Assembly (NCBI GenBank): GCA_024638655.1
Contig: JAHEJW010000001.1
Location: 18,043 to 82,042 of the forward strand
Length of the DNA stretch: 64,000 bases
Reading direction: 5' to 3'
Source of the DNA: a bacterium
GTDB lineage: Bacteria > Actinomycetota > Acidimicrobiia > Spongiisociales > ZC4RG35
The translations under genes and the position numbers were made by a program. This document shows, one piece after another, positions 1 through 64,000 of this stretch (its first letter is position 1; every line of letters begins with the position of its first letter). The notes below the pieces were generated by a model. That model had not been told where the DNA came from, ran no database searches, and worked only from the letters and a program-made list of their open reading frames with translations.

Positions 1-1347
1 CCCAGGGAACTCACGCGTCGCATCGTCGAGCCAGACGCTCTTCACGACCTTGGCGTAGTAGTACAGGGCTATCACCGCGTTCACCGCGGCGACAACTGCC
101 AGGACGACGGTTGCTGCACCGCCGGCGATCATCACCGAGCGGAACATGACGAACTTGGCGAACCAACCAGCCAGTGGAGGTATCCCGGCCAGGCTGAAGA
201 AGAAGACTGCGACGAGGACCGCGGCGCGTGAGTCCACATTGGAGAGACCCGCCCAATCCGAGATTTCGCCGGACTTGGTCGTGCGGGCCCCGGCTATGAC
301 AACGCCGAAGGCTCCAAGATTCATCACTGCGTAGATCACCAGGTAGATGACCGTCGCCGAGAACGCCTCCTCGAGATCTGCGCCCGCCACCGCCGCGGCC
401 GCGAAAGGAACCAGCATGAATCCTGCCTGGGCAATCGAGGAATAGGCGAGAAGCCGGACGATATTGGTCTGCCGCAACGCCGAGAGATTGCCAATCGTCA
501 TCGACAAGGCTGCCAGGGCCCACAAGGCAGGGGCCCAGACATCCGAGACACCGGGAAGTGCGAGATACATGACCAGCAGCATTGCCACGAATCCGGCGGC
601 TTTCGAGTTGACCGAGAGATAGGCCGTTATAGGTGTGGGCGCGCCTTCATAGGTGTCGGGTGCCCAGAAATGGAAGGGAACGGCTGAGATCTTGAAACCG
701 AAGCCAACGATTAGGAAGAGCACAGCCATGGTGAGTGCAGGGCTGTTGGGCATTGCCGCCGTCGCCTCGGCGAGCCCGCTGAAGGTGATCTCGCCTGTCA
801 GCCCGTACAGGACCGACATGCCGTAGAGCAGGATCGCAGTCGATAGCACGCCGAGAATGAAGTACTTGAGGGAGGCCTCGTTGGATTTGACGTCTCCTTT
901 CCTCCATCCGGCCAACAGGTAGAGGGGCCCGGTGACGAGCTCGATCCCGATGAAGAGGACTATCAGGTCGCGAGCCGATGCGAGCACCAGTGATCCGAGA
1001 ACGGAGGCCAGAAGGAGGAGGTAGTACTCCCCCTGGTAGTAGCGCTCCGACTCGATGTAGTTCACCGACATCAGGAAGACGATGTAGGCAGTCACGAGGA
1101 ACAGGCCTTTGAGCACGAGGGCGAACTCGTCGACGACGTAGGAGCCGTCGAACATCGAAATGGTCTCGCCCTCGACCGCCAGGAATGCGAGAGGTATCAG
1201 CGCCAGAGCCGAGCCGGCCACCGCTGCTGTCGCAGTCCAGTACTTCTTCAGGCGGGGCAGGGTCAGATCGAGGCCGAGCACAAGGAAGAGCGAGCCGATG
1301 ATGATCAGCTCGGGCGCGATGGCCAGATAGTCGACCTCCCAGCTCAT
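1..1347 (-). CDS. nuoN: NADH-quinone oxidoreductase subunit N (partial; the C-terminal coding end runs off the left window edge)
   Basis: Not in the ORF track because its stop lies outside the window. Manual minus-strand translation from the ATG at 1345-1347 gives MSWEVDYLAIAPELIIIGSLFLVLGLDLTLPRLKKYWTAT..., a NuoN-type N-terminus in an open frame to position 1. It is the last gene of a nuo operon, 36 nt downstream of nuoM. Confidence 0.75.
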   Translation of the reverse strand, partial: MSWEVDYLAIAPELIIIGSLFLVLGLDLTLPRLKKYWTATAAVAGSALALIPLAFLAVEGETISMFDGSYVVDEFALVLKGLFLVTAYIVFLMSVNYIESERYYQGEYYLLLLASVLGSLVLASARDLIVLFIGIELVTGPLYLLAGWRKGDVKSNEASLKYFILGVLSTAILLYGMSVLYGLTGEITFSGLAEATAAMPNSPALTMAVLFLIVGFGFKISAVPFHFWAPDTYEGAPTPITAYLSVNSKAAGFVAMLLVMYLALPGVSDVWAPALWALAALSMTIGNLSALRQTNIVRLLAYSSIAQAGFMLVPFAAAAVAGADLEEAFSATVIYLVIYAVMNLGAFGVVIAGARTTKSGEISDWAGLSNVDSRAAVLVAVFFFSLAGIPPLAGWFAKFVMFRSVMIAGGAATVVLAVVAAVNAVIALYYYAKVVKSVWLDDATREFPG

Positions 1348-1382
1348 TGCCTCAAACCCGCTCTCTCGACTCCCTCAGCCAC

Positions 1383-3005
1383 TCAGCCGCCCTTCATCAG
1401 ACTGCCGAGCGCAGCCGTCACCTCGGGATCGAACGCCATGTCCACCAGGGAGGTCACGGTGTCGGTCGTAGACGTGAAGATCACCTTGGGGAAGAAGCCG
1501 ATAGCGACGATCAGGACGATGAGCGGCACCCAAGCGGCAGCTTCATACCGATCCACATCGTGGAAGGTGTGCCCTTCCCACTCGTTCGGAGGCTCACCGA
1601 GGTTGACTCGCTGCAGCATCCAGAGCATGTAGCCCGCGGTGAGCACGGTGCCGACGGCGCCCAGCACCATCGACGTCCTGAAGACTCCTAGCGACAGGCC
1701 CTCGAGAGGGTTGTAGGCGCTGACGAGAGCCATGAACTCACCCCAGAAGCCGGCCAGGCCGGGAAGTCCGAGAGAGGCCATCGCCGTGAAAGCCAGGATC
1801 CCGCCCATCACCGGCATCAGCTTGATGTTCCCGCCGAGACGAGACATCTCTCTGGTGTGATAACGGTGCGACATCGAACCGGCGAGGAAGAAGAGCAGGC
1901 CGGTGATCAGACCGTGGGCCACCATCCCGATGATCGCCGCGTTGATCCCGACGTCGGTCATGGTGGCGATCCCCAGCATCACAAAACCCATGTGACCGAC
2001 CGAGCTGAATGCGATCAGTCGCTTCATGTCGGTTTGGGCCAAACATGCCAGCGAGCCGTAGATGATCCCGATGACGGCGAGGATGGCAATGGCAGGCGCC
2101 CAGTTGACCGCCTCCTGGGGGAGGATGGGCAGGGAGATCCTGATGAAGCCGTATGAGCCGAGCTTCAGCAGGATCGCCGCCAACAAGACCGAGCCCACAG
2201 TCGGAGCGGCCGTGTGGGCATCCGGCAACCAGGTGTGGAATGGCCACATCGGGACTTTGACCGCGAAACCGAGGAACATCGCTCCGAAGACGAGGAAGGC
2301 AAAGGTGCCGGTGAACGCCCCACCCGATCCGAGTCTGGTCAACTCGACGATGTCGAATGTGCGCTCACCGAAGTTCCCGGACTCGAAGTAGAGAGCCAGA
2401 AACCCGAGGAGCATGAAGGCCGATCCGAAGAGGGTGAATAGGAAGAACTTGATGGCTGCGTACAGCCTGGTCTCGAAGAGCTTGCTGAAGCCGGGGACCT
2501 TCCTGGGAGACTTGTCACCCCATATCCCGATCATGAAGTACATGGGGAGCAGCACGACCTCGAAGAAGATGAAGAAGAGGACGAGATCGAGGGCCACGAA
2601 CGTCCCGTTCATGCCGGTGGCGAGGATCAACATCAGGATCAGGAACGCCTTCGGGTTCTTCGGCTCGTCCCAGTGATTCCATGAGTAGATCACCGCAAGT
2701 ACCACGACGAAGGTCGAGAGGACCAACAACGGAAGGGATATCCCGTCGACCCCGACGTGGTAATTGGCGTTGATGGCCCCGATCCAGCTCTCCTCGACTT
2801 CGAACTGATAGGTGTTGTAGACGCCACCGGAGTAGTCGAACTGGGCGATGAGCACGAGGGAGGCGAGGAAGGCAAGCAGTGTCGCAACCAGTCCGGTGGT
2901 CTTCAGGGCGTCTTCGTTGTCCTTGGGGATGACCCCGAGGATCAGTGCGCCAACGAGGGGCAGGAAGACGATGATCGTCAAGCCCCAGGTCTCGAACCAT
3001 TCCAT
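1383..3005 (-). CDS. nuoM: NADH-quinone oxidoreductase subunit M
   Basis: 540 aa polytopic membrane protein with NuoM/ND4 antiporter-like motifs (GLDGISLPLLVL, FFIFFEVVLLPMYF, KVPMWPFHTWLPDAH) and the expected operon position. Confidence 0.9.
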   Translation of the reverse strand: MEWFETWGLTIIVFLPLVGALILGVIPKDNEDALKTTGLVATLLAFLASLVLIAQFDYSGGVYNTYQFEVEESWIGAINANYHVGVDGISLPLLVLSTFVVVLAVIYSWNHWDEPKNPKAFLILMLILATGMNGTFVALDLVLFFIFFEVVLLPMYFMIGIWGDKSPRKVPGFSKLFETRLYAAIKFFLFTLFGSAFMLLGFLALYFESGNFGERTFDIVELTRLGSGGAFTGTFAFLVFGAMFLGFAVKVPMWPFHTWLPDAHTAAPTVGSVLLAAILLKLGSYGFIRISLPILPQEAVNWAPAIAILAVIGIIYGSLACLAQTDMKRLIAFSSVGHMGFVMLGIATMTDVGINAAIIGMVAHGLITGLLFFLAGSMSHRYHTREMSRLGGNIKLMPVMGGILAFTAMASLGLPGLAGFWGEFMALVSAYNPLEGLSLGVFRTSMVLGAVGTVLTAGYMLWMLQRVNLGEPPNEWEGHTFHDVDRYEAAAWVPLIVLIVAIGFFPKVIFTSTTDTVTSLVDMAFDPEVTAALGSLMKGG

Positions 3006-3033
3006 ATCTCTCAGCCTCTCCTATTCACTCACT

Positions 3034-5076
3034 TCAGACAATCAACACGAACACGACCACCAGAATCAGGGCTCCGGCCACGAAGCCGGCTGCGTACTGC
3101 TGAACACGACCGGTCTGCAGTCTTCGCACGGCTGAACCCGCCCCGTCTGTGACCGCCGACAGGCCGTTGAACACGCCGTCGACCGCTCGCTGGTCGATTG
3201 TCCCGTACACGAATTCACCCAGGGCCTTCACCACCCCGCCGACCAGATTGATGATCCCGTCGATGATGTAGGTGTTGGTCCAGTCGATGAATCTGGCGAT
3301 GGGCCCCGTGGTGGCACCGACCACTCCGAGTGCGGCATGGTCGATGAAGTATTTCTGACGGAGCAGCGGATACAGGGCCGGCACCTCGAAACGGTCCCGC
3401 GCCTTCTGGGTTGCCCGATCCCTCGAGAAGATCAGCCAGCCGAGTGCCAGGCCCGCACCTGCCGCGACGAGGCCGATCGCAGCCAGACTCCAGTCGATGC
3501 CTTCGGGGTGGTAGTCCCCCATCGGGACGACACGCACACCGAGCCATTCGGTGAAGTTTCCGATGCCCGGCCAATCGACCCCGGGGATGTTGAGGATGCC
3601 GACGAAGATCGAGGGGATGGCCAGGCCGACCAGGGGAGCGGTCATCACCCTTGGCGCCTCGTGAGGATGGCCTTCGCCCTTGTAAGTGCCGTGGAATGTG
3701 AGGGCTACGGCCCGGGCCATGTAGAAAGCGGTCACGAAGGCTCCGGCGATGGCGATCCACATCACTGCCGTGTAGCCCTCATGCCCCAGGGTGGCGAGGA
3801 TCTCGTCCTTCGACCAGAACCCGGCGAGGGGGATGATTCCGGCGAGCGCCAGGGAGCCCACCACGAATGTCCAATAGGTCGTGGGCATTTCCTTTCGCAG
3901 ACCCCCCATGTCACTCATGTTGTTGGAGTGCACCGCGTGAATCACGGCTCCTGCGCCAAGGAATAGGAGGGCCTTGAAGAACGCGTGGGTGAAGAGATGG
4001 AACAGGCCCGCTGTGTAGCCCCCGGCCGCGACGGCAGTCATCATGTAGCCGAGCTGGGACACCGTGGAGTAGGCCAGCACCTTCTTGATGTCATCGGCGA
4101 CCAGAGCGAGCAGACCGATGGCGAACAGCGTTATGGCGCCGATCACCACCATCAAACCTCGGGTATCCTGCGCGAGATTCTGGAAGAGCGGGAAGACCCG
4201 GGCCATCAGGTAGATACCGGCGGTGACCATGGTGGCAGCGTGCATGAGAGCGGACACGGGCGTGGGACCTGCCATGGCGTCCGGCAGCCAGATGTGCAGC
4301 GGGAACTGGGCGCTCTTGCCCATGGCCCCGAAGAAGAGAAGCAGCCCGCCCGCCACAGCCACTGCACCCAGAGCCTCGGCATGCTCGGCGGCGGCAATGC
4401 TCAGCTCGGAGAAGTCGAATGAGCCGATGGCCACTCCGACCAGAATGGTTCCCAAGATCAGCCCCACATCGGCGACCTTGTTGGTCATGAAAGCCTTGTT
4501 GCCGGCTCTCACGTTGTCGAGGTCTTCCCAATAGAAGCCGATCAGGAAATAGGAGGCGAGACCGACGCCCTCCCACCCGATGATCATTTGGATGAGGTTC
4601 GGGGCACCCACCAGGACCAGCATCGCCCCCGCAAACAGAGAGAACGCGGCGAAGAACCAGTCGACCCTGACATCGCCCTCCATGTATCCGAGTGCGTATA
4701 TGAAGACGAGCAGGCCGACAAAGTTGACCAGGAAGTACATCATGATCGACAGTCCGTCGACGACCCAGCCCAGCTCGAAGACGAGGTCGCTCCCGATGCG
4801 CGCAATCTCGAACGTGGTCTGGTCGAGGACGCCGCCCGTCATGTTCAGCACGAAGAGGACAGTGGCCCACAGGAGGTTTATGGCCAGCGCACCGACTGCC
4901 AACTCCCCGCCCTTGTACTTGAGTCTCTTGCCGAAGGCCAGGATGAGGAGAAAGGCGACAAAGGGAAGCACCAGCATGATGCCGGCCGTATCGGCCCAGA
5001 AGCCTCCGGTGCCGGCCTCAACGGCACCATGCCCGCCTTCTTCGGCAGCGATGACAAGGGCTCGCATCCCTACCAT
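3034..5076 (-). CDS. nuoL: NADH-quinone oxidoreductase subunit L
   Basis: 680 aa with NuoL/ND5 motifs ([45 protein letters not shown]). An alternative ATG at 5067 would remove a 7-nt overlap with nuoK. Confidence 0.9.
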   Translation of the reverse strand: MVGMRALVIAAEEGGHGAVEAGTGGFWADTAGIMLVLPFVAFLLILAFGKRLKYKGGELAVGALAINLLWATVLFVLNMTGGVLDQTTFEIARIGSDLVFELGWVVDGLSIMMYFLVNFVGLLVFIYALGYMEGDVRVDWFFAAFSLFAGAMLVLVGAPNLIQMIIGWEGVGLASYFLIGFYWEDLDNVRAGNKAFMTNKVADVGLILGTILVGVAIGSFDFSELSIAAAEHAEALGAVAVAGGLLLFFGAMGKSAQFPLHIWLPDAMAGPTPVSALMHAATMVTAGIYLMARVFPLFQNLAQDTRGLMVVIGAITLFAIGLLALVADDIKKVLAYSTVSQLGYMMTAVAAGGYTAGLFHLFTHAFFKALLFLGAGAVIHAVHSNNMSDMGGLRKEMPTTYWTFVVGSLALAGIIPLAGFWSKDEILATLGHEGYTAVMWIAIAGAFVTAFYMARAVALTFHGTYKGEGHPHEAPRVMTAPLVGLAIPSIFVGILNIPGVDWPGIGNFTEWLGVRVVPMGDYHPEGIDWSLAAIGLVAAGAGLALGWLIFSRDRATQKARDRFEVPALYPLLRQKYFIDHAALGVVGATTGPIARFIDWTNTYIIDGIINLVGGVVKALGEFVYGTIDQRAVDGVFNGLSAVTDGAGSAVRRLQTGRVQQYAAGFVAGALILVVVFVLIV

Positions 5077-5375
5077 CTCATCAGACTCAGGTCGTCGACG
5101 TTGGCGGACTTGCGGTTGCGGAAGATCATCAAGACGATGGCCAGGCCGATTCCCACCTCGGCAGCGGCGACTGTGATCACGAAGATGGCGAAGACCTGTC
5201 CCACGGCCTGGGCGGAGACCAGATAGGACTCGAAGGCGATCAGGTTGATGTTGACGGCGTTGAGCATCAGCTCGACGGAGAGAAGGATCAGAACCACGTT
5301 GCGTCGCACCAGGAGCCCATACACGCCGAAGGCAAACAAGGCGGCACCCAACACGAGAAACTGATTGAGCAGCAC
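5070..5375 (-). CDS. nuoK: NADH-quinone oxidoreductase subunit K
   Basis: 101 aa, three TM helices, RRN motif near residue 25 and the conserved LMLNAVNINLIAF core. GTG start. Confidence 0.9.
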   Translation of the reverse strand: MLLNQFLVLGAALFAFGVYGLLVRRNVVLILLSVELMLNAVNINLIAFESYLVSAQAVGQVFAIFVITVAAAEVGIGLAIVLMIFRNRKSANVDDLSLMRW

Positions 5376-5926
5376 TAGACGCTCATCCTTTCCTCTTCCT
5401 CTACCGGCGTGAGATCTCGACGGGCAATCGTGATACCGCCGATCAATGCAGCTAGGAGCACGAACGACACGACCTCGAACGGGATCACGAACCGTCCCAA
5501 CAGAGATTCGCCGATCACCTGAGTCGAGGTGGCTTCACCAACCGTCGCCAAGAGCTCGGTTCCGAATGCGTCGATCGAAGCCCACGTCATCACAACGAAG
5601 ACCGCAGCCGAGAGGAGGGCGGGCATGGCCGTCTGGTCGGATGAGAGCGACTCGTCCAACCCGGTTGGGGCACGGGTGATCATGATCCCGAAGAGGAACA
5701 GAACGATCACCGCACCGATATAGACCAACACGAGCACCCAGGCGACGAACTCCGCCGACATCAGGAGGAATAGCCCTGCCGTGCCGGCGAGGGCGCCGAC
5801 GAGATAGAGGGCCGCATGCACCACGTTCTTGGAGGTGACGACCCGGAATCCGGAGAACAGGACGGCGAGGCCGATGGCGGCGAAAACCCAATTGACGGGT
5901 TCGGCTATCCAATCGGAGAAGGTCAT
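5375..5926 (-). CDS. nuoJ: NADH-quinone oxidoreductase subunit J
   Basis: 183 aa membrane protein between nuoK and nuoI, with a NuoJ-like N-terminal TM helix followed by NVVHAALYL. Confidence 0.85.
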   Translation of the reverse strand: MTFSDWIAEPVNWVFAAIGLAVLFSGFRVVTSKNVVHAALYLVGALAGTAGLFLLMSAEFVAWVLVLVYIGAVIVLFLFGIMITRAPTGLDESLSSDQTAMPALLSAAVFVVMTWASIDAFGTELLATVGEATSTQVIGESLLGRFVIPFEVVSFVLLAALIGGITIARRDLTPVEEEERMSV

Positions 5927-5930
5927 CTAC

Positions 5931-6425
5931 CTACTTCTCCAATGCCGGTTGCTCGGGAACGGTGGCGAGCCAATCTTGTAGACGGTCCATGTCGTGGAGC
6001 ATCTCTCCCATGTGCGCCTCGGAGTATTCGTATTCGGGGGTCCAGAAGAGAGCATCGAAGGGGCAGACCTCCACGCAAATCCCGCAGTACATGCAAAGCG
6101 CATAATCGATGTCGAAGCGGTCGAGTTCGGCCCGAACCCTGACCCTCCCACCGGGCTTCGACGGCGGCTGTTCCTCCTTGTGCCCCTCGATGTAGATGCA
6201 CCAGTCGGGACAAGATCGGGCGCAGAGCATGCACACGGTGCAGGCCTCCTGATCGAGGGCGATGACGCCTCGTGCCCTGGGAACAGGGGTCTCTTTCACC
6301 TTTGGATAGTTGACGGTGGCCAGGTATTTGTTAGGTAAGAAGATCGTCTTGAGCATGGTGGTCAATGTGACCCACATGCCCTTCAGCATCCCGGATCCGG
6401 GGATCTTGAATCCGTTCTCGGCCAT
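5931..6425 (-). CDS. nuoI: NADH-quinone oxidoreductase subunit I (2x[4Fe-4S])
   Basis: Two CxxCxxCxxxCP motifs ([24 protein letters not shown]). Start placed at the internal ATG at 6425 ([10 protein letters not shown]...), which forms an ATGA overlap with the nuoH stop. The ORF-track start at 6488 would overlap nuoH by 64 nt. Confidence 0.85.
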
Positions 6426-7429
6426 CAGAGCACCACTTTGAGGATCGCGGTGACGGCGATGTTGGCCAGAGCCAGCGGAATGAGCCACTTCCAGGCAATT
6501 CCCTGCAGCTGGTCCTCACGGAACCTGGGGAAGGTCCACCGGAACCAGATCATCAGAAAGGCCAGGAGGAAGACCTTCCCGATCAGGATGAACGGGCCGA
6601 CGAAAGAAAGCAGATCCTCCGGGATGCCGGGGAGCCAGTAGCCCCCGAGGAAGAGGGTGGCCGCAATGGCCGACATGGAGAACATGTTGGCGAATTCGGC
6701 CAGGAAGAAGAAGAGGAATCGGAATCCCGAGTACTCGGTCAGGTATCCCATGACGAGTTCCGACTCGGCGATCGGCATGTCGAATGGAATCCGGGTCAGC
6801 TCGGCGAGTGCCGCAACCATGAAGATTGCGAAGCCGACGAACTGCACTATCACGTAGGGGAACCCGGCATTGATCTGTGCCTCGACGATGCCGCTCATGC
6901 TCATCGTCCCGGCCATGATCACCGAGCCCACCACGGCAAGCACGAGCGGCAGCTCATAGGCGATGAGCTGGCCGGCCGCCCGTAGTCCGCCGATCAGTGA
7001 GTACTTGTTGGCCGAGGACCAACCGGCCATGAGGATGCCAATGGTGCTCAGTGACGAAATCGCCAGCGCGTAGAAGATGCCCACCGACAGATCTCTGAAG
7101 ATCAGACCAGGCCCAAACGGGATCACCACGAACAGTGCCACCGTTCCCACGAGGACCAGGATCGGGGCTGACTTGAAGACCGGCTTGTCGGCCGCGTCGG
7201 GGACGATGTCTTCCTTCTGGAAGAACTTCACACCATCGGCGATCAATTGGGCCCAGCCCCAGCGGCCCCCAGCGAAGTAAGGACCCACCCGGGCTTGCAT
7301 CTTGGCCGAGAGCTTCATCTCGGCGAATCCGATCACCATGCCGATGAGGGGGATCATCGTCGCCACCAGCAGCAGCTTGCCGGCCAACGACACCCAGAAA
7401 TTGTCGAAGAGGTCGATCAGGAATTCCAT
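6425..7429 (-). CDS. nuoH: NADH-quinone oxidoreductase subunit H
   Basis: NuoH/ND1 motifs ([35 protein letters not shown]). Start at ATG 7429 (MEFLIDLF...) is preceded by AAGGAA. The upstream ORF extension is Arg-rich and non-homologous. Confidence 0.9.
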
Positions 7430-7601
7430 TGGAGTTCCTTCTCTTTCATGATGGCGGCCGACTTCGCCCGAGTGGCTCCGTTCAACACAGGCGATGGCGT
7501 TGCCGGGGACGCAACATCGTCTGACTCCTCGCGCGGTGCGGCTCCGGGCGAACAGACGCCGGTCGTCCGCAACTCGCCGCAAGTGTCAGTTCGGGGACCG
7601 C

Positions 7602-8792
7602 TCATCTGTCCACATCCCCGAGCACGAAATCGAGTGAGCCCATGATGGCGATGATGTCCGGCACCAATGCCCCTTCGAGGATCCAGGGAAGGATCGAGAT
7701 GTTGGAGAAGCTCGCCGAGCGGATCTTCAAGCGGTAGGGCCCTTGTCCCCCATCCGACACCAGGTAGTAGCCCATCTCTCCTTTCGGATTCTCGGCCCTC
7801 ACGTAGGTCTCACCCTTCGGAACCTTGATGACCTTGGGCACTTTCGCCTGCAGATCGCCCGAGGGGATTCCATCGACCGCCTGCTGAATTATCTTCGCCG
7901 ACTCGCGAATCTCTTGGAGCCTCACCCACCACCTGTCCCAGCAGTCGCCGTTCTCACCCGTGACGACATCGAATTCGAACAGGTGATAGGGGAGATAGTC
8001 CTCCGCCTTGCGAAGGTCGAATGCCACACCAGATGCCCGAAGGTTCGGCCCGGAGACGCCAAAGGCGGCGGCCACCTCGGGGGGGAGAACTCCGACATCT
8101 TTGGTCCGGGCCAGGATGATCTCGTTGCCGGCCACCAGAGCCTCCAACTCATCGGTGACATCGAGCACTTGATCCATCGCTTCTCGGGTTTCGCTCAGGA
8201 ACCCAGCCGGGAGATCTTGGATCATCTTCCTCGTGGCGGAGCCGGATCCGTAGGCGGGTTTCACTCCTCCGATCCGATTGAAGTTGGGATGAAAGCGACC
8301 CCCGGTGACCCCTTCGAGCAAGTCGAGAACTCGTTCTCTCTCCCTCAGCGCGAAGAACAGTGGCGTGGCGGCGCCGAGTTCGAGTGGATAAGACGCCATG
8401 AAGATGAGGTGTGAGGAGATACGGGCCATCTCGGTCAGGATCAGCCGGATGTACTGGGCGCGCTCTGGCACATCGAGCCCCATCAGCTTTTCGGCCGCCA
8501 CGATGAAGGGGATCTCATTGGCGTATCCCGAGACCCAGTCGATTCGGTTGACGATTGCCGTTATCTGGGGATATGTCCTGACCTCGGAGAGCTTCTCGTA
8601 GCCGCGATGCATGTATCCGATGACCGGCTGAACGTTGTAAGCCCGCTCCCCGTCCACCCGGGCGACCAGCCGCAAGACGCCGTGTGTCGAGGGATGCTGT
8701 GGACCGATGTTCAGCGTCATGTCCTCGGTCTCGAGCTCGACCGAGACCTGCGCCTCGCTCAGGTGCCTTATTGCGTCGGTGTCGATGGTCAT
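7602..8792 (-). CDS. nuoD: NADH-quinone oxidoreductase subunit D
   Basis: NuoD 49-kDa subunit motifs (NIGPQHPSTHGVLRLV, C-terminal SLDFVLGDVDR). Start at ATG 8792 (MTIDTD...) with GGAGG upstream, 7 nt after the nuoC stop. Confidence 0.9.
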   Translation of the reverse strand: MTIDTDAIRHLSEAQVSVELETEDMTLNIGPQHPSTHGVLRLVARVDGERAYNVQPVIGYMHRGYEKLSEVRTYPQITAIVNRIDWVSGYANEIPFIVAAEKLMGLDVPERAQYIRLILTEMARISSHLIFMASYPLELGAATPLFFALRERERVLDLLEGVTGGRFHPNFNRIGGVKPAYGSGSATRKMIQDLPAGFLSETREAMDQVLDVTDELEALVAGNEIILARTKDVGVLPPEVAAAFGVSGPNLRASGVAFDLRKAEDYLPYHLFEFDVVTGENGDCWDRWWVRLQEIRESAKIIQQAVDGIPSGDLQAKVPKVIKVPKGETYVRAENPKGEMGYYLVSDGGQGPYRLKIRSASFSNISILPWILEGALVPDIIAIMGSLDFVLGDVDR

Positions 8793-8799
8793 GAAAGCC

Positions 8800-9345
8800 T
8801 CATGCCTCCGGATTCTCGGTCGAAGGCTCTTCCGGCGCCTCGGGCTTCTCCGGCATCGCCTCGACATCGACGGTGCCCGGCCACGGCTTCACCTCGCGGC
8901 TCAGCAGGGGATAGCTCTTGCGCAGAGGGTTGCCGATGAAGGACTCGGGGAGATAGAGATGGACCAGATTGGGATGGCCCTCGAAGACGATCCCGAACAT
9001 CTCGTATGTCTCGCGCTCGTGCCAGTCGGCGCCCGTGTACACCCCCACGAGGCTGGCGATCGAAGGTGAGTCAATGGGGAGGCGTGTCGAGAACGTGACG
9101 CGCCGACCCTCGGTCAGGTCTCCGACGGTCGTCAACACCTCGAAACGCTCATCGACCTCCTCGTTGAGTGAGTCGCCGGCCTGCACATCGTTCGACCAGT
9201 GAATGGCCGACAGCCAGCTGAAGAACACCAGGTCCAAATCGTCACGCGCCTTGGTGTGAACATCGACCCATGAGTCAGGAGAAACGGAGACTTTGACGGT
9301 GTCGAAATGGATGTCGGCTTCCCCTCCGACGGACCCAGCGACCAT
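8800..9345 (-). CDS. nuoC: NADH-quinone oxidoreductase subunit C
   Basis: NuoC 30-kDa motifs (ERETYEMFGIVFEGHPNL, LPESFIGNPLRKSYPL). Start chosen at the internal ATG at 9345 (just downstream of the nuoB stop; the track start at 9468 would overlap nuoB by 83 nt). The exact start is uncertain. Confidence 0.8.
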   Translation of the reverse strand: MVAGSVGGEADIHFDTVKVSVSPDSWVDVHTKARDDLDLVFFSWLSAIHWSNDVQAGDSLNEEVDERFEVLTTVGDLTEGRRVTFSTRLPIDSPSIASLVGVYTGADWHERETYEMFGIVFEGHPNLVHLYLPESFIGNPLRKSYPLLSREVKPWPGTVDVEAMPEKPEAPEEPSTENPEA

Positions 9346-9385
9346 GTCGGCGAAATCCTGGAGGGGGTGGGAGGTCGTCGCGGTC

Positions 9386-9883
9386 TCAGACGGGCTCGAG
9401 GTCACGCTGATTCCACTTCTCTTTGATGTTCTCGTTCTCGATCTGCTTCTGGAGAAGCACGATGCCATCCATCAGCGCCTCCGGTCGCGGCGGGCAACCC
9501 GGCACATAAACGTCGACAGGAATCAGCTGATCGACTCCCTTGGTCACCGAGTACGAATCCCAATAAGGGCCACCGCAGTTGGCGCACGATCCCATCGAAA
9601 TCACGTACTTCGGCTCTGGCATCTGTTCGTAGAGCCTTCTGATCGATGGCGCCATCTTGTCCGTGACGGTCCCGGCCACGACCATCAGGTCGGCCTGTCG
9701 AGGTGAGGCGGGAAGGGGGATGATGCCGAATCTCATGAAGTCGTAGCGCGGCCCTGATGCGGCCATCATCTCGATGGCGCAACAGGCGAGTCCGAACTGG
9801 AACATCCAAAGCGAGTACTTCCGGGACCAGTTCAGGAGCCAGGAAACCGGCTTCGGGACGCCGAACTTCTGGACTACTCCCAT
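9386..9883 (-). CDS. nuoB: NADH-quinone oxidoreductase subunit B (N2 cluster subunit)
   Basis: [17 protein letters not shown] and PGCPP cysteine motifs for the N2 [4Fe-4S] cluster. 165 aa. Confidence 0.9.
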
Positions 9884-10239
9884 CTGAGCACACCCTTCTT
9901 GACCGCATAGACGAGACCTTCGATCACCGTCACGATGAAGAAAAGCATGGCAACGAGTGCAAAGACCCCCAGTTCATCGACCTGGATCGCCCAGGGGAAG
10001 ATGAAAACCGCCTCTACGTCGAAGATGACAAAGAGGAGTCCGAACACGTAGTAGCGCACGTAGGTCTGCGACCAGCCGTCCCCGACGGGATCGACGCCGC
10101 ACTCGTAGGTGAGTTGCTTCTCAGCGGTCGGCTTGGTGGGTCGCAGCACCGAAGCGACACCGAGCATCACCAACACCAGCACGGCTCCCAGTGCGGCGAA
10201 AGCGCCGACTGTCAGATAGCTCTCGAAGTACGTGCTCAT
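9874..10239 (-). CDS. nuoA: NADH-quinone oxidoreductase subunit A
   Basis: 121 aa, three TM helices, NuoA motif YECG.DP. First gene of the operon. Confidence 0.85.
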
Positions 10240-10422
10240 GCCTCTAATCGTCGAGGAGTAGGACCCGCGGCGAGTATACGCATGCCTCTTGTCTCGTCGA
10301 AGTCAGCCGATCCTGTCCAGACAGCGGATCAAAAGGCTCTTCCCTACCCTCAGAGCGTGACCTCAGCTCCTTCGTATGACGGCCGCGGCCTGGCCAACCT
10401 CATCGGCGAGTTGGAGCACCGT

Positions 10423-11439
10423 ATGACCGGATATTCGGCCTGGAGTCGGCTCGACGGCGCTCTTGGGGACGCTATCCCCGAAGCAGAGACTTACGTTCTG
10501 GTCCTCTTCGACGGGCTGGGCGTCGCGCAGCTGGAGCATGACCAAGCAAGATCCATCGCTGTCGCCTTGGCCGGCCAAATCGAAGCGCCATTCCCGACCA
10601 CAACGAGCGTCTCACTCTCCACCGTCGCCACCGGGCTGCCTCCGTCCCAACATGGTCAGGTCGCCCATCTCACGTGGATGGAACAACTGAATCAGGTGGT
10701 CAACTGTCTCAAGTGGGTCAATCTCGCCGGCGAGGCCGTCGATCACAACTTTGGCGCCTTACTCCCGCGGCCCAATCTCTGGGAGCGCCTGAGAGCTTCG
10801 AATGTGGAGCCAATCACCGTTCAACCAGGCGACTTCTCCGGTTCTCCCCTCACCCGTGTCCTCTACCGGGGTGCCAGGTTCGAAGGAGTCTGGGACACCG
10901 AAGAGATGATCAGGGCGACCACCCAGCTCGCCCGCGAGCCGGCGAGATTCATATTCACCTATCTCCCTCACGTCGATTTCGCCGGTCATGTGTACGGCCT
11001 GGGCAGTGAGGAATTCGCCGATGCCATGAAGGTGGCCGTTCATGTCTGGGAGGGCATCGCTGCCGCCCTTCCCCCCACCGCGGCCCTCCTCGGGACCGCC
11101 GACCATGGCCTCGTCGAATTCGCCGAGCGCAACAAGGTGATCGTGCGCGATCCGCGATTCGACGATCTCCGCTTCGCCGGTGATCCCCGCGGAGTGCACA
11201 TGTGGGCCGGGGACGAGATCATCGACGCCTTTGTCGCCGAGACCGGTGGCGAATCGACCGACCCGTCCCGGTTCATTGGGCCCTACCCGACCAAGACCGC
11301 CCTTTCCCGGCTGGGCCGACGTCTGATCCTGGCACCTCCGAACAAGGTCATCCTCCCCAAGGGCTTCGACAAGCGCCTCCGCTCCTACCACGGTGGCCTG
11401 GCGGCCGAAGAGGTCCAGATCCCGTTGCTGGTTGGTTGA
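10423..11439 (+). CDS. alkaline phosphatase-superfamily protein (type I phosphodiesterase / nucleotide pyrophosphatase-like)
   Basis: LVLFDGLG, TTSVSLSTVATG..PSQHG, FTYLPHVDFAGH and C-terminal YHGGL..EEVQIPL resemble metal-ligand motifs of the AlkP core. Start at ATG 10423 with GGAG 6 nt upstream. The 560-aa track ORF from 9757 overlaps nuoA/B antisense and is rejected. Confidence 0.65.
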   Translation: MTGYSAWSRLDGALGDAIPEAETYVLVLFDGLGVAQLEHDQARSIAVALAGQIEAPFPTTTSVSLSTVATGLPPSQHGQVAHLTWMEQLNQVVNCLKWVNLAGEAVDHNFGALLPRPNLWERLRASNVEPITVQPGDFSGSPLTRVLYRGARFEGVWDTEEMIRATTQLAREPARFIFTYLPHVDFAGHVYGLGSEEFADAMKVAVHVWEGIAAALPPTAALLGTADHGLVEFAERNKVIVRDPRFDDLRFAGDPRGVHMWAGDEIIDAFVAETGGESTDPSRFIGPYPTKTALSRLGRRLILAPPNKVILPKGFDKRLRSYHGGLAAEEVQIPLLVG

Positions 11440-11542
11440 CATCGTTCTGCATTTCGTCCATCCGGGCGGGAAGCCGTAAACTCTCGCTTCGACAGCCAGT
11501 CCCGCCACGTCCGGTGGCAAACATCCTCAAGGGAGCAGCATC

Positions 11543-13498
11543 TTGGACTCTCAAGCCCTTCGCGAAAGCCTGAATCGACTTGCCTCGAATCATCGCTGGA
11601 CCTATTCGAAGTCGTGCCGCGCCTTGCTCGACTCGCTTCCAGGGGCTGCTCCGGGGAGACACCCCGTCCAGGTGGTCGGAGGGCTGGCTCAGTATCAGTT
11701 GGATGAGCTTCTCGGAGACGATCTGGTCATCGATCGGGTACGTCAAGAGACACAGGTGCTCGATACCGTGCTGGATAGCGTTGAAGGCGATCCTCGAATC
11801 GCCTACTGCTCACCCGAGTTCGGGCTAGCGGATGCCATCGCTCAATATGCCGGCGGCCTGGGCATTCTCGCCGGGGACCACTTGAAGACGGCGAGCGACC
11901 TCCATATCCCACTGGCCGGTGTCGGTCTCTTCTACCGATATGGCGTCTTCCGCCAACGACTTCAGAGTGACCACCAAACAGAGACCTATGAGACGGCCGA
12001 TCCCACCGAATACGGTGCGATCGACACGGGAGTCACCGTGGAAGTGCCATTCCCTGGCCGGGAAGTGAAGGTCAAGGTTTGGCGTCTCGACGTCGGACGA
12101 GTTCCACTGATCTTGTTGGACACCAACGTGGAGGCGAACTCGAAGCACGACCGTGACATAACCGACCGGCTGTACATCGGTTTCACGGACCATCGCGTCG
12201 AGCAGGAGATGATTCTGGGTGTTGGTGGGGCGCGCGCCCTCGCCGCTCTCGGATGGCCGATCGAGGTGCATCATCTCAACGAAGGTCACGCCGGTTTCAT
12301 CACCCTCGAGCTGATCGACAGGGCTCTGGACGGCGACGACCTCGAAGCGGCCGTCGAGTCGGTGCGGGAAGGCCTGGTCTTCACGACGCACACTCCCGTC
12401 CCTGCGGGGATAGATCGTTTCGAACACGGGCTGATAACCCCGTATCTGCAGGTTTGGGCGGAGCGCTGGGGCATCCCCGTTGAGAACCTGCTGGCGCTCG
12501 GACATGACGCCGAACACCCCGGCAAGTTCAACATGGCTGCACTTTGTCTTCGCACCGCAGGCGCGGCGAACGGTGTCTCCGAGCTCCATGGCGAAGTCAG
12601 CCGCCAGCTCTTCGCCGGCGTCGGCCGGGGAGACGACATCGGCCATGTCACCAACGGCGTCCACGCCAGAACCTGGACCGCTGATCATGTTCAGGAGCTC
12701 TTCGATGACGTTCTCGGAGAAACCTGGGCCGACGGCGACCCCGACGCGTGGGAGCGGGTTGGCAACATCACGCTCGAGCGTCTCGAGGTGAGCAGGCAAA
12801 TCTCGTCCAGGATCCTGGCCGGTCTAGTGGAAGAGACGACCGGACATGAGCTCGACCCTGAGGCACTCGTCGTCGGATTCGCCCGCCGCTTCGCCCCATA
12901 CAAACGGGCGACTCTCTTCATGAGGGATCGGGAGCGACTGAGTCGACTGCTGGCCAGCGACGAGAGACCGGTTCATTTCATATTCGCAGGCAAGGCTCAC
13001 CCTTCCGACGAGCTCGGTAAATCGCTCGTCTCCGAGGTGCTGTCATTCTCCCGCTCCGAGGAGGCAAATGGTCGACTCACCTTCATCCCCGACTACAGCA
13101 TTCGAATCGCCCACGCCATGGTGCAGGGTTGCGACGTCTGGTTGAACAACCCGATCCGACCCCGAGAGGCGTCGGGCACGAGCGGTGAGAAGGCGGTCCT
13201 GAACGGAGGGCTGAACTGCTCGATTCTCGACGGTTGGTGGGCCGAGATGTTCGACGGCCAGAACGGCTGGGAGATCGCTGCCAGCGACGCAGAGGAGCCG
13301 GAGACGAGGGATGACGAGGAGGCCGCGTCAGTGCTCGGCACCCTCGAGGCCGTGATCGAGGAGTATCACGCGGCCCGTTTCGTGTTCAATGGCCGGATCA
13401 GACATGCCTGGCAGATGCTAGGACCCAGGGTCACCGCTGCCCGGATGTTGCGGGAGTACGCGGAGCGCTACTACCAGCCGATCCTTGAACGGCCCTAA
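11543..13498 (+). CDS. glgP: alpha-glucan phosphorylase (GT35 family)
   Basis: GGLGILAGDHLKTASDLHIPLAGVGLFYRYGVF matches the alpha-glucan phosphorylase signature. 651 aa. N-terminal start uncertain. Confidence 0.7.
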   Translation: MDSQALRESLNRLASNHRWTYSKSCRALLDSLPGAAPGRHPVQVVGGLAQYQLDELLGDDLVIDRVRQETQVLDTVLDSVEGDPRIAYCSPEFGLADAIAQYAGGLGILAGDHLKTASDLHIPLAGVGLFYRYGVFRQRLQSDHQTETYETADPTEYGAIDTGVTVEVPFPGREVKVKVWRLDVGRVPLILLDTNVEANSKHDRDITDRLYIGFTDHRVEQEMILGVGGARALAALGWPIEVHHLNEGHAGFITLELIDRALDGDDLEAAVESVREGLVFTTHTPVPAGIDRFEHGLITPYLQVWAERWGIPVENLLALGHDAEHPGKFNMAALCLRTAGAANGVSELHGEVSRQLFAGVGRGDDIGHVTNGVHARTWTADHVQELFDDVLGETWADGDPDAWERVGNITLERLEVSRQISSRILAGLVEETTGHELDPEALVVGFARRFAPYKRATLFMRDRERLSRLLASDERPVHFIFAGKAHPSDELGKSLVSEVLSFSRSEEANGRLTFIPDYSIRIAHAMVQGCDVWLNNPIRPREASGTSGEKAVLNGGLNCSILDGWWAEMFDGQNGWEIAASDAEEPETRDDEEAASVLGTLEAVIEEYHAARFVFNGRIRHAWQMLGPRVTAARMLREYAERYYQPILERP

Positions 13499-16400
13499 TC
13501 GACTATTTCGAGAATCCCCTGTAGTGGGATCTCCACCCAGTCGGGCCTGTTGTTGAGCTCGTACTCCAACTCGTAGGCCGCCTTCTCCACGATCAAACCG
13601 TCGAGAAGCCGGCGGATGTGCTTCTTCTCGAGCGGGACGATTCTGGACCCTGCGACCGTGTCGAGGTAACCCTCGAGATAGGAGGCCGAGATCCAGCGAT
13701 GCATGGCATGCGCCCATCCGGTCAGGTCGGCTCTCGAGTCATCGTCCAGGCCCGACTCGAGGACCAACTGAAGCGCCATCACTATCGCGTAGTGGTAGGA
13801 ACGGATCATTCCCGCCACGTCGCGAAGGCCGAGCCTCTTTAGGCGACGCTGCGACAGGGGGCGTTGAGGTTCGCCTTCGAAGTCGATGATGTAGAAGTCG
13901 CGACCGGTGTGGAGCACTTGGCCGAGGTGGAGGTCACCGTGTATCCGAATGCGGTCGCAGTCGACCTTCTCCTCGGTTATCTCCTGGAGCTGGCCCAGCA
14001 GTCCGCTCTCGGACTCGATCAGGCGCCCGACCGCTTCGGAGTCCTCCTCCCGGAGTTGGTTCCGCTGACGGCGCAGCAAGGCAATCGAACTGCGGACCGT
14101 CGTCCGGATCCCCTGGTACAGGGACCGCAACTGAAGGGTCGACATTGGCTCGGGGGAGAAAGCCTTGTCGGTGATCGCTGCCAGAGCCAGGTGCATCTCC
14201 GCGGTTCTCACTCCGAGAAGTGAGGCGTCCACCAGCATGGGCCCAAACAGCTCACGCGCCCTCTCGAGCTCGGTCTTGGTGACGTCGAGGGGGTGGCGGA
14301 TACGTGGTGGCGACCCCAGTTCAGCCCTTCTGGCGAGGATCGACTCCAGGGCTAGGACGGCTGCGTCATGCGTCAGATCGAAGGCATTGGTCTGAGCCGG
14401 CACGAATTCCTGGACGAGAGCGAACGCCGACTCGGCTCCGTCGAGCTCCGCGGTCAATACACCGAGGACAGCGGGCGTGTGTTCGAACCCACTCCGCTCG
14501 GTGAGCGCCCTGCCTATCTCCACATCGGGGTTGATGCCGAACTCGACCTTCCTGAAGATCTTCATGATCAGGCTCTCGTCGAAAACCACCGAGGTGTTCG
14601 ATTGCTCGAGACCGATTGGGGAGACCGCCATTTCGGAAGCGCCCTCGGCGAGCTTCTTCGACTGTGGTACACGCTCGGAGGAGATCGTTACGGCTCTGCC
14701 ACGTGCCCTTCGGCGACCGGCAGCCATGGACAGGAGCGCTCGCGGAAGATCCTGCTGGAACATCGCATCGACCAGGACAGCCGTCTCGCCCAATCCATGG
14801 ATCTCGGCGATTATCGCCTCGGGGACCTCGTCGATGAACCGGTCGGCTTCTGTTCCTGCGAGTGCATCCACCGGCATGGCGTACACCTCGGGCTCCCCCT
14901 CAACGTAGTCGACGCGAAGAAGTGCGATCTTCGCGGTCACCCCCGGCACATCGGCGATGTCGATGATTCCGGAGTCACGGATCCTGCGGGCTTTGCTTCG
15001 GAACCATCGCCTCGACTCGATGTCGGCGACCAGTGCCCTCTGCAGCTGCGTCCTCGCCCTGTAGACACCTTCCAGCTCACCCCGCAAGGTGATCTTGGGA
15101 CGCCCACCGGGGGCCGCGACACGTTCTCGGGCCTCGAGGGCGAACCAGTACAGATCGTGAGGCCCCGCGGTCATTATGTAGGGGCTCTCCCCGATCTCGG
15201 GGAATCTGGCATGTCCGAATAGCTCGACGGGAGTCGAGCCGGCGAAGTCGGAGAGGTCGATCGAGACGGGCTGGGGGTGGCGCGACAAGTTGGCCACCAC
15301 CAACACATGCTCGTCCTCGAGCGACCGCATGAAAGTCAGGACCTTCGGGTTGTCGCTCGACACCACATGGAACTCCCCTCGCGAAAGCACCGGGGAGCTC
15401 TTGCGAGCGGCGAGGGCACGCTTCATCCACCACCACAACGAGTTCGGGTTGCCCTGCTGGACCTCGACGTTGACCGCCGTGTAGTGGTACTCGGGGTCGG
15501 TGACGATCGGGAAATAGAGACTCTGTGGATTGGCCTCCGAGAAACCGGCATTTCGGTCCCCGGACCATTGCATCGGCGTGCGCACCCCGTTTCGATCGCC
15601 GAGGAAGACATTGTCTCCCATGCCGATCTCGTCCCCGTAGTACAGCACCGGTGTTCCAGGAAGGGACAGGAGCAGTCCAGTCATCAGCTCGATCTCGCGG
15701 CGATCGTTGCCGAGCAGTGGAGCCAGCCTCCTTCTGATGCCCATGTTGATGCGCGCCCTGGGGTCGGATGCGTACACCCGGTACATGTAGTCCCGCTCCT
15801 CGTCGGTGACCATCTCGAGGGTCAGCTCGTCATGGTTCCGCAGGAACATCGCCCAGGCTGCCGTCTCGGGAATCGGGGGCGTTTGGTCGAGGATGTCGAT
15901 GATCGGGAACCGGTTCTCCAGGCGAAGGGCCATGAAGAGCCTCGGCATGACCGGGAAGTGGAAGGCAACGTGGCACTCGTCGCCGTCACCGAAGTAGGCG
16001 ACTGCATCCTCGGGCCATTGATTGGCCTCGGCCAGGAGCATCCGGTCGTCGTACCGCTCGTCGACCCTGGCCCTCAGCTCTTTGAGGAACTGGTGGGTTT
16101 CTGGAAGGTTCTCGCACATGGTGCCGTCCCGCTCATACAGGTAGGGGACGGCGTCCAGCCGAAGCCCATCGACGCCCATGTCGAGCCAGAACTCCAGGGC
16201 ATCGAAGACGGCCTCGTGCACCTCCGGGTTCTCGAAGTTGAGATCGGGTTGGTGGGAGAAGAACCGGTGCCAGTAATAGGCCTTGGCGACCGGGTCCCAA
16301 GTCCAGTTGGATTCCTCGGTGTCCTGGAAGATGATCCGGGCGTCTTTGTAGCGCTCGGTCGTGTCAGACCACACGTAGAAGTCTCGTTCGCGACTGCCCT

Positions 16401-16770
16401 CAGGCGACCTCCTCGCCCTTTGGAACCAGGGGTGCTGGTCGGAGGTGTGGTTGATGACCAATTCGGTTATCACCTTCAGCTCGAGTTTGTGGGCCTCCCG
16501 GAGGAATCTCCGGAAGTCCGCCATCGTTCCGTAGGCAGGGTGGATCGACCTGTAGTCCGCGATGTCGTAACCGTCGTCACGGAGTGGGGATGGGTAGAAG
16601 GGCAGAAGCCAAATGGCGGTCACACCGAGATCTCGGAGATAGTCGAGCTTCTTGGTCAGGCCGCGGAAGTCGCCGACTCCGTCGCCGTTGTCGTCGCGAA
16701 ATGCGCGTGCATGCACCTCGTAGATGATGGCGTCGTGATACCAGCCGGCCCGGTCAGACGAAGTAGTCAA
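13495..16770 (-). CDS. treS: trehalose synthase / maltokinase fusion (TreS-Mak)
   Basis: 1091 aa. The N-terminal GH13 trehalose synthase domain has DGVGDFRGL and LLPFYPSP..DDGYDI. The C-terminal ~450 aa look like maltokinase (Pep2/Mak). Confidence 0.85.
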   Translation of the reverse strand: MTTSSDRAGWYHDAIIYEVHARAFRDDNGDGVGDFRGLTKKLDYLRDLGVTAIWLLPFYPSPLRDDGYDIADYRSIHPAYGTMADFRRFLREAHKLELKVITELVINHTSDQHPWFQRARRSPEGSRERDFYVWSDTTERYKDARIIFQDTEESNWTWDPVAKAYYWHRFFSHQPDLNFENPEVHEAVFDALEFWLDMGVDGLRLDAVPYLYERDGTMCENLPETHQFLKELRARVDERYDDRMLLAEANQWPEDAVAYFGDGDECHVAFHFPVMPRLFMALRLENRFPIIDILDQTPPIPETAAWAMFLRNHDELTLEMVTDEERDYMYRVYASDPRARINMGIRRRLAPLLGNDRREIELMTGLLLSLPGTPVLYYGDEIGMGDNVFLGDRNGVRTPMQWSGDRNAGFSEANPQSLYFPIVTDPEYHYTAVNVEVQQGNPNSLWWWMKRALAARKSSPVLSRGEFHVVSSDNPKVLTFMRSLEDEHVLVVANLSRHPQPVSIDLSDFAGSTPVELFGHARFPEIGESPYIMTAGPHDLYWFALEARERVAAPGGRPKITLRGELEGVYRARTQLQRALVADIESRRWFRSKARRIRDSGIIDIADVPGVTAKIALLRVDYVEGEPEVYAMPVDALAGTEADRFIDEVPEAIIAEIHGLGETAVLVDAMFQQDLPRALLSMAAGRRRARGRAVTISSERVPQSKKLAEGASEMAVSPIGLEQSNTSVVFDESLIMKIFRKVEFGINPDVEIGRALTERSGFEHTPAVLGVLTAELDGAESAFALVQEFVPAQTNAFDLTHDAAVLALESILARRAELGSPPRIRHPLDVTKTELERARELFGPMLVDASLLGVRTAEMHLALAAITDKAFSPEPMSTLQLRSLYQGIRTTVRSSIALLRRQRNQLREEDSEAVGRLIESESGLLGQLQEITEEKVDCDRIRIHGDLHLGQVLHTGRDFYIIDFEGEPQRPLSQRRLKRLGLRDVAGMIRSYHYAIVMALQLVLESGLDDDSRADLTGWAHAMHRWISASYLEGYLDTVAGSRIVPLEKKHIRRLLDGLIVEKAAYELEYELNNRPDWVEIPLQGILEIVD

Positions 16771-18739
16771 AGCTCTCCTCGGATCGGACTCTCTCCCTCA
16801 CCCGAAAGACGTGGGCAGGGATCCCCCCTGGGTCGAGCTGGACGAAGTTGCGAGGGCCCTCCCATATGTATCGCCGGTCGGTCAGTAGATCGTGGACCTG
16901 GAACTGATGGTCGGAGTCGATGCCCAGGGCCTGAGTGTCGAGATCCAACCAACTCGATTGGACGTGATGTGAATCGAGGTTGACCACGACCAGGATCGAA
17001 TCGTCGTGACGGGTCCTCGAGTAGCAGAGGATTGCCTCGTTGTCGGTGCCGTGGAACACCAACCCGCCATTGCGCTGCAGGGCCGGGTGGTTCGTCCTGG
17101 CACGGTTCACCTGCCTGATCAATGGAGCCAGTGACGTCGGGTGGTCGAGGTCCCAGTCGCGGATCTGGTACTTCTCGGAGTTGAGGTACTCCTCCGAGCC
17201 CTGCCGCAGAGGCAGGTTTTCGGTCAATTCGTAGGCCGGGCCGTAGATCCCGCAGCTCGCGCTCAAGGTCGCCGCAAGGACGTAGCGCGTGATGAACGCC
17301 GCCCTTCCCCCCGTCTGGAGCTGCTCGGTGAGTATGTCGGGCGTGTTCGGCCAGAAGTTGGGGCGGAAGAACGTGTCGACCTCAGCCAGGTCACTCATGT
17401 ACTCGATGATCTCAGAGCGGGAATTGCGCCAGGCGAAGTAGGTGTACGACTGGTTGAAGCCGACCTTGCCCAGGCGGTGCATCACCTTCGGGCGTGTGAA
17501 CGCCTCGGCGAGCAGGATCACGTCCGGATGCTCATCACGGATCTCGGCGATCACCCACTCCCAGAACGGGAATGACTTGGTATGAGGATTGTCCACCCTG
17601 AAGATCCGAATCCCCTCCCCAATCCAATGGTCGAAGACCCCTTTCAAGGCCAGCCACAAGCCCTCCGGATCGTCTGTCTCGAAATCGATGGGATAGATGT
17701 CCTGGTACTTCTTCGGTGGGTTCTCGGCATACTGGATCGTCCCGTCCGGACGCTGCTTGAACCATTGAGGATGCTCCTTGGCCCACGGGTGATCCGGCGA
17801 GCACTGAAAAGCGACGTCGAGAGCCAGCTCGAGGCCTTGAGCATGCGCAGCGTCTCTCAGCGAGCGGAATTCCTCGATAGTGCCGAGCTCGGGGTTGATG
17901 GCCGTGTGGCCACCTTCTCCGGAGCCAATCGCCCAGGGAACCCCGGGGTCCTCGGGTCCCGCGTCCAAGGTGTTGTTGGGCCCCTTGCGATAGGTCTCGC
18001 CTATCGGGTGGACAGGAGGTAGGTAGAGGACGTCGAAGCCCATATCGGTGACATAAGGCAGGGCTCGCTCCACGTCGCCAAAGGTCCCGTGGCGACCCGG
18101 ATCGGAAGACCAGGAGCGGGGAAACAGCTCGTACCATGTCGAGAAGACCGCCTTTTCCCGATCAACCACGATCTCCCAAATGCCTTCGGAGAAAGTCTCA
18201 TTGGATCGATCGGGGTGGGAGCTCATCAGTTCATCGAGGTCGGGGCCAAGAGCAAGCTGCGATCTCTCTGAGACCGGTTTCCCTGAGTCGGAGAGGCTGC
18301 CGGCCAGGACACGCAGGGCTTTTGCAGCCTTGCCCTTGGCGCGCGACACGGCATTCTCCACCAGTTGGCCGCCGATCAGCAGGTCGACGCTCACGTCGAC
18401 ACCGGCTTCGAGCTTCTTGGACAGTCCTTCCCGCCAGGACTGGAAGTGGTCTACCCACCCGCCGACGGTGAACTGCCAGACACCCAGGTCGTCGGGTGTG
18501 AAACGTGCCTGCCAACGGTCGTTGCCGATGAGTGTCATGCCGACCTCGACCCAGGATCGCGTCCCACTACTCCTGTGGCGCAGAACCGCTGTGATGCGAT
18601 CGTGGCCATCGGCGAAGACATCGGCGCTCACTACGACAGCGTCGCCGAGTGTTGACTTGGCGGGGAAGCGCCCACCGTCGACCGAAGGCTCGACCGCCTC
18701 GATCACAACTCTCTTGTTGGTGGCCTTCAGTTTCGCCAT
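16754..18739 (-). CDS. glgE: alpha-1,4-glucan:maltose-1-phosphate maltosyltransferase
   Basis: 661 aa GH13 protein of GlgE length and motif set (RVDNPHTK, LLAEAFTRP), immediately downstream of treS-mak as in GlgE-pathway clusters. Confidence 0.85.
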   Translation of the reverse strand: MAKLKATNKRVVIEAVEPSVDGGRFPAKSTLGDAVVVSADVFADGHDRITAVLRHRSSGTRSWVEVGMTLIGNDRWQARFTPDDLGVWQFTVGGWVDHFQSWREGLSKKLEAGVDVSVDLLIGGQLVENAVSRAKGKAAKALRVLAGSLSDSGKPVSERSQLALGPDLDELMSSHPDRSNETFSEGIWEIVVDREKAVFSTWYELFPRSWSSDPGRHGTFGDVERALPYVTDMGFDVLYLPPVHPIGETYRKGPNNTLDAGPEDPGVPWAIGSGEGGHTAINPELGTIEEFRSLRDAAHAQGLELALDVAFQCSPDHPWAKEHPQWFKQRPDGTIQYAENPPKKYQDIYPIDFETDDPEGLWLALKGVFDHWIGEGIRIFRVDNPHTKSFPFWEWVIAEIRDEHPDVILLAEAFTRPKVMHRLGKVGFNQSYTYFAWRNSRSEIIEYMSDLAEVDTFFRPNFWPNTPDILTEQLQTGGRAAFITRYVLAATLSASCGIYGPAYELTENLPLRQGSEEYLNSEKYQIRDWDLDHPTSLAPLIRQVNRARTNHPALQRNGGLVFHGTDNEAILCYSRTRHDDSILVVVNLDSHHVQSSWLDLDTQALGIDSDHQFQVHDLLTDRRYIWEGPRNFVQLDPGGIPAHVFRVRERVRSEESFDYFV

Positions 18740-18775
18740 GAATCGTCGAATCTAATGGTGAGGTCGGCCCGGGCC

Positions 18776-20278
18776 TCAGCGAGCGATGAATGGAGCGACT
18801 TCGGCGAGGTAGATGTCGCGCCCGGTTCTCACCCCATCGTTGGAGCGAGCCTCGTCGAGCATGTCGAGGAAGCCGGGCTCGGGGTCGACACGAAGGGCCT
18901 TTCGGGACAGGCTGATGACACGTCCGGCGTGTCTCAGAACGAGAATCGCTTCGATCCGTCCGAGATCATCGAAGAACCAACCACACGAGGTGTACATCAA
19001 CATCGCCCTATGTTGGATCTCGAGCAGGTCAAGCGCACGTTGTCTCTGCTCATCCGGCAGACGACCCGCACCATGTCGCTCCAAGAAGTCGTCTTGTGAT
19101 CCTCCAAGCAGCACCTCGATGTACTCGTCACGGGCTTTCCAAGGGTCGTCCAGATACTCACCAGCAGACTCCTCGAAACGCCAGGTAAGCTGGTCGCGGA
19201 GCCAGTCGAGGGCTTCACGTAGAGGCTTTCTCCAGGCCTGGCCCCATCCGGCGTTTGCTCCCGTAGAACATCCGCAGTCTGCCCTCCACCTCTCCACACC
19301 GTGGGCACAGCTCCACGAGCTGTCCTCGATGATCCTGACCTCGACGTCGGCCGGGTGAAGTGATAGGAACTCTGCGTAGTTGGTCAGAGTCACATCGACG
19401 TCGGAGTCGATCTCGACTATGGCAGTGGCGAGAGCCATCTCGCCGAACCGGTGATGGTGTCCGTAGGTCTCGCCGTCGGTGGCGACATGTGAAAGCAACG
19501 GTGCGTCTTCGGGCTCACCCAGTGCCTGTACCAGACGCTTCGCCATGAGCTTGCCGTCCTCGAGGATCCCATCGAAGGCGATCTCCTGGGAGAGCGGCCC
19601 GTTGTAGAAGAAGACTGCGATGGACCTGCCGTGCCCCAGCTCGACTCGATAAGGGCGACGGGGATCCACACTCCCGCCGCTCGCCTCGATCCAGTCGCCA
19701 TCGGAGCCCCTCACGGACCCGGCTTGGTATGGGGAAAGGACAGTGAACAGGATCCCCTCTCCAGCGAGGATCTCCAATGTCTCCGTGTCGACGGCTGTTT
19801 CCGGTAGCCACATGCCCTCGGGACGCCTTCCGAATCGATGTTCGAAATCGGCGATTCCCCAACGGACCTGGGTGACCTTGTCGCGCGCGTTGGAGAGCGG
19901 GAGGATCGTGTGGTTGTAGCTGTGCGCCAAGGCAGACCCATGGCCCCCGAACCTGGCGACTGATCGCTCGTCTGCTACCTGGATCGCCCGGTAGGTGTCC
20001 ATCGCGTTGTCTTCGAGCCAGCTCAGCAGGGTGGGCCCGAAGTCGAAGCTGATCCATTCATATGTATTCAGTTCGCGTGCGGGCTCGCCGTTCTGGTCGA
20101 GGATGCGGGCGTGGGCGTTGGCTCGATAGCACTCCTCGGTGATCCGCACGTTCCAGTTCGGGTAGGGGGCAGCTGAGGGCTGGTCTGGGACCTTGCCCGT
20201 GAACGGGTTCTCTCGAGGCGGCTGATAGAAATGCCCGTGGATGCAGACGTAGTTCCGAGTCGACAATGCAAAGGGCAA
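18776..20278 (-). CDS. glycoside hydrolase family 57 protein (possible alpha-glucan branching/processing enzyme)
   Basis: Classical GH57 N-terminus CIHGHFYQPPRENP and a GH57-sized catalytic domain, lying between glgE and glgB. Confidence 0.8.
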   Translation of the reverse strand: MPFALSTRNYVCIHGHFYQPPRENPFTGKVPDQPSAAPYPNWNVRITEECYRANAHARILDQNGEPARELNTYEWISFDFGPTLLSWLEDNAMDTYRAIQVADERSVARFGGHGSALAHSYNHTILPLSNARDKVTQVRWGIADFEHRFGRRPEGMWLPETAVDTETLEILAGEGILFTVLSPYQAGSVRGSDGDWIEASGGSVDPRRPYRVELGHGRSIAVFFYNGPLSQEIAFDGILEDGKLMAKRLVQALGEPEDAPLLSHVATDGETYGHHHRFGEMALATAIVEIDSDVDVTLTNYAEFLSLHPADVEVRIIEDSSWSCAHGVERWRADCGCSTGANAGWGQAWRKPLREALDWLRDQLTWRFEESAGEYLDDPWKARDEYIEVLLGGSQDDFLERHGAGRLPDEQRQRALDLLEIQHRAMLMYTSCGWFFDDLGRIEAILVLRHAGRVISLSRKALRVDPEPGFLDMLDEARSNDGVRTGRDIYLAEVAPFIAR

Positions 20279-20332
20279 CTTAGGCGGACAGCCGGTCTTA
20301 AAGGGGTATCCAGGCCCCCTTCGGGCGGGTGA

Positions 20333-22270
20333 TCACTCCTCTTCACCGCCAGCCATTGGATCTTCGGGCTCCCGACCGTGCTTCAGGATCAGCGTCGCCA
20401 GGGGAGGCAGGGTCAAGTCCACCGAGTGGGGCCGACCCTGGTGAGGCACCGCGAGGGGACCGGTTCCCACACCACCCAGGTTTCCCTGTCCAGAGCCGCC
20501 GTAGGTCTCGGAGTCGGTGTTCAGGATCTCGACCCACTCACCCTGCTCTGGCACACCTATCCGATAAAGCTGTCTCGGGACCGGTGTCAGGTTGTGCACC
20601 ACGAGGATTCGGTCCCCGTCCGAAGCCATCCTGAAGTAAGCCAGAACACTGTTGGGCGAGTCGTTGGGCACAGCCCACTCGAACCCGGCCGGGTCGCAGT
20701 CCAACTCATGCAAGGCAGGTTCCGATCGATACAGATGGTTGAGGTCGCCGATCAGCCGGGCTATCTCCCGATGGGATTCGTGCTCTAGCAGACTCCAGTC
20801 GAGTTGGCCCTCGTGAGCCCACTCGGATCGCTGGGCGATCTCCATCCCCATGAACACCAGCTTCTTGCCAGGCTGGCCGAACATATAGGAGAGCAGCAAT
20901 CGGAGATTGGCGAACTTCTGCCAATCGTCTCCCGGCATCTTCTCAAGCAGAGACCTCTTGCCGTAGACGACCTCGTCGTGGGAGAGCGACATGATGAAGT
21001 TCTCCGTGAACGAGTAGACGGCCCGGAAGGTGAGCTCATGGTGGTGGTAGCTCCGGTGGATCGCCTCATGCTGGAAGTACTCGAGCGTGTCGTGCATCCA
21101 GCCCATGTCCCACTTCAGCCCGAACCCGAGACCGCCGAGGAATGTCGGGCGAGACACCATGGGCCAGGCGGTCGATTCCTCTGCATAGGTCTGTACGTCG
21201 GGATGGTTGAGGTAGACGATCTCGTTGAGGCGTCGGAGGAATGTGATCGCCTCGAGGTTCTCCCGACCCCCGTGCACGTTGGGGACCCACTCTCCCTCGC
21301 TCCGGGAGTAGTCGAGATAGAGCATGGACGCCACCGCGTCGACGCGCAACCCGTCGATGTGGTACTTGTCCAGCCAGAACAGGGCCGAGCTTATGAGAAA
21401 GGCCGGCACCTCTCGTCGGCCATAGTTGTAGACATATGTCTTCCAGTCCGGGTGGAACCCTTGCCTCGGGTCGGCATGCTCGAAGAGATGAGTGCCGTCG
21501 AAGAAACCGAGACCGTGCTCATCGTTGGGGAAGTGAGAGGGGACCCAGTCCAGGATGACTCCCACGCCAGCCTGATGAAGCGTGTCGACCAGGGTCATGA
21601 AATCCTGAGGCGTCCCGTACCTGGAGGTGGGGGCGAAGTAGCCGGTCGTCTGATATCCCCATGAGCCGTAGAAGGGGTGTTCCATGACCGGGAGCAGCTC
21701 CACGTGGGTGAAACCGTGAGCGGTCACGTGTTCAGTGAGATCGCGAGCCATCTCGGCGTACGTCAGGTGACGCCGGCCGTCCTCTCCCCTCCTCCACGAC
21801 CCGAGATGGACCTCATAGACGCTCACCGGGGCTCGAAGGGAGTTTCGATCCGCCCGTTCGCTCATCCAATGCTCGTCTCCCCACTCGTAGTCGAGGTCCC
21901 AGATCTTCGATGCAGTGCGGGGCGGGGTTTCGTGGTGGAAGCCGTAGGGATCGGCCTTGTCGACGACGTAGCCACCGTTGACTATGCGGTATTTGTAGGC
22001 GTCTGCCTTACCTGCCTGGGGTATGAATCCCTCCCAAATCCCCGATGAGCCACGTGGGCTGAGCGGATTCGTCGCCGGGTCCCATCCGTTCCAATCTCCG
22101 AGCACTGACACGCGGTCCGCCGCGGGCGCCCACACGGCGAAGTGTGTCCCGGACTCACCAACATGAGCGCCTAGCTTCTCGTAGAGCCGGTGGTGAGTCC
22201 CCTCGTTCCAGAGGTAGATGTCCTCTTCGGTAAGCAAGCTCTTCTGATTGGTCTGCTCTGCTCTGGTCAT
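20333..22270 (-). CDS. glgB: 1,4-alpha-glucan branching enzyme (short form without the N-terminal CBM48-N1 domain)
   Basis: GH13_9 motifs ([52 protein letters not shown]). 645 aa. Confidence 0.9.
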
Positions 22271-22340
22271 GGGTGGTGGGCAACCGAGGCTAACCGGGAG
22301 TCGCGACAGCCCTCCGGCTGCCCGACCTCTGCTCCAGCCT

Positions 22341-22847
22341 TCAGGCCTCTCGAAGACGCCTCAGCCAGCTTTGCGCGGTGTCGAAGAACGGCTCGCTACG
22401 TGCCTGGAGTGCGACAACGATGCGCTCTGTCTCTTCCCTTGCTCCCTTGATCATCTCGGGTGAGTAGGCGTACTGGATCTGGTGGAGCTCGAACTCGTCT
22501 TCATCTTCTACTTCGATGGTGCCGTCCTGATGGACGACGACGTCGAGGTCTAGGTCGATCATCTCATAGCGGTTTGCAGACACCCACACCGGCGGGGTGA
22601 CGATATCGACGAAATGGGAGAACCTGGTGGTATGCCCGTTGTAGTGCAGATGCCACCAACCGTCGTGAGGAGAACAGAACACCGCGTCTTCGGCAGAAGG
22701 CCTGACGTGCGACTCACCCTTCCAGCGCTCTGTTCCGGCCGGTACGGCAAGCCAGGTGCCGTAGTCGTCCTCGCCGAGGAAGTTCGCGGCGAACCCCCAA
22801 TGAAGCAGGTCGGGGTTTTTCAGGAACTGAACGGTGACCGGCCGCAT
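22341..22847 (-). CDS. DUF402-like hypothetical protein
   Basis: 168 aa soluble protein. [25 protein letters not shown] resembles DUF402 (FomD-like) proteins. Weak assignment. Confidence 0.45.
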
Positions 22848-22883
22848 GTCGGGAGCCTATTAGATGCGAGTCCAATTAATTTG

Positions 22884-22899
22884 CACTACCGCGGTAGTG
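22884..22899. promoter_or_regulatory. perfect 16-bp palindrome CACTACCGCGGTAGTG in an AT-rich promoter region upstream of the ABC-transporter operon
   Basis: Read directly from the sequence. It lies about 50 nt upstream of the substrate-binding protein start at 22948, inside an unusually AT-rich stretch for this genome. Candidate operator for a dimeric repressor. Confidence 0.3.
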
Positions 22900-22947
22900 G
22901 TAATACCTTGACGTTTCGTTAGCTACCGAACGATTCGGGAGAAACCA

Positions 22948-23934
22948 ATGCCGAGACGTCTCATCCCACTCGTCGCGCTGGCCGCCCTGCTGGTCACGGC
23001 ATGCGGTGGCGACGAAGCCAAAGGGCCGCTGACTGTGTACTCCGGGCGCTCCGAGGAGCTGGTCCAACCGCTGATCGACGATTTCATGGAAGCGACCGGA
23101 ATCGAGGTGGAGGTGAGATACGCCGGCTCTACCGATCTCGCAGCCACCTTGCTTCAAGAGGGCGATGCGACCGACGCCGACGTCTTCTTTGCCCAGGACC
23201 CGGCGTCACTCGGTTCGGTCGCCGCGATGCTCGCCACTTTGCCGGAAGAGATTCTCGACCGGGTCGATTCGCGATTTGCCGACAGCGAAGGGCGTTGGGT
23301 GGGCACATCGGGCAGGGTGCGCACGTTCATCTACAACACCTCCGGGACGATCGCCCTCCCGGAGAGCGTCGATGACGTGACCGATCCCAGGTGGGCCGGT
23401 CAACTGGGCGTCGCTCCGACCAATGGCTCGTTCCTCGCCTTCGTGGCCGCGATGATCCTCGAACGCGGAGAGGATGCCACGGCCGAGTGGCTGGCGGACT
23501 TGGCGGCAGTCGAGCCACAAGACTTCCCCGGGAACAGCCCCATCGTCGCCGGGACCGACTCTGGCGAAGTCCAGGGTGGGCTGGTCAACCACTACTACCT
23601 GTTCCGCCTCAGGTCGGAGGGAGGTGGGAACAACGCTGAGAACTGGTTCTTCCCGGCCGGAGGTGTGGGAAACTTGGTCATGCCTGCCGGAGCGGGGATC
23701 ATCGATGGCACCGACATGACCGAGTCTGCCCAACGGTTCGTCGATTTTCTCCTGTCAACAGAAGCCCAGAGATACTTCGCCGACGAGACCTTCGAGTATC
23801 CCCTCATTGAAGGCGTGGAGCCTGTCGCCGGGCTCCCGGCACTCACCGACATCGACGCTCCAGCCATCGACCTATCCGCCCTGGCCGGGTTGCTCGACGA
23901 CGCTACGAGGCTGGTTACGGAAGCAGGTCTCTAG
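22948..23934 (+). CDS. ABC transporter substrate-binding lipoprotein, Fe(3+)/thiamine (FbpA/AfuA) family
   Basis: Lipobox LVTACGG, periplasmic-binding-protein fold motifs (TVYSGR, VFFAQD) and the following permease/ATPase genes. Confidence 0.8.
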   Translation: MPRRLIPLVALAALLVTACGGDEAKGPLTVYSGRSEELVQPLIDDFMEATGIEVEVRYAGSTDLAATLLQEGDATDADVFFAQDPASLGSVAAMLATLPEEILDRVDSRFADSEGRWVGTSGRVRTFIYNTSGTIALPESVDDVTDPRWAGQLGVAPTNGSFLAFVAAMILERGEDATAEWLADLAAVEPQDFPGNSPIVAGTDSGEVQGGLVNHYYLFRLRSEGGGNNAENWFFPAGGVGNLVMPAGAGIIDGTDMTESAQRFVDFLLSTEAQRYFADETFEYPLIEGVEPVAGLPALTDIDAPAIDLSALAGLLDDATRLVTEAGL

Positions 23935-23973
23935 GACCTGCCATGACCCGCACAACCTCAGGTCAGTAGTCGC

Positions 23974-25569
23974 ATGACGGCCGGGCCGGTCACCATCCCC
24001 CGCGAGAGCCCGGCCAAATCGCCACGAAGGCGCGGCGCGAGCCGAGGCTGGTGGGCGGCGGCCGCCGTCGTCCTGCTGCCCACTCTGATTCCGCCGTTGA
24101 GCCTGCTCTGGCAGTTGATCACCAATGGCCCAGGCGCCCTCCCTCCCACCCTGCGATTGCTCGAGCTTTTCGCCGGGACTCTCGGGCTGACAATCGCCGT
24201 AACCGCTACGGCGCTGGCCTTGGGAACGGCCACGGCCTGGCTAACCAGCAGAACCGACCTCCCCGCGCGACGCTGGTGGCTGATCATCGCCGCGCTACCG
24301 CTGGTCATCCCCTCCTATATGGCGGCCTTGACCATCATCGGGGCAACCGGCCCATCTGGACTCCTCTCGAATTGGCTGGGCTTCGTGATCCCCACCCCAT
24401 TCGGATTCGTCGGCGCCTGGGTCGCCCTCTCGGTCTTCCTCGCCCCTCTGGCCCACCTCATCATCACGCCGGCGTTGAGGCTCATCGACCCCGCAACCGA
24501 GGAGGCGGCGACTGGGTTGGGGGCGGGCAAGCTCCGCGTCTTCTTCACCGTCACCCTTCCGCTCCTGAGGCCGGCGCTCGTCTCGGCCGGCCTGATGGCG
24601 GGTCTTTACACGATCAGCGACTTCGGCGCAGTTTCCCTGCTCCGGTTCGACACCTTCACCCGGGCAATATTCACCCTGTACGCGGGTCAGTTGGACCGGC
24701 GGCCGGCAGCGACTCTGTCATTGATGCTCATGGCTCTTGCGCTTCTGATCCTGTTCGTGGAACGAAGGACCCGCAGCCGGGCCGACTATCACCTGACCTC
24801 GACCGGGAGACAGCGCAGACCTCAACACATCGATGGCTGGGCGAGACTCGGGTCGTTCGTCTTCCTGGGCAGCTACGCCCTGGTGTCGCTGGCCTTGCCC
24901 GTAGCGGTGCTCGTCTTCTGGCTGACACGAGGATTGGGCGCCGGCGCGGAGCTCGGGACCTTCTGGGCCGAGACAGGTCGCTCCGTTGCCGTTTCGGTGG
25001 GTGCGGCCCTGGCATCTGCGGTTGCGGCTATTCCCATAGCCATGATCACCACATGGAGACGAGGTCGCTTCTCCGATGCTGCCTCAGGCTCGGTTTGGGC
25101 CATCTACGCGCTTCCCCACATAACCGTCGGCGTGGCCGTGATCGGATTCGCCCTGGAATGGGCCCAGCCGCTGTACCAGGGCCTGGCGCTGCTCCTTCTC
25201 ACGTATGTCGCCATGTTCTTGGCCCAGTCGGTGTCCACCACACAGGACTCCCTGCGCCGCGCCAGCCCTGAATTGGAGGAGGCATCGCGCGGTCTGGGGC
25301 GAGGCCCGCTGTCAACACTGGGCCGGATCACCATCCCGCTGGTGGCACCGGGGATGGCGGCAGGCGCCGCCCTCGTCTTCCTATCTGTGATGAAAGAGCT
25401 CCCCGCGACCCTCTTGCTGCGGCCCACCGGCTTCGAGACCCTTGCAATACGCATCTGGAGCGCGACAGGCGAAGGTTTCTTTGCGCGAGCCAGTGTCGCC
25501 AGCCTTGCCCTCTTGGGCGTGTCGATCGTGCCACTCTTGGCCCTGACATACCGTGACCTCCGCAACTGA
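23974..25569 (+). CDS. ABC transporter permease with duplicated transmembrane domains (FbpB-like)
   Basis: 531 aa with two permease halves, each carrying an EAA-like loop, between the binding-protein and ATPase genes. Confidence 0.85.
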   Translation: MTAGPVTIPRESPAKSPRRRGASRGWWAAAAVVLLPTLIPPLSLLWQLITNGPGALPPTLRLLELFAGTLGLTIAVTATALALGTATAWLTSRTDLPARRWWLIIAALPLVIPSYMAALTIIGATGPSGLLSNWLGFVIPTPFGFVGAWVALSVFLAPLAHLIITPALRLIDPATEEAATGLGAGKLRVFFTVTLPLLRPALVSAGLMAGLYTISDFGAVSLLRFDTFTRAIFTLYAGQLDRRPAATLSLMLMALALLILFVERRTRSRADYHLTSTGRQRRPQHIDGWARLGSFVFLGSYALVSLALPVAVLVFWLTRGLGAGAELGTFWAETGRSVAVSVGAALASAVAAIPIAMITTWRRGRFSDAASGSVWAIYALPHITVGVAVIGFALEWAQPLYQGLALLLLTYVAMFLAQSVSTTQDSLRRASPELEEASRGLGRGPLSTLGRITIPLVAPGMAAGAALVFLSVMKELPATLLLRPTGFETLAIRIWSATGEGFFARASVASLALLGVSIVPLLALTYRDLRN

Positions 25570-26578
25570 ATCCCTGACCATTCGTGCCCGAGGCCTGACC
25601 AAGGCCTACGGAGATGTCCTTGCGCTCGACCAGTTCAGCTTGGATGTCTGGGAGGGGTCGCTGCTCACCCTTCTCGGTCCTTCCGGGTGTGGCAAGACCA
25701 CTGCTTTGAGAGTCATCGCCGGTTTCGAACAGGCCACCGGCACCGTTGACATCAGGGGACGGCGCGTGCTCGGGCCAGACGTATTCGTGCCACCCGAAAA
25801 GCGTCGCGTTGGCATGGTCTTCCAGGACTATGCACTCTTCCCCCACATGACCATCGAAAGGAATGTCGCCTACGGGGTCAAAGGCGACGACACGCCGAGG
25901 CGAACCGGCGAGGTTCTGGAATTGGTGGGTCTGTCAAGGCTGGGAAATCGACTGCCCCGCGAGCTCTCCGGAGGACAACAGCAACGGGTCGCCCTGGCCA
26001 GAGCGCTGGCCCCCCGCCCGGATGTCATCCTCCTCGATGAGCCTTTCTCCAATCTCGATGCCAACCTGCGTGATCGCGTCCGGAGGGAGCTCAAGTTGAT
26101 CCTCGCCGAGGCACGCACGACCGCCGTCCTGGTGACACACGACCAGGAGGAGGCGTTGGCCACCTCGGATCTGGTGGCGGTGATGTATCAGGGGCGGGTC
26201 GTCCAGGTCGACACTCCGGCCCGGCTCTACACCGAGCCGGCGGATCCATGGATTGCCGGATTCCTCGGTGACGCCGACGCCGTGTCCTCGACCGGCCATC
26301 GCGGTTACGCCGACACACCGATTGGCCGCTTCAAGACCGACCTCAAGGGCCCGGTCACCGTGGTGGTGAGACCCGAGGATGTTCAGCTCTCAATGGGGGA
26401 GGCGCCCAACGCCGTGGTGGCAGGAACGGAGTTCTTTGGTCACGACCAGATGGTGACGGTCGTGTTGGGCAGCGGGCAGCGGGTCCGTTCACGGATCGGG
26501 CCCCGCCCGGCGTACCACCCTGGCGATCACGTTCGGGTGCGCGCCACCCATGGCAGGGTGTTCAAGACCAGGACCTAG
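25553..26578 (+). CDS. ABC transporter ATP-binding protein (FbpC-like)
   Basis: Walker A LLGPSGCGKTT, signature LSGGQQQRVALARAL, Walker B LLDEPFSNLD and a C-terminal TOBE-like domain. Confidence 0.85.
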   Translation: MTSATESLTIRARGLTKAYGDVLALDQFSLDVWEGSLLTLLGPSGCGKTTALRVIAGFEQATGTVDIRGRRVLGPDVFVPPEKRRVGMVFQDYALFPHMTIERNVAYGVKGDDTPRRTGEVLELVGLSRLGNRLPRELSGGQQQRVALARALAPRPDVILLDEPFSNLDANLRDRVRRELKLILAEARTTAVLVTHDQEEALATSDLVAVMYQGRVVQVDTPARLYTEPADPWIAGFLGDADAVSSTGHRGYADTPIGRFKTDLKGPVTVVVRPEDVQLSMGEAPNAVVAGTEFFGHDQMVTVVLGSGQRVRSRIGPRPAYHPGDHVRVRATHGRVFKTRT

Positions 26579-26611
26579 GCACATGGCCGGCCGGCTTTGG
26601 TCGGCCTCCGC

Positions 26612-26899
26612 TCATGCTGTTTTCGTTTTGACGGCTCTCACGGCGAGCACGGCCAGCCCAAGAAAGCCGAGGGCGAGGGTCGTATGAATCAATTTGAAGG
26701 GCAGTGAGCCATCACCCAGCCAGTTGACCAGCAGACTCCTAGCCCAAAGGGCGACAGTCCACACCACGAACGACCCGATCACGACATGCGCCCAGGACCG
26801 GTCTCTACCCCAGATGAGTGCGATCGCGGTCAGCAACCCGACGGCGGCCGAGCCTCCGATGCGCACCCAGGCCCAAGGCGAATCCCCTTCGGCAAGCAA
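26612..26899 (-). CDS. small hypothetical membrane protein
   Basis: 95 aa with three predicted TM helices and no recognisable motif. A GTG at 26914 could extend it by 5 codons. Confidence 0.35.
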   Translation of the reverse strand: MLAEGDSPWAWVRIGGSAAVGLLTAIALIWGRDRSWAHVVIGSFVVWTVALWARSLLVNWLGDGSLPFKLIHTTLALGFLGLAVLAVRAVKTKTA

Positions 26900-26993
26900 G
26901 CCGATTCGCCCGCCCCAGGCAATCGCCGTCCACAGGATGATGGCAATGGCGAGGGCGGAGCGGCTCAGTCCGGTCCTCTCGAGAAAGATGGCA

Positions 26994-27998
26994 TCAGCCT
27001 CCGATGTATGACATCTCCACCGGAGTGCCGATTCTCGGTGTGTGAGCCGACCTGACTTCGGAGTAGCGGTCGTCGCGCTTGCCCCAGACCTCGTCTATCG
27101 CACGCCCGACCTCGTCACCCGACCTGATGGCGTCTCGCAGGCTGGTGCCGGACGTGGCGAACAAACAAGTGAACAACATGCCCTCAGCGGACACTCTCGC
27201 ACGTGTGCAGGAGCCACAGAATGGCTTGGTCACCGATGCGATGATGCCAACTTCGCCCGACCCATCCCTGTAACGGAACCGATTGGCGACTTCACCCGGG
27301 TAATTGGGTGAGAGGGCTTCCACAGGGTGAATCTGGTCGATCATCTTGATCATCTCGTCTGCGGGCACGACGTCGTCGAGCCGCCAGCCATTGGTGTTGC
27401 CCACATCCATGTACTCGATGAAACGCACGATGTGACCGCTGCCCTTGAAGTGACTCGCCATATCGACCACTGCGTGCTCGTTCACCCCCCTCTTGATGAC
27501 GGCATTCACCTTCACCGGGCCCAACCCTGCTTCGGCGGCCACGTCTATCGCCTCGAGGACGGTCCCGACAGGAAAGCCGACATCGTTCATCGCCTGAAAA
27601 GTGGGATCGTCCATCGCATCGAGGCTCACGGTCACCCGATCGAGACCGGCTGCGGCGAGCGCCGGGGCTTTCCTGGCAAGCAGAGATGCGTTGGTGGTCA
27701 TCGTCAAGTCATCCACGCCGTCGATGGCCGACAGCATCGCCACCAGCTCTTCGATCCCCTTGCGAAGCAACGGCTCGCCACCGGTGATACGTACCTTGTT
27801 GACGCCTCTCGCCACGAATGCCCCCGTGACCGAAGCGATCTCCTCGAAGGTGAGCAGTTGGTCCCTCGGCAGGAAGTCGTGGCCAGGGCCAAAGACCTCT
27901 TTCGGCATGCAATAGGTACATCGAAAGTTGCACCGGTCTGTCACCGAGACCCTCAGGTCGCGGATCGGCCGGTCGAAGAGGTCGGTCACCCCATTCAT
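26994..27998 (-). CDS. moaA: GTP 3',8-cyclase (molybdenum cofactor biosynthesis protein A)
   Basis: Radical-SAM CNFRCTYC motif near the N-terminus plus the C-terminal second-cluster cysteines (CGSCTRARVSAEG). 334 aa. Confidence 0.9.
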   Translation of the reverse strand: MNGVTDLFDRPIRDLRVSVTDRCNFRCTYCMPKEVFGPGHDFLPRDQLLTFEEIASVTGAFVARGVNKVRITGGEPLLRKGIEELVAMLSAIDGVDDLTMTTNASLLARKAPALAAAGLDRVTVSLDAMDDPTFQAMNDVGFPVGTVLEAIDVAAEAGLGPVKVNAVIKRGVNEHAVVDMASHFKGSGHIVRFIEYMDVGNTNGWRLDDVVPADEMIKMIDQIHPVEALSPNYPGEVANRFRYRDGSGEVGIIASVTKPFCGSCTRARVSAEGMLFTCLFATSGTSLRDAIRSGDEVGRAIDEVWGKRDDRYSEVRSAHTPRIGTPVEMSYIGG

Positions 27999-28071
27999 CA
28001 GCCATCTACGTTAAGCCGGAACACCATCAAGCGATTGGGTGTTGCCGTCTTGGCAGGAGAGAATGAGGTCA

Positions 28072-28446
28072 ATGGGAATCTTCAAACGCCGCTACAAGGC
28101 TCAACAGATCACGTCCAACCAGCAATTCGAGACGCTGTTGGCCGATGGGAAACCGATGTTGGTGGACTTCTACAAGCACGGGTGCCAGCCGTGCCAGGTC
28201 ATGGACGGGATCGTCAACGAAGTAGCCGAAGAGTTCCACGAGAGGGCAAATGTGGTCAAAGCGAACCTCGAGAGCGTTCCCGACCTTTTCGGCAAGTTCA
28301 AGATCCGGTCTACCCCTACCTTCGTGCTCGTCGCACCGCAAGGCAGTGGCATTCACCAGCGATGGCGTCAATCGGGCCTGGTGAAGAAGGATGTGATCGT
28401 GGGGAATCTGGAGCGGGCCGTTGACGGCGAGCCACGCCAGCAATGA
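28072..28446 (+). CDS. thioredoxin-family protein
   Basis: WCQPC-type active site (HGCQPCQ) in a thioredoxin-fold-sized protein. Start at ATG 28072 (MGIFKRRYK) or ATG 28063 (the track ORF begins at a GTG at 28039). Confidence 0.6.
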   Translation: MGIFKRRYKAQQITSNQQFETLLADGKPMLVDFYKHGCQPCQVMDGIVNEVAEEFHERANVVKANLESVPDLFGKFKIRSTPTFVLVAPQGSGIHQRWRQSGLVKKDVIVGNLERAVDGEPRQQ

Positions 28447-28457
28447 ACCCGATCTGA

Positions 28458-29612
28458 TCAGTCGGTTGTCGAAACGACGCTCCAGGCTCTGAACCAGGCG
28501 CCAAGGCCGACAGGCAGAACAAGGACCGGCACGAGCCATCCGACCAGCGGGATGAGCCAGAGGATCCCGATCAACACCGAGCCGACAAGTACGGCTCCGT
28601 GAGTCGAGAAACGCGGTGAGACCTTCGATCCCAGCCAACCCACCGCCGGTATCCCCGCCACCAAGCCAACGACTCCCGCGGCTCCCAACGCAGCGAGAAC
28701 GAGGGGGACCAGCACCGCGAGGAGTGGAAAGCTCGCGGCCGGCGGGGCCAGAGCGAGGATGAGCACGGCCAGGCCGACCAGGAACAGGGGTGAGAAGATC
28801 ACCAAAGCCCCCCTCACCCAGCTCCTGGCCGGTGCAGACCTGACAGCCTCTATCGCGGACCGGGTCATCTCCGGCCATCCCCAACTCACCGTCAAGGCGG
28901 TGATGGCCAGGAAGAGGATCATCAAGAAGCGTAGGAATAGGACCAGAGCCCGTATTCGGATATTGGGCGGCAGGGGGGTCTTGTCGACGATCACACCCTC
29001 GACCTCTGCCAGATCGAGCCCCTCGCCCTCATCATCCGATCGGAATCCGAGGTCACCACCGACCTCCAACCGCTCGACTACACGCAGCCGTCCCACGGAC
29101 ACGTCGATGTCGCCCGAGCTCGACCCGGCCAAGTCGAGAGACCTCATGGTCCCGCTCAGAGACCCGACCGAGCCAAGTGATCGCATGGTCCAAGCCCAGG
29201 CGAGAACCTCGCCACTGACGAGAGAGTCTTGGAGAAGGTCGACGTCTGCGGCCGCCACGACGACATCCCCTTCTACTCGCCCCGATACCGAGACGTCGGG
29301 AGAGACTGCCCTCAGAGATCCCTCCACCACCCCTTCGACTCGGACCCGTGGCGACACTGCCATCACCGAACCTCCCACTGAGCCTTCGATGACGACCTCG
29401 TCGGAGCTGAAGGCGATGAGGTCGCCTTCGATCCGGCCTCGCACGACCACGCGGATAGCCCCTGCGTAGAGATCGTCTGCGACGACGTCGCCCTCGCGGA
29501 TGATGACGATCTGCGAGTTGGCGGTCTCCGCAGCAGAGGCCGGCGTGACCAATGCAACTGCAACAATCGCCCCGAGGAACAGTTTGAGCGCGGAGCGGCG
29601 AAGAGTGCTCAT
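28458..29612 (-). CDS. secreted/membrane protein with bactofilin-like beta-helical repeats and a C-terminal polytopic membrane domain
   Basis: Signal peptide, then a ~200-aa degenerate V-x-G-x-V/E repeat region typical of polymer-forming cytoskeletal (bactofilin / DUF4097-like) beta-helices, then ~5 TM helices. Confidence 0.45.
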   Translation of the reverse strand: MSTLRRSALKLFLGAIVAVALVTPASAAETANSQIVIIREGDVVADDLYAGAIRVVVRGRIEGDLIAFSSDEVVIEGSVGGSVMAVSPRVRVEGVVEGSLRAVSPDVSVSGRVEGDVVVAAADVDLLQDSLVSGEVLAWAWTMRSLGSVGSLSGTMRSLDLAGSSSGDIDVSVGRLRVVERLEVGGDLGFRSDDEGEGLDLAEVEGVIVDKTPLPPNIRIRALVLFLRFLMILFLAITALTVSWGWPEMTRSAIEAVRSAPARSWVRGALVIFSPLFLVGLAVLILALAPPAASFPLLAVLVPLVLAALGAAGVVGLVAGIPAVGWLGSKVSPRFSTHGAVLVGSVLIGILWLIPLVGWLVPVLVLPVGLGAWFRAWSVVSTTD

Positions 29613-29654
29613 CAGCGCGGCTGATTCTGGCCGAAGAAAGGGATCGCCCTAGGG

Positions 29655-31115
29655 CTACAGGGGGAAGGCACTCGAGGCGAGATCGAGAAGAGATCCCGGG
29701 AGGATCCCCCAAATGATGGTCGCGGCTGCTGCGATCATCAGGACCCAACGAGCCGTGTCCGGAACCTCGAGGGTCGGACCTTCGGCATCACTCATGTACA
29801 TGTTCACCACAACCCGCAGATAAACGGCGAACGCCAGGACCGAGGCGAGGACAGCGACGATCACCAGCCACTGGTAACCAGCACTCCACGCATCGGAAAA
29901 GACACCAAATTTGGCGACGAACCCGGACGTGAGGGGCAGACCGGCCATCCCAAGGAGCAGGATCGTGAAGCCTGCTGCCAGGCCAGGGCTGCGTGTGGCC
30001 AGACCCTGATACTCATCCATGCTCGAAGCCGAGTTCGCCGGCCCGCTGACAGCTGCGACGACGGCAAAGGAACCGACCAGTTGGAGGGCGTAGACGGCGA
30101 CATAGAAGAGAACCCCGCTGGTGGCGCCGCCGACCACGCCGGTCATGACGAATCCGGCCGTGGCGACACTCGAGTACGCCAACATCCTCCGGATGTCTGC
30201 CTGGACGAGCGCAAGTAGCGATCCCCCGACCATCGACAGCGCCGAGATCCCGGCCACGACAGGGAGCCAGTTGACCTCGAGGTCCCCGAGACCTGTGATG
30301 AGGATCCGTGCGATCGCAGCGAACCCGGCAATCTTGGCAACCGCGGCCATATAGCCAACAAACCCGGCTGGAGCACCCTGATAGACGTCGGGGGCCCAGG
30401 CATGGAACGGAGCCGCAGAGACTTTGAAGCCAAGACCCACGATCATCAACGCGATCCCGATCAAGATCACGCCCGGGCTGGTGACGATGAAAGCCGAGAA
30501 GAAGCTGCGAATTGCCAGGATCTCGAACTGCCCGGTTCCTGCGTAGATCAACGCCACCCCATAGATGAAGATGGCAGAAGCGAACGAGCCGAGGAGGAAG
30601 TATTTCAGCGCCGCTTCATCGGAAGTGCTCGAGGACCGCGTCATGCCCGCCAGGACATATAGGGCGATCGAGCCGACCTCGAGGCCGAGGAACACCATCA
30701 CGAGGTTGTTGGCTGAGACCATTATCGAAAAGCCGGCAGATGCGAGGAGAATGAGGGCGAGCGCCTCGGCTCGTCTCCTTCCCAATCCTTCGATCAGCCT
30801 CCAACCCGCCGTGATACCTATGGCGGTTGTCACCAGGAGTGCGAAGCGCCCGAAGACTGCGAAGCCGTCCATCAGGATCATGCGGGAAAACGCCACGAGA
30901 TCTCCCAACTGGCCCGCACCCGCAACCGCATCCTGGGCCCTGATCCACTGGACCACGGTAAAGGCGAGGGCGATGGTCAGGGCTCCGGCGACAACCATGC
31001 CCAACACCTGTGCCCTTGGCTTCCATTGCACCTCGACCAGAAGCACGGCCGCAGCCCCCAGGGCGAGCCCAAGTTCGGGGAGGATGGCGAGCCATGAGAT
31101 CTCGGGGGTGATCAT
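29655..31115 (-). CDS. nuoN: NADH-quinone oxidoreductase subunit N (second operon)
   Basis: 486 aa NuoN/ND2 antiporter-like protein, last gene of a 14-gene nuo operon, with a 4-nt overlap with nuoM. Confidence 0.85.
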   Translation of the reverse strand: MITPEISWLAILPELGLALGAAAVLLVEVQWKPRAQVLGMVVAGALTIALAFTVVQWIRAQDAVAGAGQLGDLVAFSRMILMDGFAVFGRFALLVTTAIGITAGWRLIEGLGRRRAEALALILLASAGFSIMVSANNLVMVFLGLEVGSIALYVLAGMTRSSSTSDEAALKYFLLGSFASAIFIYGVALIYAGTGQFEILAIRSFFSAFIVTSPGVILIGIALMIVGLGFKVSAAPFHAWAPDVYQGAPAGFVGYMAAVAKIAGFAAIARILITGLGDLEVNWLPVVAGISALSMVGGSLLALVQADIRRMLAYSSVATAGFVMTGVVGGATSGVLFYVAVYALQLVGSFAVVAAVSGPANSASSMDEYQGLATRSPGLAAGFTILLLGMAGLPLTSGFVAKFGVFSDAWSAGYQWLVIVAVLASVLAFAVYLRVVVNMYMSDAEGPTLEVPDTARWVLMIAAAATIIWGILPGSLLDLASSAFPL

Positions 31116-32644
31116 TCGCCTTCTCCATCCGTGACGAAGACGTCTGCGAGACGGCCGGGCTCGGGGATCACCAGGCCGGAGGCCTCCACCACGTGATCGA
31201 GGACCGCCTCCGCCGAGGGAGCGATCTTGTCGAGGAGAACGTTCGGATAGAGCCCGATGACCAGGACCAGAGCAGCCAACGGAGCGAGCAACGCCACCTC
31301 CCGGGTCGACAGGTCGGCCAGGTTCTGATTCTCCGGCTTCTCAGGGACTCCCGTGAAGACCCGCTCGTATGCCCAGAGGAGGTAGATGGCGGCCAGTACG
31401 ACTCCCGACGCCGCGATCACCGCCAAGACCGGAAGGGTGGCGTAGGCGCCGATCAGCACGAGAAACTCACCGACGAAACCGTTGAGGCCAGGAAGGCCTA
31501 TCGAGGCGAACGCCATGAAGAGGAAGAACCCTGCGAAGACCGGCATCGACTTCTGAATCCCCCCGAACTCGGAGATCAGCTTGGTGTGCCTTCGTTCATA
31601 GAGCATGCCGACCAGGAGGAACAACGCGCCGGTGGTGATTCCGTGATTGACGTTCTGAATGACGGCGCCCTGCATTGCCCCGGACGTGAACGCGAACGTG
31701 CCAAGAACGATGAACCCGAGATGGCTCACCGATGAGTACGCCACAAGTCGCTTCAAGTCTGGCTGGACGATCGCCACGACGGCCCCATAGACGATGCCGA
31801 CCACGGCAAGGATGCCCATGATCCAGACCGCATCCACGGACGCTTCAGGAAAGAGCGAGAGATTGAATCTCAAGAGCCCATACGTGCCGAGTTTCAGAAG
31901 AACGCCAGCCAACAGGACCGAGCCCGCCGTCGGTGCCTCCGTATGGGCATCGGGAAGCCAGGTATGGACTGGAAATAGAGGCACCTTTATGGCGAAGGCG
32001 AGAGCGAAGGCCGCGAAGAGCCAGCGCTCTGCTCCAATCGGGAGGTCCAGACGCATTAGATCGGAGAGAGCAAACGAGAGCGAGCCGAACTGCTCGGCAT
32101 GGGTGAAAGCGAGGGCAATGATCCCGGCGAGCATCAGGGCGGAGCCAAACGCGGTGTAGATGAAGAACTTGACGGCGGCGTAGACGCGTCTATCGCTACC
32201 CCAGATCCCGATAATGAAGTACATCGGGATGAGAATCGCCTCGAAGAAGACGAAGAAGATGAACAAGTCGAGGGCGAGGAAGACTCCGATCATCCCGGCT
32301 TCCAGGAGGAGTGTGTAGACAACGAACTCTTTGCGTCTCTTCTCGATGGAGGTCGAGGCACCCAAGGCGATCGGCACGAGGAGGGTCGTGAGCACGACCA
32401 TCGGAAGTGAGATGCCATCGATGCCCAACGTCCATCCGATGCCCCAGGGCGCATACCAGGTGACGTCCTCGATGAACTGGTATCCCGAGACGGGCTCAAA
32501 GGCCCAGAAGACGTATCCGGCGAGAGCTAGCGGCAGAACCGCCAATGCGATGCCCAGCGAGAGGTGGAGCTCACTTCGACGCGAGGGAACCAGAGAGACG
32601 ATGATGGCGGCCAACACTGGCAGCAATATCAACCAGGTCAGCAC
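31112..32644 (-). CDS. nuoM: NADH-quinone oxidoreductase subunit M (second operon)
   Basis: GIDGISLPMVVL, FFVFFEAILIPMYF, KVPLFPVHTWLPDAH. Confidence 0.9.
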   Translation of the reverse strand: MLTWLILLPVLAAIIVSLVPSRRSELHLSLGIALAVLPLALAGYVFWAFEPVSGYQFIEDVTWYAPWGIGWTLGIDGISLPMVVLTTLLVPIALGASTSIEKRRKEFVVYTLLLEAGMIGVFLALDLFIFFVFFEAILIPMYFIIGIWGSDRRVYAAVKFFIYTAFGSALMLAGIIALAFTHAEQFGSLSFALSDLMRLDLPIGAERWLFAAFALAFAIKVPLFPVHTWLPDAHTEAPTAGSVLLAGVLLKLGTYGLLRFNLSLFPEASVDAVWIMGILAVVGIVYGAVVAIVQPDLKRLVAYSSVSHLGFIVLGTFAFTSGAMQGAVIQNVNHGITTGALFLLVGMLYERRHTKLISEFGGIQKSMPVFAGFFLFMAFASIGLPGLNGFVGEFLVLIGAYATLPVLAVIAASGVVLAAIYLLWAYERVFTGVPEKPENQNLADLSTREVALLAPLAALVLVIGLYPNVLLDKIAPSAEAVLDHVVEASGLVIPEPGRLADVFVTDGEGE

Positions 32645-34531
32645 TCAGGCACCTCCCGCCACCAGCCAGATCACAACCACGATGGTCCCCGCGAGGAAGA
32701 GGGCTCCGTAGTTGCGGACATACCCGGTTTGGATGGGACGGGCCCATTCCCCCAAGTCTCTGAAGACGCGTCCAAGGCCATTGACGGCACCATCGATGAT
32801 CGGAATGTCGAACTGGAATGCGGCGGCCTCGGCGGCTCTCTTGCCCGGGGCCACGATGACTCGCCCGTAGATGTCGTCGACGCCATAAGCCTTCTCCCAC
32901 GCGCCCCAGAGAGGCTCGAACCCGCCCTCGAACCCGCGCCACTCGTCGCTAGAGCGGTTGTAGGCGAGATACGCCGCGGCGGCACCGGCCAGCCCAGCCA
33001 GGACCGAGAGACCTGCGAGGAGGATGAACATCCCAACGCCCTCGGGTGGGTGCTGCAGCTTGACCAGTTCGAAAGCCGGCTCGAGGAAGTGCTCGAGAGT
33101 CAGCCTGAGAGGCGTGTTGATCAGCCCACCGAACACGGAGAGAACGGCGAGAATGACTAGCGGTGCCGTCATGACCCGGGGTGACTCATGAGGCTCGATG
33201 CCTTCGTCCCATCTCGGCTGCCCGAGGAAGACGAGGACCCACTGACGGGTCATGTAGAAGGCCGTGAGCAGTGCGGTGACCAGGCCTACGATCCAAAGGA
33301 CGGAGAACCACCCGCCTCTCTCGAAGGCCGAGCCGAGTATCTCGTCTTTCGACCAGAATCCGGCAAGCGGCGGTATTCCGGCGATCGCAAGAGTGGCGAT
33401 TCCCATCGTGACCGCCGTGACCGGCATCTTCTTGAGGAGACCGCCCATCTTGTACATGTCCTGCTCGTCGTTCATAGCGTGGATCACCGAACCGGCCCCC
33501 AGGAAGAGCAGCGCCTTGAAGAAGGCGTGGGTCATCAGGTGGAAGATTCCGGCCACGTAGGCAGTGGCTCCCACCGCCAGGAACATGTAGCCGAGCTGGG
33601 ACACCGTCGAGTAGGCCAGAACCCTCTTGATGTCACGTTGGGCGAGAGCGATTGAGGCCGCCCAGATCGCAGTTGCCGCTCCGACGGTCGCAACCGTGAC
33701 CTGCGCAACCGTCGAGAGCTCGAAGATCGAAGCAGATCTGGCGACCAGGTAGACACCCGCAGTCACCATCGTCGCCGCATGGATCAGTGCGGACACTGGA
33801 GTGGGCCCCTCCATGGCGTCCGGCAGCCACACATAGAGGGGCACCTGGGCGGACTTGCCGGCCGCGCCAACGAGGAAGAGCAGGCCGATCGCCGTCGCCA
33901 GCCCAGAGGTCAGTTCGTCCCCGGCCCGTTCGAAGATCCCCGTATAGGACAGGGTGCCGAAGGTGGTGAAAACCAGCATCAGACCGACCATGAGCCCCAG
34001 GTCGCCGATCCGGTTGACAATGAACGCCTTCTTCGCCGCTGCCGCCGCGGTAGGACGGGTGAACCAGAAGCCGATCAACAGATACGAGCAGAGACCAACC
34101 AACTCCCAGCCAAGGAACAGCATCGCGTAATTGCCGGCCAGCACGAGTGTGAGCATCGAAGCTGCGAACAGATTGAGATAGGTGAAGAACCGATGAAATC
34201 GCTCGTCGCCGTGCATGTAGCCGATAGCGAAGATGTGGATCAGCGAGCCGACACCAGTCACGACCAGCGCCATGAGAGCCGAGAGTGGGTCCCACAGGAT
34301 CTCCATCGATGCGCCGATCGCCGGCATCCAATCCCAAAGCGAGACAGCGGTCCCGTGCTCCCCTCCCTGGATGAATGGCACGGCAGCTACGGCAGCGACT
34401 ACGAACGAGCCACCGATGGCGGCCGAGGCCAACCACCCAGCAAGCGGCTCTCGCAGATACTTGCCGGCGAAGTGGAGAAACCCAGCTCCGGCCAGGGGGA
34501 GTGCGATAACCAGCCAGACCAGCTCGGTCAC
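32645..34531 (-). CDS. nuoL: NADH-quinone oxidoreductase subunit L (second operon)
   Basis: [55 protein letters not shown]. 628 aa. Confidence 0.9.
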
Positions 34532-34535
34532 TCCT

Positions 34536-34841
34536 TCACCCCCGCAGCTCGCTCAACTCGTCCACCGATGCGGTGGTACGACGCCGGAAGATGGCGACGA
34601 TGATGGCCAGGCCAACCACCACCTCGGCGGCGGCAACGACCAGGATGAAGAAGACGGCGACCTGCCCACCGAGGTCGTTCAGGGCTCTGCCCGCCGCGAT
34701 CAGCGTCAGATTCACCGCATTGAGCATCAGCTCGATGCACATGAACATGATGAGGGCGTTGCGACGGAGCAGCAGGCCAAACGCTCCTATGAGAAACAGA
34801 GCCGCCGCCACCGTCATGTACCACTCGGCGCCGACGATCAA
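34536..34841 (-). CDS. nuoK: NADH-quinone oxidoreductase subunit K (second operon)
   Basis: 101 aa, RRN motif at positions 25-27, [12 protein letters not shown] core. TTG start overlapping the nuoJ stop. Confidence 0.85.
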
Positions 34842-35362
34842 TGCGGCCTCCGTCGGTAGTGAGCTAGGGCAATGGCCCCGGCGGCTGCGATGGTGAGCAG
34901 CAGGGCCGTCGCCTCGAAGGCCAGCACCCAGTCGGTGAACATCGGCTCGGCGATGGCCTGAACCGTTCCGATCGTCCGGCTCGGGTCGGTGCCGCCGACT
35001 GCAGCCGGGACCCAGTCAAAGTCGGTGAAAAAGGTGAGGCCGGCGGCCATGAGCACTACGACTCCGGCCATGCCTGCCACGAAGGAGCGCTGGTATCTGA
35101 GAGGTTCTTCCCAATGCTCCTCCTTGTCGACACCGATCAACATGATGACGAAGAGGAACAGGGTGAGCACCGCTCCGGCGTAAACGATTACTTGAACCGC
35201 AGCGACGAGATGGGCGAGCTGAAGGACGTAGAGCACCGCCACGGAGAAGAGCGTGCCAAGTAGGCCCATGGCCGAGTACACGGGGTTTCTCGCGGCCACG
35301 ACGGTGACCGCTCCGGCGAGCGCCGCCATTGACATCAGCACGAACAGGATGGGCTCAACCAT
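34838..35362 (-). CDS. nuoJ: NADH-quinone oxidoreductase subunit J (second operon)
   Basis: Start placed at ATG 35362 (MVEPILFVL...), preceded by GGAGG at the correct spacing and lying 4 nt after the nuoI stop. The track start at 35392 would overlap nuoI by 38 nt. Confidence 0.85.
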
Positions 35363-36014
35363 CCCCATCCTCCGATTTGCCCGTCGTTGCATCGATCTCG
35401 TCCTGCGAGGGCTCCGGGCTCCAGTCGGCAGGGCCGGCAGTTCGTTGCCACATCTGGACGCCTTCGTATGCAGCCATCCCAGCCGGTGCGGTGGCCCTGA
35501 CCCAGCCGTCCGCAGTGAGGAGTTCCTTGGGCTCGATCAAGGGGTCCTCGGGGAACATGTGCGGGACGTTTCCCTTCTCGTCCATGAGGAGAGTCTCACG
35601 GGTGTAGATGGCGTCATTGCGACTGGTCGTCGAGAACTCGAACAGAGTGGTCATCGTTATCGCCTCGGTGGGACAGGCTTCCACACAAAGCCCGCAGAAG
35701 ATGCAGCGGAGCATGTTGATCTCGTAGACATACCCATACCGCTCACCCGGCGACGTCGGGTTGTCAGGGTCGTTGTCCTCCCCGCGTACGTAGATGCACT
35801 TCGCCGGACACACCCCGGCGCATAGCTCGCAACCGATGCATTTCTCCATGCCATCGGGATAGCGATTCAGCACATGGCGACCGTGAAAGCGCTGAGGCTT
35901 CTGTCTCTTCTCCTTGGGGTATTGGGTGGTGACCAGCCCGTCTCCGAAGATGGTGCGGATCATCGTCTTGCCGGTCACGGCCAGGCCCTTCAGGAACTCT
36001 GCGAGAACACCCAC
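35355..36014 (-). CDS. nuoI: NADH-quinone oxidoreductase subunit I (second operon, 2x[4Fe-4S])
   Basis: CIGCELCAGVCP and CIFCGLCVEACP, plus the conserved FHGRHVLNRYPDGMEKCIGC block. Start proposed at GTG 36014, 2 nt after the nuoH stop. The track's TTG at 36077 would overlap nuoH by 61 nt, so the start is uncertain. Confidence 0.8.
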   Translation of the reverse strand: MGVLAEFLKGLAVTGKTMIRTIFGDGLVTTQYPKEKRQKPQRFHGRHVLNRYPDGMEKCIGCELCAGVCPAKCIYVRGEDNDPDNPTSPGERYGYVYEINMLRCIFCGLCVEACPTEAITMTTLFEFSTTSRNDAIYTRETLLMDEKGNVPHMFPEDPLIEPKELLTADGWVRATAPAGMAAYEGVQMWQRTAGPADWSPEPSQDEIDATTGKSEDGDG

Positions 36015-36016
36015 AA

Positions 36017-37093
36017 CTAACCCCAGGGAGCCCCGAATTGCCTGAACCCCATGCTGATCGTCGAGACGATCAGCCAAACCACCGCCGCCGGGATCAGACC
36101 CTTCCAGCCGAGAGTCATCAGCTGGTCATAGCGGAGTCTCGGCAGCGTCGCCCGGAGCCAGAAGAAGATGAACACGATGGCGTAGGTCTTCAGCAGAAAC
36201 CAGACCGTCGGGAGGATCGCCGATATGAAGGCGGGTACGGAATCCTCGAATGTCGGACCACTCCAGCCCCCGAGGAAGAGTGTTGCGGCGATTGCCGACA
36301 TCGAGAAGATGTTGATGTATTCGGCGAGGAAGAACATGGCGAACCTCATGCCGGAGTACTCGGTGTGAAACCCGCCGACCAGCTCTTGTTCCGCCTCTAC
36401 GAGATCGAATGGAGCTCGGTTTGTCTCGGCGATGATGGCAAGGAGGAAGATGACAAACGCCGCAACCTGTGGGAAGAGATTCCAGCGCGGTATGAAGCCC
36501 GCCCATGTCCCATTCTGTCGCTCGACGATCTCGACCAACGAGAGTGTCCCGCCGTCACCCTGGGTCGCCGAGTAAACGACAACTGCGACCATGGCGAGGC
36601 CCATGGCAGCTTCGTATGAGATCGCCTGGGCGGTGGCCCTCACCCCGCCGAGCAACGGGTACTTCGAGCCCGAGGACCACCCGGCGAGAACCACGGCGTA
36701 CACCGCCATCGACGACATCGCCAGGACGAAGAGGAGGCCGATATTCAGGTCGGCTCCGACCAACGCCACCTCGTTCCCGCCGATGGTGAAGGGCCGGCCG
36801 AAGGGGACCATCATGAAGATCAAGAACGCCGGGATCACCGCAAGGAACGGGGCCAGCATGTACATCCCCAGCTCCACCTTGCGCGGTGTGATCGACTCTT
36901 TGAAGAAAAGCTTCAACCCGTCGGCAACTGTCTGCAGGATCCCAAACGGGCCAGCTCGATTTGGCCCGATCCGCGCCTGCATGTCGGCCAGGATCTTGCG
37001 CTCGGCCCATATGTTCACGATGGTGGCCACGAGTAGAAGGCCGAAAACCATGAGGGCCCTCAAGAAGACGATGCCAAACTCAGCGAGGCTCAT
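36017..37093 (-). CDS. nuoH: NADH-quinone oxidoreductase subunit H (second operon)
   Basis: RIGPNRAGPFGILQTVADGLKLF, YEAAMGLAMVAVV. 358 aa. Confidence 0.9.
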   Translation of the reverse strand: MSLAEFGIVFLRALMVFGLLLVATIVNIWAERKILADMQARIGPNRAGPFGILQTVADGLKLFFKESITPRKVELGMYMLAPFLAVIPAFLIFMMVPFGRPFTIGGNEVALVGADLNIGLLFVLAMSSMAVYAVVLAGWSSGSKYPLLGGVRATAQAISYEAAMGLAMVAVVVYSATQGDGGTLSLVEIVERQNGTWAGFIPRWNLFPQVAAFVIFLLAIIAETNRAPFDLVEAEQELVGGFHTEYSGMRFAMFFLAEYINIFSMSAIAATLFLGGWSGPTFEDSVPAFISAILPTVWFLLKTYAIVFIFFWLRATLPRLRYDQLMTLGWKGLIPAAVVWLIVSTISMGFRQFGAPWG

Positions 37094-39528
37094 GCGTCCG
37101 CCACCTCCGCCTCAACCGCAGAATCGATTCCGAGTGCTGTCGCCCCTGGCTGGTTGAACGGGACGTAGACCGTGCCTGCCGGCGTGCCCTCGTCCACGAC
37201 CATTTCGAATCGGCCCTCACCGGAGACCGTGACGAGTCGGAGTGAGTCGCCCGGGACCGCGTCAAGGGCAGTGGCATCCAGGGGGTTCACGAGCACTACC
37301 GGGCCCAACGCCAGCCTGCTCAGGGAAGGTGAGTGACGCAGGCGGACCCCGTCGTCGTACATGGTGCGAGCCACGTGAAGTGAGAGACCGTTCTCTCTCT
37401 TCCCATCGGTGGCAACCGCCACCGGGATATGGGCAAGCTGGCTCTCGCCCTCGAGAGGGACGACAACACCGTCCCGGGCCTCCCATTCGAGTAGGTCCCA
37501 GGAAACCCCGACGTAGGCCGGGGCGACCGTGCTGATCTCCTTTGAGATCGCCTCGGCTGAGCTCAACCCGAGTGGCGCCCCGATCCGATGGGCCAGGTCG
37601 TCGAGCATCGCCCAGTCGGGGCGTGTCTGTCCCGGGCCGGGCCGTATGTTGTTCAACTTCTGGACCCGCCCCTCGACGTTGGTGACAGTGCCTTCTTTCT
37701 CCGTGAAGGTCTCCGCGGGCAGGATCACCTCGGCATGCCGAGTCGAATCCGTGATGAATAGGTCGATCGCGACCACCCACTCTGCGGCCTCCAGTGCCTC
37801 CTCCGCCAAGGCGGGAATCGGGAAGTCCCGCACCGGGTCTGCACCAACCAGCAGCAGACCACGGATCTCCCCGGAGATCAGGCCCTCGAGAATCCCGGCG
37901 GTGTCCCGACCGGGAACGGAGGGGACTTCCCCCCAATGATCGCGCAGACGACCGACCCCCTCCTGGCTCACTCCAACTCGACCGGGAAGGAGATCGGGAG
38001 CCAAGCCCATGTCGAGGGCGCCGTAGGTGTTTGCCCTGGAGTTGAGCGGCAGCAGGTCGGAGCGACCGCGACGGGCCCGGACCAAAGCCGCCACCGCTTC
38101 GGCCACGTGTGGCCCGTCAGCATGGCTGGCGATTCCGATCAGAGCCACGACGTTGTCGGCATCGAGCGCCTCGATCACGTCGGGATAGCGACCGTCATCC
38201 AAGGCCTGAACAAGGTCGAAACCCTCACCGGGGCGATAGGTGAGCTTGCGGAAGGCCACATCGTCGAGCCCTGTCGCCCGGGGATGGACGACAACCAGCT
38301 CGGCGCCAAGCTCCTGTGCCGCTCGTCGCACCCTCAAGTACAGGGTGGGATGCTCTTCCTTCAGGTCAGGGCCCCAAACCAGAATCGTGTCGGCGTCGTC
38401 GAGCTGTCCGATGGTTGCGCGATCGACTGTGCCGGCCAGGAAATGCGATGAGAGGGAGTCGCCGAGACGACAGTCGACGTTGTTGGTTCCGAGAGCCACC
38501 CTGGCGAATTTGGACAACGCATACGCATCCTCGTTGGTGCCGTGAGCGCCTCCGATCACCGCTAGCGCGTCTCCCCCGCTCTCGTCCCTGATCAATCCGA
38601 GACGATCGGCTGCCACGTCGATGGCCTCCGCCCAATCGGTTGCTTCGTACACGCCTTTGCGTCTGACCAGGGGAGCGCCGAGACGATCTTCCGAGTGGAT
38701 GTACTCGAAGCCGAACCTCGCCTTGTCCGAGAGCCAGCCATGGTTGGTGGCGTCGTTGTCAACACCGGTGTATCGAACGATCTCGTTCTGACTGGCATGC
38801 ACCTCGATCCTCGGATGGGCAGTGTCGAACAGAGAGGAACTCACCACCTTTAGGAGATCCCAGGGGCGCGCCCTGAAGCGATACGGGCCGGCGGTCAGAG
38901 CACCGACCGGGCACAGCTGCACCGTGTTTCCAGAGAAGTAGGAAGCGAATGGATGATCGGGAAAGGTGTTCACCTGAGTCTTGTTTCCCCGGTCGAAGAA
39001 CTCGATCAGGGGATCACCGGAGATCTCCCTCGAGAACCTGGTGCACCGGTCGCACAGAATGCAACGCTCCCGGTCGAGGAGAACGAGGTCGGATATCGGG
39101 ATGGGCTTCTCGTAGTTCCGCTTTATCTCCACGAACCGGCTCTCACCGGGGCCGTGCGACAAGGCCTGGTCCTGCAACGGGCACTCACCGCCCTTGTCAC
39201 AGACCGGGCAATCGAGTGGGTGATTTGCCAGGAGAAACTCGAGGACCGCCTCCTGAGCCTTCTTGGTGACGTCGCTCTGAGTGGCGACGACCATCCCGTC
39301 GGAGACTGGGTTCATGCAAGCCGGGATCAGAGCCGGCCCGCGCCCGGTGTCGACTTCGACGATGCAGACACGACACATGCCTACCGGCGTCATCCTGGGG
39401 TGCCAGCAAAAACGAGGGATGTAGGTCCCGCTGTCCTCGGCGGCGGTGATGAGCATCTCGCCACTGAGCACCTGGTGTTCCCGACCGTCGATGGTGATCG
39501 TGACGAACTCGGGTTGCCCGGAGGTCAT
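37090..39528 (-). CDS. nuoG: NADH-quinone oxidoreductase subunit G (75-kDa Fe-S subunit)
   Basis: N-terminal 2Fe-2S and 4Fe-4S cysteine motifs (CWHPRMTPVGMCRVC, HPLDCPVCDKGGECPLQD, CILCDRC), followed by a molybdopterin-oxidoreductase-like domain. 812 aa. Confidence 0.9.
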   Translation of the reverse strand: MTSGQPEFVTITIDGREHQVLSGEMLITAAEDSGTYIPRFCWHPRMTPVGMCRVCIVEVDTGRGPALIPACMNPVSDGMVVATQSDVTKKAQEAVLEFLLANHPLDCPVCDKGGECPLQDQALSHGPGESRFVEIKRNYEKPIPISDLVLLDRERCILCDRCTRFSREISGDPLIEFFDRGNKTQVNTFPDHPFASYFSGNTVQLCPVGALTAGPYRFRARPWDLLKVVSSSLFDTAHPRIEVHASQNEIVRYTGVDNDATNHGWLSDKARFGFEYIHSEDRLGAPLVRRKGVYEATDWAEAIDVAADRLGLIRDESGGDALAVIGGAHGTNEDAYALSKFARVALGTNNVDCRLGDSLSSHFLAGTVDRATIGQLDDADTILVWGPDLKEEHPTLYLRVRRAAQELGAELVVVHPRATGLDDVAFRKLTYRPGEGFDLVQALDDGRYPDVIEALDADNVVALIGIASHADGPHVAEAVAALVRARRGRSDLLPLNSRANTYGALDMGLAPDLLPGRVGVSQEGVGRLRDHWGEVPSVPGRDTAGILEGLISGEIRGLLLVGADPVRDFPIPALAEEALEAAEWVVAIDLFITDSTRHAEVILPAETFTEKEGTVTNVEGRVQKLNNIRPGPGQTRPDWAMLDDLAHRIGAPLGLSSAEAISKEISTVAPAYVGVSWDLLEWEARDGVVVPLEGESQLAHIPVAVATDGKRENGLSLHVARTMYDDGVRLRHSPSLSRLALGPVVLVNPLDATALDAVPGDSLRLVTVSGEGRFEMVVDEGTPAGTVYVPFNQPGATALGIDSAVEAEVADA

Positions 39529-40943
39529 GACGACCCTTCTCCAGCGGACTCCCTATCGCTGGGAATGCTCCCTGTCGATCCTCCTCGGACTTCTGGACCC
39601 GCTCCAGCGAGCGAGCTGGGTGCCCGGGCCCTCGTCTCCCCGGACTTCAGTTCGAATGGACACCCACCCAGGTCGACGTGCCTCTGCACCTCGTCCCGGA
39701 AGTAGTCACGAAGCGCGATGATCGGCGACACTGCCGAAGGGCCCAATGGGCAGATGGTGGTCATCTTCGGAGGCCACTGGAGACCGACGCTGATCCCGTC
39801 GGACACATCGATGAGCAGATCGAGGTCAACGGGCCGGCCCGCGCCCTCATCGATGCGTCGGAGGATCATCTCCATCCAGGTGGTCCCCTCACGACAGGGG
39901 GTGCATTGACCACAAGACTCGTGCGAGAAGAACCTGACGATGCGCTCCGCCGCGCGCACCATGCAAGTGTCTTCGTCCATCACCACGACGGCCCCGGATC
40001 CGAGCATCGATCCCGCCAAAGCGCACGCCTCCTTGGCGACGATCAGATCCAGATGCTCATCGGGCACGAACCAAGGTGCCGAGGCCCCCCCGGGAATCCA
40101 CGCCTTGAGTTCCTTGTCATCGCGGATTCCGCCTCCGATGTCGTAGATGAGCTCCCGCCAGCTGAGAGTGTGTGGCAGCTCGTAGTTGCCCGGGCGCTTG
40201 ACATGACCCGAAAGCGAGATCATGTAGGTGCCGGTGTCCAGGGCGATCACCAGATCGCGGTAGGCCTCACCGCCCATCTCCAGGATGTGAGGGATATTCG
40301 ACATCGTCTCGACGTTGTTGACGATGGTGGGCTTCATATAGAGGCCTTTGGCGGCCGGGAAGTAGGGCGGCTTCAGCCTCGGCTCGCCACGCTCACCCTC
40401 GAGGGAATTGATCAGGGCTGTCTCCTCACCGCAGATGTAGGCGCCTGCGCCGAGATGCACCACGATGTCGAGGTCGTAGTCCGAGCCGAAGATCCCCCTG
40501 CCGAGATAGCCGTTTTGGTACGCCTCTTCGATCGCCCTCTGGGTCCTCCGCGCCGGCTTGGGGTATTCCCCGCGGATGTAGATGAAAGCGAGATGAGCCT
40601 CGTTGGCGATGGCCGTGATGATCATCCCCTCGATCATCTGATGAGGGTCCCGCTCGAGGAGCTGACGGTCCTTGAAGGTCCCGGGCTCCGACTCATCGGC
40701 ATTGACGACCAGGTATGCCGGGCGCTCAGGCGCCAGGAAACCCCACTTGACACCTGCCGGGAAGGCGGCTCCTCCACGGCCGAGGAGCTCGGAGGTCTTC
40801 ACTTCTCCGACCAGCTCGTCCCGGGTCATGCCGAGCGCGCGTTTGGCCTGCTCATACCCGCCGGTCGCCTCGTATCTGGCGATGGTGTGCGAATCGGACG
40901 GATACTCGGTCATTCTCTTGGTGACGACAAGGGGGGTGCTCAT
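39525..40943 (-). CDS. nuoF: NADH-quinone oxidoreductase subunit F (NADH- and FMN-binding)
   Basis: GRGGAAFPAG.KW FMN/NADH-site motif and the C-terminal ESCGQCTPCREG [4Fe-4S] motif. 472 aa. Confidence 0.9.
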   Translation of the reverse strand: MSTPLVVTKRMTEYPSDSHTIARYEATGGYEQAKRALGMTRDELVGEVKTSELLGRGGAAFPAGVKWGFLAPERPAYLVVNADESEPGTFKDRQLLERDPHQMIEGMIITAIANEAHLAFIYIRGEYPKPARRTQRAIEEAYQNGYLGRGIFGSDYDLDIVVHLGAGAYICGEETALINSLEGERGEPRLKPPYFPAAKGLYMKPTIVNNVETMSNIPHILEMGGEAYRDLVIALDTGTYMISLSGHVKRPGNYELPHTLSWRELIYDIGGGIRDDKELKAWIPGGASAPWFVPDEHLDLIVAKEACALAGSMLGSGAVVVMDEDTCMVRAAERIVRFFSHESCGQCTPCREGTTWMEMILRRIDEGAGRPVDLDLLIDVSDGISVGLQWPPKMTTICPLGPSAVSPIIALRDYFRDEVQRHVDLGGCPFELKSGETRARAPSSLAGAGPEVRGGSTGSIPSDRESAGEGSS

Positions 40944-41563
40944 TCGCCCCCCTCGCTCTCGACCGTTCCGAGCGGCTGAAATGCCGGAAACGGTCCGATG
41001 GCGCCGTCGGTCTCGGGGATTGCCCAGTCGAAACTGCGCCGTCCTCCGAAGAGCTCCTGCATCTCATCTGTGTTGACGACGACCGGCCGAGCCTTCTTCA
41101 GCCACGTGACCAGATCGCGCGCTTTGTCCGGTGTCACGCCTTCGATCAGCTCATAGTTGACCTGCACGGCCGGCGCTCCACCGCAAGCGCCGATGCACTC
41201 GGCATGCTCGACCGACAGGAGCCCTTCTTCGTCGGTCTCACCGTGGGGCACGCCCGATTCGTCCTCGACGGCGTGCATCACTTCATCTCCACCAAGCAGC
41301 ATGCAGGAGATGGATGTGCAGCAGGAGATCAGATACTTGCCGGTCCGCTCCCTCTTGTACATCGTGTAGAAGCTCGCCACGGAGAGCACCTGCGCCGGGG
41401 TGATCTCACACCACCGGGCGACCTCCTCCATCCCGGTCTCGGTCAGGTGCCCTTCCTCGGCCATGGCCAGGTAGAGGAGCGGCATGACTGCCGATCGCTT
41501 CTGCGGGTAAAGGTCGATGATTTCGCGGGCACGCTCCTGGGTGCTCTCCGACCAGTGGCTCAT
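40940..41563 (-). CDS. nuoE: NADH-quinone oxidoreductase subunit E (24-kDa, 2Fe-2S)
   Basis: Thioredoxin-like 2Fe-2S subunit with CCTSISC....CIGACGGAP cysteines. 207 aa. Confidence 0.9.
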   Translation of the reverse strand: MSHWSESTQERAREIIDLYPQKRSAVMPLLYLAMAEEGHLTETGMEEVARWCEITPAQVLSVASFYTMYKRERTGKYLISCCTSISCMLLGGDEVMHAVEDESGVPHGETDEEGLLSVEHAECIGACGGAPAVQVNYELIEGVTPDKARDLVTWLKKARPVVVNTDEMQELFGGRRSFDWAIPETDGAIGPFPAFQPLGTVESEGGE

Positions 41564-41642
41564 CGGAGTGGGAGAATAGGGAGCAGGGAATACACGGGCG
41601 AAACCAGCGGAGAGGCTTCATTTCGCTGCAAAAAGCGCCCTC

Positions 41643-43010
41643 TCACCGATCTACGTCGCCCATCACCGGGTCCATGGACGCGATGGTCGCCACCGTGTCC
41701 GCAACAAGGCTATCTGCCATGGCGATTGGCAGACCCTGGAGGTTGTAGAAAGAAGGGGCCCGGGTGTGCATGCGCCACGGCATCGGCCCACCGTCTGCCA
41801 CCAGGTAGCAGCCGAGTTCGCCGCGTGGGGACTCCACCGCCACATAGGTCTCGCCGGCCGGCACCTTGAAACCTTCGGTGAATAGCTTGAAGTGGTGAAT
41901 CAGCGCCTCCATCGATTCGTCGATGCGAGCTCTGGGTGGGGGTGTGATCTTGCGGTCATCGATCCTGTAGTTGCCTTTGGGCATGGAGTCCATCACCTGC
42001 TCGACGATCTTCAGTGACTCTTCGATCTCTTCGACCTTGACCCGATAGCGGTCATACACGTCACCCCGCTCGCCAAGCGGCACGTCGAACTCGTACTGAT
42101 CGATACCCGAGTAGGGAAAAACCTTCCTGATGTCCCAGTCCACGCCGCTAGCCCTTAGTGGGGGGCCGGTGATGCTGTAGGCGATGGCTTCCTCGGCCTG
42201 GATTATGCCTACGTCCCGGGTTCGAGAAAGCCAGACCGGGTTCTCTTTGAGCAGATCGTCGTACTCCTGAAGACGGACTGGCATCTCCTTGAGAATCGCC
42301 GCGACGTCGTCCTTCCATCCGGGAGGAAGATCAGCGGCCACGCCACCCGGGCGGATGTAATTGTGGTTCATTCGGAGCCCGGTGGCCTTCTCGAAGAACG
42401 CGAGGATGGCCTCCCTCTCCCGAAAACCGTAGATCATCATCGAGAGGGCGCCGATGTCCAGACCGTTGGTTGCCAGAGCGACCAGATGGGAGGAGATCCG
42501 GTTGAGCTCGGTCATCAGGATCCTGATCGCGGCGGCGCGCGGTGGGACCTCGACGCCGAGGAGCCGCTCCACGGCAAGTGAATAGGCGAGCTCTTCGTGG
42601 AGTGGAGAGAGGTAGTCCATCCGCGTCACGTTCGTGGGCCCCTGGGCGTAATTGAGCTGCTCGGCGGTCTTCTCCATTCCGGTATGGAGATACCCGATGA
42701 TCGGCCGAGTTCGCCTGATGATCTCCCCCTCGAGCTCGATCTGCAGACGAAGAACCCCGTGGGTGGATGGGTGCTGGGGACCCATGTTCACGATCATGCG
42801 CTCATCGTCGTCAGCGTCCTCGTCGAACACGTAGTCATCTTCGACCACTCGACCGAACTGGGCGGCCAGCCGGTCCTCAGACTCGTGTTCGGAGATCTCC
42901 TGGCGGCCCTCGTCCGTGGGTTGGAACTGAGGCTCCTCGGTGCCTGCCACCCACAAGTCGAAGGTGTCGGTCTCTCCGCCGGCCTGGTCTTGTGTGTTCT
43001 CGTCGCTCAT
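41643..43010 (-). CDS. nuoD: NADH-quinone oxidoreductase subunit D (second operon) with an acidic N-terminal extension
   Basis: NMGPQHPSTHGVLRL ... SMDPVMGDVDR. Start at ATG 43010 (MSDENTQDQ...), 2 nt after the nuoC stop. About 70 acidic residues precede the conserved core. Confidence 0.9.
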   Translation of the reverse strand: MSDENTQDQAGGETDTFDLWVAGTEEPQFQPTDEGRQEISEHESEDRLAAQFGRVVEDDYVFDEDADDDERMIVNMGPQHPSTHGVLRLQIELEGEIIRRTRPIIGYLHTGMEKTAEQLNYAQGPTNVTRMDYLSPLHEELAYSLAVERLLGVEVPPRAAAIRILMTELNRISSHLVALATNGLDIGALSMMIYGFREREAILAFFEKATGLRMNHNYIRPGGVAADLPPGWKDDVAAILKEMPVRLQEYDDLLKENPVWLSRTRDVGIIQAEEAIAYSITGPPLRASGVDWDIRKVFPYSGIDQYEFDVPLGERGDVYDRYRVKVEEIEESLKIVEQVMDSMPKGNYRIDDRKITPPPRARIDESMEALIHHFKLFTEGFKVPAGETYVAVESPRGELGCYLVADGGPMPWRMHTRAPSFYNLQGLPIAMADSLVADTVATIASMDPVMGDVDR

Positions 43011-43012
43011 CG

Positions 43013-43486
43013 TCAGCTCACCTGATGGGCCTGCTTGAACTGGACCGGAACCGACCCCACCCCGAAGTCCTTCCGAAGCGGGTGACCTTCCCAATCGTCG
43101 GGCATCAGGATGCGCGTCAGGTCGGGGTGCCCTTCGAACTCGATGCCAAACATGTCGTACACCTCGCGCTCGGCAAAGTTGGCCCCCGGCCAGAGCGGCG
43201 TGAGCGATGCGATCGTGGGATCCTCTCGCCCCACCGAGGTGATCATGCGTAGCCGGATTCTGTGTTGCATCGACACGAGATTGGCAACGACCTCGAATCG
43301 CTCAGGCCTCAGACGCATCCAGTCGACCGCGGTGACGTCACCACATATCTCGAACCCCGCCTCCTTGGCGGCTCCGGCGAAGGAGAACCAGGCATCGGCG
43401 GGAACCCGCGCCACATCCTGGCCGTGAGAGTCCTCCCAGACAACGGCTTCGAACTGTTCCTTGAGATCCTCGAGCACCGGGCTCAT
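43013..43486 (-). CDS. nuoC: NADH-quinone oxidoreductase subunit C (second operon)
   Basis: [32 protein letters not shown]. Start at ATG 43486, forming an ATGA overlap with the nuoB stop. The track ORF from 43846 runs through nuoB in another frame and is rejected. Confidence 0.85.
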
Positions 43487-43950
43487 CTGACTATCTCGCG
43501 TGTCATTATCTTGTCGTGCAGGGTGAGGATCCCGTGCATGAGGCTCTGCGGGCCGGGAGGGCAGCCAGGCACATAGATGTCGACCGGAACGATCTGGTCG
43601 ACCCCCTGGACCAGGGCGTAGTTGTTGAACATGCCACCGGTCGAAGCACATGCACCCATCGAGATGACCCATTTTGGATCGGGCATTTGGTCGTAGACCT
43701 GGCGCAAAACCGGGGCCATCTTCTGACTGACGCGACCCGCCACGATCATGAGGTCGGCCTGGCGGGGGGAGGCGCGGAAGACCTCCATCCCAAAACGCGC
43801 AAGGTCGTAGTGGGCAGCTCCGGTGGCCATCATTTCGATGGCACAACAGGCCAGACCGAACGTGGCCGGGAACATCGAACGGGTCCGCGCCCAGTTGGCG
43901 GCACGCTCGACCGTGGTCATCAGCAGATTACCTGGGGGAGTCGTCGCCAT
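43483..43950 (-). CDS. nuoB: NADH-quinone oxidoreductase subunit B (second operon)
   Basis: [16 protein letters not shown] and PGCPP N2-cluster cysteine motifs. 155 aa. Confidence 0.9.
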
Positions 43951-43954
43951 CTCT

Positions 43955-44362
43955 TCAGGCGGCCCGGCGCGTCTCGGGTGCGAGATAGCGGGAACGTCGC
44001 TTCACATTCCAGTCGAGGGCGCCCCGCTTCCACACGTAAACCAGCGTCTCCAGGACGAAGAAGGTGAAGATGAGCACAGCTGCCACGCCGTACCAGCCCA
44101 GCTCGGTCCAGATGGAGCCCCAAGCGAACAGGAAGATGATCTCGACGTCGAAGATCACGAACAACATCGCCACCAGGTAGAACTTCACCGGGAATCTCTG
44201 AACGGGCTCGACCTCAGGAACGATGCCGCACTCATACGGGTCGAGCTTCTCCGGGGTCGGGCGGTTCGGCCGGAAGAAGCGGGAAGCCAGCAGCGATACT
44301 GCCACGAAACCCGCAGCCAGTACCAACATGATGCCGATCGGCAGGTAGTCGGCGAGAGTCAC
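43955..44362 (-). CDS. nuoA: NADH-quinone oxidoreductase subunit A (second operon)
   Basis: 135 aa, three TM helices, YECG motif. First gene of the 14-gene operon. Confidence 0.85.
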
Positions 44363-44396
44363 GCCCTGAGCTTAGGTCTCATCGGTCTTTGTGCGC

Positions 44397-44406
44397 GAAT
44401 TCGCAA
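44397..44406. promoter_or_regulatory. palindrome GCGAATTCGC flanked by TTTGTG / CAAAG in the nuoA2 / aminotransferase divergent intergenic region
   Basis: Read directly from the sequence, 35-45 nt upstream of the nuoA2 start. The flanks loosely resemble TGTG/CACA-type half-sites of Rex operators, but the match is weak. Confidence 0.2.
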
Positions 44407-44459
44407 AGTCGCTGGGACCTGGGTGAACCGGGCCGCCCGAGGCGGATAAGGTTGCCCAC

Positions 44460-45695
44460 TTGCACCCTCAGACCCCCCTCTTCGACATAGACGAGGTGCG
44501 CAGCAAGTTCCCTGCGCTCGAACGCCGAGAAGCGGGCCGTCAGGTGGCTTATCTCGATGGCCCCGGAGGCACACAGGTGCCGGAATCAGTCATCGCAGCC
44601 ATGAGCAGTGTATTGGAGGGTGGAGTATCCAACCTGGGTGGTGGATTCGACGCCTCACGCGTCGCCGTACGGGTGACTGCGGCTGCACGCGCGGCGATCG
44701 CGGATCTGCTGTCCTGTCGCCCTTCCGAGGTGGTTTTCGGTCAGAACATGACCAGTCTCACGTTCTCGATGAGCCGGGCTCTGGCTCGCACATGGGCCGA
44801 GGGCGATGCCATCGTGCTGACATCGCTCGATCACGACGCCAACTTCACGCCATGGGCGATGGCAGCGGCTGACCGGGGCGTCGAGGTCAGAGTCGCCGAG
44901 TTCGACCCGGCAGCCGGCATGCTCGACCCCGGCTCTGTGATCGACCTGCTCGACGAAAGGGTCCGTCTCGTGGCGGTCTGCCTCTCCTCGAACGCAATCG
45001 GCACAGTCGTCGACGTTGCTCCCATCTGCGAGGCCGCCAGGGAGGTGGGTGCTCATAGCTACGTAGACGCAGTCCATGCTGCGCCGCATCATCTGATCGA
45101 CGTGGGTGCCCTCGGTTGCGACTTCCTGGCGGTTTCGGTCTACAAGTTCTTCGGTCCCCATACCGGTGCCATCTTCGGGCGGGCCGAGGTATTGCAGCGC
45201 TTGCAGGCCTACAAGGTCAGCCCGGCCCCATCGGATCCACCCGGCAAGTTCGAGACCGGCACCCAGAGCTTCGAGTCCCTCGCCGGTGTGACCGCAGCCG
45301 TAGACCACATTGCCTCCCTCGGAACGGACGGTGCAACGAGACGTGGGTCGATCGAGATGGCCTATCAGGCGATTGGACTGCACGAGCGCAGCCTGGCTCA
45401 GAGATTCCTCGACCAGACGCTGTCGTTGCCGGGGGTCGAGGTGTACGGCGTACCGGAGGCTTCGGAAGCCAGATCACCGACGTTCGCTATCGAAGTGTCG
45501 GGCCACACGGCTCCCGGAGTCGCCAGACATCTGGCGACGCGAGGACTCTACGTGTGGGCCGGTCACTACTACGCGGTCAACGTGATGGAGCGGCTCGGTG
45601 TCCTCGATGAGGGAGGGCTCGTGCGAATCGGCTTCTGCCACTACAACACGATCGAGGAAGTCGACCGGGCCGTCGAAGCCCTATCGGAACTGTGA
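44460..45695 (+). CDS. aminotransferase class V-fold PLP-dependent enzyme (cysteine desulfurase-like)
   Basis: 411 aa. SVYKFFGPHTG carries the putative PLP lysine, and the fold-type I aminotransferase class V pattern is seen throughout. Confidence 0.7.
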   Translation: MHPQTPLFDIDEVRSKFPALERREAGRQVAYLDGPGGTQVPESVIAAMSSVLEGGVSNLGGGFDASRVAVRVTAAARAAIADLLSCRPSEVVFGQNMTSLTFSMSRALARTWAEGDAIVLTSLDHDANFTPWAMAAADRGVEVRVAEFDPAAGMLDPGSVIDLLDERVRLVAVCLSSNAIGTVVDVAPICEAAREVGAHSYVDAVHAAPHHLIDVGALGCDFLAVSVYKFFGPHTGAIFGRAEVLQRLQAYKVSPAPSDPPGKFETGTQSFESLAGVTAAVDHIASLGTDGATRRGSIEMAYQAIGLHERSLAQRFLDQTLSLPGVEVYGVPEASEARSPTFAIEVSGHTAPGVARHLATRGLYVWAGHYYAVNVMERLGVLDEGGLVRIGFCHYNTIEEVDRAVEALSEL

Positions 45696-45710
45696 GCGAT
45701 CCGTGCTGAC

Positions 45711-46379
45711 TCAACCCAGCAGGTTGTCGGCCAGGTCGGCCAAGTCGGGAAAGACCAGCTCCGGTGGTGGATTGGCCATACCCCAGACCACGCCTCGTCT
45801 CTTGAGGAAGGCCGCTCGAGCCCCCACCGCCATGGCTCCGGCACAGTCCCAGTCGTGGGCCGCCACCAGCATCAGCTCGGCTATCGGGACGCCCAGTGAC
45901 TCGGCAACATGCTGATACGGAGCCGGGTTTGGCTTGAACTTCCCCACCTCCTCGACCGAGAAGACACGCTGGATGAACACGTGCAGTCCCGCATTCTCGA
46001 TCTGAGCGTTCGCCGCCTCGCTGCTCGAGTTGGTGAGAGCGACGAGCCGAAGATCTGCGTCGAATAGCCGCTCCATGGCGTTGTACACATCGGGATGAGG
46101 CGGGAGGCTCCGCATCGCCCCTACGATCTCCTGAGCGTCCTCGCCGCGCAGCCCCATACCTCTCTTGGCTGCAACGATGAGCAGCGCCTCGACACCTATC
46201 TCGTCGAAGGGTCGATAGGTGCCCAGCTCGTTGGCGACCAGGGATCCATGCAGCATGCGGGCGAACCACTCGCCGACGGGCGGGGCCGCACCAAAGCCCT
46301 TCTCCAATGCCTTGGAGATCGGCTCGAGACTCAGCAGGGTCTCGTTGACGTCGAAAACGAGTACAGGTTTGGCTGTCAT
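45711..46379 (-). CDS. HAD-superfamily hydrolase (haloacid dehalogenase type II-like)
   Basis: N-terminal FDVNETL (DxxxT-type nucleophile motif), a VALTNSS motif II-like block and a C-terminal HDWD motif. 4-nt overlap with the upstream menJ-like gene. Confidence 0.65.
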   Translation of the reverse strand: MTAKPVLVFDVNETLLSLEPISKALEKGFGAAPPVGEWFARMLHGSLVANELGTYRPFDEIGVEALLIVAAKRGMGLRGEDAQEIVGAMRSLPPHPDVYNAMERLFDADLRLVALTNSSSEAANAQIENAGLHVFIQRVFSVEEVGKFKPNPAPYQHVAESLGVPIAELMLVAAHDWDCAGAMAVGARAAFLKRRGVVWGMANPPPELVFPDLADLADNLLG

Positions 46380-47614
46380 GCCGTCGGCAGGGTACGCACC
46401 ATTGCGGCGAGGGCGTCATAAGCGCGCTCGCCGGCTTCCTTTTCATCCTCGTCCAGGAGGTTCGACATCACTTTCAGCGTCCACTCCATGAGCGGCCGAT
46501 TCCGCAGACCGGTATGAGCCAGCGTCCGCATGACGGACGGGTATCCGATCAGCTTCACGAAGATCCGGGCCATCTTGTAGTAGAGGCCGAACTCGTCCTC
46601 GAGGCGCTGGGGGTAGCGTCGCAGCAGCCCGGTGTCACCTGAAGCCACGGCCTCGCTCACATACCCGGCTGCGATACGACCCGTCTCGTATGCGTAGGAG
46701 ATGCCTTCCCCATTCCATGGGTTGATGGCACCGGCCGCGTCGCCGATAGTTATCCAGTTGTCCCCGACGAGTGGGCTCTTCGAGAAGGACATCGTGAGCT
46801 TCCCGCCGGTTGGCTTGCTGAGCTTTGTCTCTTCCCCGATGCCCCAGTGTTCGGGAGCGGTGGCGACATAGTCGTCCATCATGTTGGTGGTGTTCACGTG
46901 CTTCCATCGCTTGAACGTGGACAGCAGGCCCACCCCGACGTTTACCGTCCCATCGCCGAGGGGGAACACCCACCCGTACCCTGGCATCGTTGCCCCGCTC
47001 CTGTCCCTGAGATCCAGCTGGCTCTCTAGAAAGGGGTCTTTGGACATCGGAGAGGCGAAGTAGCCCCTCGCCGCCATCCCCATCGGATAGTCGCGTCGCC
47101 TCGACGAGCCAAGGTCGCGGCCGAAGCGATTCATCGAACCGTCTGCGATGACGGTCACGTCGGGAACCACCACTTCCTTTTCCCCTCCCGATGCCAGCTG
47201 GACAGAGGTGAGACGGCCGTCCTCGATCACGGGAGTCGCCGCGGTCTTCTCCAGGACTCGCACGCCCTCCTTCTCCGAGAGCCTCGCGACCTGCATGTCC
47301 AGGTCGCTCCTCCGAATGACCCCGCCCCAATTGGGAAAGCGGGAATGCACGGGCCAGGCCATCTCGATCATCAGATCGTCGCCGGCATAGGACCTCAGAC
47401 CAGTGATCCGATGGAACTCAGGAACATCGAAGTCGAAGCCCATATCGGTCAACTGGAGAATCGCACGTGGAGTGAGACCATCACCACAGGTCTTGTCCCT
47501 GGGATACTCCTTCTTCTCTGCCAGAGTCACGTCGTGACCCGCACGCGCCAGCCAGAAGGCGGCAGCTGCACCGGCGGGTCCGCCGCCGACTACGAGTACG
47601 GAGGGTGAAGGCAT
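46376..47614 (-). CDS. menJ: geranylgeranyl reductase-family flavoprotein, likely menaquinone side-chain reductase
   Basis: VLVVGGGPAGAAAAFWLARAG FAD-binding fold; PRDKTCGDGLTPRA, PGYGWVFPLGDGTVNVGVGLLST and IGDAAGAINPWNGEGISYAYETGR closely parallel mycobacterial MenJ (Rv0561c) as recalled from memory. Confidence 0.75.
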   Translation of the reverse strand: MPSPSVLVVGGGPAGAAAAFWLARAGHDVTLAEKKEYPRDKTCGDGLTPRAILQLTDMGFDFDVPEFHRITGLRSYAGDDLMIEMAWPVHSRFPNWGGVIRRSDLDMQVARLSEKEGVRVLEKTAATPVIEDGRLTSVQLASGGEKEVVVPDVTVIADGSMNRFGRDLGSSRRRDYPMGMAARGYFASPMSKDPFLESQLDLRDRSGATMPGYGWVFPLGDGTVNVGVGLLSTFKRWKHVNTTNMMDDYVATAPEHWGIGEETKLSKPTGGKLTMSFSKSPLVGDNWITIGDAAGAINPWNGEGISYAYETGRIAAGYVSEAVASGDTGLLRRYPQRLEDEFGLYYKMARIFVKLIGYPSVMRTLAHTGLRNRPLMEWTLKVMSNLLDEDEKEAGERAYDALAAMVRTLPTA

Positions 47615-47641
47615 TCGCGAGGAGAAGAGTAAACGGCCGAA

Positions 47642-48283
47642 ATGGATAGGGCGCAGGACGGCGGTAACGTCGCCGGCATGAGCGGGTTATCCCGTGCCAC
47701 CGTCTCCAGGCTCCCTCAATATCTTCGTCTTCTCGAGGACATCGAGACGGGTGACACCATCAGCTCGGATCTGCTCGCCGAGGCTGCAGGTGTAAACGCG
47801 GCCAACGTGAGGCGTGATCTCTCCGATCTCGGCTTTCAGGGAACCAGAGGAGTCGGCTACTCGGTCCCCAACCTGCGTGACCGAATTCGACGGGAGCTCG
47901 GAATCGAAAAGCGCCGAAAGGTGGCGATAGTCGGCGCGGGGAACCTCGGCACTGCGCTCGCTCGCTACGGAGGCTTGGCCAAGCGAGGCTTCGACGTGGT
48001 GGCGATCTACGACATCGACCAGGAGCGAATCGGCTCACTCATCGGCGACGTGAAGGTCCAAGACATATCGGAAATGCCCGGAGACTGTGGGAGCGGGCTT
48101 TACGACATGGCCATCATTGCGGTCCCAGCCAGAGCGGCGCAGACCGTGGCGGAGGGCCTGGTGGACGCCGGAATCAGCTCGCTGCTCAATTTTGCCCCGG
48201 TGCGGGTGTCGGTACCGGATGCCATCCCAGTCCGGCAGGTGGATCTATCAACCGAGCTGCAGATACTCAGCTACTACGGCTGA
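47642..48283 (+). CDS. rex: redox-sensing transcriptional repressor Rex
   Basis: N-terminal winged-helix (RLPQYLRLL) and C-terminal Rossmann NAD(H)-binding motif VAIVGAGNLGTAL. 213 aa. Divergent from menJ with only 27 nt between the start codons. Confidence 0.8.
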   Translation: MDRAQDGGNVAGMSGLSRATVSRLPQYLRLLEDIETGDTISSDLLAEAAGVNAANVRRDLSDLGFQGTRGVGYSVPNLRDRIRRELGIEKRRKVAIVGAGNLGTALARYGGLAKRGFDVVAIYDIDQERIGSLIGDVKVQDISEMPGDCGSGLYDMAIIAVPARAAQTVAEGLVDAGISSLLNFAPVRVSVPDAIPVRQVDLSTELQILSYYG

Positions 48284-48354
48284 GCTGGGCCAGATCGGGC
48301 TTCTTGGTGGAAGCGGGCGTTTCGATGCCGTAGATCAGGATCGGTCGGCGCGAC

Positions 48355-48723
48355 CTAGCCCGCTACCGCTTCCTCCTGGGCTTCTTCAAATTGATGCAGT
48401 GCGACCAGGAAGACGAGGAAGAGCACCACGGAGACGAGCAGGAACGTGATTGGGATCACCCGGATCTCGAATGCGTTCAGCCCTTCGATGTTGTCTGGCT
48501 TGGGGCCCCGTGGGGCGTAGATGACGAACAGGAGCGACGTGATGCTCATCCACCCGAACGTGGCGGCACCGGTGACCAGGAAACCGAGCCGCTTGCCCAG
48601 ATTGGTGTAGTTGAACAGGTAGATCGACCCGTAGAAGAGGAGAACCGAGGCGATCGTCAGGATGATGCCTGTTACGAAGAGGTTGGCCGACAGAAGTGAC
48701 CTGAATAGCTCACGGAAGAACAT
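48355..48723 (-). CDS. small hypothetical membrane protein, last gene of the Rieske/cytochrome b operon
   Basis: 122 aa, 3-4 TM helices, 14-nt overlap with the diheme cytochrome c gene. Possible small accessory subunit. Confidence 0.4.
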   Translation of the reverse strand: MFFRELFRSLLSANLFVTGIILTIASVLLFYGSIYLFNYTNLGKRLGFLVTGAATFGWMSITSLLFVIYAPRGPKPDNIEGLNAFEIRVIPITFLLVSVVLFLVFLVALHQFEEAQEEAVAG

Positions 48724-50443
48724 TCTCTACCGTCCCTCCTTTCCCATCGAGATTTCCGCTCCGAAGGTAGGCGGCCACCAACTCGATGTCCTCCTGGGCG
48801 AGAATCGCCCCGAAGGCAGGCATGCGACCCGAGCCAAATCCGTTGAGGCCATAAGGCCGATTGGCCACCGAGCCGTTGATCAGGAAGTCCACGAGAAGGT
48901 CTTCGCCCAACTCAGCCGGGTCCTCGCCGAACTGAACCACGGGCCTCCCGTCCCAAAGAGCCGGGCCAAATCCGCCGGATCCCGCCTCCTGAGTGAAGGG
49001 GATGCCCGCCGAGAATCCGGCGGTGTGACACCGGGCGCAGTTCGCCAAGAAGAGCCCAACGGCTCGTTCGGCGTCATCTTCGGACACGTCTCTTCCGAGC
49101 TGGGCCGACATCGCTTCGGCAACTCCTGCGATGTCGATCTCCCAGGCGCGCCGCTCGGCCGCATTGACCAGGAAATCGAGCCCGGCTGATTCGCTTTCGA
49201 GGAGTTTCTCCTGGTTCTCGGCGGCGACCCCTGTGTTGATCGCCACGGTCTCCAGTCCACCCACCATCGCGGTCGCTGCGGCCAGGTCGGCCTGGCCGGC
49301 CGTCGACTCTGGGTTTGCCGGATCGAGCGAAACTGCGGTGAGCCGAGTCGGCACCGTGGCATCGACCGCTGCGGCAAATTGCCCGCTTATCGCGGACTCG
49401 GCCTGATCGGAGATCCCGTCTCCGTCGGTGTCCTCGCCTTCGGGAGGAGCATCCAGCTCCGCCTCGATCGCAGCGATGTTGAGAAGCAGGATCGGATCGG
49501 TCTCCGCGGCCGTCCTGAGCCGGTCGAGACCGGACTGCACCAAATCGGCGTCGGCGACAGCAGGATCCATAACAACCGGCTCGATCACCCGATAGAACTC
49601 GATCGCACTTTCGGAGATCTCCGACAACTCCGCTTCGGCGGCGTCCGACAAGCCGTCGGCGTCGGTATCGATGCCTTCGTCGGCAGAGTCGAGGATTTCG
49701 AGTGCGCGGTCGGCCAGTGGGACGATGAAGGCGGCGTTCCCGGGCGCCTGCTCGATCTCGGCGACGACCTGACGCTGATTGGCGATGGCCGTCTCCATCG
49801 TGGCGTCTGCATTCCCGAACCTCTGGAGTTGGATGTCGATCTCAGCTGCGGTCTTGTCGACCGCCTCCTGCTGGGGGATTTGGATGGTCTCGAGGTAGTT
49901 GACGACGTCTTCGATCTGCTTCTCGTTCATCGGGCCACCGCCATCGAGACCCCAGGCCGGCATCGGCGTGTTCCCTCGGCCATAGGTGAGCCAGTAGTTC
50001 ACTTCGTCTGCGTCATAGCGATAGAAGACGTCGTTGATGGCCGGCGCCGCCCAGGAGACTGTGACACCGGAACGCTTCTCCACGAACCTCGCCGAGCCAC
50101 CTACACCTAACGGCCCGTGGCAGCTGTAGCAGGCGAACTCCTCGACCAGGTGCTCGCCTCGCTCTACCGACGCTTCCTCGAACTCATCGACAAATCCTTC
50201 CTGCCGGTTCTGCTCACCCAAGAAGTAGAGGGGCAGGGAGATGGCGAGGAATGCCGAGGCTGCGATGGCCACCTTTTGGCCTGTCTCGAGCCGTCTGGTC
50301 TCCAATTCCTGGTCGTTGGTCCCGGGCTGGAGGTTCGGGGCCACCTCCTCTGAGCCGCGATTTCGCAAAGCCGACACCACGACGAGACCGAGCCACACGA
50401 TGCCGGCTACGACGGCGAGAACAGTGATGATGTTCGCGGTCAT
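48710..50443 (-). CDS. membrane-anchored diheme cytochrome c with a ~300-aa acidic insert between the heme domains
   Basis: N-terminal TM helix and two CxxCH motifs (CYSCH, CARCH), each followed by class-I-like cytochrome c sequence. The intervening region is Asp/Ala-rich with two DTDxDGxSD motifs. Confidence 0.75.
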   Translation of the reverse strand: MTANIITVLAVVAGIVWLGLVVVSALRNRGSEEVAPNLQPGTNDQELETRRLETGQKVAIAASAFLAISLPLYFLGEQNRQEGFVDEFEEASVERGEHLVEEFACYSCHGPLGVGGSARFVEKRSGVTVSWAAPAINDVFYRYDADEVNYWLTYGRGNTPMPAWGLDGGGPMNEKQIEDVVNYLETIQIPQQEAVDKTAAEIDIQLQRFGNADATMETAIANQRQVVAEIEQAPGNAAFIVPLADRALEILDSADEGIDTDADGLSDAAEAELSEISESAIEFYRVIEPVVMDPAVADADLVQSGLDRLRTAAETDPILLLNIAAIEAELDAPPEGEDTDGDGISDQAESAISGQFAAAVDATVPTRLTAVSLDPANPESTAGQADLAAATAMVGGLETVAINTGVAAENQEKLLESESAGLDFLVNAAERRAWEIDIAGVAEAMSAQLGRDVSEDDAERAVGLFLANCARCHTAGFSAGIPFTQEAGSGGFGPALWDGRPVVQFGEDPAELGEDLLVDFLINGSVANRPYGLNGFGSGRMPAFGAILAQEDIELVAAYLRSGNLDGKGGTVENVLP

Positions 50444-50449
50444 GGTCGA

Positions 50450-51331
50450 TCAGCCACCGATGCAGCTGGGGCCGCGGGGATAGCTGACGCTCAGCAGCTG
50501 GGATCGAGGGGTCTGGATGACCGTCCCCGTCTTGATGATGAAACGATCGCTCTGCACCTCGACCACGAAACGGTCGAGGTTGCGTGGAGCCGGGCCGGCG
50601 AAATACTCGCCGATGGAGCTGTATTTCGATCCGTGGCAGGGGCACTCGAAACCTTGGGACGTCGCACACCAGGGAACCCGGCACCCGAGGTGGACACACC
50701 GCTGAAAGAGAGCCATCAGACCGGCGGCTTCTACCCCGTCGCCTTCCATCGACTCGGGGACAACAGGGGACGGGACCACGTAGGCCCGAGCCTCCGGGAC
50801 GAAGACGGGGACAATCGAGCCATCGGCAGCAACCGTCTGGTTTTGAATGTCGGCGACCGTGCCGGCATCGACGTCGGTTCCGAAGCCTCCGCTCAGCTTG
50901 GGCCACATGAATGCAAGCGAGTTGATGCCCACCAGGCCCAGGAATGCGAAGAACGTCCCGCTCAACGCGCGGTTGAAGAACTGTCGCCGGGTGACACCGG
51001 ACTCCTCGGGTGTCACTTCGATGACCCGTTGCCGCTCTATCACCTGGACGCTTCCTCCAGCCGGGGCGAGCTCCTGGCTTGGCTCCGCTTCGACCTCTAC
51101 TTCGACTTCCGCAGGCTGGGGCTCGGAGACCGGCTCCGGCTCGGGCAAGGGCTCGACGCGCACGCCCTCCATCGACCGATCCGACCGACGAGTCTCCTCT
51201 GATACGCCGGCGGTGGGATCGGGGGCTGGCGCGTCCGCCCTCGAGCGCCGGAAAGCCACGGTGAATGCGCCAATCGCCCCCACGATTGCGAAGAGGGCAA
51301 CACCGATGAGAACCATGTTGGTGAAAGTCAT
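50450..51331 (-). CDS. Rieske [2Fe-2S] iron-sulfur protein
   Basis: Cluster boxes CVHLGCRVPW and CPCHGSKY, twin-arginine motif TRRQFF, N-terminal TM helix and an acidic Pro/Glu-rich linker. Confidence 0.85.
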   Translation of the reverse strand: MTFTNMVLIGVALFAIVGAIGAFTVAFRRSRADAPAPDPTAGVSEETRRSDRSMEGVRVEPLPEPEPVSEPQPAEVEVEVEAEPSQELAPAGGSVQVIERQRVIEVTPEESGVTRRQFFNRALSGTFFAFLGLVGINSLAFMWPKLSGGFGTDVDAGTVADIQNQTVAADGSIVPVFVPEARAYVVPSPVVPESMEGDGVEAAGLMALFQRCVHLGCRVPWCATSQGFECPCHGSKYSSIGEYFAGPAPRNLDRFVVEVQSDRFIIKTGTVIQTPRSQLLSVSYPRGPSCIGG

Positions 51332-52347
51332 TCGAAGTTCACCCAGTCCTTGAGGTCATCGAAGAAGACGCCGTCGCGCCACGGATAGGAGAAGTTGAAC
51401 CCCTGACCTCTGAAGAGCACACCGATGATCGTCAAGGTCGCAGATCCGGCCAGGAAGATCGAATAGAGCATGATGGCGAATTTGCGGTCAGTGGGACGGG
51501 TCGAGGGGTTCTTGTCGACGTAGGGGATCATCATGAACCCGATCAATCCGATGAAGAGTGGAACCATGACCCCTGCGACTTGGGGATCGAAGTAGCTCAG
51601 GAGCTCCTGGAGACCAAGGAAGTACCAGGGTGCCTTGGAGGGATTGGGCGTGGCATTGAAGTTGGCCGGCTCCAGCAGCGGGGAGTGGATCACGACCGAC
51701 ATGATGACGAGCAGCCCCGTGATCGCGAGCAACGCGCCGAACTCCATCAGCATCAGATGCGGCCACGTGTTCACTTTGTCGCTCGGCTCGGCTTTGACGT
51801 TCTGGATTGCCCGCGCCTTGACGACAGTGAGCAACCTCTGAGTCCTCACCCCTTCGGGCAGACCGGCCGGCGGAACGCTGGGTCTTGGGCTCACCAGACC
51901 GGCAACCTTGCCGTTTCCTCCACCACCATTGGAGGGAGCTACCGGGACAGTCTCTTCTTCGCCCATGGTGGCGACGGCCGCAGCAGGCTCCTCCGCCTCG
52001 GCGGCAGCCGCGTCTTCGTCCGGAATGACCGCGGCTGCGGGCGCCTCGAAAGGCTCCTCTTCCTCGGTGACGTCGGGCTCGATCGACTCCGGCTCATCGC
52101 CCGGTTCTGGGGTGGCCGGCTTGGTGATGGTCTCCACGTCGCCGGTCGCGACTGCCTCCGCCGCCTCTACGACCATCTCCTTTGGCTCGGGCTTGTCGCT
52201 CGCCTCTACCGGCGCCTCGATCTTGGGTGGCTCTACAGGCGGGCCTTCACCCTTCATCTCGGCCAGCACCTGCTCGACCGGCACACCCAACGCCTTGGCC
52301 TTGGCTTCTGCCGATCTCCTCAGGAGATCTTCTGGTATCTCAACCAT
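51328..52347 (-). CDS. cytochrome b C-terminal-domain protein (b6f subunit IV-like) with a ~200-aa hydrophilic N-terminal extension
   Basis: C-terminal three-TM domain with a PEWY-box equivalent (KAPWYFLGLQELL). AAGGAG RBS upstream of ATG 52347. The N-terminal extension is Ala/Glu/Pro-rich. Confidence 0.7.
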   Translation of the reverse strand: MVEIPEDLLRRSAEAKAKALGVPVEQVLAEMKGEGPPVEPPKIEAPVEASDKPEPKEMVVEAAEAVATGDVETITKPATPEPGDEPESIEPDVTEEEEPFEAPAAAVIPDEDAAAAEAEEPAAAVATMGEEETVPVAPSNGGGGNGKVAGLVSPRPSVPPAGLPEGVRTQRLLTVVKARAIQNVKAEPSDKVNTWPHLMLMEFGALLAITGLLVIMSVVIHSPLLEPANFNATPNPSKAPWYFLGLQELLSYFDPQVAGVMVPLFIGLIGFMMIPYVDKNPSTRPTDRKFAIMLYSIFLAGSATLTIIGVLFRGQGFNFSYPWRDGVFFDDLKDWVNFE

Positions 52348-52358
52348 TCAACAACTCC

Positions 52359-53135
52359 TTACAGAGGCCCCGAGATGCCGCCGTCCTTGCGAACCCGCCA
52401 GAAGTGAACGGCGAGAAACACGACCAGGACGAATGGGAAGAAGAGGACATGCAGAACGTAGAAGCGGAGCAAGGTCGAACCGCTCACTTCAACTCCTGCG
52501 AGAAGTGCGAACTTGACCTGGTCACCGATCACGGGGGAAAACCCAGCCATGTTGGAACCTACCGTGACAGCCCAAAGCGCCAGCTGATCCCAGGGCAACA
52601 GATAGCCGGAGAAGGAGAGGAACAAAGTGAGGAAGAGGAGGATCACGCCGACGACCCAGTTGAACTCGCGTGGCGGCTTGTATGCACCGTGGTAGAAGAC
52701 GCGACTCATGTGGAGGAAGACTGACAGGACCATGAGGTGGGCGCCCCAACGATGCATGTTTCTCACCAGAGAGCCGAAGGCGACGTTGGTGGACAACGCC
52801 TCCATGTCCGCATAGGCGATTTCGGCAGTGGGCGTGTAATAGAACATCAGGAAGATGCCGGTGATCGTGAGCAGGATGAACAGGAAGAAACTCAGGCCGC
52901 CCAGACACAAGGTGTACGACAGGCGGACTCCGTGCCGCTTCACCTTCACCGGGTGGAGGTGGTACAGCACGTTGTTCATCACCACGTAGGAGCGGTTCCT
53001 CGGGCTGTCCGAGTAGCCCTGTTTGAACGGGGAGCCCGGTCGGAGTATCGATTCGACAACCTGTGAGCTCCAGAGCTTCTCGTTCGTTTCCTTGATTCGC
53101 TCCTTGAGGCTGGTTCTTCCGTTTCCGTTGGCCAT
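52359..53135 (-). CDS. cytochrome b6-like protein (N-terminal four-helix cytochrome b domain with heme ligands)
   Basis: [50 protein letters not shown] and paired His ligands (LH...13 residues...H) in helices B and D. 258 aa. Confidence 0.85.
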
Positions 53136-53152
53136 TGAGTGTCTCTTCTTCC

Positions 53153-53602
53153 CTACCAGCGCATACCGTAGGAGTAGCCGTTTTTGAAGTCACGTTGACC
53201 GGTGTCGAAATCCCATGGGCGAAGATCGAGGCCGAGCTCGGCAGCCTGCTCGGCCAACGAGCCCTCGAACTTGCCGAGGGTGATCACGTTCGTAGGGCAC
53301 CTGTCGATGCACAGCTGGCATCTGGTGCACTCGTCCTCATCGACGATGAAGAAGCCATAGTTCTGGGGGTCCTCGCCAGGATGGTCGACATTGACACCTT
53401 CTGAAATCGCGTCCAGCGAGAGGTAATGGATGCACTTCCACGGACAGATATCGACACAGCCCTCACAGAGAATGCACTCGGCCTGGTCGATGTGGAGGAA
53501 CTGCTTGGGGCGAAGCTTGTCCTTGAAGTAGTCGCCCTCGACAACGGCGAGCTGATAGTCGTCTCTGATCGGCGGGATCTCATCGATGACACCTTTGGGC
53601 AT
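53153..53602 (-). CDS. 2x[4Fe-4S] dicluster ferredoxin
   Basis: [12 protein letters not shown] and [12 protein letters not shown]. 149 aa. TGATG overlap with the upstream membrane-protein gene, and immediately precedes cytochrome b6. Confidence 0.8.
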
Positions 53603-54234
53603 CAGCGATCACCCCTCACCAGTGGCCTGCCGTATGGCGAGGTCTTCTCGACAGGCTGGGCGCCTGCCGGCCGACCTTCCTTCATTCTCTGGATCTGGAT
53701 GGCGAGCACCGCTGCAAACCCGAGTAGACCCAGGCTGTAACCCATCTGGATCGAATCTCTGATCACCGCGTAGCTGATCTCGACGGTGTTGCCCAAGACG
53801 AGGAAAGGAGGGATCGCAAGGGCGACGCGCTGGCTCGACCATTCGAGATCGGTTTGGGCGAAGTTGAGCCACTCGCTCGGGACCATGCCGAAATAGAACA
53901 CCAGAGCCGACCAGGCGATGACCGCGGCCGTCGTGGCCCGGGCCCAGGTCATCTTCTGGTTGAGCACCCAGAGAAATGTCGCGCCCACAATGGCGAAGGT
54001 GCTGGCCCCCAGGACGATCACGTAGCCAACCGCCTTCCACCACATTCCCCTGGGGAACCAGTTCAGCTGATCCACCACGACCGGTACCTCGACACCGTTC
54101 ACCAGCTCGGTCTCCGGCAAGCTGGACCAATGGATCCAGATGACTCCGATGATGAGGCCGATCAAGCCGAACAGGATCAGCAACGACCCGATGGCCTTGC
54201 GGCGGCTATCACTCAGTTCTGCGAGGCGATACAT
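53602..54234 (-). CDS. hypothetical 4-TM membrane protein, first gene of the Rieske/cytochrome b operon
   Basis: 210 aa, four predicted TM helices, no recognisable cofactor motif. Translationally coupled to the ferredoxin gene. Confidence 0.4.
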   Translation of the reverse strand: MYRLAELSDSRRKAIGSLLILFGLIGLIIGVIWIHWSSLPETELVNGVEVPVVVDQLNWFPRGMWWKAVGYVIVLGASTFAIVGATFLWVLNQKMTWARATTAAVIAWSALVFYFGMVPSEWLNFAQTDLEWSSQRVALAIPPFLVLGNTVEISYAVIRDSIQMGYSLGLLGFAAVLAIQIQRMKEGRPAGAQPVEKTSPYGRPLVRGDR

Positions 54235-54395
54235 CGTCGGCTCTCGTGCGCGTCCCTATAGCTGTCTGGGCGTTTGTACCACACGGTGAAGGGCCTTTGT
54301 GAACCCGAACCGCACGCTACTCGCCCAAATGTAGCGGCGAAGAGGAGTCACGAAGTCGTTATGCTCCCGCCGTCGCGCCATCTAGAGGTTGAGGC

Positions 54396-55835
54396 TTGGC
54401 TCAGACGCAAAGCTCGAACATCAGAACCCTCCTCGGGGGCGGCGCAGGCGGAGACCGCCTGGCCGCAACGCATTTTCTGGTAGGTGCCGCGTTTCTCGTC
54501 CTCGGTGGGGCTTTCTCTCTGCTGTCGCTTCTATCGCTCAGATTCGCCGGGCTCTTCCCACTCACTTATGGCCGTTTCGAGCCAATGGCGAATCTCAGCC
54601 TGATCATCGGATTCGCAGTCATCTCCCTCGTAGGCGGTGTCTACTACGTGCTCCCAAGACTCACCGGGACCGTCCTGTGGCGAGATGAGATCGCCGGCCT
54701 GGGACTCCTGGGGACGGCGGGCATCGTCGTTCTCGGTCTGGCCGCCACCGCCCTGGGCTTGGGCAGTGGCCGCGGCCCATTCGACCTCCCCTGGTGGCTG
54801 AGTGTTCCGTTGGCGCTCGTGCTCGCCATCCCGGCGGTCGTCACCCTCGGAACGGTTGCCAACCGTGAGGAGCAGCGGAGTTACGTGTCGATCTGGTTCG
54901 TTCTCGGCGGAACTGCGTGGCTTTTCCTGCTGACGCTGGCGTATCTGGTGGGGGATCTGCCTTTTGTCGGGTCACTCGCTGTTGCCTATGCCGACGTCTT
55001 CTACTCGGCGGGATTGGTCACGCTCGTCGTGTTCACCTTGGGCACGGGCCTCTTCTACTACACGGTGGTGAAGGAGCTCGACGTAGCCCTGGCCAGTCGT
55101 CAACTGGCGATGTTGGGGTTTTGGTCTCTCGGCTTCGCCGCCGTGTGGTGGGGGGTCGCCCAGGTCATGTTCGGGCCCGGCCCGACCTGGGTCTCCGGTG
55201 TCGTGGCGGCCCTCGGTCTTGCCTTCCCGATAGGGGCGCTGGCGAACGCAGCCAACGTGGCGCTCACCCTCGAGGGCTCCTGGGGACGGCTCGAGGCCAA
55301 ACCCGGAGTCACCGCAGGTGTGTACGGACTGTTTCTCGGCGTCGGGGTTGCTTTCCTCGCCGCCATGGGCGGGTTCCGCTCCATCGCCGCAGTGACATCG
55401 TTGACCGCGTTCTGGGAAGCCATCGAATACGCCGCAGTTCTGGGTGCCGGCGCCTTACTCGTGGCAGGCATCAGCTTCCAGGCGCTGCCCCGGTTGCTGG
55501 GCCGCGAGATCCATTCCCTGGATCGGGCCAGGTCCTTTGCCAGGCTCACCGTGATCGGCGCCGTTGGGGTACTGGTCTTCATGGCTGCCTCGGGCGTGGT
55601 CTCCGGCTATTCGTGGATCGCCGGATCGAACTCGGCCGCCTACATCGACGCCGGTGAGGGCTGGCAGGCCGGGGCCGGCGAGGTCCCCGACGCACTCCTC
55701 CTGATAGCGATCCTGTTCGCCTTCGTCACCTTCGCAGGACAACTTGCATACGCCTCCACGGTCTTCGGGACGGTCACCAGGGGCAAGGCCACCACCCAGG
55801 AGTTACTGGTGACGGGGATGACCGACGATGAGTGA
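54396..55835 (+). CDS. heme-copper oxidase subunit I (CcoN)-like 12-TM protein lacking the canonical histidine metal ligands
   Basis: 12 predicted TM helices. FEPMANLSLIIGFAVISLVGGVYYVLPRLTG parallels the CcoN MHG...GGFGNYLVP block, and AVWWGVAQVM parallels WWYGHNAV, with His replaced in both; only 2 His occur in 479 aa. TTG start with AGAGG upstream. Confidence 0.55.
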   Translation: MAQTQSSNIRTLLGGGAGGDRLAATHFLVGAAFLVLGGAFSLLSLLSLRFAGLFPLTYGRFEPMANLSLIIGFAVISLVGGVYYVLPRLTGTVLWRDEIAGLGLLGTAGIVVLGLAATALGLGSGRGPFDLPWWLSVPLALVLAIPAVVTLGTVANREEQRSYVSIWFVLGGTAWLFLLTLAYLVGDLPFVGSLAVAYADVFYSAGLVTLVVFTLGTGLFYYTVVKELDVALASRQLAMLGFWSLGFAAVWWGVAQVMFGPGPTWVSGVVAALGLAFPIGALANAANVALTLEGSWGRLEAKPGVTAGVYGLFLGVGVAFLAAMGGFRSIAAVTSLTAFWEAIEYAAVLGAGALLVAGISFQALPRLLGREIHSLDRARSFARLTVIGAVGVLVFMAASGVVSGYSWIAGSNSAAYIDAGEGWQAGAGEVPDALLLIAILFAFVTFAGQLAYASTVFGTVTRGKATTQELLVTGMTDDE

Positions 55836-56589
55836 TCAGCTGAGCGCAGCGGCCGCAGCCCTGGGCATACCCGAGTCGCTGGTCGAAAGGTCCGCGGCGG
55901 CGCGCGCCGCCGAGACCGGATCCAGCGCCGATGAGATCCTGACGGCATGGGCCGGAGGCGAAGCGGCCCCGACGCCGACCCGGCTGGCCGATGAGGCACC
56001 TGAGCCAGAAACCGCACCCGTCCCCGAGGCGCCCACAGAGGAGCCTGCGACCCCCGAGGTCGTGATCGAGACTCCCCCGCCCCCGGCAGCCAAACCTGCG
56101 GCGCCGGTACCCGCCGGGCCCTATAAGCCGCCGGTGCTGGTTGGAGCCAGAGACAACCCGATGATCGTCCTGGCTGCCGCGGTCGGCCTGTTCGCGGTCA
56201 TCTTCCTGGTCGGGTTCGTGGGGCCCTCGTTCCAGGGAGAGGCCCCTGGAACACGCACCTCGGAGATTCAGTACTCGGCACGGGCACTCGACGGCAGGGG
56301 CGTGTATGCCTCGCTGAATTGCGGCTCATGCCACACCCAGTTGGTGCGGCCGGTCATCGCCGATGTGGGCCTGGGGGCCGTCACGGTTCACGACACCAAT
56401 CAAGTGATCGGGACGCGCCGGTTCGGGCCAGACCTTTCCAATGTCGGGGCGCGACTCAGCGAATCCCAGCTCGAGGCCGTCGTCATTGGGCTCGGCGAAC
56501 ACCCCGCCTACGTTCTCTCGTCGGAGAACGTGAGTGCGCTAGTGGCCTATCTGGCGGAGTCGCAGACCGCGGAAGCAACGGGGGGCTGA
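55828..56589 (+). CDS. CcoO-like membrane-anchored monoheme cytochrome c
   Basis: TM anchor then GRGVYASLNCGSCHTQLVRP...RRFGPDLSNVGAR, matching the CcoO/FixO heme region including the GPDL..VG.R motif. Its start overlaps the upstream stop (ATGAGTGA). Confidence 0.6.
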   Translation: MSDQLSAAAAALGIPESLVERSAAARAAETGSSADEILTAWAGGEAAPTPTRLADEAPEPETAPVPEAPTEEPATPEVVIETPPPPAAKPAAPVPAGPYKPPVLVGARDNPMIVLAAAVGLFAVIFLVGFVGPSFQGEAPGTRTSEIQYSARALDGRGVYASLNCGSCHTQLVRPVIADVGLGAVTVHDTNQVIGTRRFGPDLSNVGARLSESQLEAVVIGLGEHPAYVLSSENVSALVAYLAESQTAEATGG

Positions 56590-57644
56590 TGAGTGAGTAT
56601 CTGAGCGCAGCGGCCGCAGCCATGGGTCTCCCCGAGGTTCTCGTCGAGCGCTCCGCCGAGGCGAGAGCCACCGAGACCGGAGCCACCGTCGACGAAGTCC
56701 TCCAGGCGTGGGCCGGTGGCGGTGAGATCAGCGCACCTCCCCCGAAACCGGCTGAAGAACCTGCTGGTGAGGCGGCCGCCGAAGAGACGGCGGCTCCCGA
56801 AGAGACCCCGGAACCACAGGCAGCAGCAGCTCCAGTCGCCGCAACGGTGGAAGTCGCAGAGCCGTCGGCCACTGCCCGGGTTCCAACACGCGCTCCGGTC
56901 CCAGAAACGGTCAACTCTGCAGCAGCGGCGCGTCTTCCTGAGGTCGTGACCGTTCCGACTGCCGGGATCAGGGAAAAGACCAGCTTCGCCATCCCCAAGT
57001 GGCTGACCGCCGTTCTTCTGGTTGCCCCGCTCTTCGCATTGTTTGCACTGGGCGGATCGGCGACAGGTGAATGTGGTGCGGCAACTGAGTTGAGGGCGGA
57101 CGTCGTCACCGGCGAAATCGTCAACTGCGATGGCACCGAGTTCACCGGTCAGGCAGTCGGCGGAGGGGGGACCAACTTCATCGCACTCGGCGAAAGCATC
57201 TACCTGGGCGGCGAGGTCACCGGCGTCAACTGTGCCGGTTGCCATGGTCCGGCTGGACAGGGAGCGGGAGCATTCCCTTCGATGACCGGGGTCAACAACA
57301 CGTTTGGTGCATGCACGGACCACATCGAATGGGTGGTCTTGGGTACGGGTGGCTTCCAGGCGGCTGGCAGGAGTACCTACGGCGACACCGGGAAACAGGT
57401 TGGTGCCGCCGGCAACATGCCCGGGTTCTCGAGCAATCTCAGTGCGGAGCAGATTGCTGCCGTCGTCGCCTTCGAGCGCGCCAGGTTCGGTGGAGGCGAC
57501 GCCGATGCAGTGCTCACCGATTGTGGCCTCGTCGAAGAGGCGGGCACCGAGGGAGAGCCCGGAGAAGAGGGTGGTGAAGGCACCGGTGGTGAGGGCACCG
57601 GTGGTGAGGGCGGCACCGAGGCCTCAGCCGGCTCTTCCGGCTGA
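56589..57644 (+). CDS. membrane-anchored class I cytochrome c (CcoP-like partner) with a Gly/Glu-rich C-terminal tail
   Basis: ATGA overlap with the upstream gene. One CxxCH (CAGCHGP) in a class-I cytochrome c context (GNMPGF, LSAEQIAAVVAF). The C-terminal GEGTGGEGTGG tail is encoded by a 15-nt tandem repeat. The 441-aa track ORF from 56319 is an upstream over-extension. Confidence 0.6.
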   Translation: MSEYLSAAAAAMGLPEVLVERSAEARATETGATVDEVLQAWAGGGEISAPPPKPAEEPAGEAAAEETAAPEETPEPQAAAAPVAATVEVAEPSATARVPTRAPVPETVNSAAAARLPEVVTVPTAGIREKTSFAIPKWLTAVLLVAPLFALFALGGSATGECGAATELRADVVTGEIVNCDGTEFTGQAVGGGGTNFIALGESIYLGGEVTGVNCAGCHGPAGQGAGAFPSMTGVNNTFGACTDHIEWVVLGTGGFQAAGRSTYGDTGKQVGAAGNMPGFSSNLSAEQIAAVVAFERARFGGGDADAVLTDCGLVEEAGTEGEPGEEGGEGTGGEGTGGEGGTEASAGSSG

Positions 57645-57890
57645 GCGCTTGACGAGCCTCGTAAGCCGTCGCTGGTCGTCGATGATCCCTTCCGCGATCA
57701 CGTGGTCATCGGGCCCGAGCAGGACGGGGATCCTCATCCCGTAACTCGCCTCCAGCTCCGGTGACGATTCCACATCGATCTCTTGGAGCTCTGCTTTCAC
57801 CGCTGCCGCCGCCTTCTCGACGAGAGGCCTCGCATCTTCGCAGAGATGGCATCCGGGGCGGGTCAGAAAACGAAGTCTGAAATGTCTCAA
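57624..57890 (-). CDS. glutaredoxin-like protein (DUF836-type, CxxC)
   Basis: FLTRPGCHLCEDARPLVE...EIDVESSPEL..YGMRIPVLL pattern. Start proposed at TTG 57890 with GGAG 9 nt upstream. The 164-aa track ORF from 58118 would add 76 non-conserved residues. Confidence 0.5.
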   Translation of the reverse strand: MRHFRLRFLTRPGCHLCEDARPLVEKAAAAVKAELQEIDVESSPELEASYGMRIPVLLGPDDHVIAEGIIDDQRRLTRLVKRSAGRAG

Positions 57891-58031
57891 GGAATCACTC
57901 TCCGTGACCGATAAACACGAGACATGTGGAGAGGATATTCCGTCTCCCTCATACCTAGGGCACGTTCGTCCAAGGTGTGAACGGATAGCCTCCCAGCCCG
58001 CCCCACGGTGACGGAGTCCTCTCACATGTAG

Positions 58032-58059
58032 GTCGGGGCCCTCGACAGAGGGCCCCGAC
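58032..58059. terminator. GC-rich hairpin (12-bp perfect stem GTCGGGGCCCTC / GAGGGCCCCGAC, loop GACA)
   Basis: Read directly from the sequence. It lies ~150 nt downstream of the minus-strand DUF62 gene and upstream of the glutaredoxin-like gene, with no strong U-tract on either strand. Confidence 0.35.
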
Positions 58060-58205
58060 ACATCTGTTTCCGGGCCCGTTTCCGTGAGCCGAGGGCTCAG
58101 GACACAGCCGAGCAGCAATCACGACGCTCTTATCCTCCAACCGGATGCGACCCGCTACAGCAATCGTGATCATCATTCTGCTTGCGGTGATCGCCGTAGC
58201 TGGTG

Positions 58206-59030
58206 TCATTCAGCTCTGGCTCCTGTTCTCCCCGCCATCCTGACGAAAATCCCCTCGGCCAGATTCAGGTCCTCATCTGCTCTTCCAGAGCGGACGGCTA
58301 TCGCCATGAGACCCGCCGAGTCGACATACAGCAGCGGCTCGCCCTCGGCAACGTCGGAGTAGGCATTCGCCCAGCGAAGGTTGTGGATCGTCGAGCCAGC
58401 AGTGACGATCACGCTGTCATCCTGGCTCAGGCCGATTGCCGTCAGCTCCTCCGGCGAGATGTTGGTCTGAACGTTCCCGAACCGGTCCACCCACCAGGCC
58501 TCACCCGAGACGGTCCCACCCTTGGTCTCGGTGAGGGGCAGGAGGAGCGGCGTGACCTCGTCGCTCGCCACGGCCGGGCCGAGATCATCTAGAGCCGCCT
58601 CACCGGAGGCGAGAAGCCCCGCCGCCGGGGCAAAAACGTCTCTCCCATGGAATGTCTCACCGGGTGACGGGATCATCGCTTCCGGATTCTCGATCGACAC
58701 AACGCGGGAGGCGCCGCCGACCATTGCCACTGCCGGTGACAACAAGCCGTTGTCCGGGCCCACGAAGAACCCCCATGACGTCTCTGCAGCGATCGCTTTT
58801 CGCTTCGAGCCGACTCCGGGGTCAACCACCGCAAGGCAGACTCCTTCCGGTAAATACTGAATTGCTCGGGTGAGTGATAGGGCCGCGCTGCGCACATTGC
58901 CGCGAGCCGTGCCGTGACCGATGTCGATGACCCGCGACTCAGGGGCGAGTTTGGCGAGCACGCCGTGGACCACTCCCACGAACTCGTCGCCGTACCCGAA
59001 GTCTGAGATGAAACTGATCGGCAGAGTCAT
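58206..59030 (-). CDS. SAM hydroxide adenosyltransferase-family protein (DUF62; fluorinase/chlorinase-like fold)
   Basis: 274 aa. The N-terminus ISFISDFGYGDEFVGVVHGV matches the DUF62 signature (TDFG...D.YVG..KGV). Confidence 0.7.
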   Translation of the reverse strand: MTLPISFISDFGYGDEFVGVVHGVLAKLAPESRVIDIGHGTARGNVRSAALSLTRAIQYLPEGVCLAVVDPGVGSKRKAIAAETSWGFFVGPDNGLLSPAVAMVGGASRVVSIENPEAMIPSPGETFHGRDVFAPAAGLLASGEAALDDLGPAVASDEVTPLLLPLTETKGGTVSGEAWWVDRFGNVQTNISPEELTAIGLSQDDSVIVTAGSTIHNLRWANAYSDVAEGEPLLYVDSAGLMAIAVRSGRADEDLNLAEGIFVRMAGRTGARAE

Positions 59031-59092
59031 GTTCGGCGACGGTAACCAGGTGGCTGTTTCCGCACCAGGGCCGTCAACCTATATTCGTCTCG

Positions 59093-59974
59093 ATGGCCGA
59101 CAGCACTCACGAGTCCATAGCCCACGAGATTGCCTCCGGAGGGGTCTCGATGCTGATCGGTGGTCTTGACACCGGTAAGACCACGCTGGCCCTCCAGGCA
59201 ACCAGACAGGCACTAGGAGAGGGACGGCGAGTCGTGATGGTGGATGCCGACGTCGGGAACTCGACCATCGGGCCTCCGGCGTGTGTTGGCATGAAAGTCA
59301 TCCAGGATCAAGGAGATCTCGACGATCTCGAGGAACCGGACGCGCTGCACTTCGTTGGGACCATCTCCGCGGCTCGATTGGTCCTGCAACAGGTCGTCGC
59401 AACCGCTGCCATGGCCGAACGCGCCCGGGGCCTCGGAGACATCGTCGTCATCGACACCACTGCGATCGCCTCGGGGGTGGCAGGGGAGACGCTGAAATAC
59501 CACAAGACGGAGTTGTGCCGTCCCGATCGGATCATCGCCTTGCAGCGCGGCGAGGAGATGGAGCCAGTCGTCGGGATGTTGAGGAGATTCCTCGGAGTGG
59601 AGGTCATAACGGCCCCGACCGACCCGGCTTTGATGCCTTTGTCGCCCGATGAGCGGGCCGCGAAACGGGCCAAGGCTTTCGCCCAGGCTCTGGCCCCTCC
59701 ACTGACCCGGTGGAAGGTGCGGCCCACGGTGTTCGCCCCAACACTCCCGGTCGGGCTCAACTTCGAGCGCCTCGACAACGTTCTCGTCGGAGTCCAGGAC
59801 TCCACGGGCTCATGTCTCGGGCTCGGGATCCTGGAACACGAAGACGAGACGCTTCGAGTTCTCACCAATGTGGGGGAAGGCATGACCGGGTTGCGTCTCG
59901 GCTCGATGAGACTCGACCTCGACACACATGAGTCCGCGATGGTCAACCTTCGAGAGTTGATGTTCGGCATCTGA
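59093..59974 (+). CDS. Clp1/Grc3-like P-loop NTPase (putative polynucleotide 5'-kinase family)
   Basis: Walker A GGLDTGKTTLA, followed by VVMVDADVGNSTIGPP that resembles the Clp1-family DLDPGQ...PPG segment. 293 aa. Weak to moderate assignment. Confidence 0.5.
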   Translation: MADSTHESIAHEIASGGVSMLIGGLDTGKTTLALQATRQALGEGRRVVMVDADVGNSTIGPPACVGMKVIQDQGDLDDLEEPDALHFVGTISAARLVLQQVVATAAMAERARGLGDIVVIDTTAIASGVAGETLKYHKTELCRPDRIIALQRGEEMEPVVGMLRRFLGVEVITAPTDPALMPLSPDERAAKRAKAFAQALAPPLTRWKVRPTVFAPTLPVGLNFERLDNVLVGVQDSTGSCLGLGILEHEDETLRVLTNVGEGMTGLRLGSMRLDLDTHESAMVNLRELMFGI

Positions 59975-60067
59975 CCCTGAGTATCAACACGTTCCTGTGC
60001 CCGCCACGTGCCGGGGATTCTCACCGTCATCTAAAGGAAAACCGGGGCCGGACCGATAACCCACCCC

Positions 60068-60742
60068 ATGCTGGGAAGACGGCGCTGGCTGTTGATCCTC
60101 GTGATCGCATCGATGGCAACGACCGGACTCGGGCTGTCGGCGGGAGCCGACTCCGCCTCCGAGTCCGAGTTTCTCGCGAAGATCAACGCCGAGCGATCAG
60201 CCAACGGTCTCGGTGGGTTGACCATGGACGGTGGTCTACAGGCTCATGCTCGCAAGCACAGCCAGGACATGATGGACGCCAATCAGATCTACCACTCCAC
60301 CAGCGCCGAGCTGCAGGCAGCAGCCGGCAGTGGCTGGAGCAAGCTGGGGGAGAACGTGGGCCGGGGTGGTTCGGTGAGCTCGCTTCATACGGCGTTCATG
60401 AACTCGTCGGGTCACCGGGCGAACATCCTTGGGGACTACAACTACGCCGGTATCGGAACCGGAACCAAAGACGGTGTGCTCTACGTCACCGTGGTCTTCA
60501 TGAAGAAGGGATCCACCCAAACCACGACAACCACCTCACCTCCTCAGACGACCACGACCACACCATCGAACACGACTCCAACCACGAACGCTCCGCCCAA
60601 GACAACGACGACCCCCGCACCGACAACGACCACCCTGCCACCCACCACCACGACAACCCTCATCGTCGGACCGGACAAGCCCGTGACTCCGGGTGAGGCC
60701 TGCGTCGAAGCGACGCTGTTCTGGTGGATGTGCCACGATTGA
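60068..60742 (+). CDS. secreted CAP/SCP (PR-1-like) domain protein with a Thr/Pro-rich linker and a short Cys/Trp C-terminal motif
   Basis: Signal peptide; CAP-domain motifs (HSQDMMDANQIYHS, HRANILGDYNYAGIG); ~60-residue T/P-rich low-complexity region; C-terminal CVEATLFWWMCHD. Confidence 0.7.
   Translation: MLGRRRWLLILVIASMATTGLGLSAGADSASESEFLAKINAERSANGLGGLTMDGGLQAHARKHSQDMMDANQIYHSTSAELQAAAGSGWSKLGENVGRGGSVSSLHTAFMNSSGHRANILGDYNYAGIGTGTKDGVLYVTVVFMKKGSTQTTTTTSPPQTTTTTPSNTTPTTNAPPKTTTTPAPTTTTLPPTTTTTLIVGPDKPVTPGEACVEATLFWWMCHD
60523..60660 (+). repeat. low-complexity ACC/ACG-rich coding repeat (Thr/Pro-rich linker of the CAP-domain protein)
   Basis: Read directly from the sequence: degenerate accacgacaacc-type units encoding TTTTSPPQTTTTTP... 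Confidence 0.4.
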
Positions 60743-61241
60743 GACTCGCGCGGCTCCAGGTGGCCTGACAGGCCGATCTCCGGTCCTCGGCGTGAAGCAA
60801 CGTTTGAGACACTTGCCCGATGCCGGCAAGTATCACTGAGGCCACGGTCGACCAGCTCGCCCGCTCCGCCCTCACTCAACCGGGCGGCCCCAGATGGAGC
60901 AGTGAAGGTCTTTGTGATCACCGAGGAGTCAAATCCTGCAGCCCGGGGGCTCTATGAGGCCACAGGAGCCAAGAGTGCCGAAGACGGAGACTCGATCGTC
61001 TATTGGTGGGATCCGGCTAGGAGCGGTAGCGATCGAACTCCAGAGCCGTGACCCGGCAAACGGAACCAGCCCACACAAAACGCCCCAGTGACCCTCTGGA
61101 GCCTCCTCCGCACTTCCCCGAACGGACGCTTCTCCAGTATGAGCCTCTGGGGCGCTTGCGTCATCGAATGTACGGGAATGCAACCCCAGGTTCAACGACC
61201 CCGTTCAAATCGATATATACCCTCGACTCTCTCCAACTAAC

Positions 61242-61329
61242 GTGAACGGTCCACCCTGTGGGACAGAATTGCGGTTTACCCACAGAATTCGGGGTTTTCC
61301 ACAACCCTTGTCCACAGGGGCGTGTTCAC
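61242..61329. other. long imperfect inverted repeat (~23-nt arms GTGAACGGTCCACCCTGTGGGACAG / CTTGTCCACAGGGGCGTGTTCAC around a ~40-nt loop), followed on the plus strand by a T-rich tract
   Basis: Read directly from the sequence. It lies directly 3' of the minus-strand gene ending at 61336. The plus-strand continuation AAGTTTCTAAACGGATTTTTCG is U-rich, so it is terminator-like in both orientations. Confidence 0.35.
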
Positions 61330-61335
61330 AAGTTT

Positions 61336-61755
61336 CTAAACGGATTTTTCGCGAGTAGGAAAGCCAGATCGGATCATCGGTCGGAAGGCGACTTCAACCA
61401 TGTCGTATATCTCACCGAGGATGAAATCGAGCTCGTCGAGGGTCACCCGGTCGGCGGCCACCCTGCCCCGGATGACGACCGCACCCTCGTCGTCAACGGC
61501 GAAGAAGGCCCTCCAAGATCCCATGTTTCGCACCAGCGCCTGACGATGCACTTCCTGCGGCTCGAGGGGCGCCGGCATGAAGTAAGCCTCGAACTTCAGG
61601 CTCCGCTCCCAAATCTCAAACCAAACAGTGGTGGCCTCGCGAACCTGTTGGCGCATCCTGACTGCGATGCGTCCTTCGAGCTCTTCGGAGTACTCAACCG
61701 ACGATTCCGGATCGTCAAGCCATAGACGGATTCGATCGTCGAGAACCTCTCTCAC
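61336..61755 (-). CDS. hypothetical protein (possibly YbjN-like)
   Basis: 139 aa acidic soluble protein with a 4-nt overlap with the asparaginase gene. No firm motif. Confidence 0.35.
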   Translation of the reverse strand: MREVLDDRIRLWLDDPESSVEYSEELEGRIAVRMRQQVREATTVWFEIWERSLKFEAYFMPAPLEPQEVHRQALVRNMGSWRAFFAVDDEGAVVIRGRVAADRVTLDELDFILGEIYDMVEVAFRPMIRSGFPTREKSV

Positions 61756-62723
61756 GCCGACAGTTCGAGACGCGGTTCGGTGCGACCAACCGTCTCACCC
61801 CCTCCTCGAACGGGAGGTCGGCCGATCTCTTCGAGCGCGGCGCGGGCGGTTTCTGTGAGCTCGCCGAGCTGCGCTAGAACAGACACTGCCGCGACGTCGG
61901 CGATGTCCCCGAGCCCGTCCCAGCTCTTCACGGCTATTCCCAAGCGACTGTGCACCGCAACACCGATGCACCCCTGGGCGCCACCCTTGGCAGCTGCATC
62001 GATTGACATTCCAATGGTCGAGTCCCCCTCTCCGTTGCCGGCCACGAGTGCCGGATACCGGTGCATCGCCTGAAACACCTCTGCGAGCTTCGAGTCTGAG
62101 GCCAGACGGGCGAAGAGCACCGACATGGCGCGCGTGGTGGTTCTCATGACCGGGGCACCGCAACCGTCGATCCCCACAGGTTCCACCCGTAGACCTCCGA
62201 GCTCGGAGACAAACTCGACAATCCGCCTCTGAAGGGGATGCTCTGGTGAGAGGTAAGTGTCGGTCGGCCAACCGCGTGCGACACAGGCGCGAAGGAAGCC
62301 GGCGTGCTTGCCGGAACAGTTGTGCCAGATCCGTCTCGGAGCTACGGCGCCAGCTCTGAGCAACCGTTTGGCCGCTTCAGTTCCCAGCGGCCAGTTGGGA
62401 GGACATCCCAGTGCACTCTCGTCGATACCTCCCCGGCTCAGCATGGAGCGAACCAGCTCGATGTGAACCGGGTGGCCGCGGTGGGACGCACAGGCCATCG
62501 CCATCTCCAAAGGCTCCAGGGCGGCACCGCTCTCCTGGGAGACCAAAGCCTGGAAGGGCTTCGCCGACGAACGCAGGAAGAAGGGGCGGTCGATATCTCC
62601 GGCGTGAGCAACCAGGGAACCATCAGAATCGGATACCGCGGCAGCACCGTGGTGATAGGTCTCCTCGAGTCCCGAGCGAACCCTTGCGGCAAGCAGAGCA
62701 GCAGGAGCCTCGCCTGTAGTCAA
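61752..62723 (-). CDS. asparaginase (Rhizobium-type Asparaginase_II family)
   Basis: FFLRSSAKPFQAL, CSGKHAGFL and GIDGCGAP blocks typical of the Asparaginase_II family. 323 aa. Confidence 0.65.
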   Translation of the reverse strand: MTTGEAPAALLAARVRSGLEETYHHGAAAVSDSDGSLVAHAGDIDRPFFLRSSAKPFQALVSQESGAALEPLEMAMACASHRGHPVHIELVRSMLSRGGIDESALGCPPNWPLGTEAAKRLLRAGAVAPRRIWHNCSGKHAGFLRACVARGWPTDTYLSPEHPLQRRIVEFVSELGGLRVEPVGIDGCGAPVMRTTTRAMSVLFARLASDSKLAEVFQAMHRYPALVAGNGEGDSTIGMSIDAAAKGGAQGCIGVAVHSRLGIAVKSWDGLGDIADVAAVSVLAQLGELTETARAALEEIGRPPVRGGGETVGRTEPRLELSA

Positions 62724-62733
62724 CAGGTTGCGC

Positions 62734-63264
62734 TCAGTTGGAGACCGTGGCCTCGTCTTGGCCGCTGCGATAACGAGTGACGATCTCGTCCTGAAGGCTG
62801 TCGATCACCGAGTGGAGGTCGCGCCGCTGGTGGGAGAGGGTTGTCTCGACATCGCGTAGTCGGTCTGTTGCTTCCCTTATCTCTTCGTCACTGAGCTCCG
62901 GCAGCTGGGTCAGAATCCCGTCGTCCATTATCCGATCGATGAGTCGTCGCCCGGTCTTGGACGGTATCGGTGGCATGGTCTCGATGTGCCGGAGATTGGG
63001 CTCGTTGCCGAGGATCATGCCGCTGGCCAGTATCTCCGGCAGCGCTTCCAGCAAGGTCCGCTCCTCCTCACCCGAACGACGACGTAGCTCGAAGTTCAAG
63101 AGGTCCATCCGCCCGTGGAGCAGCCTCCTGTAGTACGAGATCTGTGCTTCGACGTCCTCAGCCATGTCCCGGCGGCGCCTGAGCTCGCCCAGCTCCAGGT
63201 CTTCGAGCTCCTCGAGGTACTCGGGCTCGAGGACTATGTCGATGCGGCGGCGTTTCTCGTTCAC
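62734..63264 (-). CDS. hypothetical protein
   Basis: Start proposed at GTG 63264 (VNEKRRRIDIVLEPEYLEEL...) with an AGGTAA-like RBS. The track ORF from 63480 overlaps the upstream M23 peptidase gene by 206 nt, and its extra N-terminus is low complexity. Confidence 0.4.
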   Translation of the reverse strand: MNEKRRRIDIVLEPEYLEELEDLELGELRRRRDMAEDVEAQISYYRRLLHGRMDLLNFELRRRSGEEERTLLEALPEILASGMILGNEPNLRHIETMPPIPSKTGRRLIDRIMDDGILTQLPELSDEEIREATDRLRDVETTLSHQRRDLHSVIDSLQDEIVTRYRSGQDEATVSN

Positions 63265-63274
63265 GCGAGCCAGG

Positions 63275-64000
63275 TTACCTACAGGCGCCGGCCACGGTTG
63301 GATAAGGGTTGACGGCAGAGCTGCCACGCCCGCCCGGGTGGATCTCGAAGTGGAGGTGGGGACTCCCACCCCGGGCGTTACCCGAGTCGCCGTTGTATCC
63401 GATGGTCTGGCCCTGGCTGACACTGGCACCGCTGGATACAGCCCAATCGGAGAGGTGGGCGTAGTAGTAGGCCACGCCATTGTTCGCCGTCAGCCAAACG
63501 GTTCTGCCGCCGAGACCGCCGTTCCTTGTCGACACACGACCGGCGGCAACGGCATAAACCGGCTCGTTCCAAGCGGCGAACATGTCTACGCCCTTGTGGC
63601 TTCGCCCTCCGGAGCGGGGAAAACCCCACGAGTCGATGAACGAGGTGTGTCCTGGTGTGAATGGGCAGACGAACGATCCGACCTGGACTGATCCGGATGC
63701 TCGCTGCGCTCGCCTCGCAGCCAACTCGGCCTGCTCGGCCTCGTATTTGGCCTGCAACTCCTTGCATTTGCCACTCAGCTTGGCGTAGGCGTCCTGCTCG
63801 GCCTTCATGGCCGCCTCCTGGGCGTTGAGTAGGTCGAGAGCCTGGGCCTCGGCCTGTTTGAGCTCGTCGTGTGCGACGGCGAGGTCGTCCTGGAACCGGT
63901 TCAGCTCGCCTCTGGCGGCAACGAGGTCGTTGATCGACGACTGCCCGCCGACCGTGGCCGCCGAGAGAAACTCCGAAGTGGCAAGCACCTCATCGACCGA
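63275..64000 (-). CDS. M23-family metallopeptidase with an N-terminal coiled-coil region (partial; the N-terminus lies beyond the right window edge)
   Basis: C-terminal M23/LytM domain ([28 protein letters not shown]) after a coiled-coil segment. No signal peptide or clear N-terminus is visible before the window ends. Confidence 0.7.

Follow-up and report, generated by a model that had tools for sequence, protein, structure and literature searches.

The CcoN subunit of cbb3 oxidases carries six conserved His ligands, two for low-spin heme b, one for high-spin heme b3, and three for CuB; CcoO is monoheme and has an N-terminal anchor, and CcoP is diheme. A tethered helical mini-domain with a docking function occurs as the PSBD of 2-oxoacid dehydrogenase E2. 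In bc1-cbb3 and bcc-aa3 supercomplexes, the known interfaces are transmembrane or periplasmic, and we know of no shared cytoplasmic tethered domain described for either. In outline, accounts from P. aeruginosa (PMC10556555) and R. capsulatus (PMC7876108) describe such supercomplexes as complex III physically joined to a heme-copper-oxidase-type complex.

We analyzed a 64,000-nucleotide stretch of bacterial DNA (the window) that contains two divergent respiratory gene clusters. The original prediction held that two subunits of one cluster and one of the other share an N-terminal module of ~35 residues, and it took this to suggest a common docking, assembly, or regulatory partner and possibly a built-in supercomplex interface.

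The bc-type operon and the CcoNOP-like cluster

The minus strand carries a bc-type operon (positions 48355 to 54234, assigned with Pfam) that encodes a 210-aa membrane protein, a 149-aa 2x[4Fe-4S] ferredoxin at 53153 to 53602, cytochrome b6, subunit IV, a Rieske protein, a diheme cytochrome c, and a 122-aa membrane protein. Its synteny is retained in 55 to 68 loci. This operon encodes a split cytochrome b6/subunit IV Rieske-cytochrome b complex, with adjacent genes matching PF00032 at 32.2 bits (cut-off, 20.7), PF00033 at 157 bits, and PF00355 at 29.2 bits. The PF00032 match lies in the membrane domain of subunit IV (51328 to 51762, minus strand), which has three transmembrane (TM) helices and the APWYFL Qo-site motif. 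The 2x[4Fe-4S] protein is conserved, with 87% mean identity. The nearest NCBIfam model, ExtQ, scored 55 bits, under its cut-off of 150.

The plus-strand cluster contains a CcoN-like polytopic protein (54396 to 55835), a homologue of heme-copper oxidase subunit I (PF00115, 69 bits) without metal ligands. It has 2 His in total, and alignment to 9g6b_A placed A65, A205, A255, Q256, I343, and Y345 at the ligand positions; H26 alone is conserved in 68 homologues. The cluster had been described as a cbb3-like complex, but since all six heme and copper ligands of the CcoN homologue are replaced, across 68 species, it is not a cbb3 oxidase. Scores for the TIGR ccoN, ccoO, and ccoP models were far under their cut-offs. 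The CcoO-like protein has a monoheme FixO/CcoO-like cytochrome c domain with CxxCH at residue 165 (56239 to 56589, plus strand), which matched PF02433 (FixO) at 35.1 bits against a cut-off of 29.6 and scored 37.5 for TIGR00781 against a cut-off of 200. The third gene product, a second cytochrome c, has a TM anchor (residues 132 to 160) and a monoheme domain with CxxCH at residue 215 (56982 to 57644, plus strand); we found one CxxCH in this protein and not two, making it monoheme and not diheme. In hmmscan, the FixO, ccoO, and ccoP models match only from residues 109 to 133 and 211 onward, beyond the module and linker described below.

The N-terminal module and its subtypes

All three N-terminal sequences quoted in the original prediction (CcoO-like protein, next cytochrome c, and subunit IV) were confirmed exactly. 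We built a 33-column HMM from the three N termini and ran it on the six-frame translation of the window, where it matched exactly three times. Copy 1 is residues 1 to 45 of the CcoO-like protein (55828 to 55962, plus strand; HMM match, 55867 to 55965), copy 2 is residues 1 to 45 of the second cytochrome c (56589 to 56723, plus strand; HMM match, 56628 to 56726), and copy 3 is residues 1 to 35 of the subunit IV-like protein (52243 to 52347, minus strand; HMM match, 52240 to 52338). No fourth copy was found in the window at an E value of ≤100 with filters off.

The similarity of the three N termini is significant after composition correction. In two-sequence BLASTP comparisons with composition-based statistics, the CcoO-like and cytochrome c N termini were 73% identical over 44 aa (E value, 1e-21), the CcoO-like and subunit IV N termini 42% identical over 36 aa (7e-7), and the cytochrome c and subunit IV N termini 47% identical over 32 aa (4e-8). 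Smith-Waterman scores for the three pairs were 162 versus 28 ± 5.5, 57 versus 20 ± 4.1, and 68 versus 21 ± 4.4 for shuffled sequences, so that the observed scores exceeded the shuffle means by ~9 to 24 standard deviations. The original prediction had named two ways in which it could fail, namely chance similarity of Ala-rich low-complexity N termini or a generic signal-anchor. The region is Ala rich, but Ala-richness cannot account for the match because 0 of 20,000 composition-preserving shuffles reached the observed scores. In addition, P15, R21, S22, A25, and A27 are invariant or near-invariant among 117 diverse copies, AlphaFold2 (AF2) folds the module confidently, and the module is hydrophilic and lies 57 to 207 residues upstream of the true anchor. 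We consider either account to have virtually no chance of being correct, and the low-complexity or signal-anchor reading is refuted. A signal peptide, a Tat signal, and a generic signal-anchor were each rejected: there is no h-region, and the first hydrophobic segment begins at residue 109, 132, or 196. A Tat signal reads S/T-R-R-x-F-L-K with an h-region after it, whereas the "RRS" of the subunit IV copy is followed by AEAKAKA, again with no h-region.

The three copies are ~33 to 42 residues long, and the AF2 models present the module as an independently folding three-helix domain of ~42 residues. Helices were predicted at residues 2 to 12, 16 to 30, and 34 to 42 of copy 1 (block pLDDT of 88 to 93 in the full-length CcoO-like model) and at residues 5 to 12, 16 to 30, and 34 to 41 of copy 2, where 39 residues of the isolated module had a pLDDT of ≥90. 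Subunit IV had been noted to resemble the other two proteins in the second half alone; the reason is that its module, being the first in the chain, lacks the short first helix; internal repeats of the subunit IV type in other organisms possess it. The module has no Cys or His and therefore no cofactor site, and its mean net charge is −2.5 (range, −8 to +2).

We compared the module with known families. Pfam returned no family for the two A-subtype modules (defined below) at an E value of ≤10 and only MIF (E value, 0.18) for the B-subtype module, no Pfam family was matched by more than 4 of 117 diverse copies, and no NCBIfam match covered the N termini. The best PDB profile E values were 0.028 for a 3-sequence profile and 0.61 for a 117-sequence profile. 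A ribbon-helix-helix fold (CopG/Arc/MetJ), prompted by the IPE-x-L-x-x-R...G pattern, was rejected since AF2 gave three helices and no N-terminal strand; CopG_antitoxin was matched by 1 of 117 copies (E value, 0.027). We also rejected nucleic acid binders of the HhH, HTH, and ANTAR types (scattered subthreshold matches, acidic module) and the PSBD, UBA, and SAP/HeH domains, which gave no profile matches (Foldseek UBA match probability, 0.03); E3_binding (PF02817) was absent from the Pfam results at an E value of ≤10. The profile search proposed with the original prediction thus recovered no curated family or solved structure and did recover carriers beyond the three subunits. Nothing on the module, on ligandless CcoN homologues, or on Acidimicrobiia bc operons was found in the literature searched. 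At the least, the module is undescribed so far and defines a new domain family.

The module occurs in two subtypes, A on both c-type cytochromes and B on subunit IV. The CcoO-like and cytochrome c modules have a single common consensus at all positions, and B has 12 fixed differences from A, mostly Lys or Arg gained in B. Across 48 species, subtype B shows 95.6% identity. In each protein, the module was more conserved than the heme or TM domain to which it is attached (0.66 versus 0.55, 0.72 versus 0.58, and 0.90 versus 0.84). Together with the AF2 models and the wide occurrence described below, this conservation marks it as a real domain under selection.

The CcoO-like and cytochrome c genes both start ATGAGTGA over the upstream stop, as had been described; the first overlaps the CcoN-like ORF by 8 nt, and the second overlaps the CcoO-like ORF as TGATG. 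An exact search confirmed that the two genes share an identical 21-nt stretch, located at 55840 to 55860 and 56601 to 56621 on the plus strand, one base lower than originally given. The A modules of the two proteins were 0.84 identical within a genome versus 0.71 between genomes, a value reached by 0 of 5,000 permutations, and their same-codon fractions were 0.59 and 0.47, respectively. The controls against subunit IV were flat (0.39 versus 0.38 and 0.40 versus 0.39), which excludes codon usage as the source of the within-genome DNA similarity. The A modules are homogenized within a genome, partly by gene conversion, and the 21-nt identity is probably a gene conversion footprint between the two module-coding 5′ ends.

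Tethers, cytoplasmic location, and distribution of the module

A long acidic linker follows each copy. In the CcoO-like protein, the Pro/Ala/Glu-rich linker spans residues 46 to 108 (55963 to 56151, plus strand) and was modeled as coil with a pLDDT of 50 to 70; among 48 orthologues, its median length is 66 residues (range, 57 to 126), its composition is 27% Pro, 22% Ala, and 12% Glu, and its median net charge is −8. The Ala/Pro/Glu-rich linker of the second cytochrome c (residues 46 to 131; 56724 to 56981, plus strand) has a median length of 86 residues (74 to 112) and a median net charge of −9.5 among orthologues, and that of subunit IV (residues 36 to 195; 51763 to 52242, minus strand) has a median length of 170 (109 to 207) and a median net charge of −26. 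The CcoO-like linker leads into a single TM anchor (residues 109 to 137; 56152 to 56238, plus strand) found by hydropathy and modeled by AF2 as a helix at residues 111 to 134 (pLDDT, ~90).

These features bear on an alternative in which the module, as an HTH- or HhH-like motif, binds nucleic acid or anionic lipid and would either tether the complexes to the nucleoid or RNA or lie on the membrane surface. The module is acidic (mean net charge of −2.5), and its tethers carry net charges of −8 to −26. Any single HTH or HhH family was matched by at most 2 of 117 copies, never at an E value of <0.003, and, as read from the sequence, the hairpin residue that supplies a backbone NH in HhH motifs is a Pro in the module. 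We regard such binding as very improbable.

The cytoplasmic location that had been predicted is supported for all three copies. In both cytochromes, the module is N-terminal to a single TM segment and the CxxCH heme domain is on the opposite side; heme c attachment takes place outside the cell. The subunit IV module precedes helix E, whose N terminus is on the n-side in b6f and bc complexes. A long tether, flexible and strongly acidic, thus runs from the membrane anchor of each respiratory subunit to a module on the cytoplasmic side. The suggestion of a fixed supercomplex interface is disfavored: the linkers are flexible and 57 to 207 residues long, and there are up to 7 tandem copies, so a flexible multivalent handle fits and a fixed interface does not.

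An exhaustive representative search found the module in 436 cluster representatives at an E value of ≤1e-3. In species genomes it was present in 230 stretches, nearly all labeled Acidimicrobiia, an abundant and barely cultivated class of soil, sediment, and seawater. It was not confined to the three subunits. There are at least five carrier families: the CcoO-like protein, the monoheme cytochrome c, subunit IV, a small 4-TM subunit encoded at the end of the bc operon, and an orphan polytopic protein of ~380 aa. An orphan 7-TM carrier lies at an unrelated locus (L067) next to genes for a methyltransferase, a dioxygenase, and YceI. The fourth class of carrier has, the module aside, no homologue within the window. 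A carrier has 1 to 7 modules, and where they occur in tandem, the 2 to 7 copies are separated by Pro/Ala-rich linkers. In a CcoN-CcoO fusion, the CcoO part lacks both a free N terminus and the module, and the module is then present 4 times on the cytochrome c and twice on subunit IV. The module trio and the divergent gene order are retained in 48 of 79 loci, and therefore all carriers are made in one place. We excluded from the carriers one further protein (P0160), in which a module is fused to HhH-GPD, since the gene call appears to be chimeric or frameshifted. Searching protein sets with the module returned only proteins of ≤88 aa, and many of these were gene calls that had been truncated or frameshifted and had Arg-rich ends; the linker draws annotations such as "TonB" and "HpaF," and gene callers have truncated many carrier genes.

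In every carrier the module is N-terminal to the first TM segment, and no other position was seen. This placement, together with a first helix that is N-in in all carriers, would suit a role in biogenesis or quality control, with a fast-folding cap and spacer that fix the N-in orientation of the next anchor, buy targeting time, or shield the long cytoplasmic tail from FtsH-type proteolysis. Such a role would have no need of a stable partner. However, one cap would be enough, and the 2 to 7 tandem copies with their own linkers are therefore unexplained; the Rieske protein, diheme cytochrome c, cytochrome b6, and CcoN-like protein are N-in products of the same operons without a module, and two fixed subtypes and 96% conservation of B go beyond the needs of a generic cap. 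We think this role quite unlikely.

Proposed function and comparison with known systems

The module's anatomy is best read as pointing to docking or assembly. From its N-terminal position, the at least five carrier families, the lack of Cys and His, and the tandem copies, we infer a docking handle that is multivalent and cytoplasmic, of the "sticker on a spacer" kind. We favor modules that bind each other and give this reading a probability of about 0.38. The A-type pair on the CcoNOP-like c-type cytochromes and the more basic B type on subunit IV of a dimeric bc-type complex would bind module to module and so pull subunits and complexes together from the cytoplasmic side. This could happen during synthesis from the translationally coupled genes or later, as loose clusters, with valency set by the number of modules (1 to 7). 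The points that we counted for mutual or equivalent binding are the common A consensus, the within-genome similarity, the Lys and Arg residues of B, and the linkage at one locus. Several observations speak against pairing: gene conversion alone could yield the within-genome A similarity with no selection for pairing, the near-invariance of B (0.956) is explained at least equally well by a conserved external partner, the orphan 7-TM carrier is not obviously in either complex, and tethers of 57 to 207 residues exceed the length needed to bridge neighboring complexes.

Each module might instead bind one copy of a shared soluble protein of the cytoplasm (for example, a redox partner, a regulator, or a chaperone) and keep it near the membrane complex. 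We judge this to be less probable than not and somewhat less probable than mutual binding, but it is the most probable of the alternatives. A ~40-residue helical mini-domain on Ala/Pro-rich linkers, with a copy number that varies between species, resembles PSBD and L7/L12 systems in architecture, and B is 95.6% identical across species, as expected if its whole surface meets a conserved partner. The CcoO-like and cytochrome c modules are equivalent, with one consensus, and a candidate for the partner is the cytoplasmic 2x[4Fe-4S] protein, itself conserved, that the bc operon encodes. On the other side, no sequence or profile relation of the module to PSBD or to any Pfam family was found.

The mutual-binding docking handle has a more specific form, in which the acidic A and more basic B modules of Acidimicrobiia, on their long acidic tethers, would bind each other and couple a ferredoxin-containing bc-type complex to a ligandless, CcoNOP-derived cytochrome c scaffold and so organize part of the respiratory chain. 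This is speculative, and we hold it unlikely. The same sticker-and-spacer system might also bring in further membrane proteins and so build a multivalent assembly that can be tuned.

If the module is a docking handle, it flags Acidimicrobiia membrane proteins that cooperate, including the orphan polytopic protein and a heme-copper oxidase homologue incapable of binding metal. This would be a rare case of respiratory complexes organized cytoplasmically by flexible multivalent tethers and not by transmembrane contacts, and coupling between A and B would form or cluster supercomplexes by a principle unseen in any studied respiratory chain. The module could serve as a 40-residue bait for retrieving the whole assembly, and the new domain family would improve the annotation of carrier genes.

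The locus resembles several known systems in part. Like the split b6/subunit IV complexes (b6f and Bacillus-type bc), it has cytochrome b6, subunit IV, and Rieske genes in one operon; unlike them, its subunit IV has an ~195-residue cytoplasmic N-terminal extension (module and linker), and a 2x[4Fe-4S] ferredoxin is a further product of its operon. The second cluster shares with cbb3 CcoNOP the gene order N-O-(P-like) and a FixO domain in the second gene, and its best PDB sequence matches are the CcoN chains 9g6b_A (E value, 8e-20) and 3mk7_A (1.7e-19), whereas its six CcoN His ligands are replaced and its third gene product is monoheme. Designed left-handed alpha/alpha toroids (dTor, 4yy2/4yxz; 9h3c) have contiguous repeats, unlike the module repeats, which are 50- to 100-residue linkers apart. 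There is no homology to these toroids because they are artificial proteins; the matches stem from the idealized helices of these designs and are of a kind that short helical hairpins give in general.

With the PSBD and swinging arm of E2, the module has in common a helical mini-domain of ~35 to 40 residues, Ala/Pro-rich flexible linkers, and a variable number of tethered domains; it differs in having three helices, membrane anchoring on respiratory subunits, strongly acidic linkers, and no sequence or profile match. Ribosomal L7/L12 likewise presents several equivalent small domains on flexible hinges in a copy number that varies between lineages, and by analogy the presumed role would be to raise the local concentration of a partner; sequence and fold are unrelated, and the likeness is one of architecture only. 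With the bc1-cbb3 and bcc-aa3 supercomplexes, the likeness would lie in the physical association of a complex III with a heme-copper-oxidase-type complex.

Shared N-termini in two divergent respiratory clusters

Pfam matches, hydropathy and CxxCH motifs defined two divergently oriented gene clusters in the region. The minus-strand bc-type operon encodes a 210-aa membrane protein (53602-54234), a 2×[4Fe-4S] ferredoxin (53153-53602), cytochrome b6 (52359-53135), subunit IV (51328-52347), a Rieske protein (50450-51331), a dihaem cytochrome c (48710-50443) and, last, a 122-aa membrane protein (48355-48723). The plus-strand cluster encodes a CcoN-like protein (54396-55835), a FixO/CcoO-like monohaem cytochrome (55828-56589) and a second monohaem cytochrome c (56589-57644). 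Both cytochrome genes overlap the stop codon of the gene upstream, as originally predicted, and are therefore translationally coupled.

The 149-aa ferredoxin, encoded immediately upstream of cytochrome b6, has two CxxCxxCxxxCP motifs and neither a TM segment nor a signal peptide; its identity over 66 loci is 87%, and it may be an extra cytoplasmic subunit of the bc-type complex. The CxxCH motifs of the dihaem cytochrome (residues 105 and 469) lie 364 residues apart; the sequence between them is acidic and has a weak match to bacterial TSP3 (Ca-binding) repeats at residues 338-352. The bc operon is flanked at its end by genes for a Rex-type redox-sensing repressor (Put_DNA-bind_N plus CoA_binding; 47642-48283, plus strand) and a geranylgeranyl-reductase-like flavoprotein (46376-47614, minus strand), a synteny kept in 39 to 47 loci, and a glutaredoxin-like DUF836 gene (57624-58118) lies downstream of the cytochrome c gene. 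Judged by size alone, a run of large co-directional minus-strand ORFs at ~29600-44000 (486, 510, 628, 812, 472, 207 and 483 aa) is as expected of a Nuo (complex I) operon.

Reading the window sequence bore out the three related N-termini of the original prediction, on the CcoO-like protein, the second cytochrome c and subunit IV. None of 20,000 composition-preserving shuffles attained the observed Smith-Waterman scores, which lay about 9 to 24 standard deviations over the shuffle mean and exclude chance similarity. Composition-corrected pairwise BLASTP gave 73%, 42% and 47% identity. An HMM of the 33 shared columns, run unfiltered (E ≤ 100) against the six-frame translation of the 64-kb window, matched these three N-termini and no further copy.

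Fold, position and distribution of the module

AlphaFold2, given a 45-sequence alignment, modeled the isolated module as three helices (residues 5-12, 16-30 and 34-41), with 39 residues at a pLDDT of at least 90. When the CcoO-like protein was modeled at full length, the module still reached ~90 and was followed by coil (residues 45-105, pLDDT 50-70), a TM helix (111-134) and, at the end, the cytochrome domain. Because the CxxCH domain past this TM anchor must be outside the cell, the module is cytoplasmic; that of subunit IV is likewise cytoplasmic, because the PetD N-terminus is on the n-side. Thus, the claim of a real, shared cytoplasmic unit held, but the proposed partner complex is no cbb3 oxidase.

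Among 117 diverse copies, P15, R21, S22, A25 and A27 were near-invariant, and L18, A23, R/K26, G31, L38, W/M41 and G43 were strongly conserved. The module lacks Cys and His and has a mean net charge of -2.5, which disfavors binding of nucleic acid or lipid, a role we consider very improbable. We found no relative among Pfam, NCBIfam or PDB sequences, even with a 117-sequence profile, and no published description in the literature searched. On these sequence comparisons, the module is a new, undescribed domain family, joined onto respiratory subunits that are themselves known.

Mean pairwise identity over 48 genomes for module, linker and TM/haem domain was 0.66, 0.37 and 0.55 in the CcoO-like protein, 0.72, 0.46 and 0.58 in the cytochrome c, and 0.90, 0.56 and 0.84 in subunit IV. 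The P/A/E-rich linkers span 57 to 207 residues, and their net charge has a median of -8, -9.5 and -26, respectively. Conserved and folded, this cytoplasmic mini-domain has no cofactor and is held on a tether that is long and acidic.

The observation was confirmed and generalizes: when 1.84 billion cluster representatives were searched exhaustively with the profile, 436 proteins scored E ≤ 1e-3, 227 of them E ≤ 1e-10. Many matches carried two to seven tandem copies separated by Pro/Ala-rich linkers. Copies were N-terminal to the first TM segment in all full-length matches; those without a TM segment were contig-end fragments or frameshifted gene calls. Copy number varies, with one on CcoO-like proteins and one to five on both monohaem cytochromes c and subunit IV; the carriers include subunits of two co-located complexes. 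Homologues of the 122-aa membrane protein from other uncultured Actinomycetota carry three (P0051) and seven (P0044) in tandem; the window's own has none. Many public gene calls for these proteins (P0004, P0031, P0034, P0038, P0116, P0062 and P0103) are shortened, frameshifted with Arg-rich junk tails or neighbor-fused, apparently an effect of the GC-rich Pro/Ala linker. Database names including "energy transducer TonB" (P0039), "HpaF" (P0012) and "MFS family permease" (P0123) seem to be linker or TM-region artifacts.

Scanning one genome per species gave 230 confirmed module stretches, nearly all in records named as Acidimicrobiia or Actinomycetota MAGs; a handful of bins bore other labels. 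The full trio had the same divergent arrangement at 48 of 79 loci, with flanking genes likewise syntenic. In one relative (L082, 5636-9997, GCA_030431785.1), a single 640-aa protein joins CcoN to CcoO, and its CcoO part lacks the module; the cytochrome c carries four copies and subunit IV two. Between the clusters of this relative lie genes for a 534-aa cupredoxin/multicopper-type protein and for an Rrf2 regulator. A further carrier, a polytopic protein of ~320-430 aa without a Pfam family, occurs at L067, L006, L022 and L066. The L067 protein (10001-11164, ~380 aa, one A-type module) lies at a separate locus among unrelated genes, with methyltransferase, dioxygenase and YceI neighbors, 5.5 kb from an aa3-type COX1, and has no homologue in the window apart from the module.

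Two subtypes and concerted evolution

Subtype A (...LxAWAGG) occurs on both c-cytochromes, with a single consensus at every position for the two copies. The pair was 0.84 identical within genomes versus 0.71 between genomes (0 of 5,000 permutations attained the within-genome value), exceeding orthologue identity (0.69 and 0.76). Identical residues used the same codon at a fraction of 0.59 within versus 0.47 between genomes. Subunit IV controls showed no excess (0.39 versus 0.38 and 0.40 versus 0.39), which rules out genome-specific codon usage and argues that gene conversion contributes between the two 5' ends (55828-55962 and 56589-56723, 761 bp apart). This codon evidence indicates concerted evolution through recurrent conversion. 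The predicted identical 21-mer, its likely footprint, exists one base lower than reported, at 55840-55860 and 56601-56621.

Subtype B (...LAEMKGE), on subunit IV, is 0.956 identical between species and has 12 fixed differences from A, mainly gains of Lys or Arg. The near-invariance of B fits well with recruitment of a shared soluble partner, as by PSBD (the E2 peripheral-subunit-binding domain) or the ribosomal stalk protein L7/L12, and the operon's own ferredoxin would be a candidate; we rank such recruitment nearly level with association between modules, although it is itself rather unlikely. A purely biogenetic role would leave the tandem arrays and subtypes unexplained and seems improbable.

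We infer that the module is a multivalent docking handle. Our favored reading, held tentatively at roughly 0.4, is that modules associate with one another: every carrier must meet other carriers in the membrane, A copies are held equivalent within a genome, the A/B charge difference runs in a complementary direction, and the module shape matches that of repeat units packed next to one another.

Comparison with known respiratory complexes

The CcoN-like protein is homologous to subunit I of haem-copper oxidases. In its alignment with 9g6b CcoN, none of the six metal-ligand histidines is retained (A65, A205, A255, Q256, I343 and Y345 stand in their place), which rules out an ordinary oxidase for the CcoNOP-like cluster. 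The CcoN-like protein contains just two His, and H26 is the sole conserved His among its homologues (68 species, Acidimicrobiia). This ligand-less context for module carriers was unexpected. The carriers belong to known superfamilies, the split cytochrome b6/subunit IV and the FixO-like cytochromes, and the bc1-cbb3 and bcc-aa3 supercomplexes are known to have membrane or periplasmic interfaces. Unlike the cbb3 oxidase of the original prediction, the window cluster lacks all six CcoN His ligands and its third gene encodes a monohaem protein; the pair therefore reads as a bc-type complex together with a CcoNOP-derived, ligand-less cytochrome c module.

Follow-up and report, generated by a model that had tools for sequence, protein, structure and literature searches.

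The 64-kb window (the whole stretch of DNA analysed, 64,000 nucleotides) contains three overlapping plus-strand open reading frames, whose products are here called N′, O′ and P′ and which an earlier note had recognised as a cluster in the order N-O-P. Head-to-head with this cluster lies an operon for a Rieske/cytochrome b complex, also pointed out in that note and borne out by Pfam and NCBIfam matches. The features are as follows.

54396–55835, plus strand: N′, 479 aa with 12 TM helices, homologous to subunit I of the heme-copper oxidases (HCO) and closest to CcoN
55828–56589, plus strand: O′, a FixO/CcoO-like membrane-anchored monoheme cytochrome c
56589–57644, plus strand: P′, a membrane-anchored monoheme class-I cytochrome c with CAGCH and an invariant Met277-Pro
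54235–54395, strand not applicable: divergent intergenic (promoter) region, 161 bp
53602–54234, minus strand: first gene of the divergent operon, a 210-aa protein with about four TM helices
53153–53602, minus strand: 2x[4Fe-4S] ferredoxin subunit, 149 aa (Pfam Fer4 families)
52359–53135, minus strand: cytochrome b6, 258 aa (Pfam Cytochrome_B, 157 bits)
51328–52347, minus strand: subunit-IV-like protein, the C-terminal part of cytochrome b (Pfam Cytochrom_B_C)
50450–51331, minus strand: Rieske iron-sulfur protein (Pfam Rieske; NCBIfam PetC-like)
48710–50443, minus strand: diheme cytochrome c, 577 aa, with CYSCH and CARCH (Pfam Cytochrome_CBB3 twice, TSP3_bac)
48355–48723, minus strand: last gene of the Rieske/b6 operon, a 122-aa protein with about three TM helices
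47642–48283, plus strand: Rex-type redox-sensing regulator flanking the Rieske/b6 operon

The gene for N′ starts at a TTG codon with GAGG just before it. Its description in the earlier note as a CcoN-like protein with 12 TM helices is upheld. Pfam COX1 (PF00115) matches it with 69.3 bits against a threshold of 34.8, which places it in the superfamily, and its best PDB sequence matches by phmmer are the CcoN chains 9g6b_A and 3mk7_A (E ~1e-19). The AF2 model (pLDDT 81, pTM 0.86) has 12 TM helices and aligns in Foldseek with the CcoN of 3mk7 at TM scores of 0.84–0.87 (E 1e-16), while the second-best structural match, NorB, is weaker (E 1e-8, TM 0.73–0.74). Profile and structure searches, which the note had named as a place where its reading might fail, thus find a significant likeness to HCO subunit I, with CcoN closest. 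At 99.9 bits N′ lies far below the cut-off of the TIGR00780 ccoN equivalog (583.15), and no dedicated Pfam or NCBIfam model was found for the His-less N′ family.

The ligand columns of N′ were mapped by alignment onto P. stutzeri CcoN, together with 19 canonical CcoN representatives that carry His at all six columns. As the note had claimed, every heme and copper ligand is gone. The bis-His ligands of low-spin heme b are replaced (H60 by A65, a residue nearly invariant across the family, and H347 by Y345), as are the proximal His of high-spin heme b3 (H345 by I343), the three CuB ligands (H207 by A205, H257 by A255 and H258 by Q256; numbering as cited in PMC3578206) and the cross-linked active-site Tyr (Y251 by A249). 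The conserved W203 of CcoN falls in a four-residue deletion. N′ has just the two His that the note had counted, H26 and H373, both outside the ligand columns. One detail of the note did not survive alignment: WWGVAQVM had been paired with WWYGHNAV, which is the wrong block, since it aligns with W-A-G-P-H257-H258-L-H; the H207 block of CcoN is DVFYSAGLV in N′, and the conclusion of ligand loss is unaffected by the correction. The pairwise alignment with CcoN also places A238, G241, L314 and L321 of N′ at S240, H243, Y317 and E323, which we take to be upper K-channel positions, and by this alignment they too are lost. Assignment of N′ to cNOR NorB, which needs His for hemes b and b3 and three His plus Glu for FeB, was rejected, the same His columns being empty.

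The note had said that His or alternative ligands at the heme and CuB positions would count against it; neither N′ nor 81 family members have a His or a conserved alternative ligand there. Of the His residues, H26 alone is invariant among these 81 sequences; it sits in TM1, at the cytoplasmic end, and there is no invariant Met, Cys or Lys. The Tyr pairs Y83/Y84 and Y221/Y222 are invariant in the N′ family and are found in canonical CcoN too; E344 and Y345, on the former heme-ligand helix, are near-invariant in the close family. Across the wider His-less clades the former ligand columns are free to vary, with A, S, G, T, F, V, R, D and other residues. Conservation in N′ peaks in the TM7-loop-TM8 core (residues 235–291, mean column identity 86–91%), the region that once held CuB, and not only at the periplasmic surface. 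In this clade a polar cluster (Q256, N284, N287, E341, E344 and Y345) occupies the site of the former metal centre; the wider His-less clades do not conserve these residues. Taken at the level of sequence and fold, these comparisons support the view that N′ is catalytically empty.

A survey for orthologous His-less copies, suggested in the earlier note, recovered 416 homologues of N′. N′ is carried by at least 97 GTDB species, one locus each, all of them Acidimicrobiia/Actinomycetota MAGs, and the reading frame of N is intact in 80 of 80 GTDB loci, with 105 columns of N′ at least 97% conserved. The N and O genes overlap, as do O and P. Values of dN/dS are 0.064 for N, 0.175 for O and 0.115 for P, with 0.05–0.10 for neighbouring genes; by this measure N′ is under purifying selection and is not a pseudogene. 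No prior description of a His-less cbb3-like module was found in the literature, and we know of no HCO subunit I for which cofactor loss with structural retention has been described.

O′ begins with a cytoplasmic N-terminal motif (55834–55971), followed by a Pro/Ala/Glu-rich linker, one TM helix (a hydrophobic stretch at about residues 111–133, N-terminal of the heme domain) and the heme domain, with CGSCH at residue 165 invariant in the family; its first 8 nt overlap the end of the N′ gene. It belongs to the CcoO/FixO family by Pfam FixO (PF02433; 35.1 bits, threshold 29.6) and matches 3mk7_B in the PDB (E 2.7e-7), and it falls well short of the TIGR00781 equivalog (37.5 bits, cut-off 200.65). 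The note had described the CxxCH sites of O and P as intact, and each protein does retain one, CGSCH and CAGCH respectively. The O′ heme is, however, not intact in the canonical sense by its predicted ligands, because the distal Met position (S-x-M-P) is His225 in 73 of 73 sequences of this clade, whereas the alignment retains M-P in canonical O domains and in fused His-less O domains. The O′ heme of this clade is therefore probably His/His-ligated. P′ starts at an ATG sharing one base with the O′ stop codon, carries the same N-terminal motif as O′ (56589–56723) and has four extra Cys, all invariant; its heme is read as His/Met. Pfam matches it to Cytochrom_C and Cytochrome_CBB3, and its PDB matches, to cytochrome c4 and CcoP, are weak. 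The note's assignment of the third gene as ccoP-like had to be given up: P′ has a single CxxCH, scores 26.5 bits against the TIGR00782 cut-off of 179.95, and gives no match to the FixP_N domain in a Pfam search.

The motif at the cytoplasmic N-termini of O′ and P′ is novel and recurs in subunit IV of the divergent operon, which has a long cytoplasmic N-terminal extension carrying it (52258–52338). An HMM built from the O and P N-termini only matches subunit IV with E 8.9e-8. In the distant loci L089 and L081 subunit IV bears two to four tandem copies; the fusion clade, whose O lacks a free N-terminus, has four.

The divergent operon encodes a Rieske/b6-type complex by its split cytochrome b, four heme His, heme ci Cys, PxWY-type motif ('APWYF' in subunit IV) and Rieske motifs. 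Cytochrome b6 matches NCBIfam ExtP with 296.8 bits (cut-off 290) and PRK03735 cytochrome b6 with 212 bits, and across 70 loci all its His are invariant, as is Cys77 in TLCLGG, at the heme ci position; the Rieske protein keeps CVHLGC and CPCH unchanged in 57 loci. The ferredoxin subunit has two CxxCxxCxxxCP motifs and about 90% identity across loci, and the diheme cytochrome c has two TSP3-like DxDxDGxSD repeats between its heme domains. The 210-aa protein has no significant Pfam or NCBIfam match; it is present at 77 of 80 loci (tblastn), its His35 is conserved in 78 of 78 sequences, and a same-position protein occurs in the distant loci L081, L086 and L089. The 122-aa protein likewise has no match in Pfam or NCBIfam; syntenic copies occur at 55 loci as well as at L081, L086 and L089. 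The Rex gene is syntenic in 52 loci, and its orthologues in L081 and L089 have Put_DNA-bind_N and CoA_binding domains. The intergenic region contains GTTATGCTCCCGCCGTC at 54358–54374, unique in the window, and its core GGGAGCATA or the reverse complement occurs in 70 of 78 orthologous intergenic regions; a simple scan gave no sigma-70 promoter there, and a search for a Rex operator was negative. Near the module are a nuo operon and a geranylgeranyl-reductase-like gene. The 64-kb window holds no terminal oxidase gene, and neither ccoQ nor ccoGHIS genes are in view.

N′ is paired with the divergent Rieske/b6/ferredoxin operon in every locus long enough to show it. The pairing, which N-O fusion forms also show, extends to L081 (31% identity), L089 (34%) and L086 (27%), whose outer flanks differ; the distant His-less homologue L084 has no Rieske/b6 genes in view. 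The His-less protein never occurs without a paired or fused one-electron carrier, which is a cytochrome c or a cupredoxin. Natural N-O fusions account for 26 of 65 His-less cluster representatives and occur in both canonical and His-less lineages, and in the ligand-less lineage fusion and diversification continued after the ligands were lost. In one relative (P0169) FixO is replaced by a cupredoxin with His-Cys-His-Met type-1 copper ligands, and in a second a cupredoxin domain is fused to the His-less protein. In three relatives (L083, L091 and L092) the His-less gene lies between ResB-CcsA and a genuine ctaC-ctaD pair (COX1, 203–285 bits), directly upstream of ctaC-ctaD; two of the three have a fused cupredoxin domain of the blue-copper type, and L083 has cytochrome b6 and ferredoxin genes upstream as well. 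A-type CtaD is common among MAGs of Acidimicrobiia and Acidimicrobiales, and caa3 oxidases have been reported alongside 'cbb3' in such MAGs (PMC8357290).

The reading that we favour, and consider moderately probable, is that the module is a relic of a cbb3 oxidase, now free of cofactors, and that it anchors one-electron carriers in the periplasm between a b6c-type complex and a separate terminal oxidase. The module would descend from a C-family (cbb3-type) HCO that lost its cofactors. Because N′ keeps the subunit I fold but should be unable to bind heme b, heme b3 or CuB, it would reduce neither O2 nor NO and may instead serve as a membrane scaffold holding the O′ and P′ cytochromes on the periplasmic face. 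The divergent menaquinol-oxidising complex (Rieske protein, cytochrome b6, subunit IV, diheme cytochrome c and 2[4Fe-4S] ferredoxin) would work with this carrier platform, and single electrons would be relayed from it to an A-type terminal oxidase encoded elsewhere in the genome. The components would probably form one supercomplex, tethered on the cytoplasmic side by the repeat motif of O′, P′ and subunit IV. We infer that N′O′P′ physically joins the b6c complex, which way electrons pass through O′ and P′, and which acceptor takes them. The electron-transfer scaffold had been put forward in the earlier note, and it gains comparative support from the N-O fusions, the cupredoxin swap and fusion, the ctaC-ctaD adjacency and the Rieske/b6 linkage down to 27% identity. 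Five points count against it. The 64-kb window has no gene for a terminal oxidase, and no CtaD match could be tied to a contig carrying N′; His as the distal O′ ligand predicts a lower-potential heme, an odd relay towards an oxidase; an extra carrier platform is not obviously needed, since a diheme cytochrome c is already part of the b6 operon; the high conservation of the TM7-loop-TM8 core hints at a function inside N′; and L084 lacks visible Rieske/b6 genes. This cbb3-like gene set, kept in a widespread and uncultured group of Acidimicrobiia, should not be read as an oxygen-reducing enzyme.

That core is the starting point for a different reading, in which N′ is a non-redox module, a supernumerary subunit of the Rieske/b6/ferredoxin complex whose TM7-TM8 core has been repurposed, for instance to conduct ions or protons, to bind lipid or quinone, or to help in assembly and stability, with the O′/P′ hemes secondary. 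TM7-P4-TM8 is indeed the most conserved region, a polar cluster sits in this clade where the metal centre was, and linkage to the b6 operon is strict and accompanied by the motif in common with subunit IV. We nevertheless regard this as unlikely, because the wider His-less clades do not keep the polar residues, the upper part of the K-channel has lost its residues, and the constant pairing or fusion with a one-electron carrier argues that the carrier is the point. It is quite unlikely, too, that the module is an electron-input or bifurcation device, in which low-potential O′/P′ hemes feed or draw electrons at the b6-type complex and the ferredoxin subunit links the n-side hemes (bH, ci) to cytoplasmic low-potential carriers for reverse or bifurcating flow. 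The invariant His at the O′ distal position suggests a low-potential heme, the ferredoxin gene and Cys77 are invariant in the b6 operon, and Rex, the nuo operon and the geranylgeranyl-reductase-like gene are nearby; yet fused-clade relatives keep a His/Met O heme, the three relatives beside ctaCD point to an oxidase branch, and no gene of the cluster is a candidate for a periplasmic donor enzyme.

By analogy with cbb3-dependent signalling in some proteobacteria, a dead oxidase might instead act as a redox sensor reporting the state of the c-type pool, which would fit the adjacent rex gene and the conservation of a module that has lost catalysis. This is very unlikely, since the cluster has no signalling domain or partner kinase, the divergent promoter has no Rex operator, and the cupredoxin and ctaCD variants resemble respiratory-chain hardware. 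Persisting O2 or NO reduction through unconventional non-His ligands, to which the retained fold and near-invariant Y345 and E344 might lend themselves, seems extremely improbable: none of the seven catalytic residues survives, most having given way to Ala, the former ligand positions drift freely, no Met, Cys or Lys is conserved, H26, the sole invariant His, is placed where TM1 meets the cytoplasm, and W203 is deleted. That a protein stripped of every catalytic residue is a decaying relic without function is scarcely credible, given a dN/dS of 0.064, the same as in housekeeping neighbours, the intact frames and conserved columns, and the fusions and diversification that followed ligand loss.

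The module, for which we continue to favour the carrier scaffold, resembles CcoNOP (P. stutzeri, 3mk7) in its 12-TM subunit I fold, its N-O-(cytochrome c) gene order and its FixO-type single-TM O. It differs in that N′ lacks the six His, the cross-linked Tyr, W203 and the upper K-channel residues, O′ has His for the distal Met and extends by about 100 aa on the cytoplasmic side, the third subunit has one heme and is not orthologous to CcoP, and ccoQ or ccoGHIS genes are not in view near the module. Like N′, cNOR (NorBC) and the new NOR families of the HCO superfamily (eNOR, bNOR, sNOR, gNOR and nNOR; bioRxiv 10.1101/2021.10.15.464467) are HCO derivatives without the active-site Tyr and without O2 reduction. 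Most of these keep the heme ligands and the metal site, however, and gNOR replaces only one active-site His, whereas in N′ all ligands are gone. In the bc1-cbb3 supercomplexes of R. capsulatus (6xkw) and P. aeruginosa (8smr), and in actinobacterial bcc-aa3 with diheme QcrC (7qho, 7q21), a Rieske/cytochrome b complex is likewise wired to an HCO-fold partner by membrane-anchored c-type hemes, and soluble cytochrome c is not needed. In the window, by contrast, the HCO-fold partner appears catalytically empty, complex III is of the b6 type, with a split cytochrome b, a heme ci Cys and a ferredoxin subunit, and a physical association between the two is a proposal.

Cofactor-less relic domains occur elsewhere in bioenergetics, as in the molybdopterin-free formate-dehydrogenase-like domain of NuoG/Nqo3 and in ActB of alternative complex III. 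There too a module that once bound a cofactor and was catalytic survives as a structural component of an electron-transfer complex, although fold and superfamily are other than those of HCO subunit I. Cytochrome cy, Bacillus c550/c551 and the halocyanin-type anchored cupredoxins are membrane-anchored carriers, each a tethered periplasmic one-electron domain that shuttles between complex III and an oxidase, much as we propose for O′ and P′. Their anchor is a single helix or a lipid, whereas here it would be a whole 12-TM ex-oxidase subunit.

The 479-aa CcoN-like protein N is encoded, in a window of ~62% GC, at the head of three overlapping genes, the other two specifying a FixO/CcoO-like cytochrome c (O) and a monoheme cytochrome c (P):

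54396-55835, plus strand: N, 479 aa, TTG start codon with GAGG before it
55828-56589, plus strand: O, overlapping N by 8 nt
56589-57644, plus strand: P, its ATG having one base in common with the stop codon of O

By fold and by Pfam, N is a member of the heme-copper oxidase (HCO) superfamily, as the earlier note had proposed from its resemblance to subunit I. It matches Pfam COX1 at 69.3 bits, above the 34.8 threshold, and its best PDB sequence matches are the cbb3 CcoN chains 9g6b_A and 3mk7_A (E ~1e-19). An AF2 model that drew on 20 members of the family (pLDDT 81, pTM 0.86) contains twelve long helices and superposes on 3mk7 CcoN with a TM score of 0.84-0.87 and an E value of 1e-16, the matches to NorB (1e-8) and to A- and B-type subunit I (1e-7) being weaker. 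The top curated model for N is TIGR00780 ccoN, at 99.9 bits far under the equivalog cut-off of 583, and N, O and P fall below the equivalog thresholds set for CcoN, CcoO and CcoP, respectively. O lies above the Pfam FixO threshold (35.1 vs 29.6 bits) and can be aligned to 3mk7_B; P is a monoheme class-I cytochrome c with weak similarity to CcoP (26.5 bits vs a cut-off of 179.95). The periplasmic part of P also contains invariant cysteines outside CxxCH (C162, C180, C242 and C312), which probably form disulfides or a small metal site, and residues 160-180 give a weak, sub-threshold match to a LysW-like zinc ribbon.

Heme and copper ligands have been regarded as one of the features that define the HCO superfamily, and N lacks every defining catalytic feature of CcoN. 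A HMMER alignment to Pseudomonas stutzeri CcoN, with CuB ligands numbered as quoted in PMC3578206, places the following residues of N at the catalytic positions:

CcoN H60: N A65
CcoN H207: N A205
CcoN Y251: N A249
CcoN H257: N A255
CcoN H258: N Q256
CcoN H345: N I343
CcoN H347: N Y345

CcoN W203 falls inside a four-residue deletion in N. In the same alignment S240, H243, Y317 and E323, which we take to be upper K-channel residues of cbb3, are replaced by A, G, L and L. When N was aligned by MAFFT with 98 full-length cluster representatives, all six ligand columns were occupied by His in the 19 canonical CcoN sequences and none of them in N. The earlier note had counted only two His in the whole protein and had considered every heme and copper ligand lost, and both points hold: the two are H26 and H373; the sole His invariant among 81 close family members is H26, which lies where TM1 ends on the cytoplasmic side; Met, Cys and Lys have no invariant position in this set; and the invariant Tyr pairs Y83/84 and Y221/222 are also found in canonical CcoN. 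Across the wider His-less clades the seven catalytic positions are free to vary, which speaks against ligands of another kind. The motif blocks cited in that note do reflect ligand loss, but its pairing of WWGVAQVM with the block WWYGHNAV needs correction, WWGVAQVM being the H257/H258 block and DVFYSAGLV the H207 block. At the level of sequence and fold, N is shown to be unable to bind heme b, heme b3 or CuB, and because these cannot bind, reduction of O2 or NO by N would be impossible.

His-less N is not a decaying relic. N has a dN/dS of 0.064 when compared with L090, a relative of 89% identity; the values are 0.175 and 0.115 for O and P, respectively, and 0.05-0.10 for flanking housekeeping genes in the same comparison. 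At least 97% conservation is seen at 105 columns of N, and its best-conserved stretch is TM7-loop-TM8 (residues 235-291), the former CuB region. The clade is large, ancient and under selection. A word-indexed search returned 416 homologues of N. When 1.84 billion cluster representatives at 50% identity were searched exhaustively with HMMER, 531 matched at E<=1e-3. The survey for His-less orthologues envisaged in the earlier note finds them widely: a GTDB scan confirmed 97 species-level loci with N, the 80 examined all being MAGs (no isolates), mostly labelled Acidimicrobiia or Actinomycetota, and among the 98 full-length sequences in the best 150 of the 531 matches, the six His are all absent from 65, partly retained (one to five) in 14 and complete in 19. 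A neighbor-joining tree, which is indicative only, groups the His-less sequences together and away from canonical CcoN. Taxon names on His-less representatives, where given, are Acidimicrobiia or Actinomycetota; a set of 30 cluster representatives carried either MAG names (Acidimicrobiia) or no name, and likewise included no isolates. By architecture, the 65 His-less representatives comprise 38 split N proteins, 26 N-O fusions and a single fusion of N to cupredoxin; P0246, also fused to cupredoxin, is counted in the one-to-five class. Within the wider family, P0172 (L085 6074-8206) keeps three heme His, has lost all CuB ligands and lies in an unrelated genomic context. Such partial-loss lineages are few and may represent stages in, or separate cases of, the degeneration of C-family oxidases; P0250, P0244, P0179 and P0205 retain one or two ligands, and some lineages occur in non-actinobacterial contexts (ExbBD neighbours in L093).

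The head-to-head Rieske/cytochrome b complex described in the earlier note is confirmed as a minus-strand operon divergent from N, hereafter the b6 operon, which lies in the following surroundings, with its genes in operon order:

53602-54234, minus strand: 210-aa membrane protein
52359-53602, minus strand: dedicated 2x[4Fe-4S] ferredoxin gene (~90% identity across species) and cytochrome b6 gene
minus strand: subunit-IV-like gene
minus strand: Rieske gene
48710-50443, minus strand: 577-aa diheme cytochrome c
minus strand: 122-aa membrane protein
plus strand, after the b6 operon: rex
46376-47614: geranylgeranyl-reductase-like FAD protein, with rex between a full-looking nuo operon and the b6 operon
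~29655-44000, minus strand: second complex-I-type cluster, resembling a full nuo operon by ORF sizes and strand only
13495-22270, minus strand: glycogen/alpha-glucan cluster (1091-aa TreS/alpha-amylase-like protein, GlgE, GH57 protein, GlgB), unrelated to N
1-9468, minus strand: partial complex-I-type cluster with NuoD-, H-, L- and M-like genes at the left window edge

The complete arrangement of N, b6 operon and rex occurs in every one of the 80 loci that is long enough to show it. It recurs with different outer flanks at the distant locus L089 (34% identity) and at L081, an N-O fusion of 31% identity, and also at L086, an N-O fusion of 27% identity with ResA-ResB-CcsA inserted. The nuo operon and the FAD protein are usual neighbours of N loci, and this neighbourhood is seen again in L081, L084 and L086. 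All His of cytochrome b6 are invariant, as is Cys77 at the heme ci position, and the protein scores 296.8 against the NCBIfam ExtP model (cut-off 290). The presence of a ferredoxin subunit on the b6 complex suggests n-side electron exchange with the cytoplasm. In the 577-aa diheme protein the two heme domains are separated by a long acidic insert, with two thrombospondin-type-3-like DxDxDGxSD repeats of Ca-binding type (residues 259 and 338). Neither the 210-aa nor the 122-aa membrane protein has a significant Pfam or NCBIfam match. The 210-aa protein and N are both otherwise poor in His and each has an invariant one, His35 (78/78) and His26 (81/81), respectively; His26 is common in other His-less clades as well, and canonical CcoN has an aromatic residue there. 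In the divergent promoter, no Rex operator (TTGTGAAN4TTCACAA, <=3 mismatches) was found, the two matches in the window being at chance level. A simple sigma-70 scan of the promoter likewise gave no match. The sequence GTTATGCTCCCGCCGTC, at 54358-54374 and thus 22-38 nt before the N start codon, occurs once in the window and includes a -10-like hexamer, TATGCT; its core 9-mer is found in 70/78 orthologous intergenic regions, and a further intergenic motif, GTTT[CG]TACCACA-like, recurs in ~57 loci.

A second, independent link between N-O-P and the b6 operon is a previously undescribed N-terminal motif of ~45 residues, common to O and P (consensus MSDLLAAAAAALGIPEALVQRSAAARAAETGASVDEVLAAWAGGEA), which has no Pfam match. 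When the window was searched with an HMM made from O and P alone, the sole further match was to the subunit IV N-terminus (E 8.9e-8). Copies are encoded as follows:

55834-55971, plus strand: O
56589-56723, plus strand: P
52258-52338, minus strand: subunit IV
L081 4733-5956, minus strand: subunit IV of that locus, four tandem copies

Fusion to N leaves O of L081 without a free N-terminus; in L089, two copies are found on subunit IV. The motif is presumably cytoplasmic, provided that the three proteins bearing it have the N-in topology known from cbb3 and b6f. The neighbouring b6-type complex, with a 2[4Fe-4S] subunit of its own and the common tether motif, merits study by itself.

Natural variants place distant relatives of N between ResB-CcsA and a genuine ctaC-ctaD pair:

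L083 5020-9022: N-cupredoxin fusion (P0169) beside ctaC-ctaD
L091 1789-5521: N without a fused carrier beside ctaC-ctaD
L092 2903-7324: N-cupredoxin fusion beside ctaC-ctaD

In the His-less P0169, which with P0246 makes up the cupredoxin-fused members of this set, the FixO domain gives way to a cupredoxin at the C-terminus, whose type-1 copper site is complete (H639, C681, H684, M687); the P0169 gene is flanked by ResA-ResB-CcsA and by ctaC (COX2 with cytochrome c) and ctaD (COX1, 249 bits), with divergent ferredoxin and cytochrome b6 genes upstream. L092 has the same layout, the fusion being followed by ctaC and ctaD (285 bits), and in L091 it is ctaC that has an extra cupredoxin domain. Metagenome scans for more relatives of the cupredoxin or ctaCD-adjacent type found none. 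Exchange of a c-type heme for blue copper beside a real oxidase and a b6 complex fits what is expected if the 12-TM body serves as an anchor or scaffold for one-electron carriers.

We propose that N positions O and P at the periplasmic face, an arrangement supported by gene overlap, natural fusions and analogy with 3mk7, and we infer that the resulting platform would partner a menaquinol-oxidising b6c-type complex and pass electrons to a distinct oxidase, probably of A type. All of these plausibly form one supercomplex, tethered through the common cytoplasmic motif. Not everything fits a relay of this kind. The b6 operon has a diheme c of its own, the most conserved part of N is its core and not its surfaces alone, the 64-kb window contains no oxidase gene, and co-occurrence of N with an A-type oxidase is seen at class level only. 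In addition, O of the split-O clade, and of that clade only, has an invariant His225 (73/73) at the position of the canonical distal Met (S-x-M-P), which canonical and fused O domains keep; because His replaces Met here, the heme c of O is predicted to be bis-His and probably of lower potential. Two alternatives, both less likely, gain from His225, the separate diheme c, the conserved core and the lack of an oxidase in the window: that the core of N has acquired a new non-redox role, and that N-O-P takes part in low-potential input or bifurcation linked to the ferredoxin subunit. The carrier platform is the reading that we prefer. A wider joint reading, in our judgement rather unlikely, would unite N-O-P, the Rieske/b6/ferredoxin complex and an A-type oxidase in one obligate Acidimicrobiia supercomplex, with a cofactor-free cbb3 fossil as hub, the ~45-aa repeat motif as cytoplasmic clasp, and a TM7-TM8 core serving a new non-His function (ion path, lipid or quinone site, or a salt-bridge lock replacing the metal centre). 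If true, this would be a supercomplex architecture of a new kind, and its hub the first pseudo-enzyme among HCO subunit I proteins.

NCBI and JGI name the His-less proteins 'cbb3-type cytochrome c oxidase subunit I'. Because close relatives of a genuine ctaD-type fragment (strong COX1 match beside ctaC) in Actinomycetota MAGs bear the same name, it is generic for PF00115 matches and carries no evidence of a high-affinity oxidase. Calls of 'cbb3' in Acidimicrobiia MAGs have been published (PMC8357290), and the proteins behind them may differ from the His-less family; such calls may feed the inference of high-affinity, microaerobic respiration in these MAGs, an inference that is likely wrong where it rests on the His-less N family. 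The practical consequence is for MAG-based metagenomics, and the matter also concerns bioenergetics. A paper of 2013 termed one replacement near CuB 'unprecedented' (PMC3578206). Full-text literature searches turned up no account of His-less CcoN homologues, and there is no dedicated Pfam or NCBIfam (June 2026) model for them. A clade without any heme or copper ligand shows that a new use can be found for the oxidase scaffold itself, and offers a concrete picture, open to testing, in which a supercomplex partner without catalysis survives as an electron-carrier platform; the variants with cytochrome c or cupredoxin fusions and ctaCD adjacency already chart a path from oxidase partner to carrier platform. 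In a plausible history, an ancestral b6c-cbb3 supercomplex would have seen an A-type oxidase take over, the cbb3 partner being retained without cofactors for docking and wiring. Such a history would be similar to that of the relic domains, likewise devoid of cofactors, in NuoG and ActB, and N-O-P would act as do cytochrome cy and QcrC, the membrane-anchored carriers within the III-IV supercomplex.
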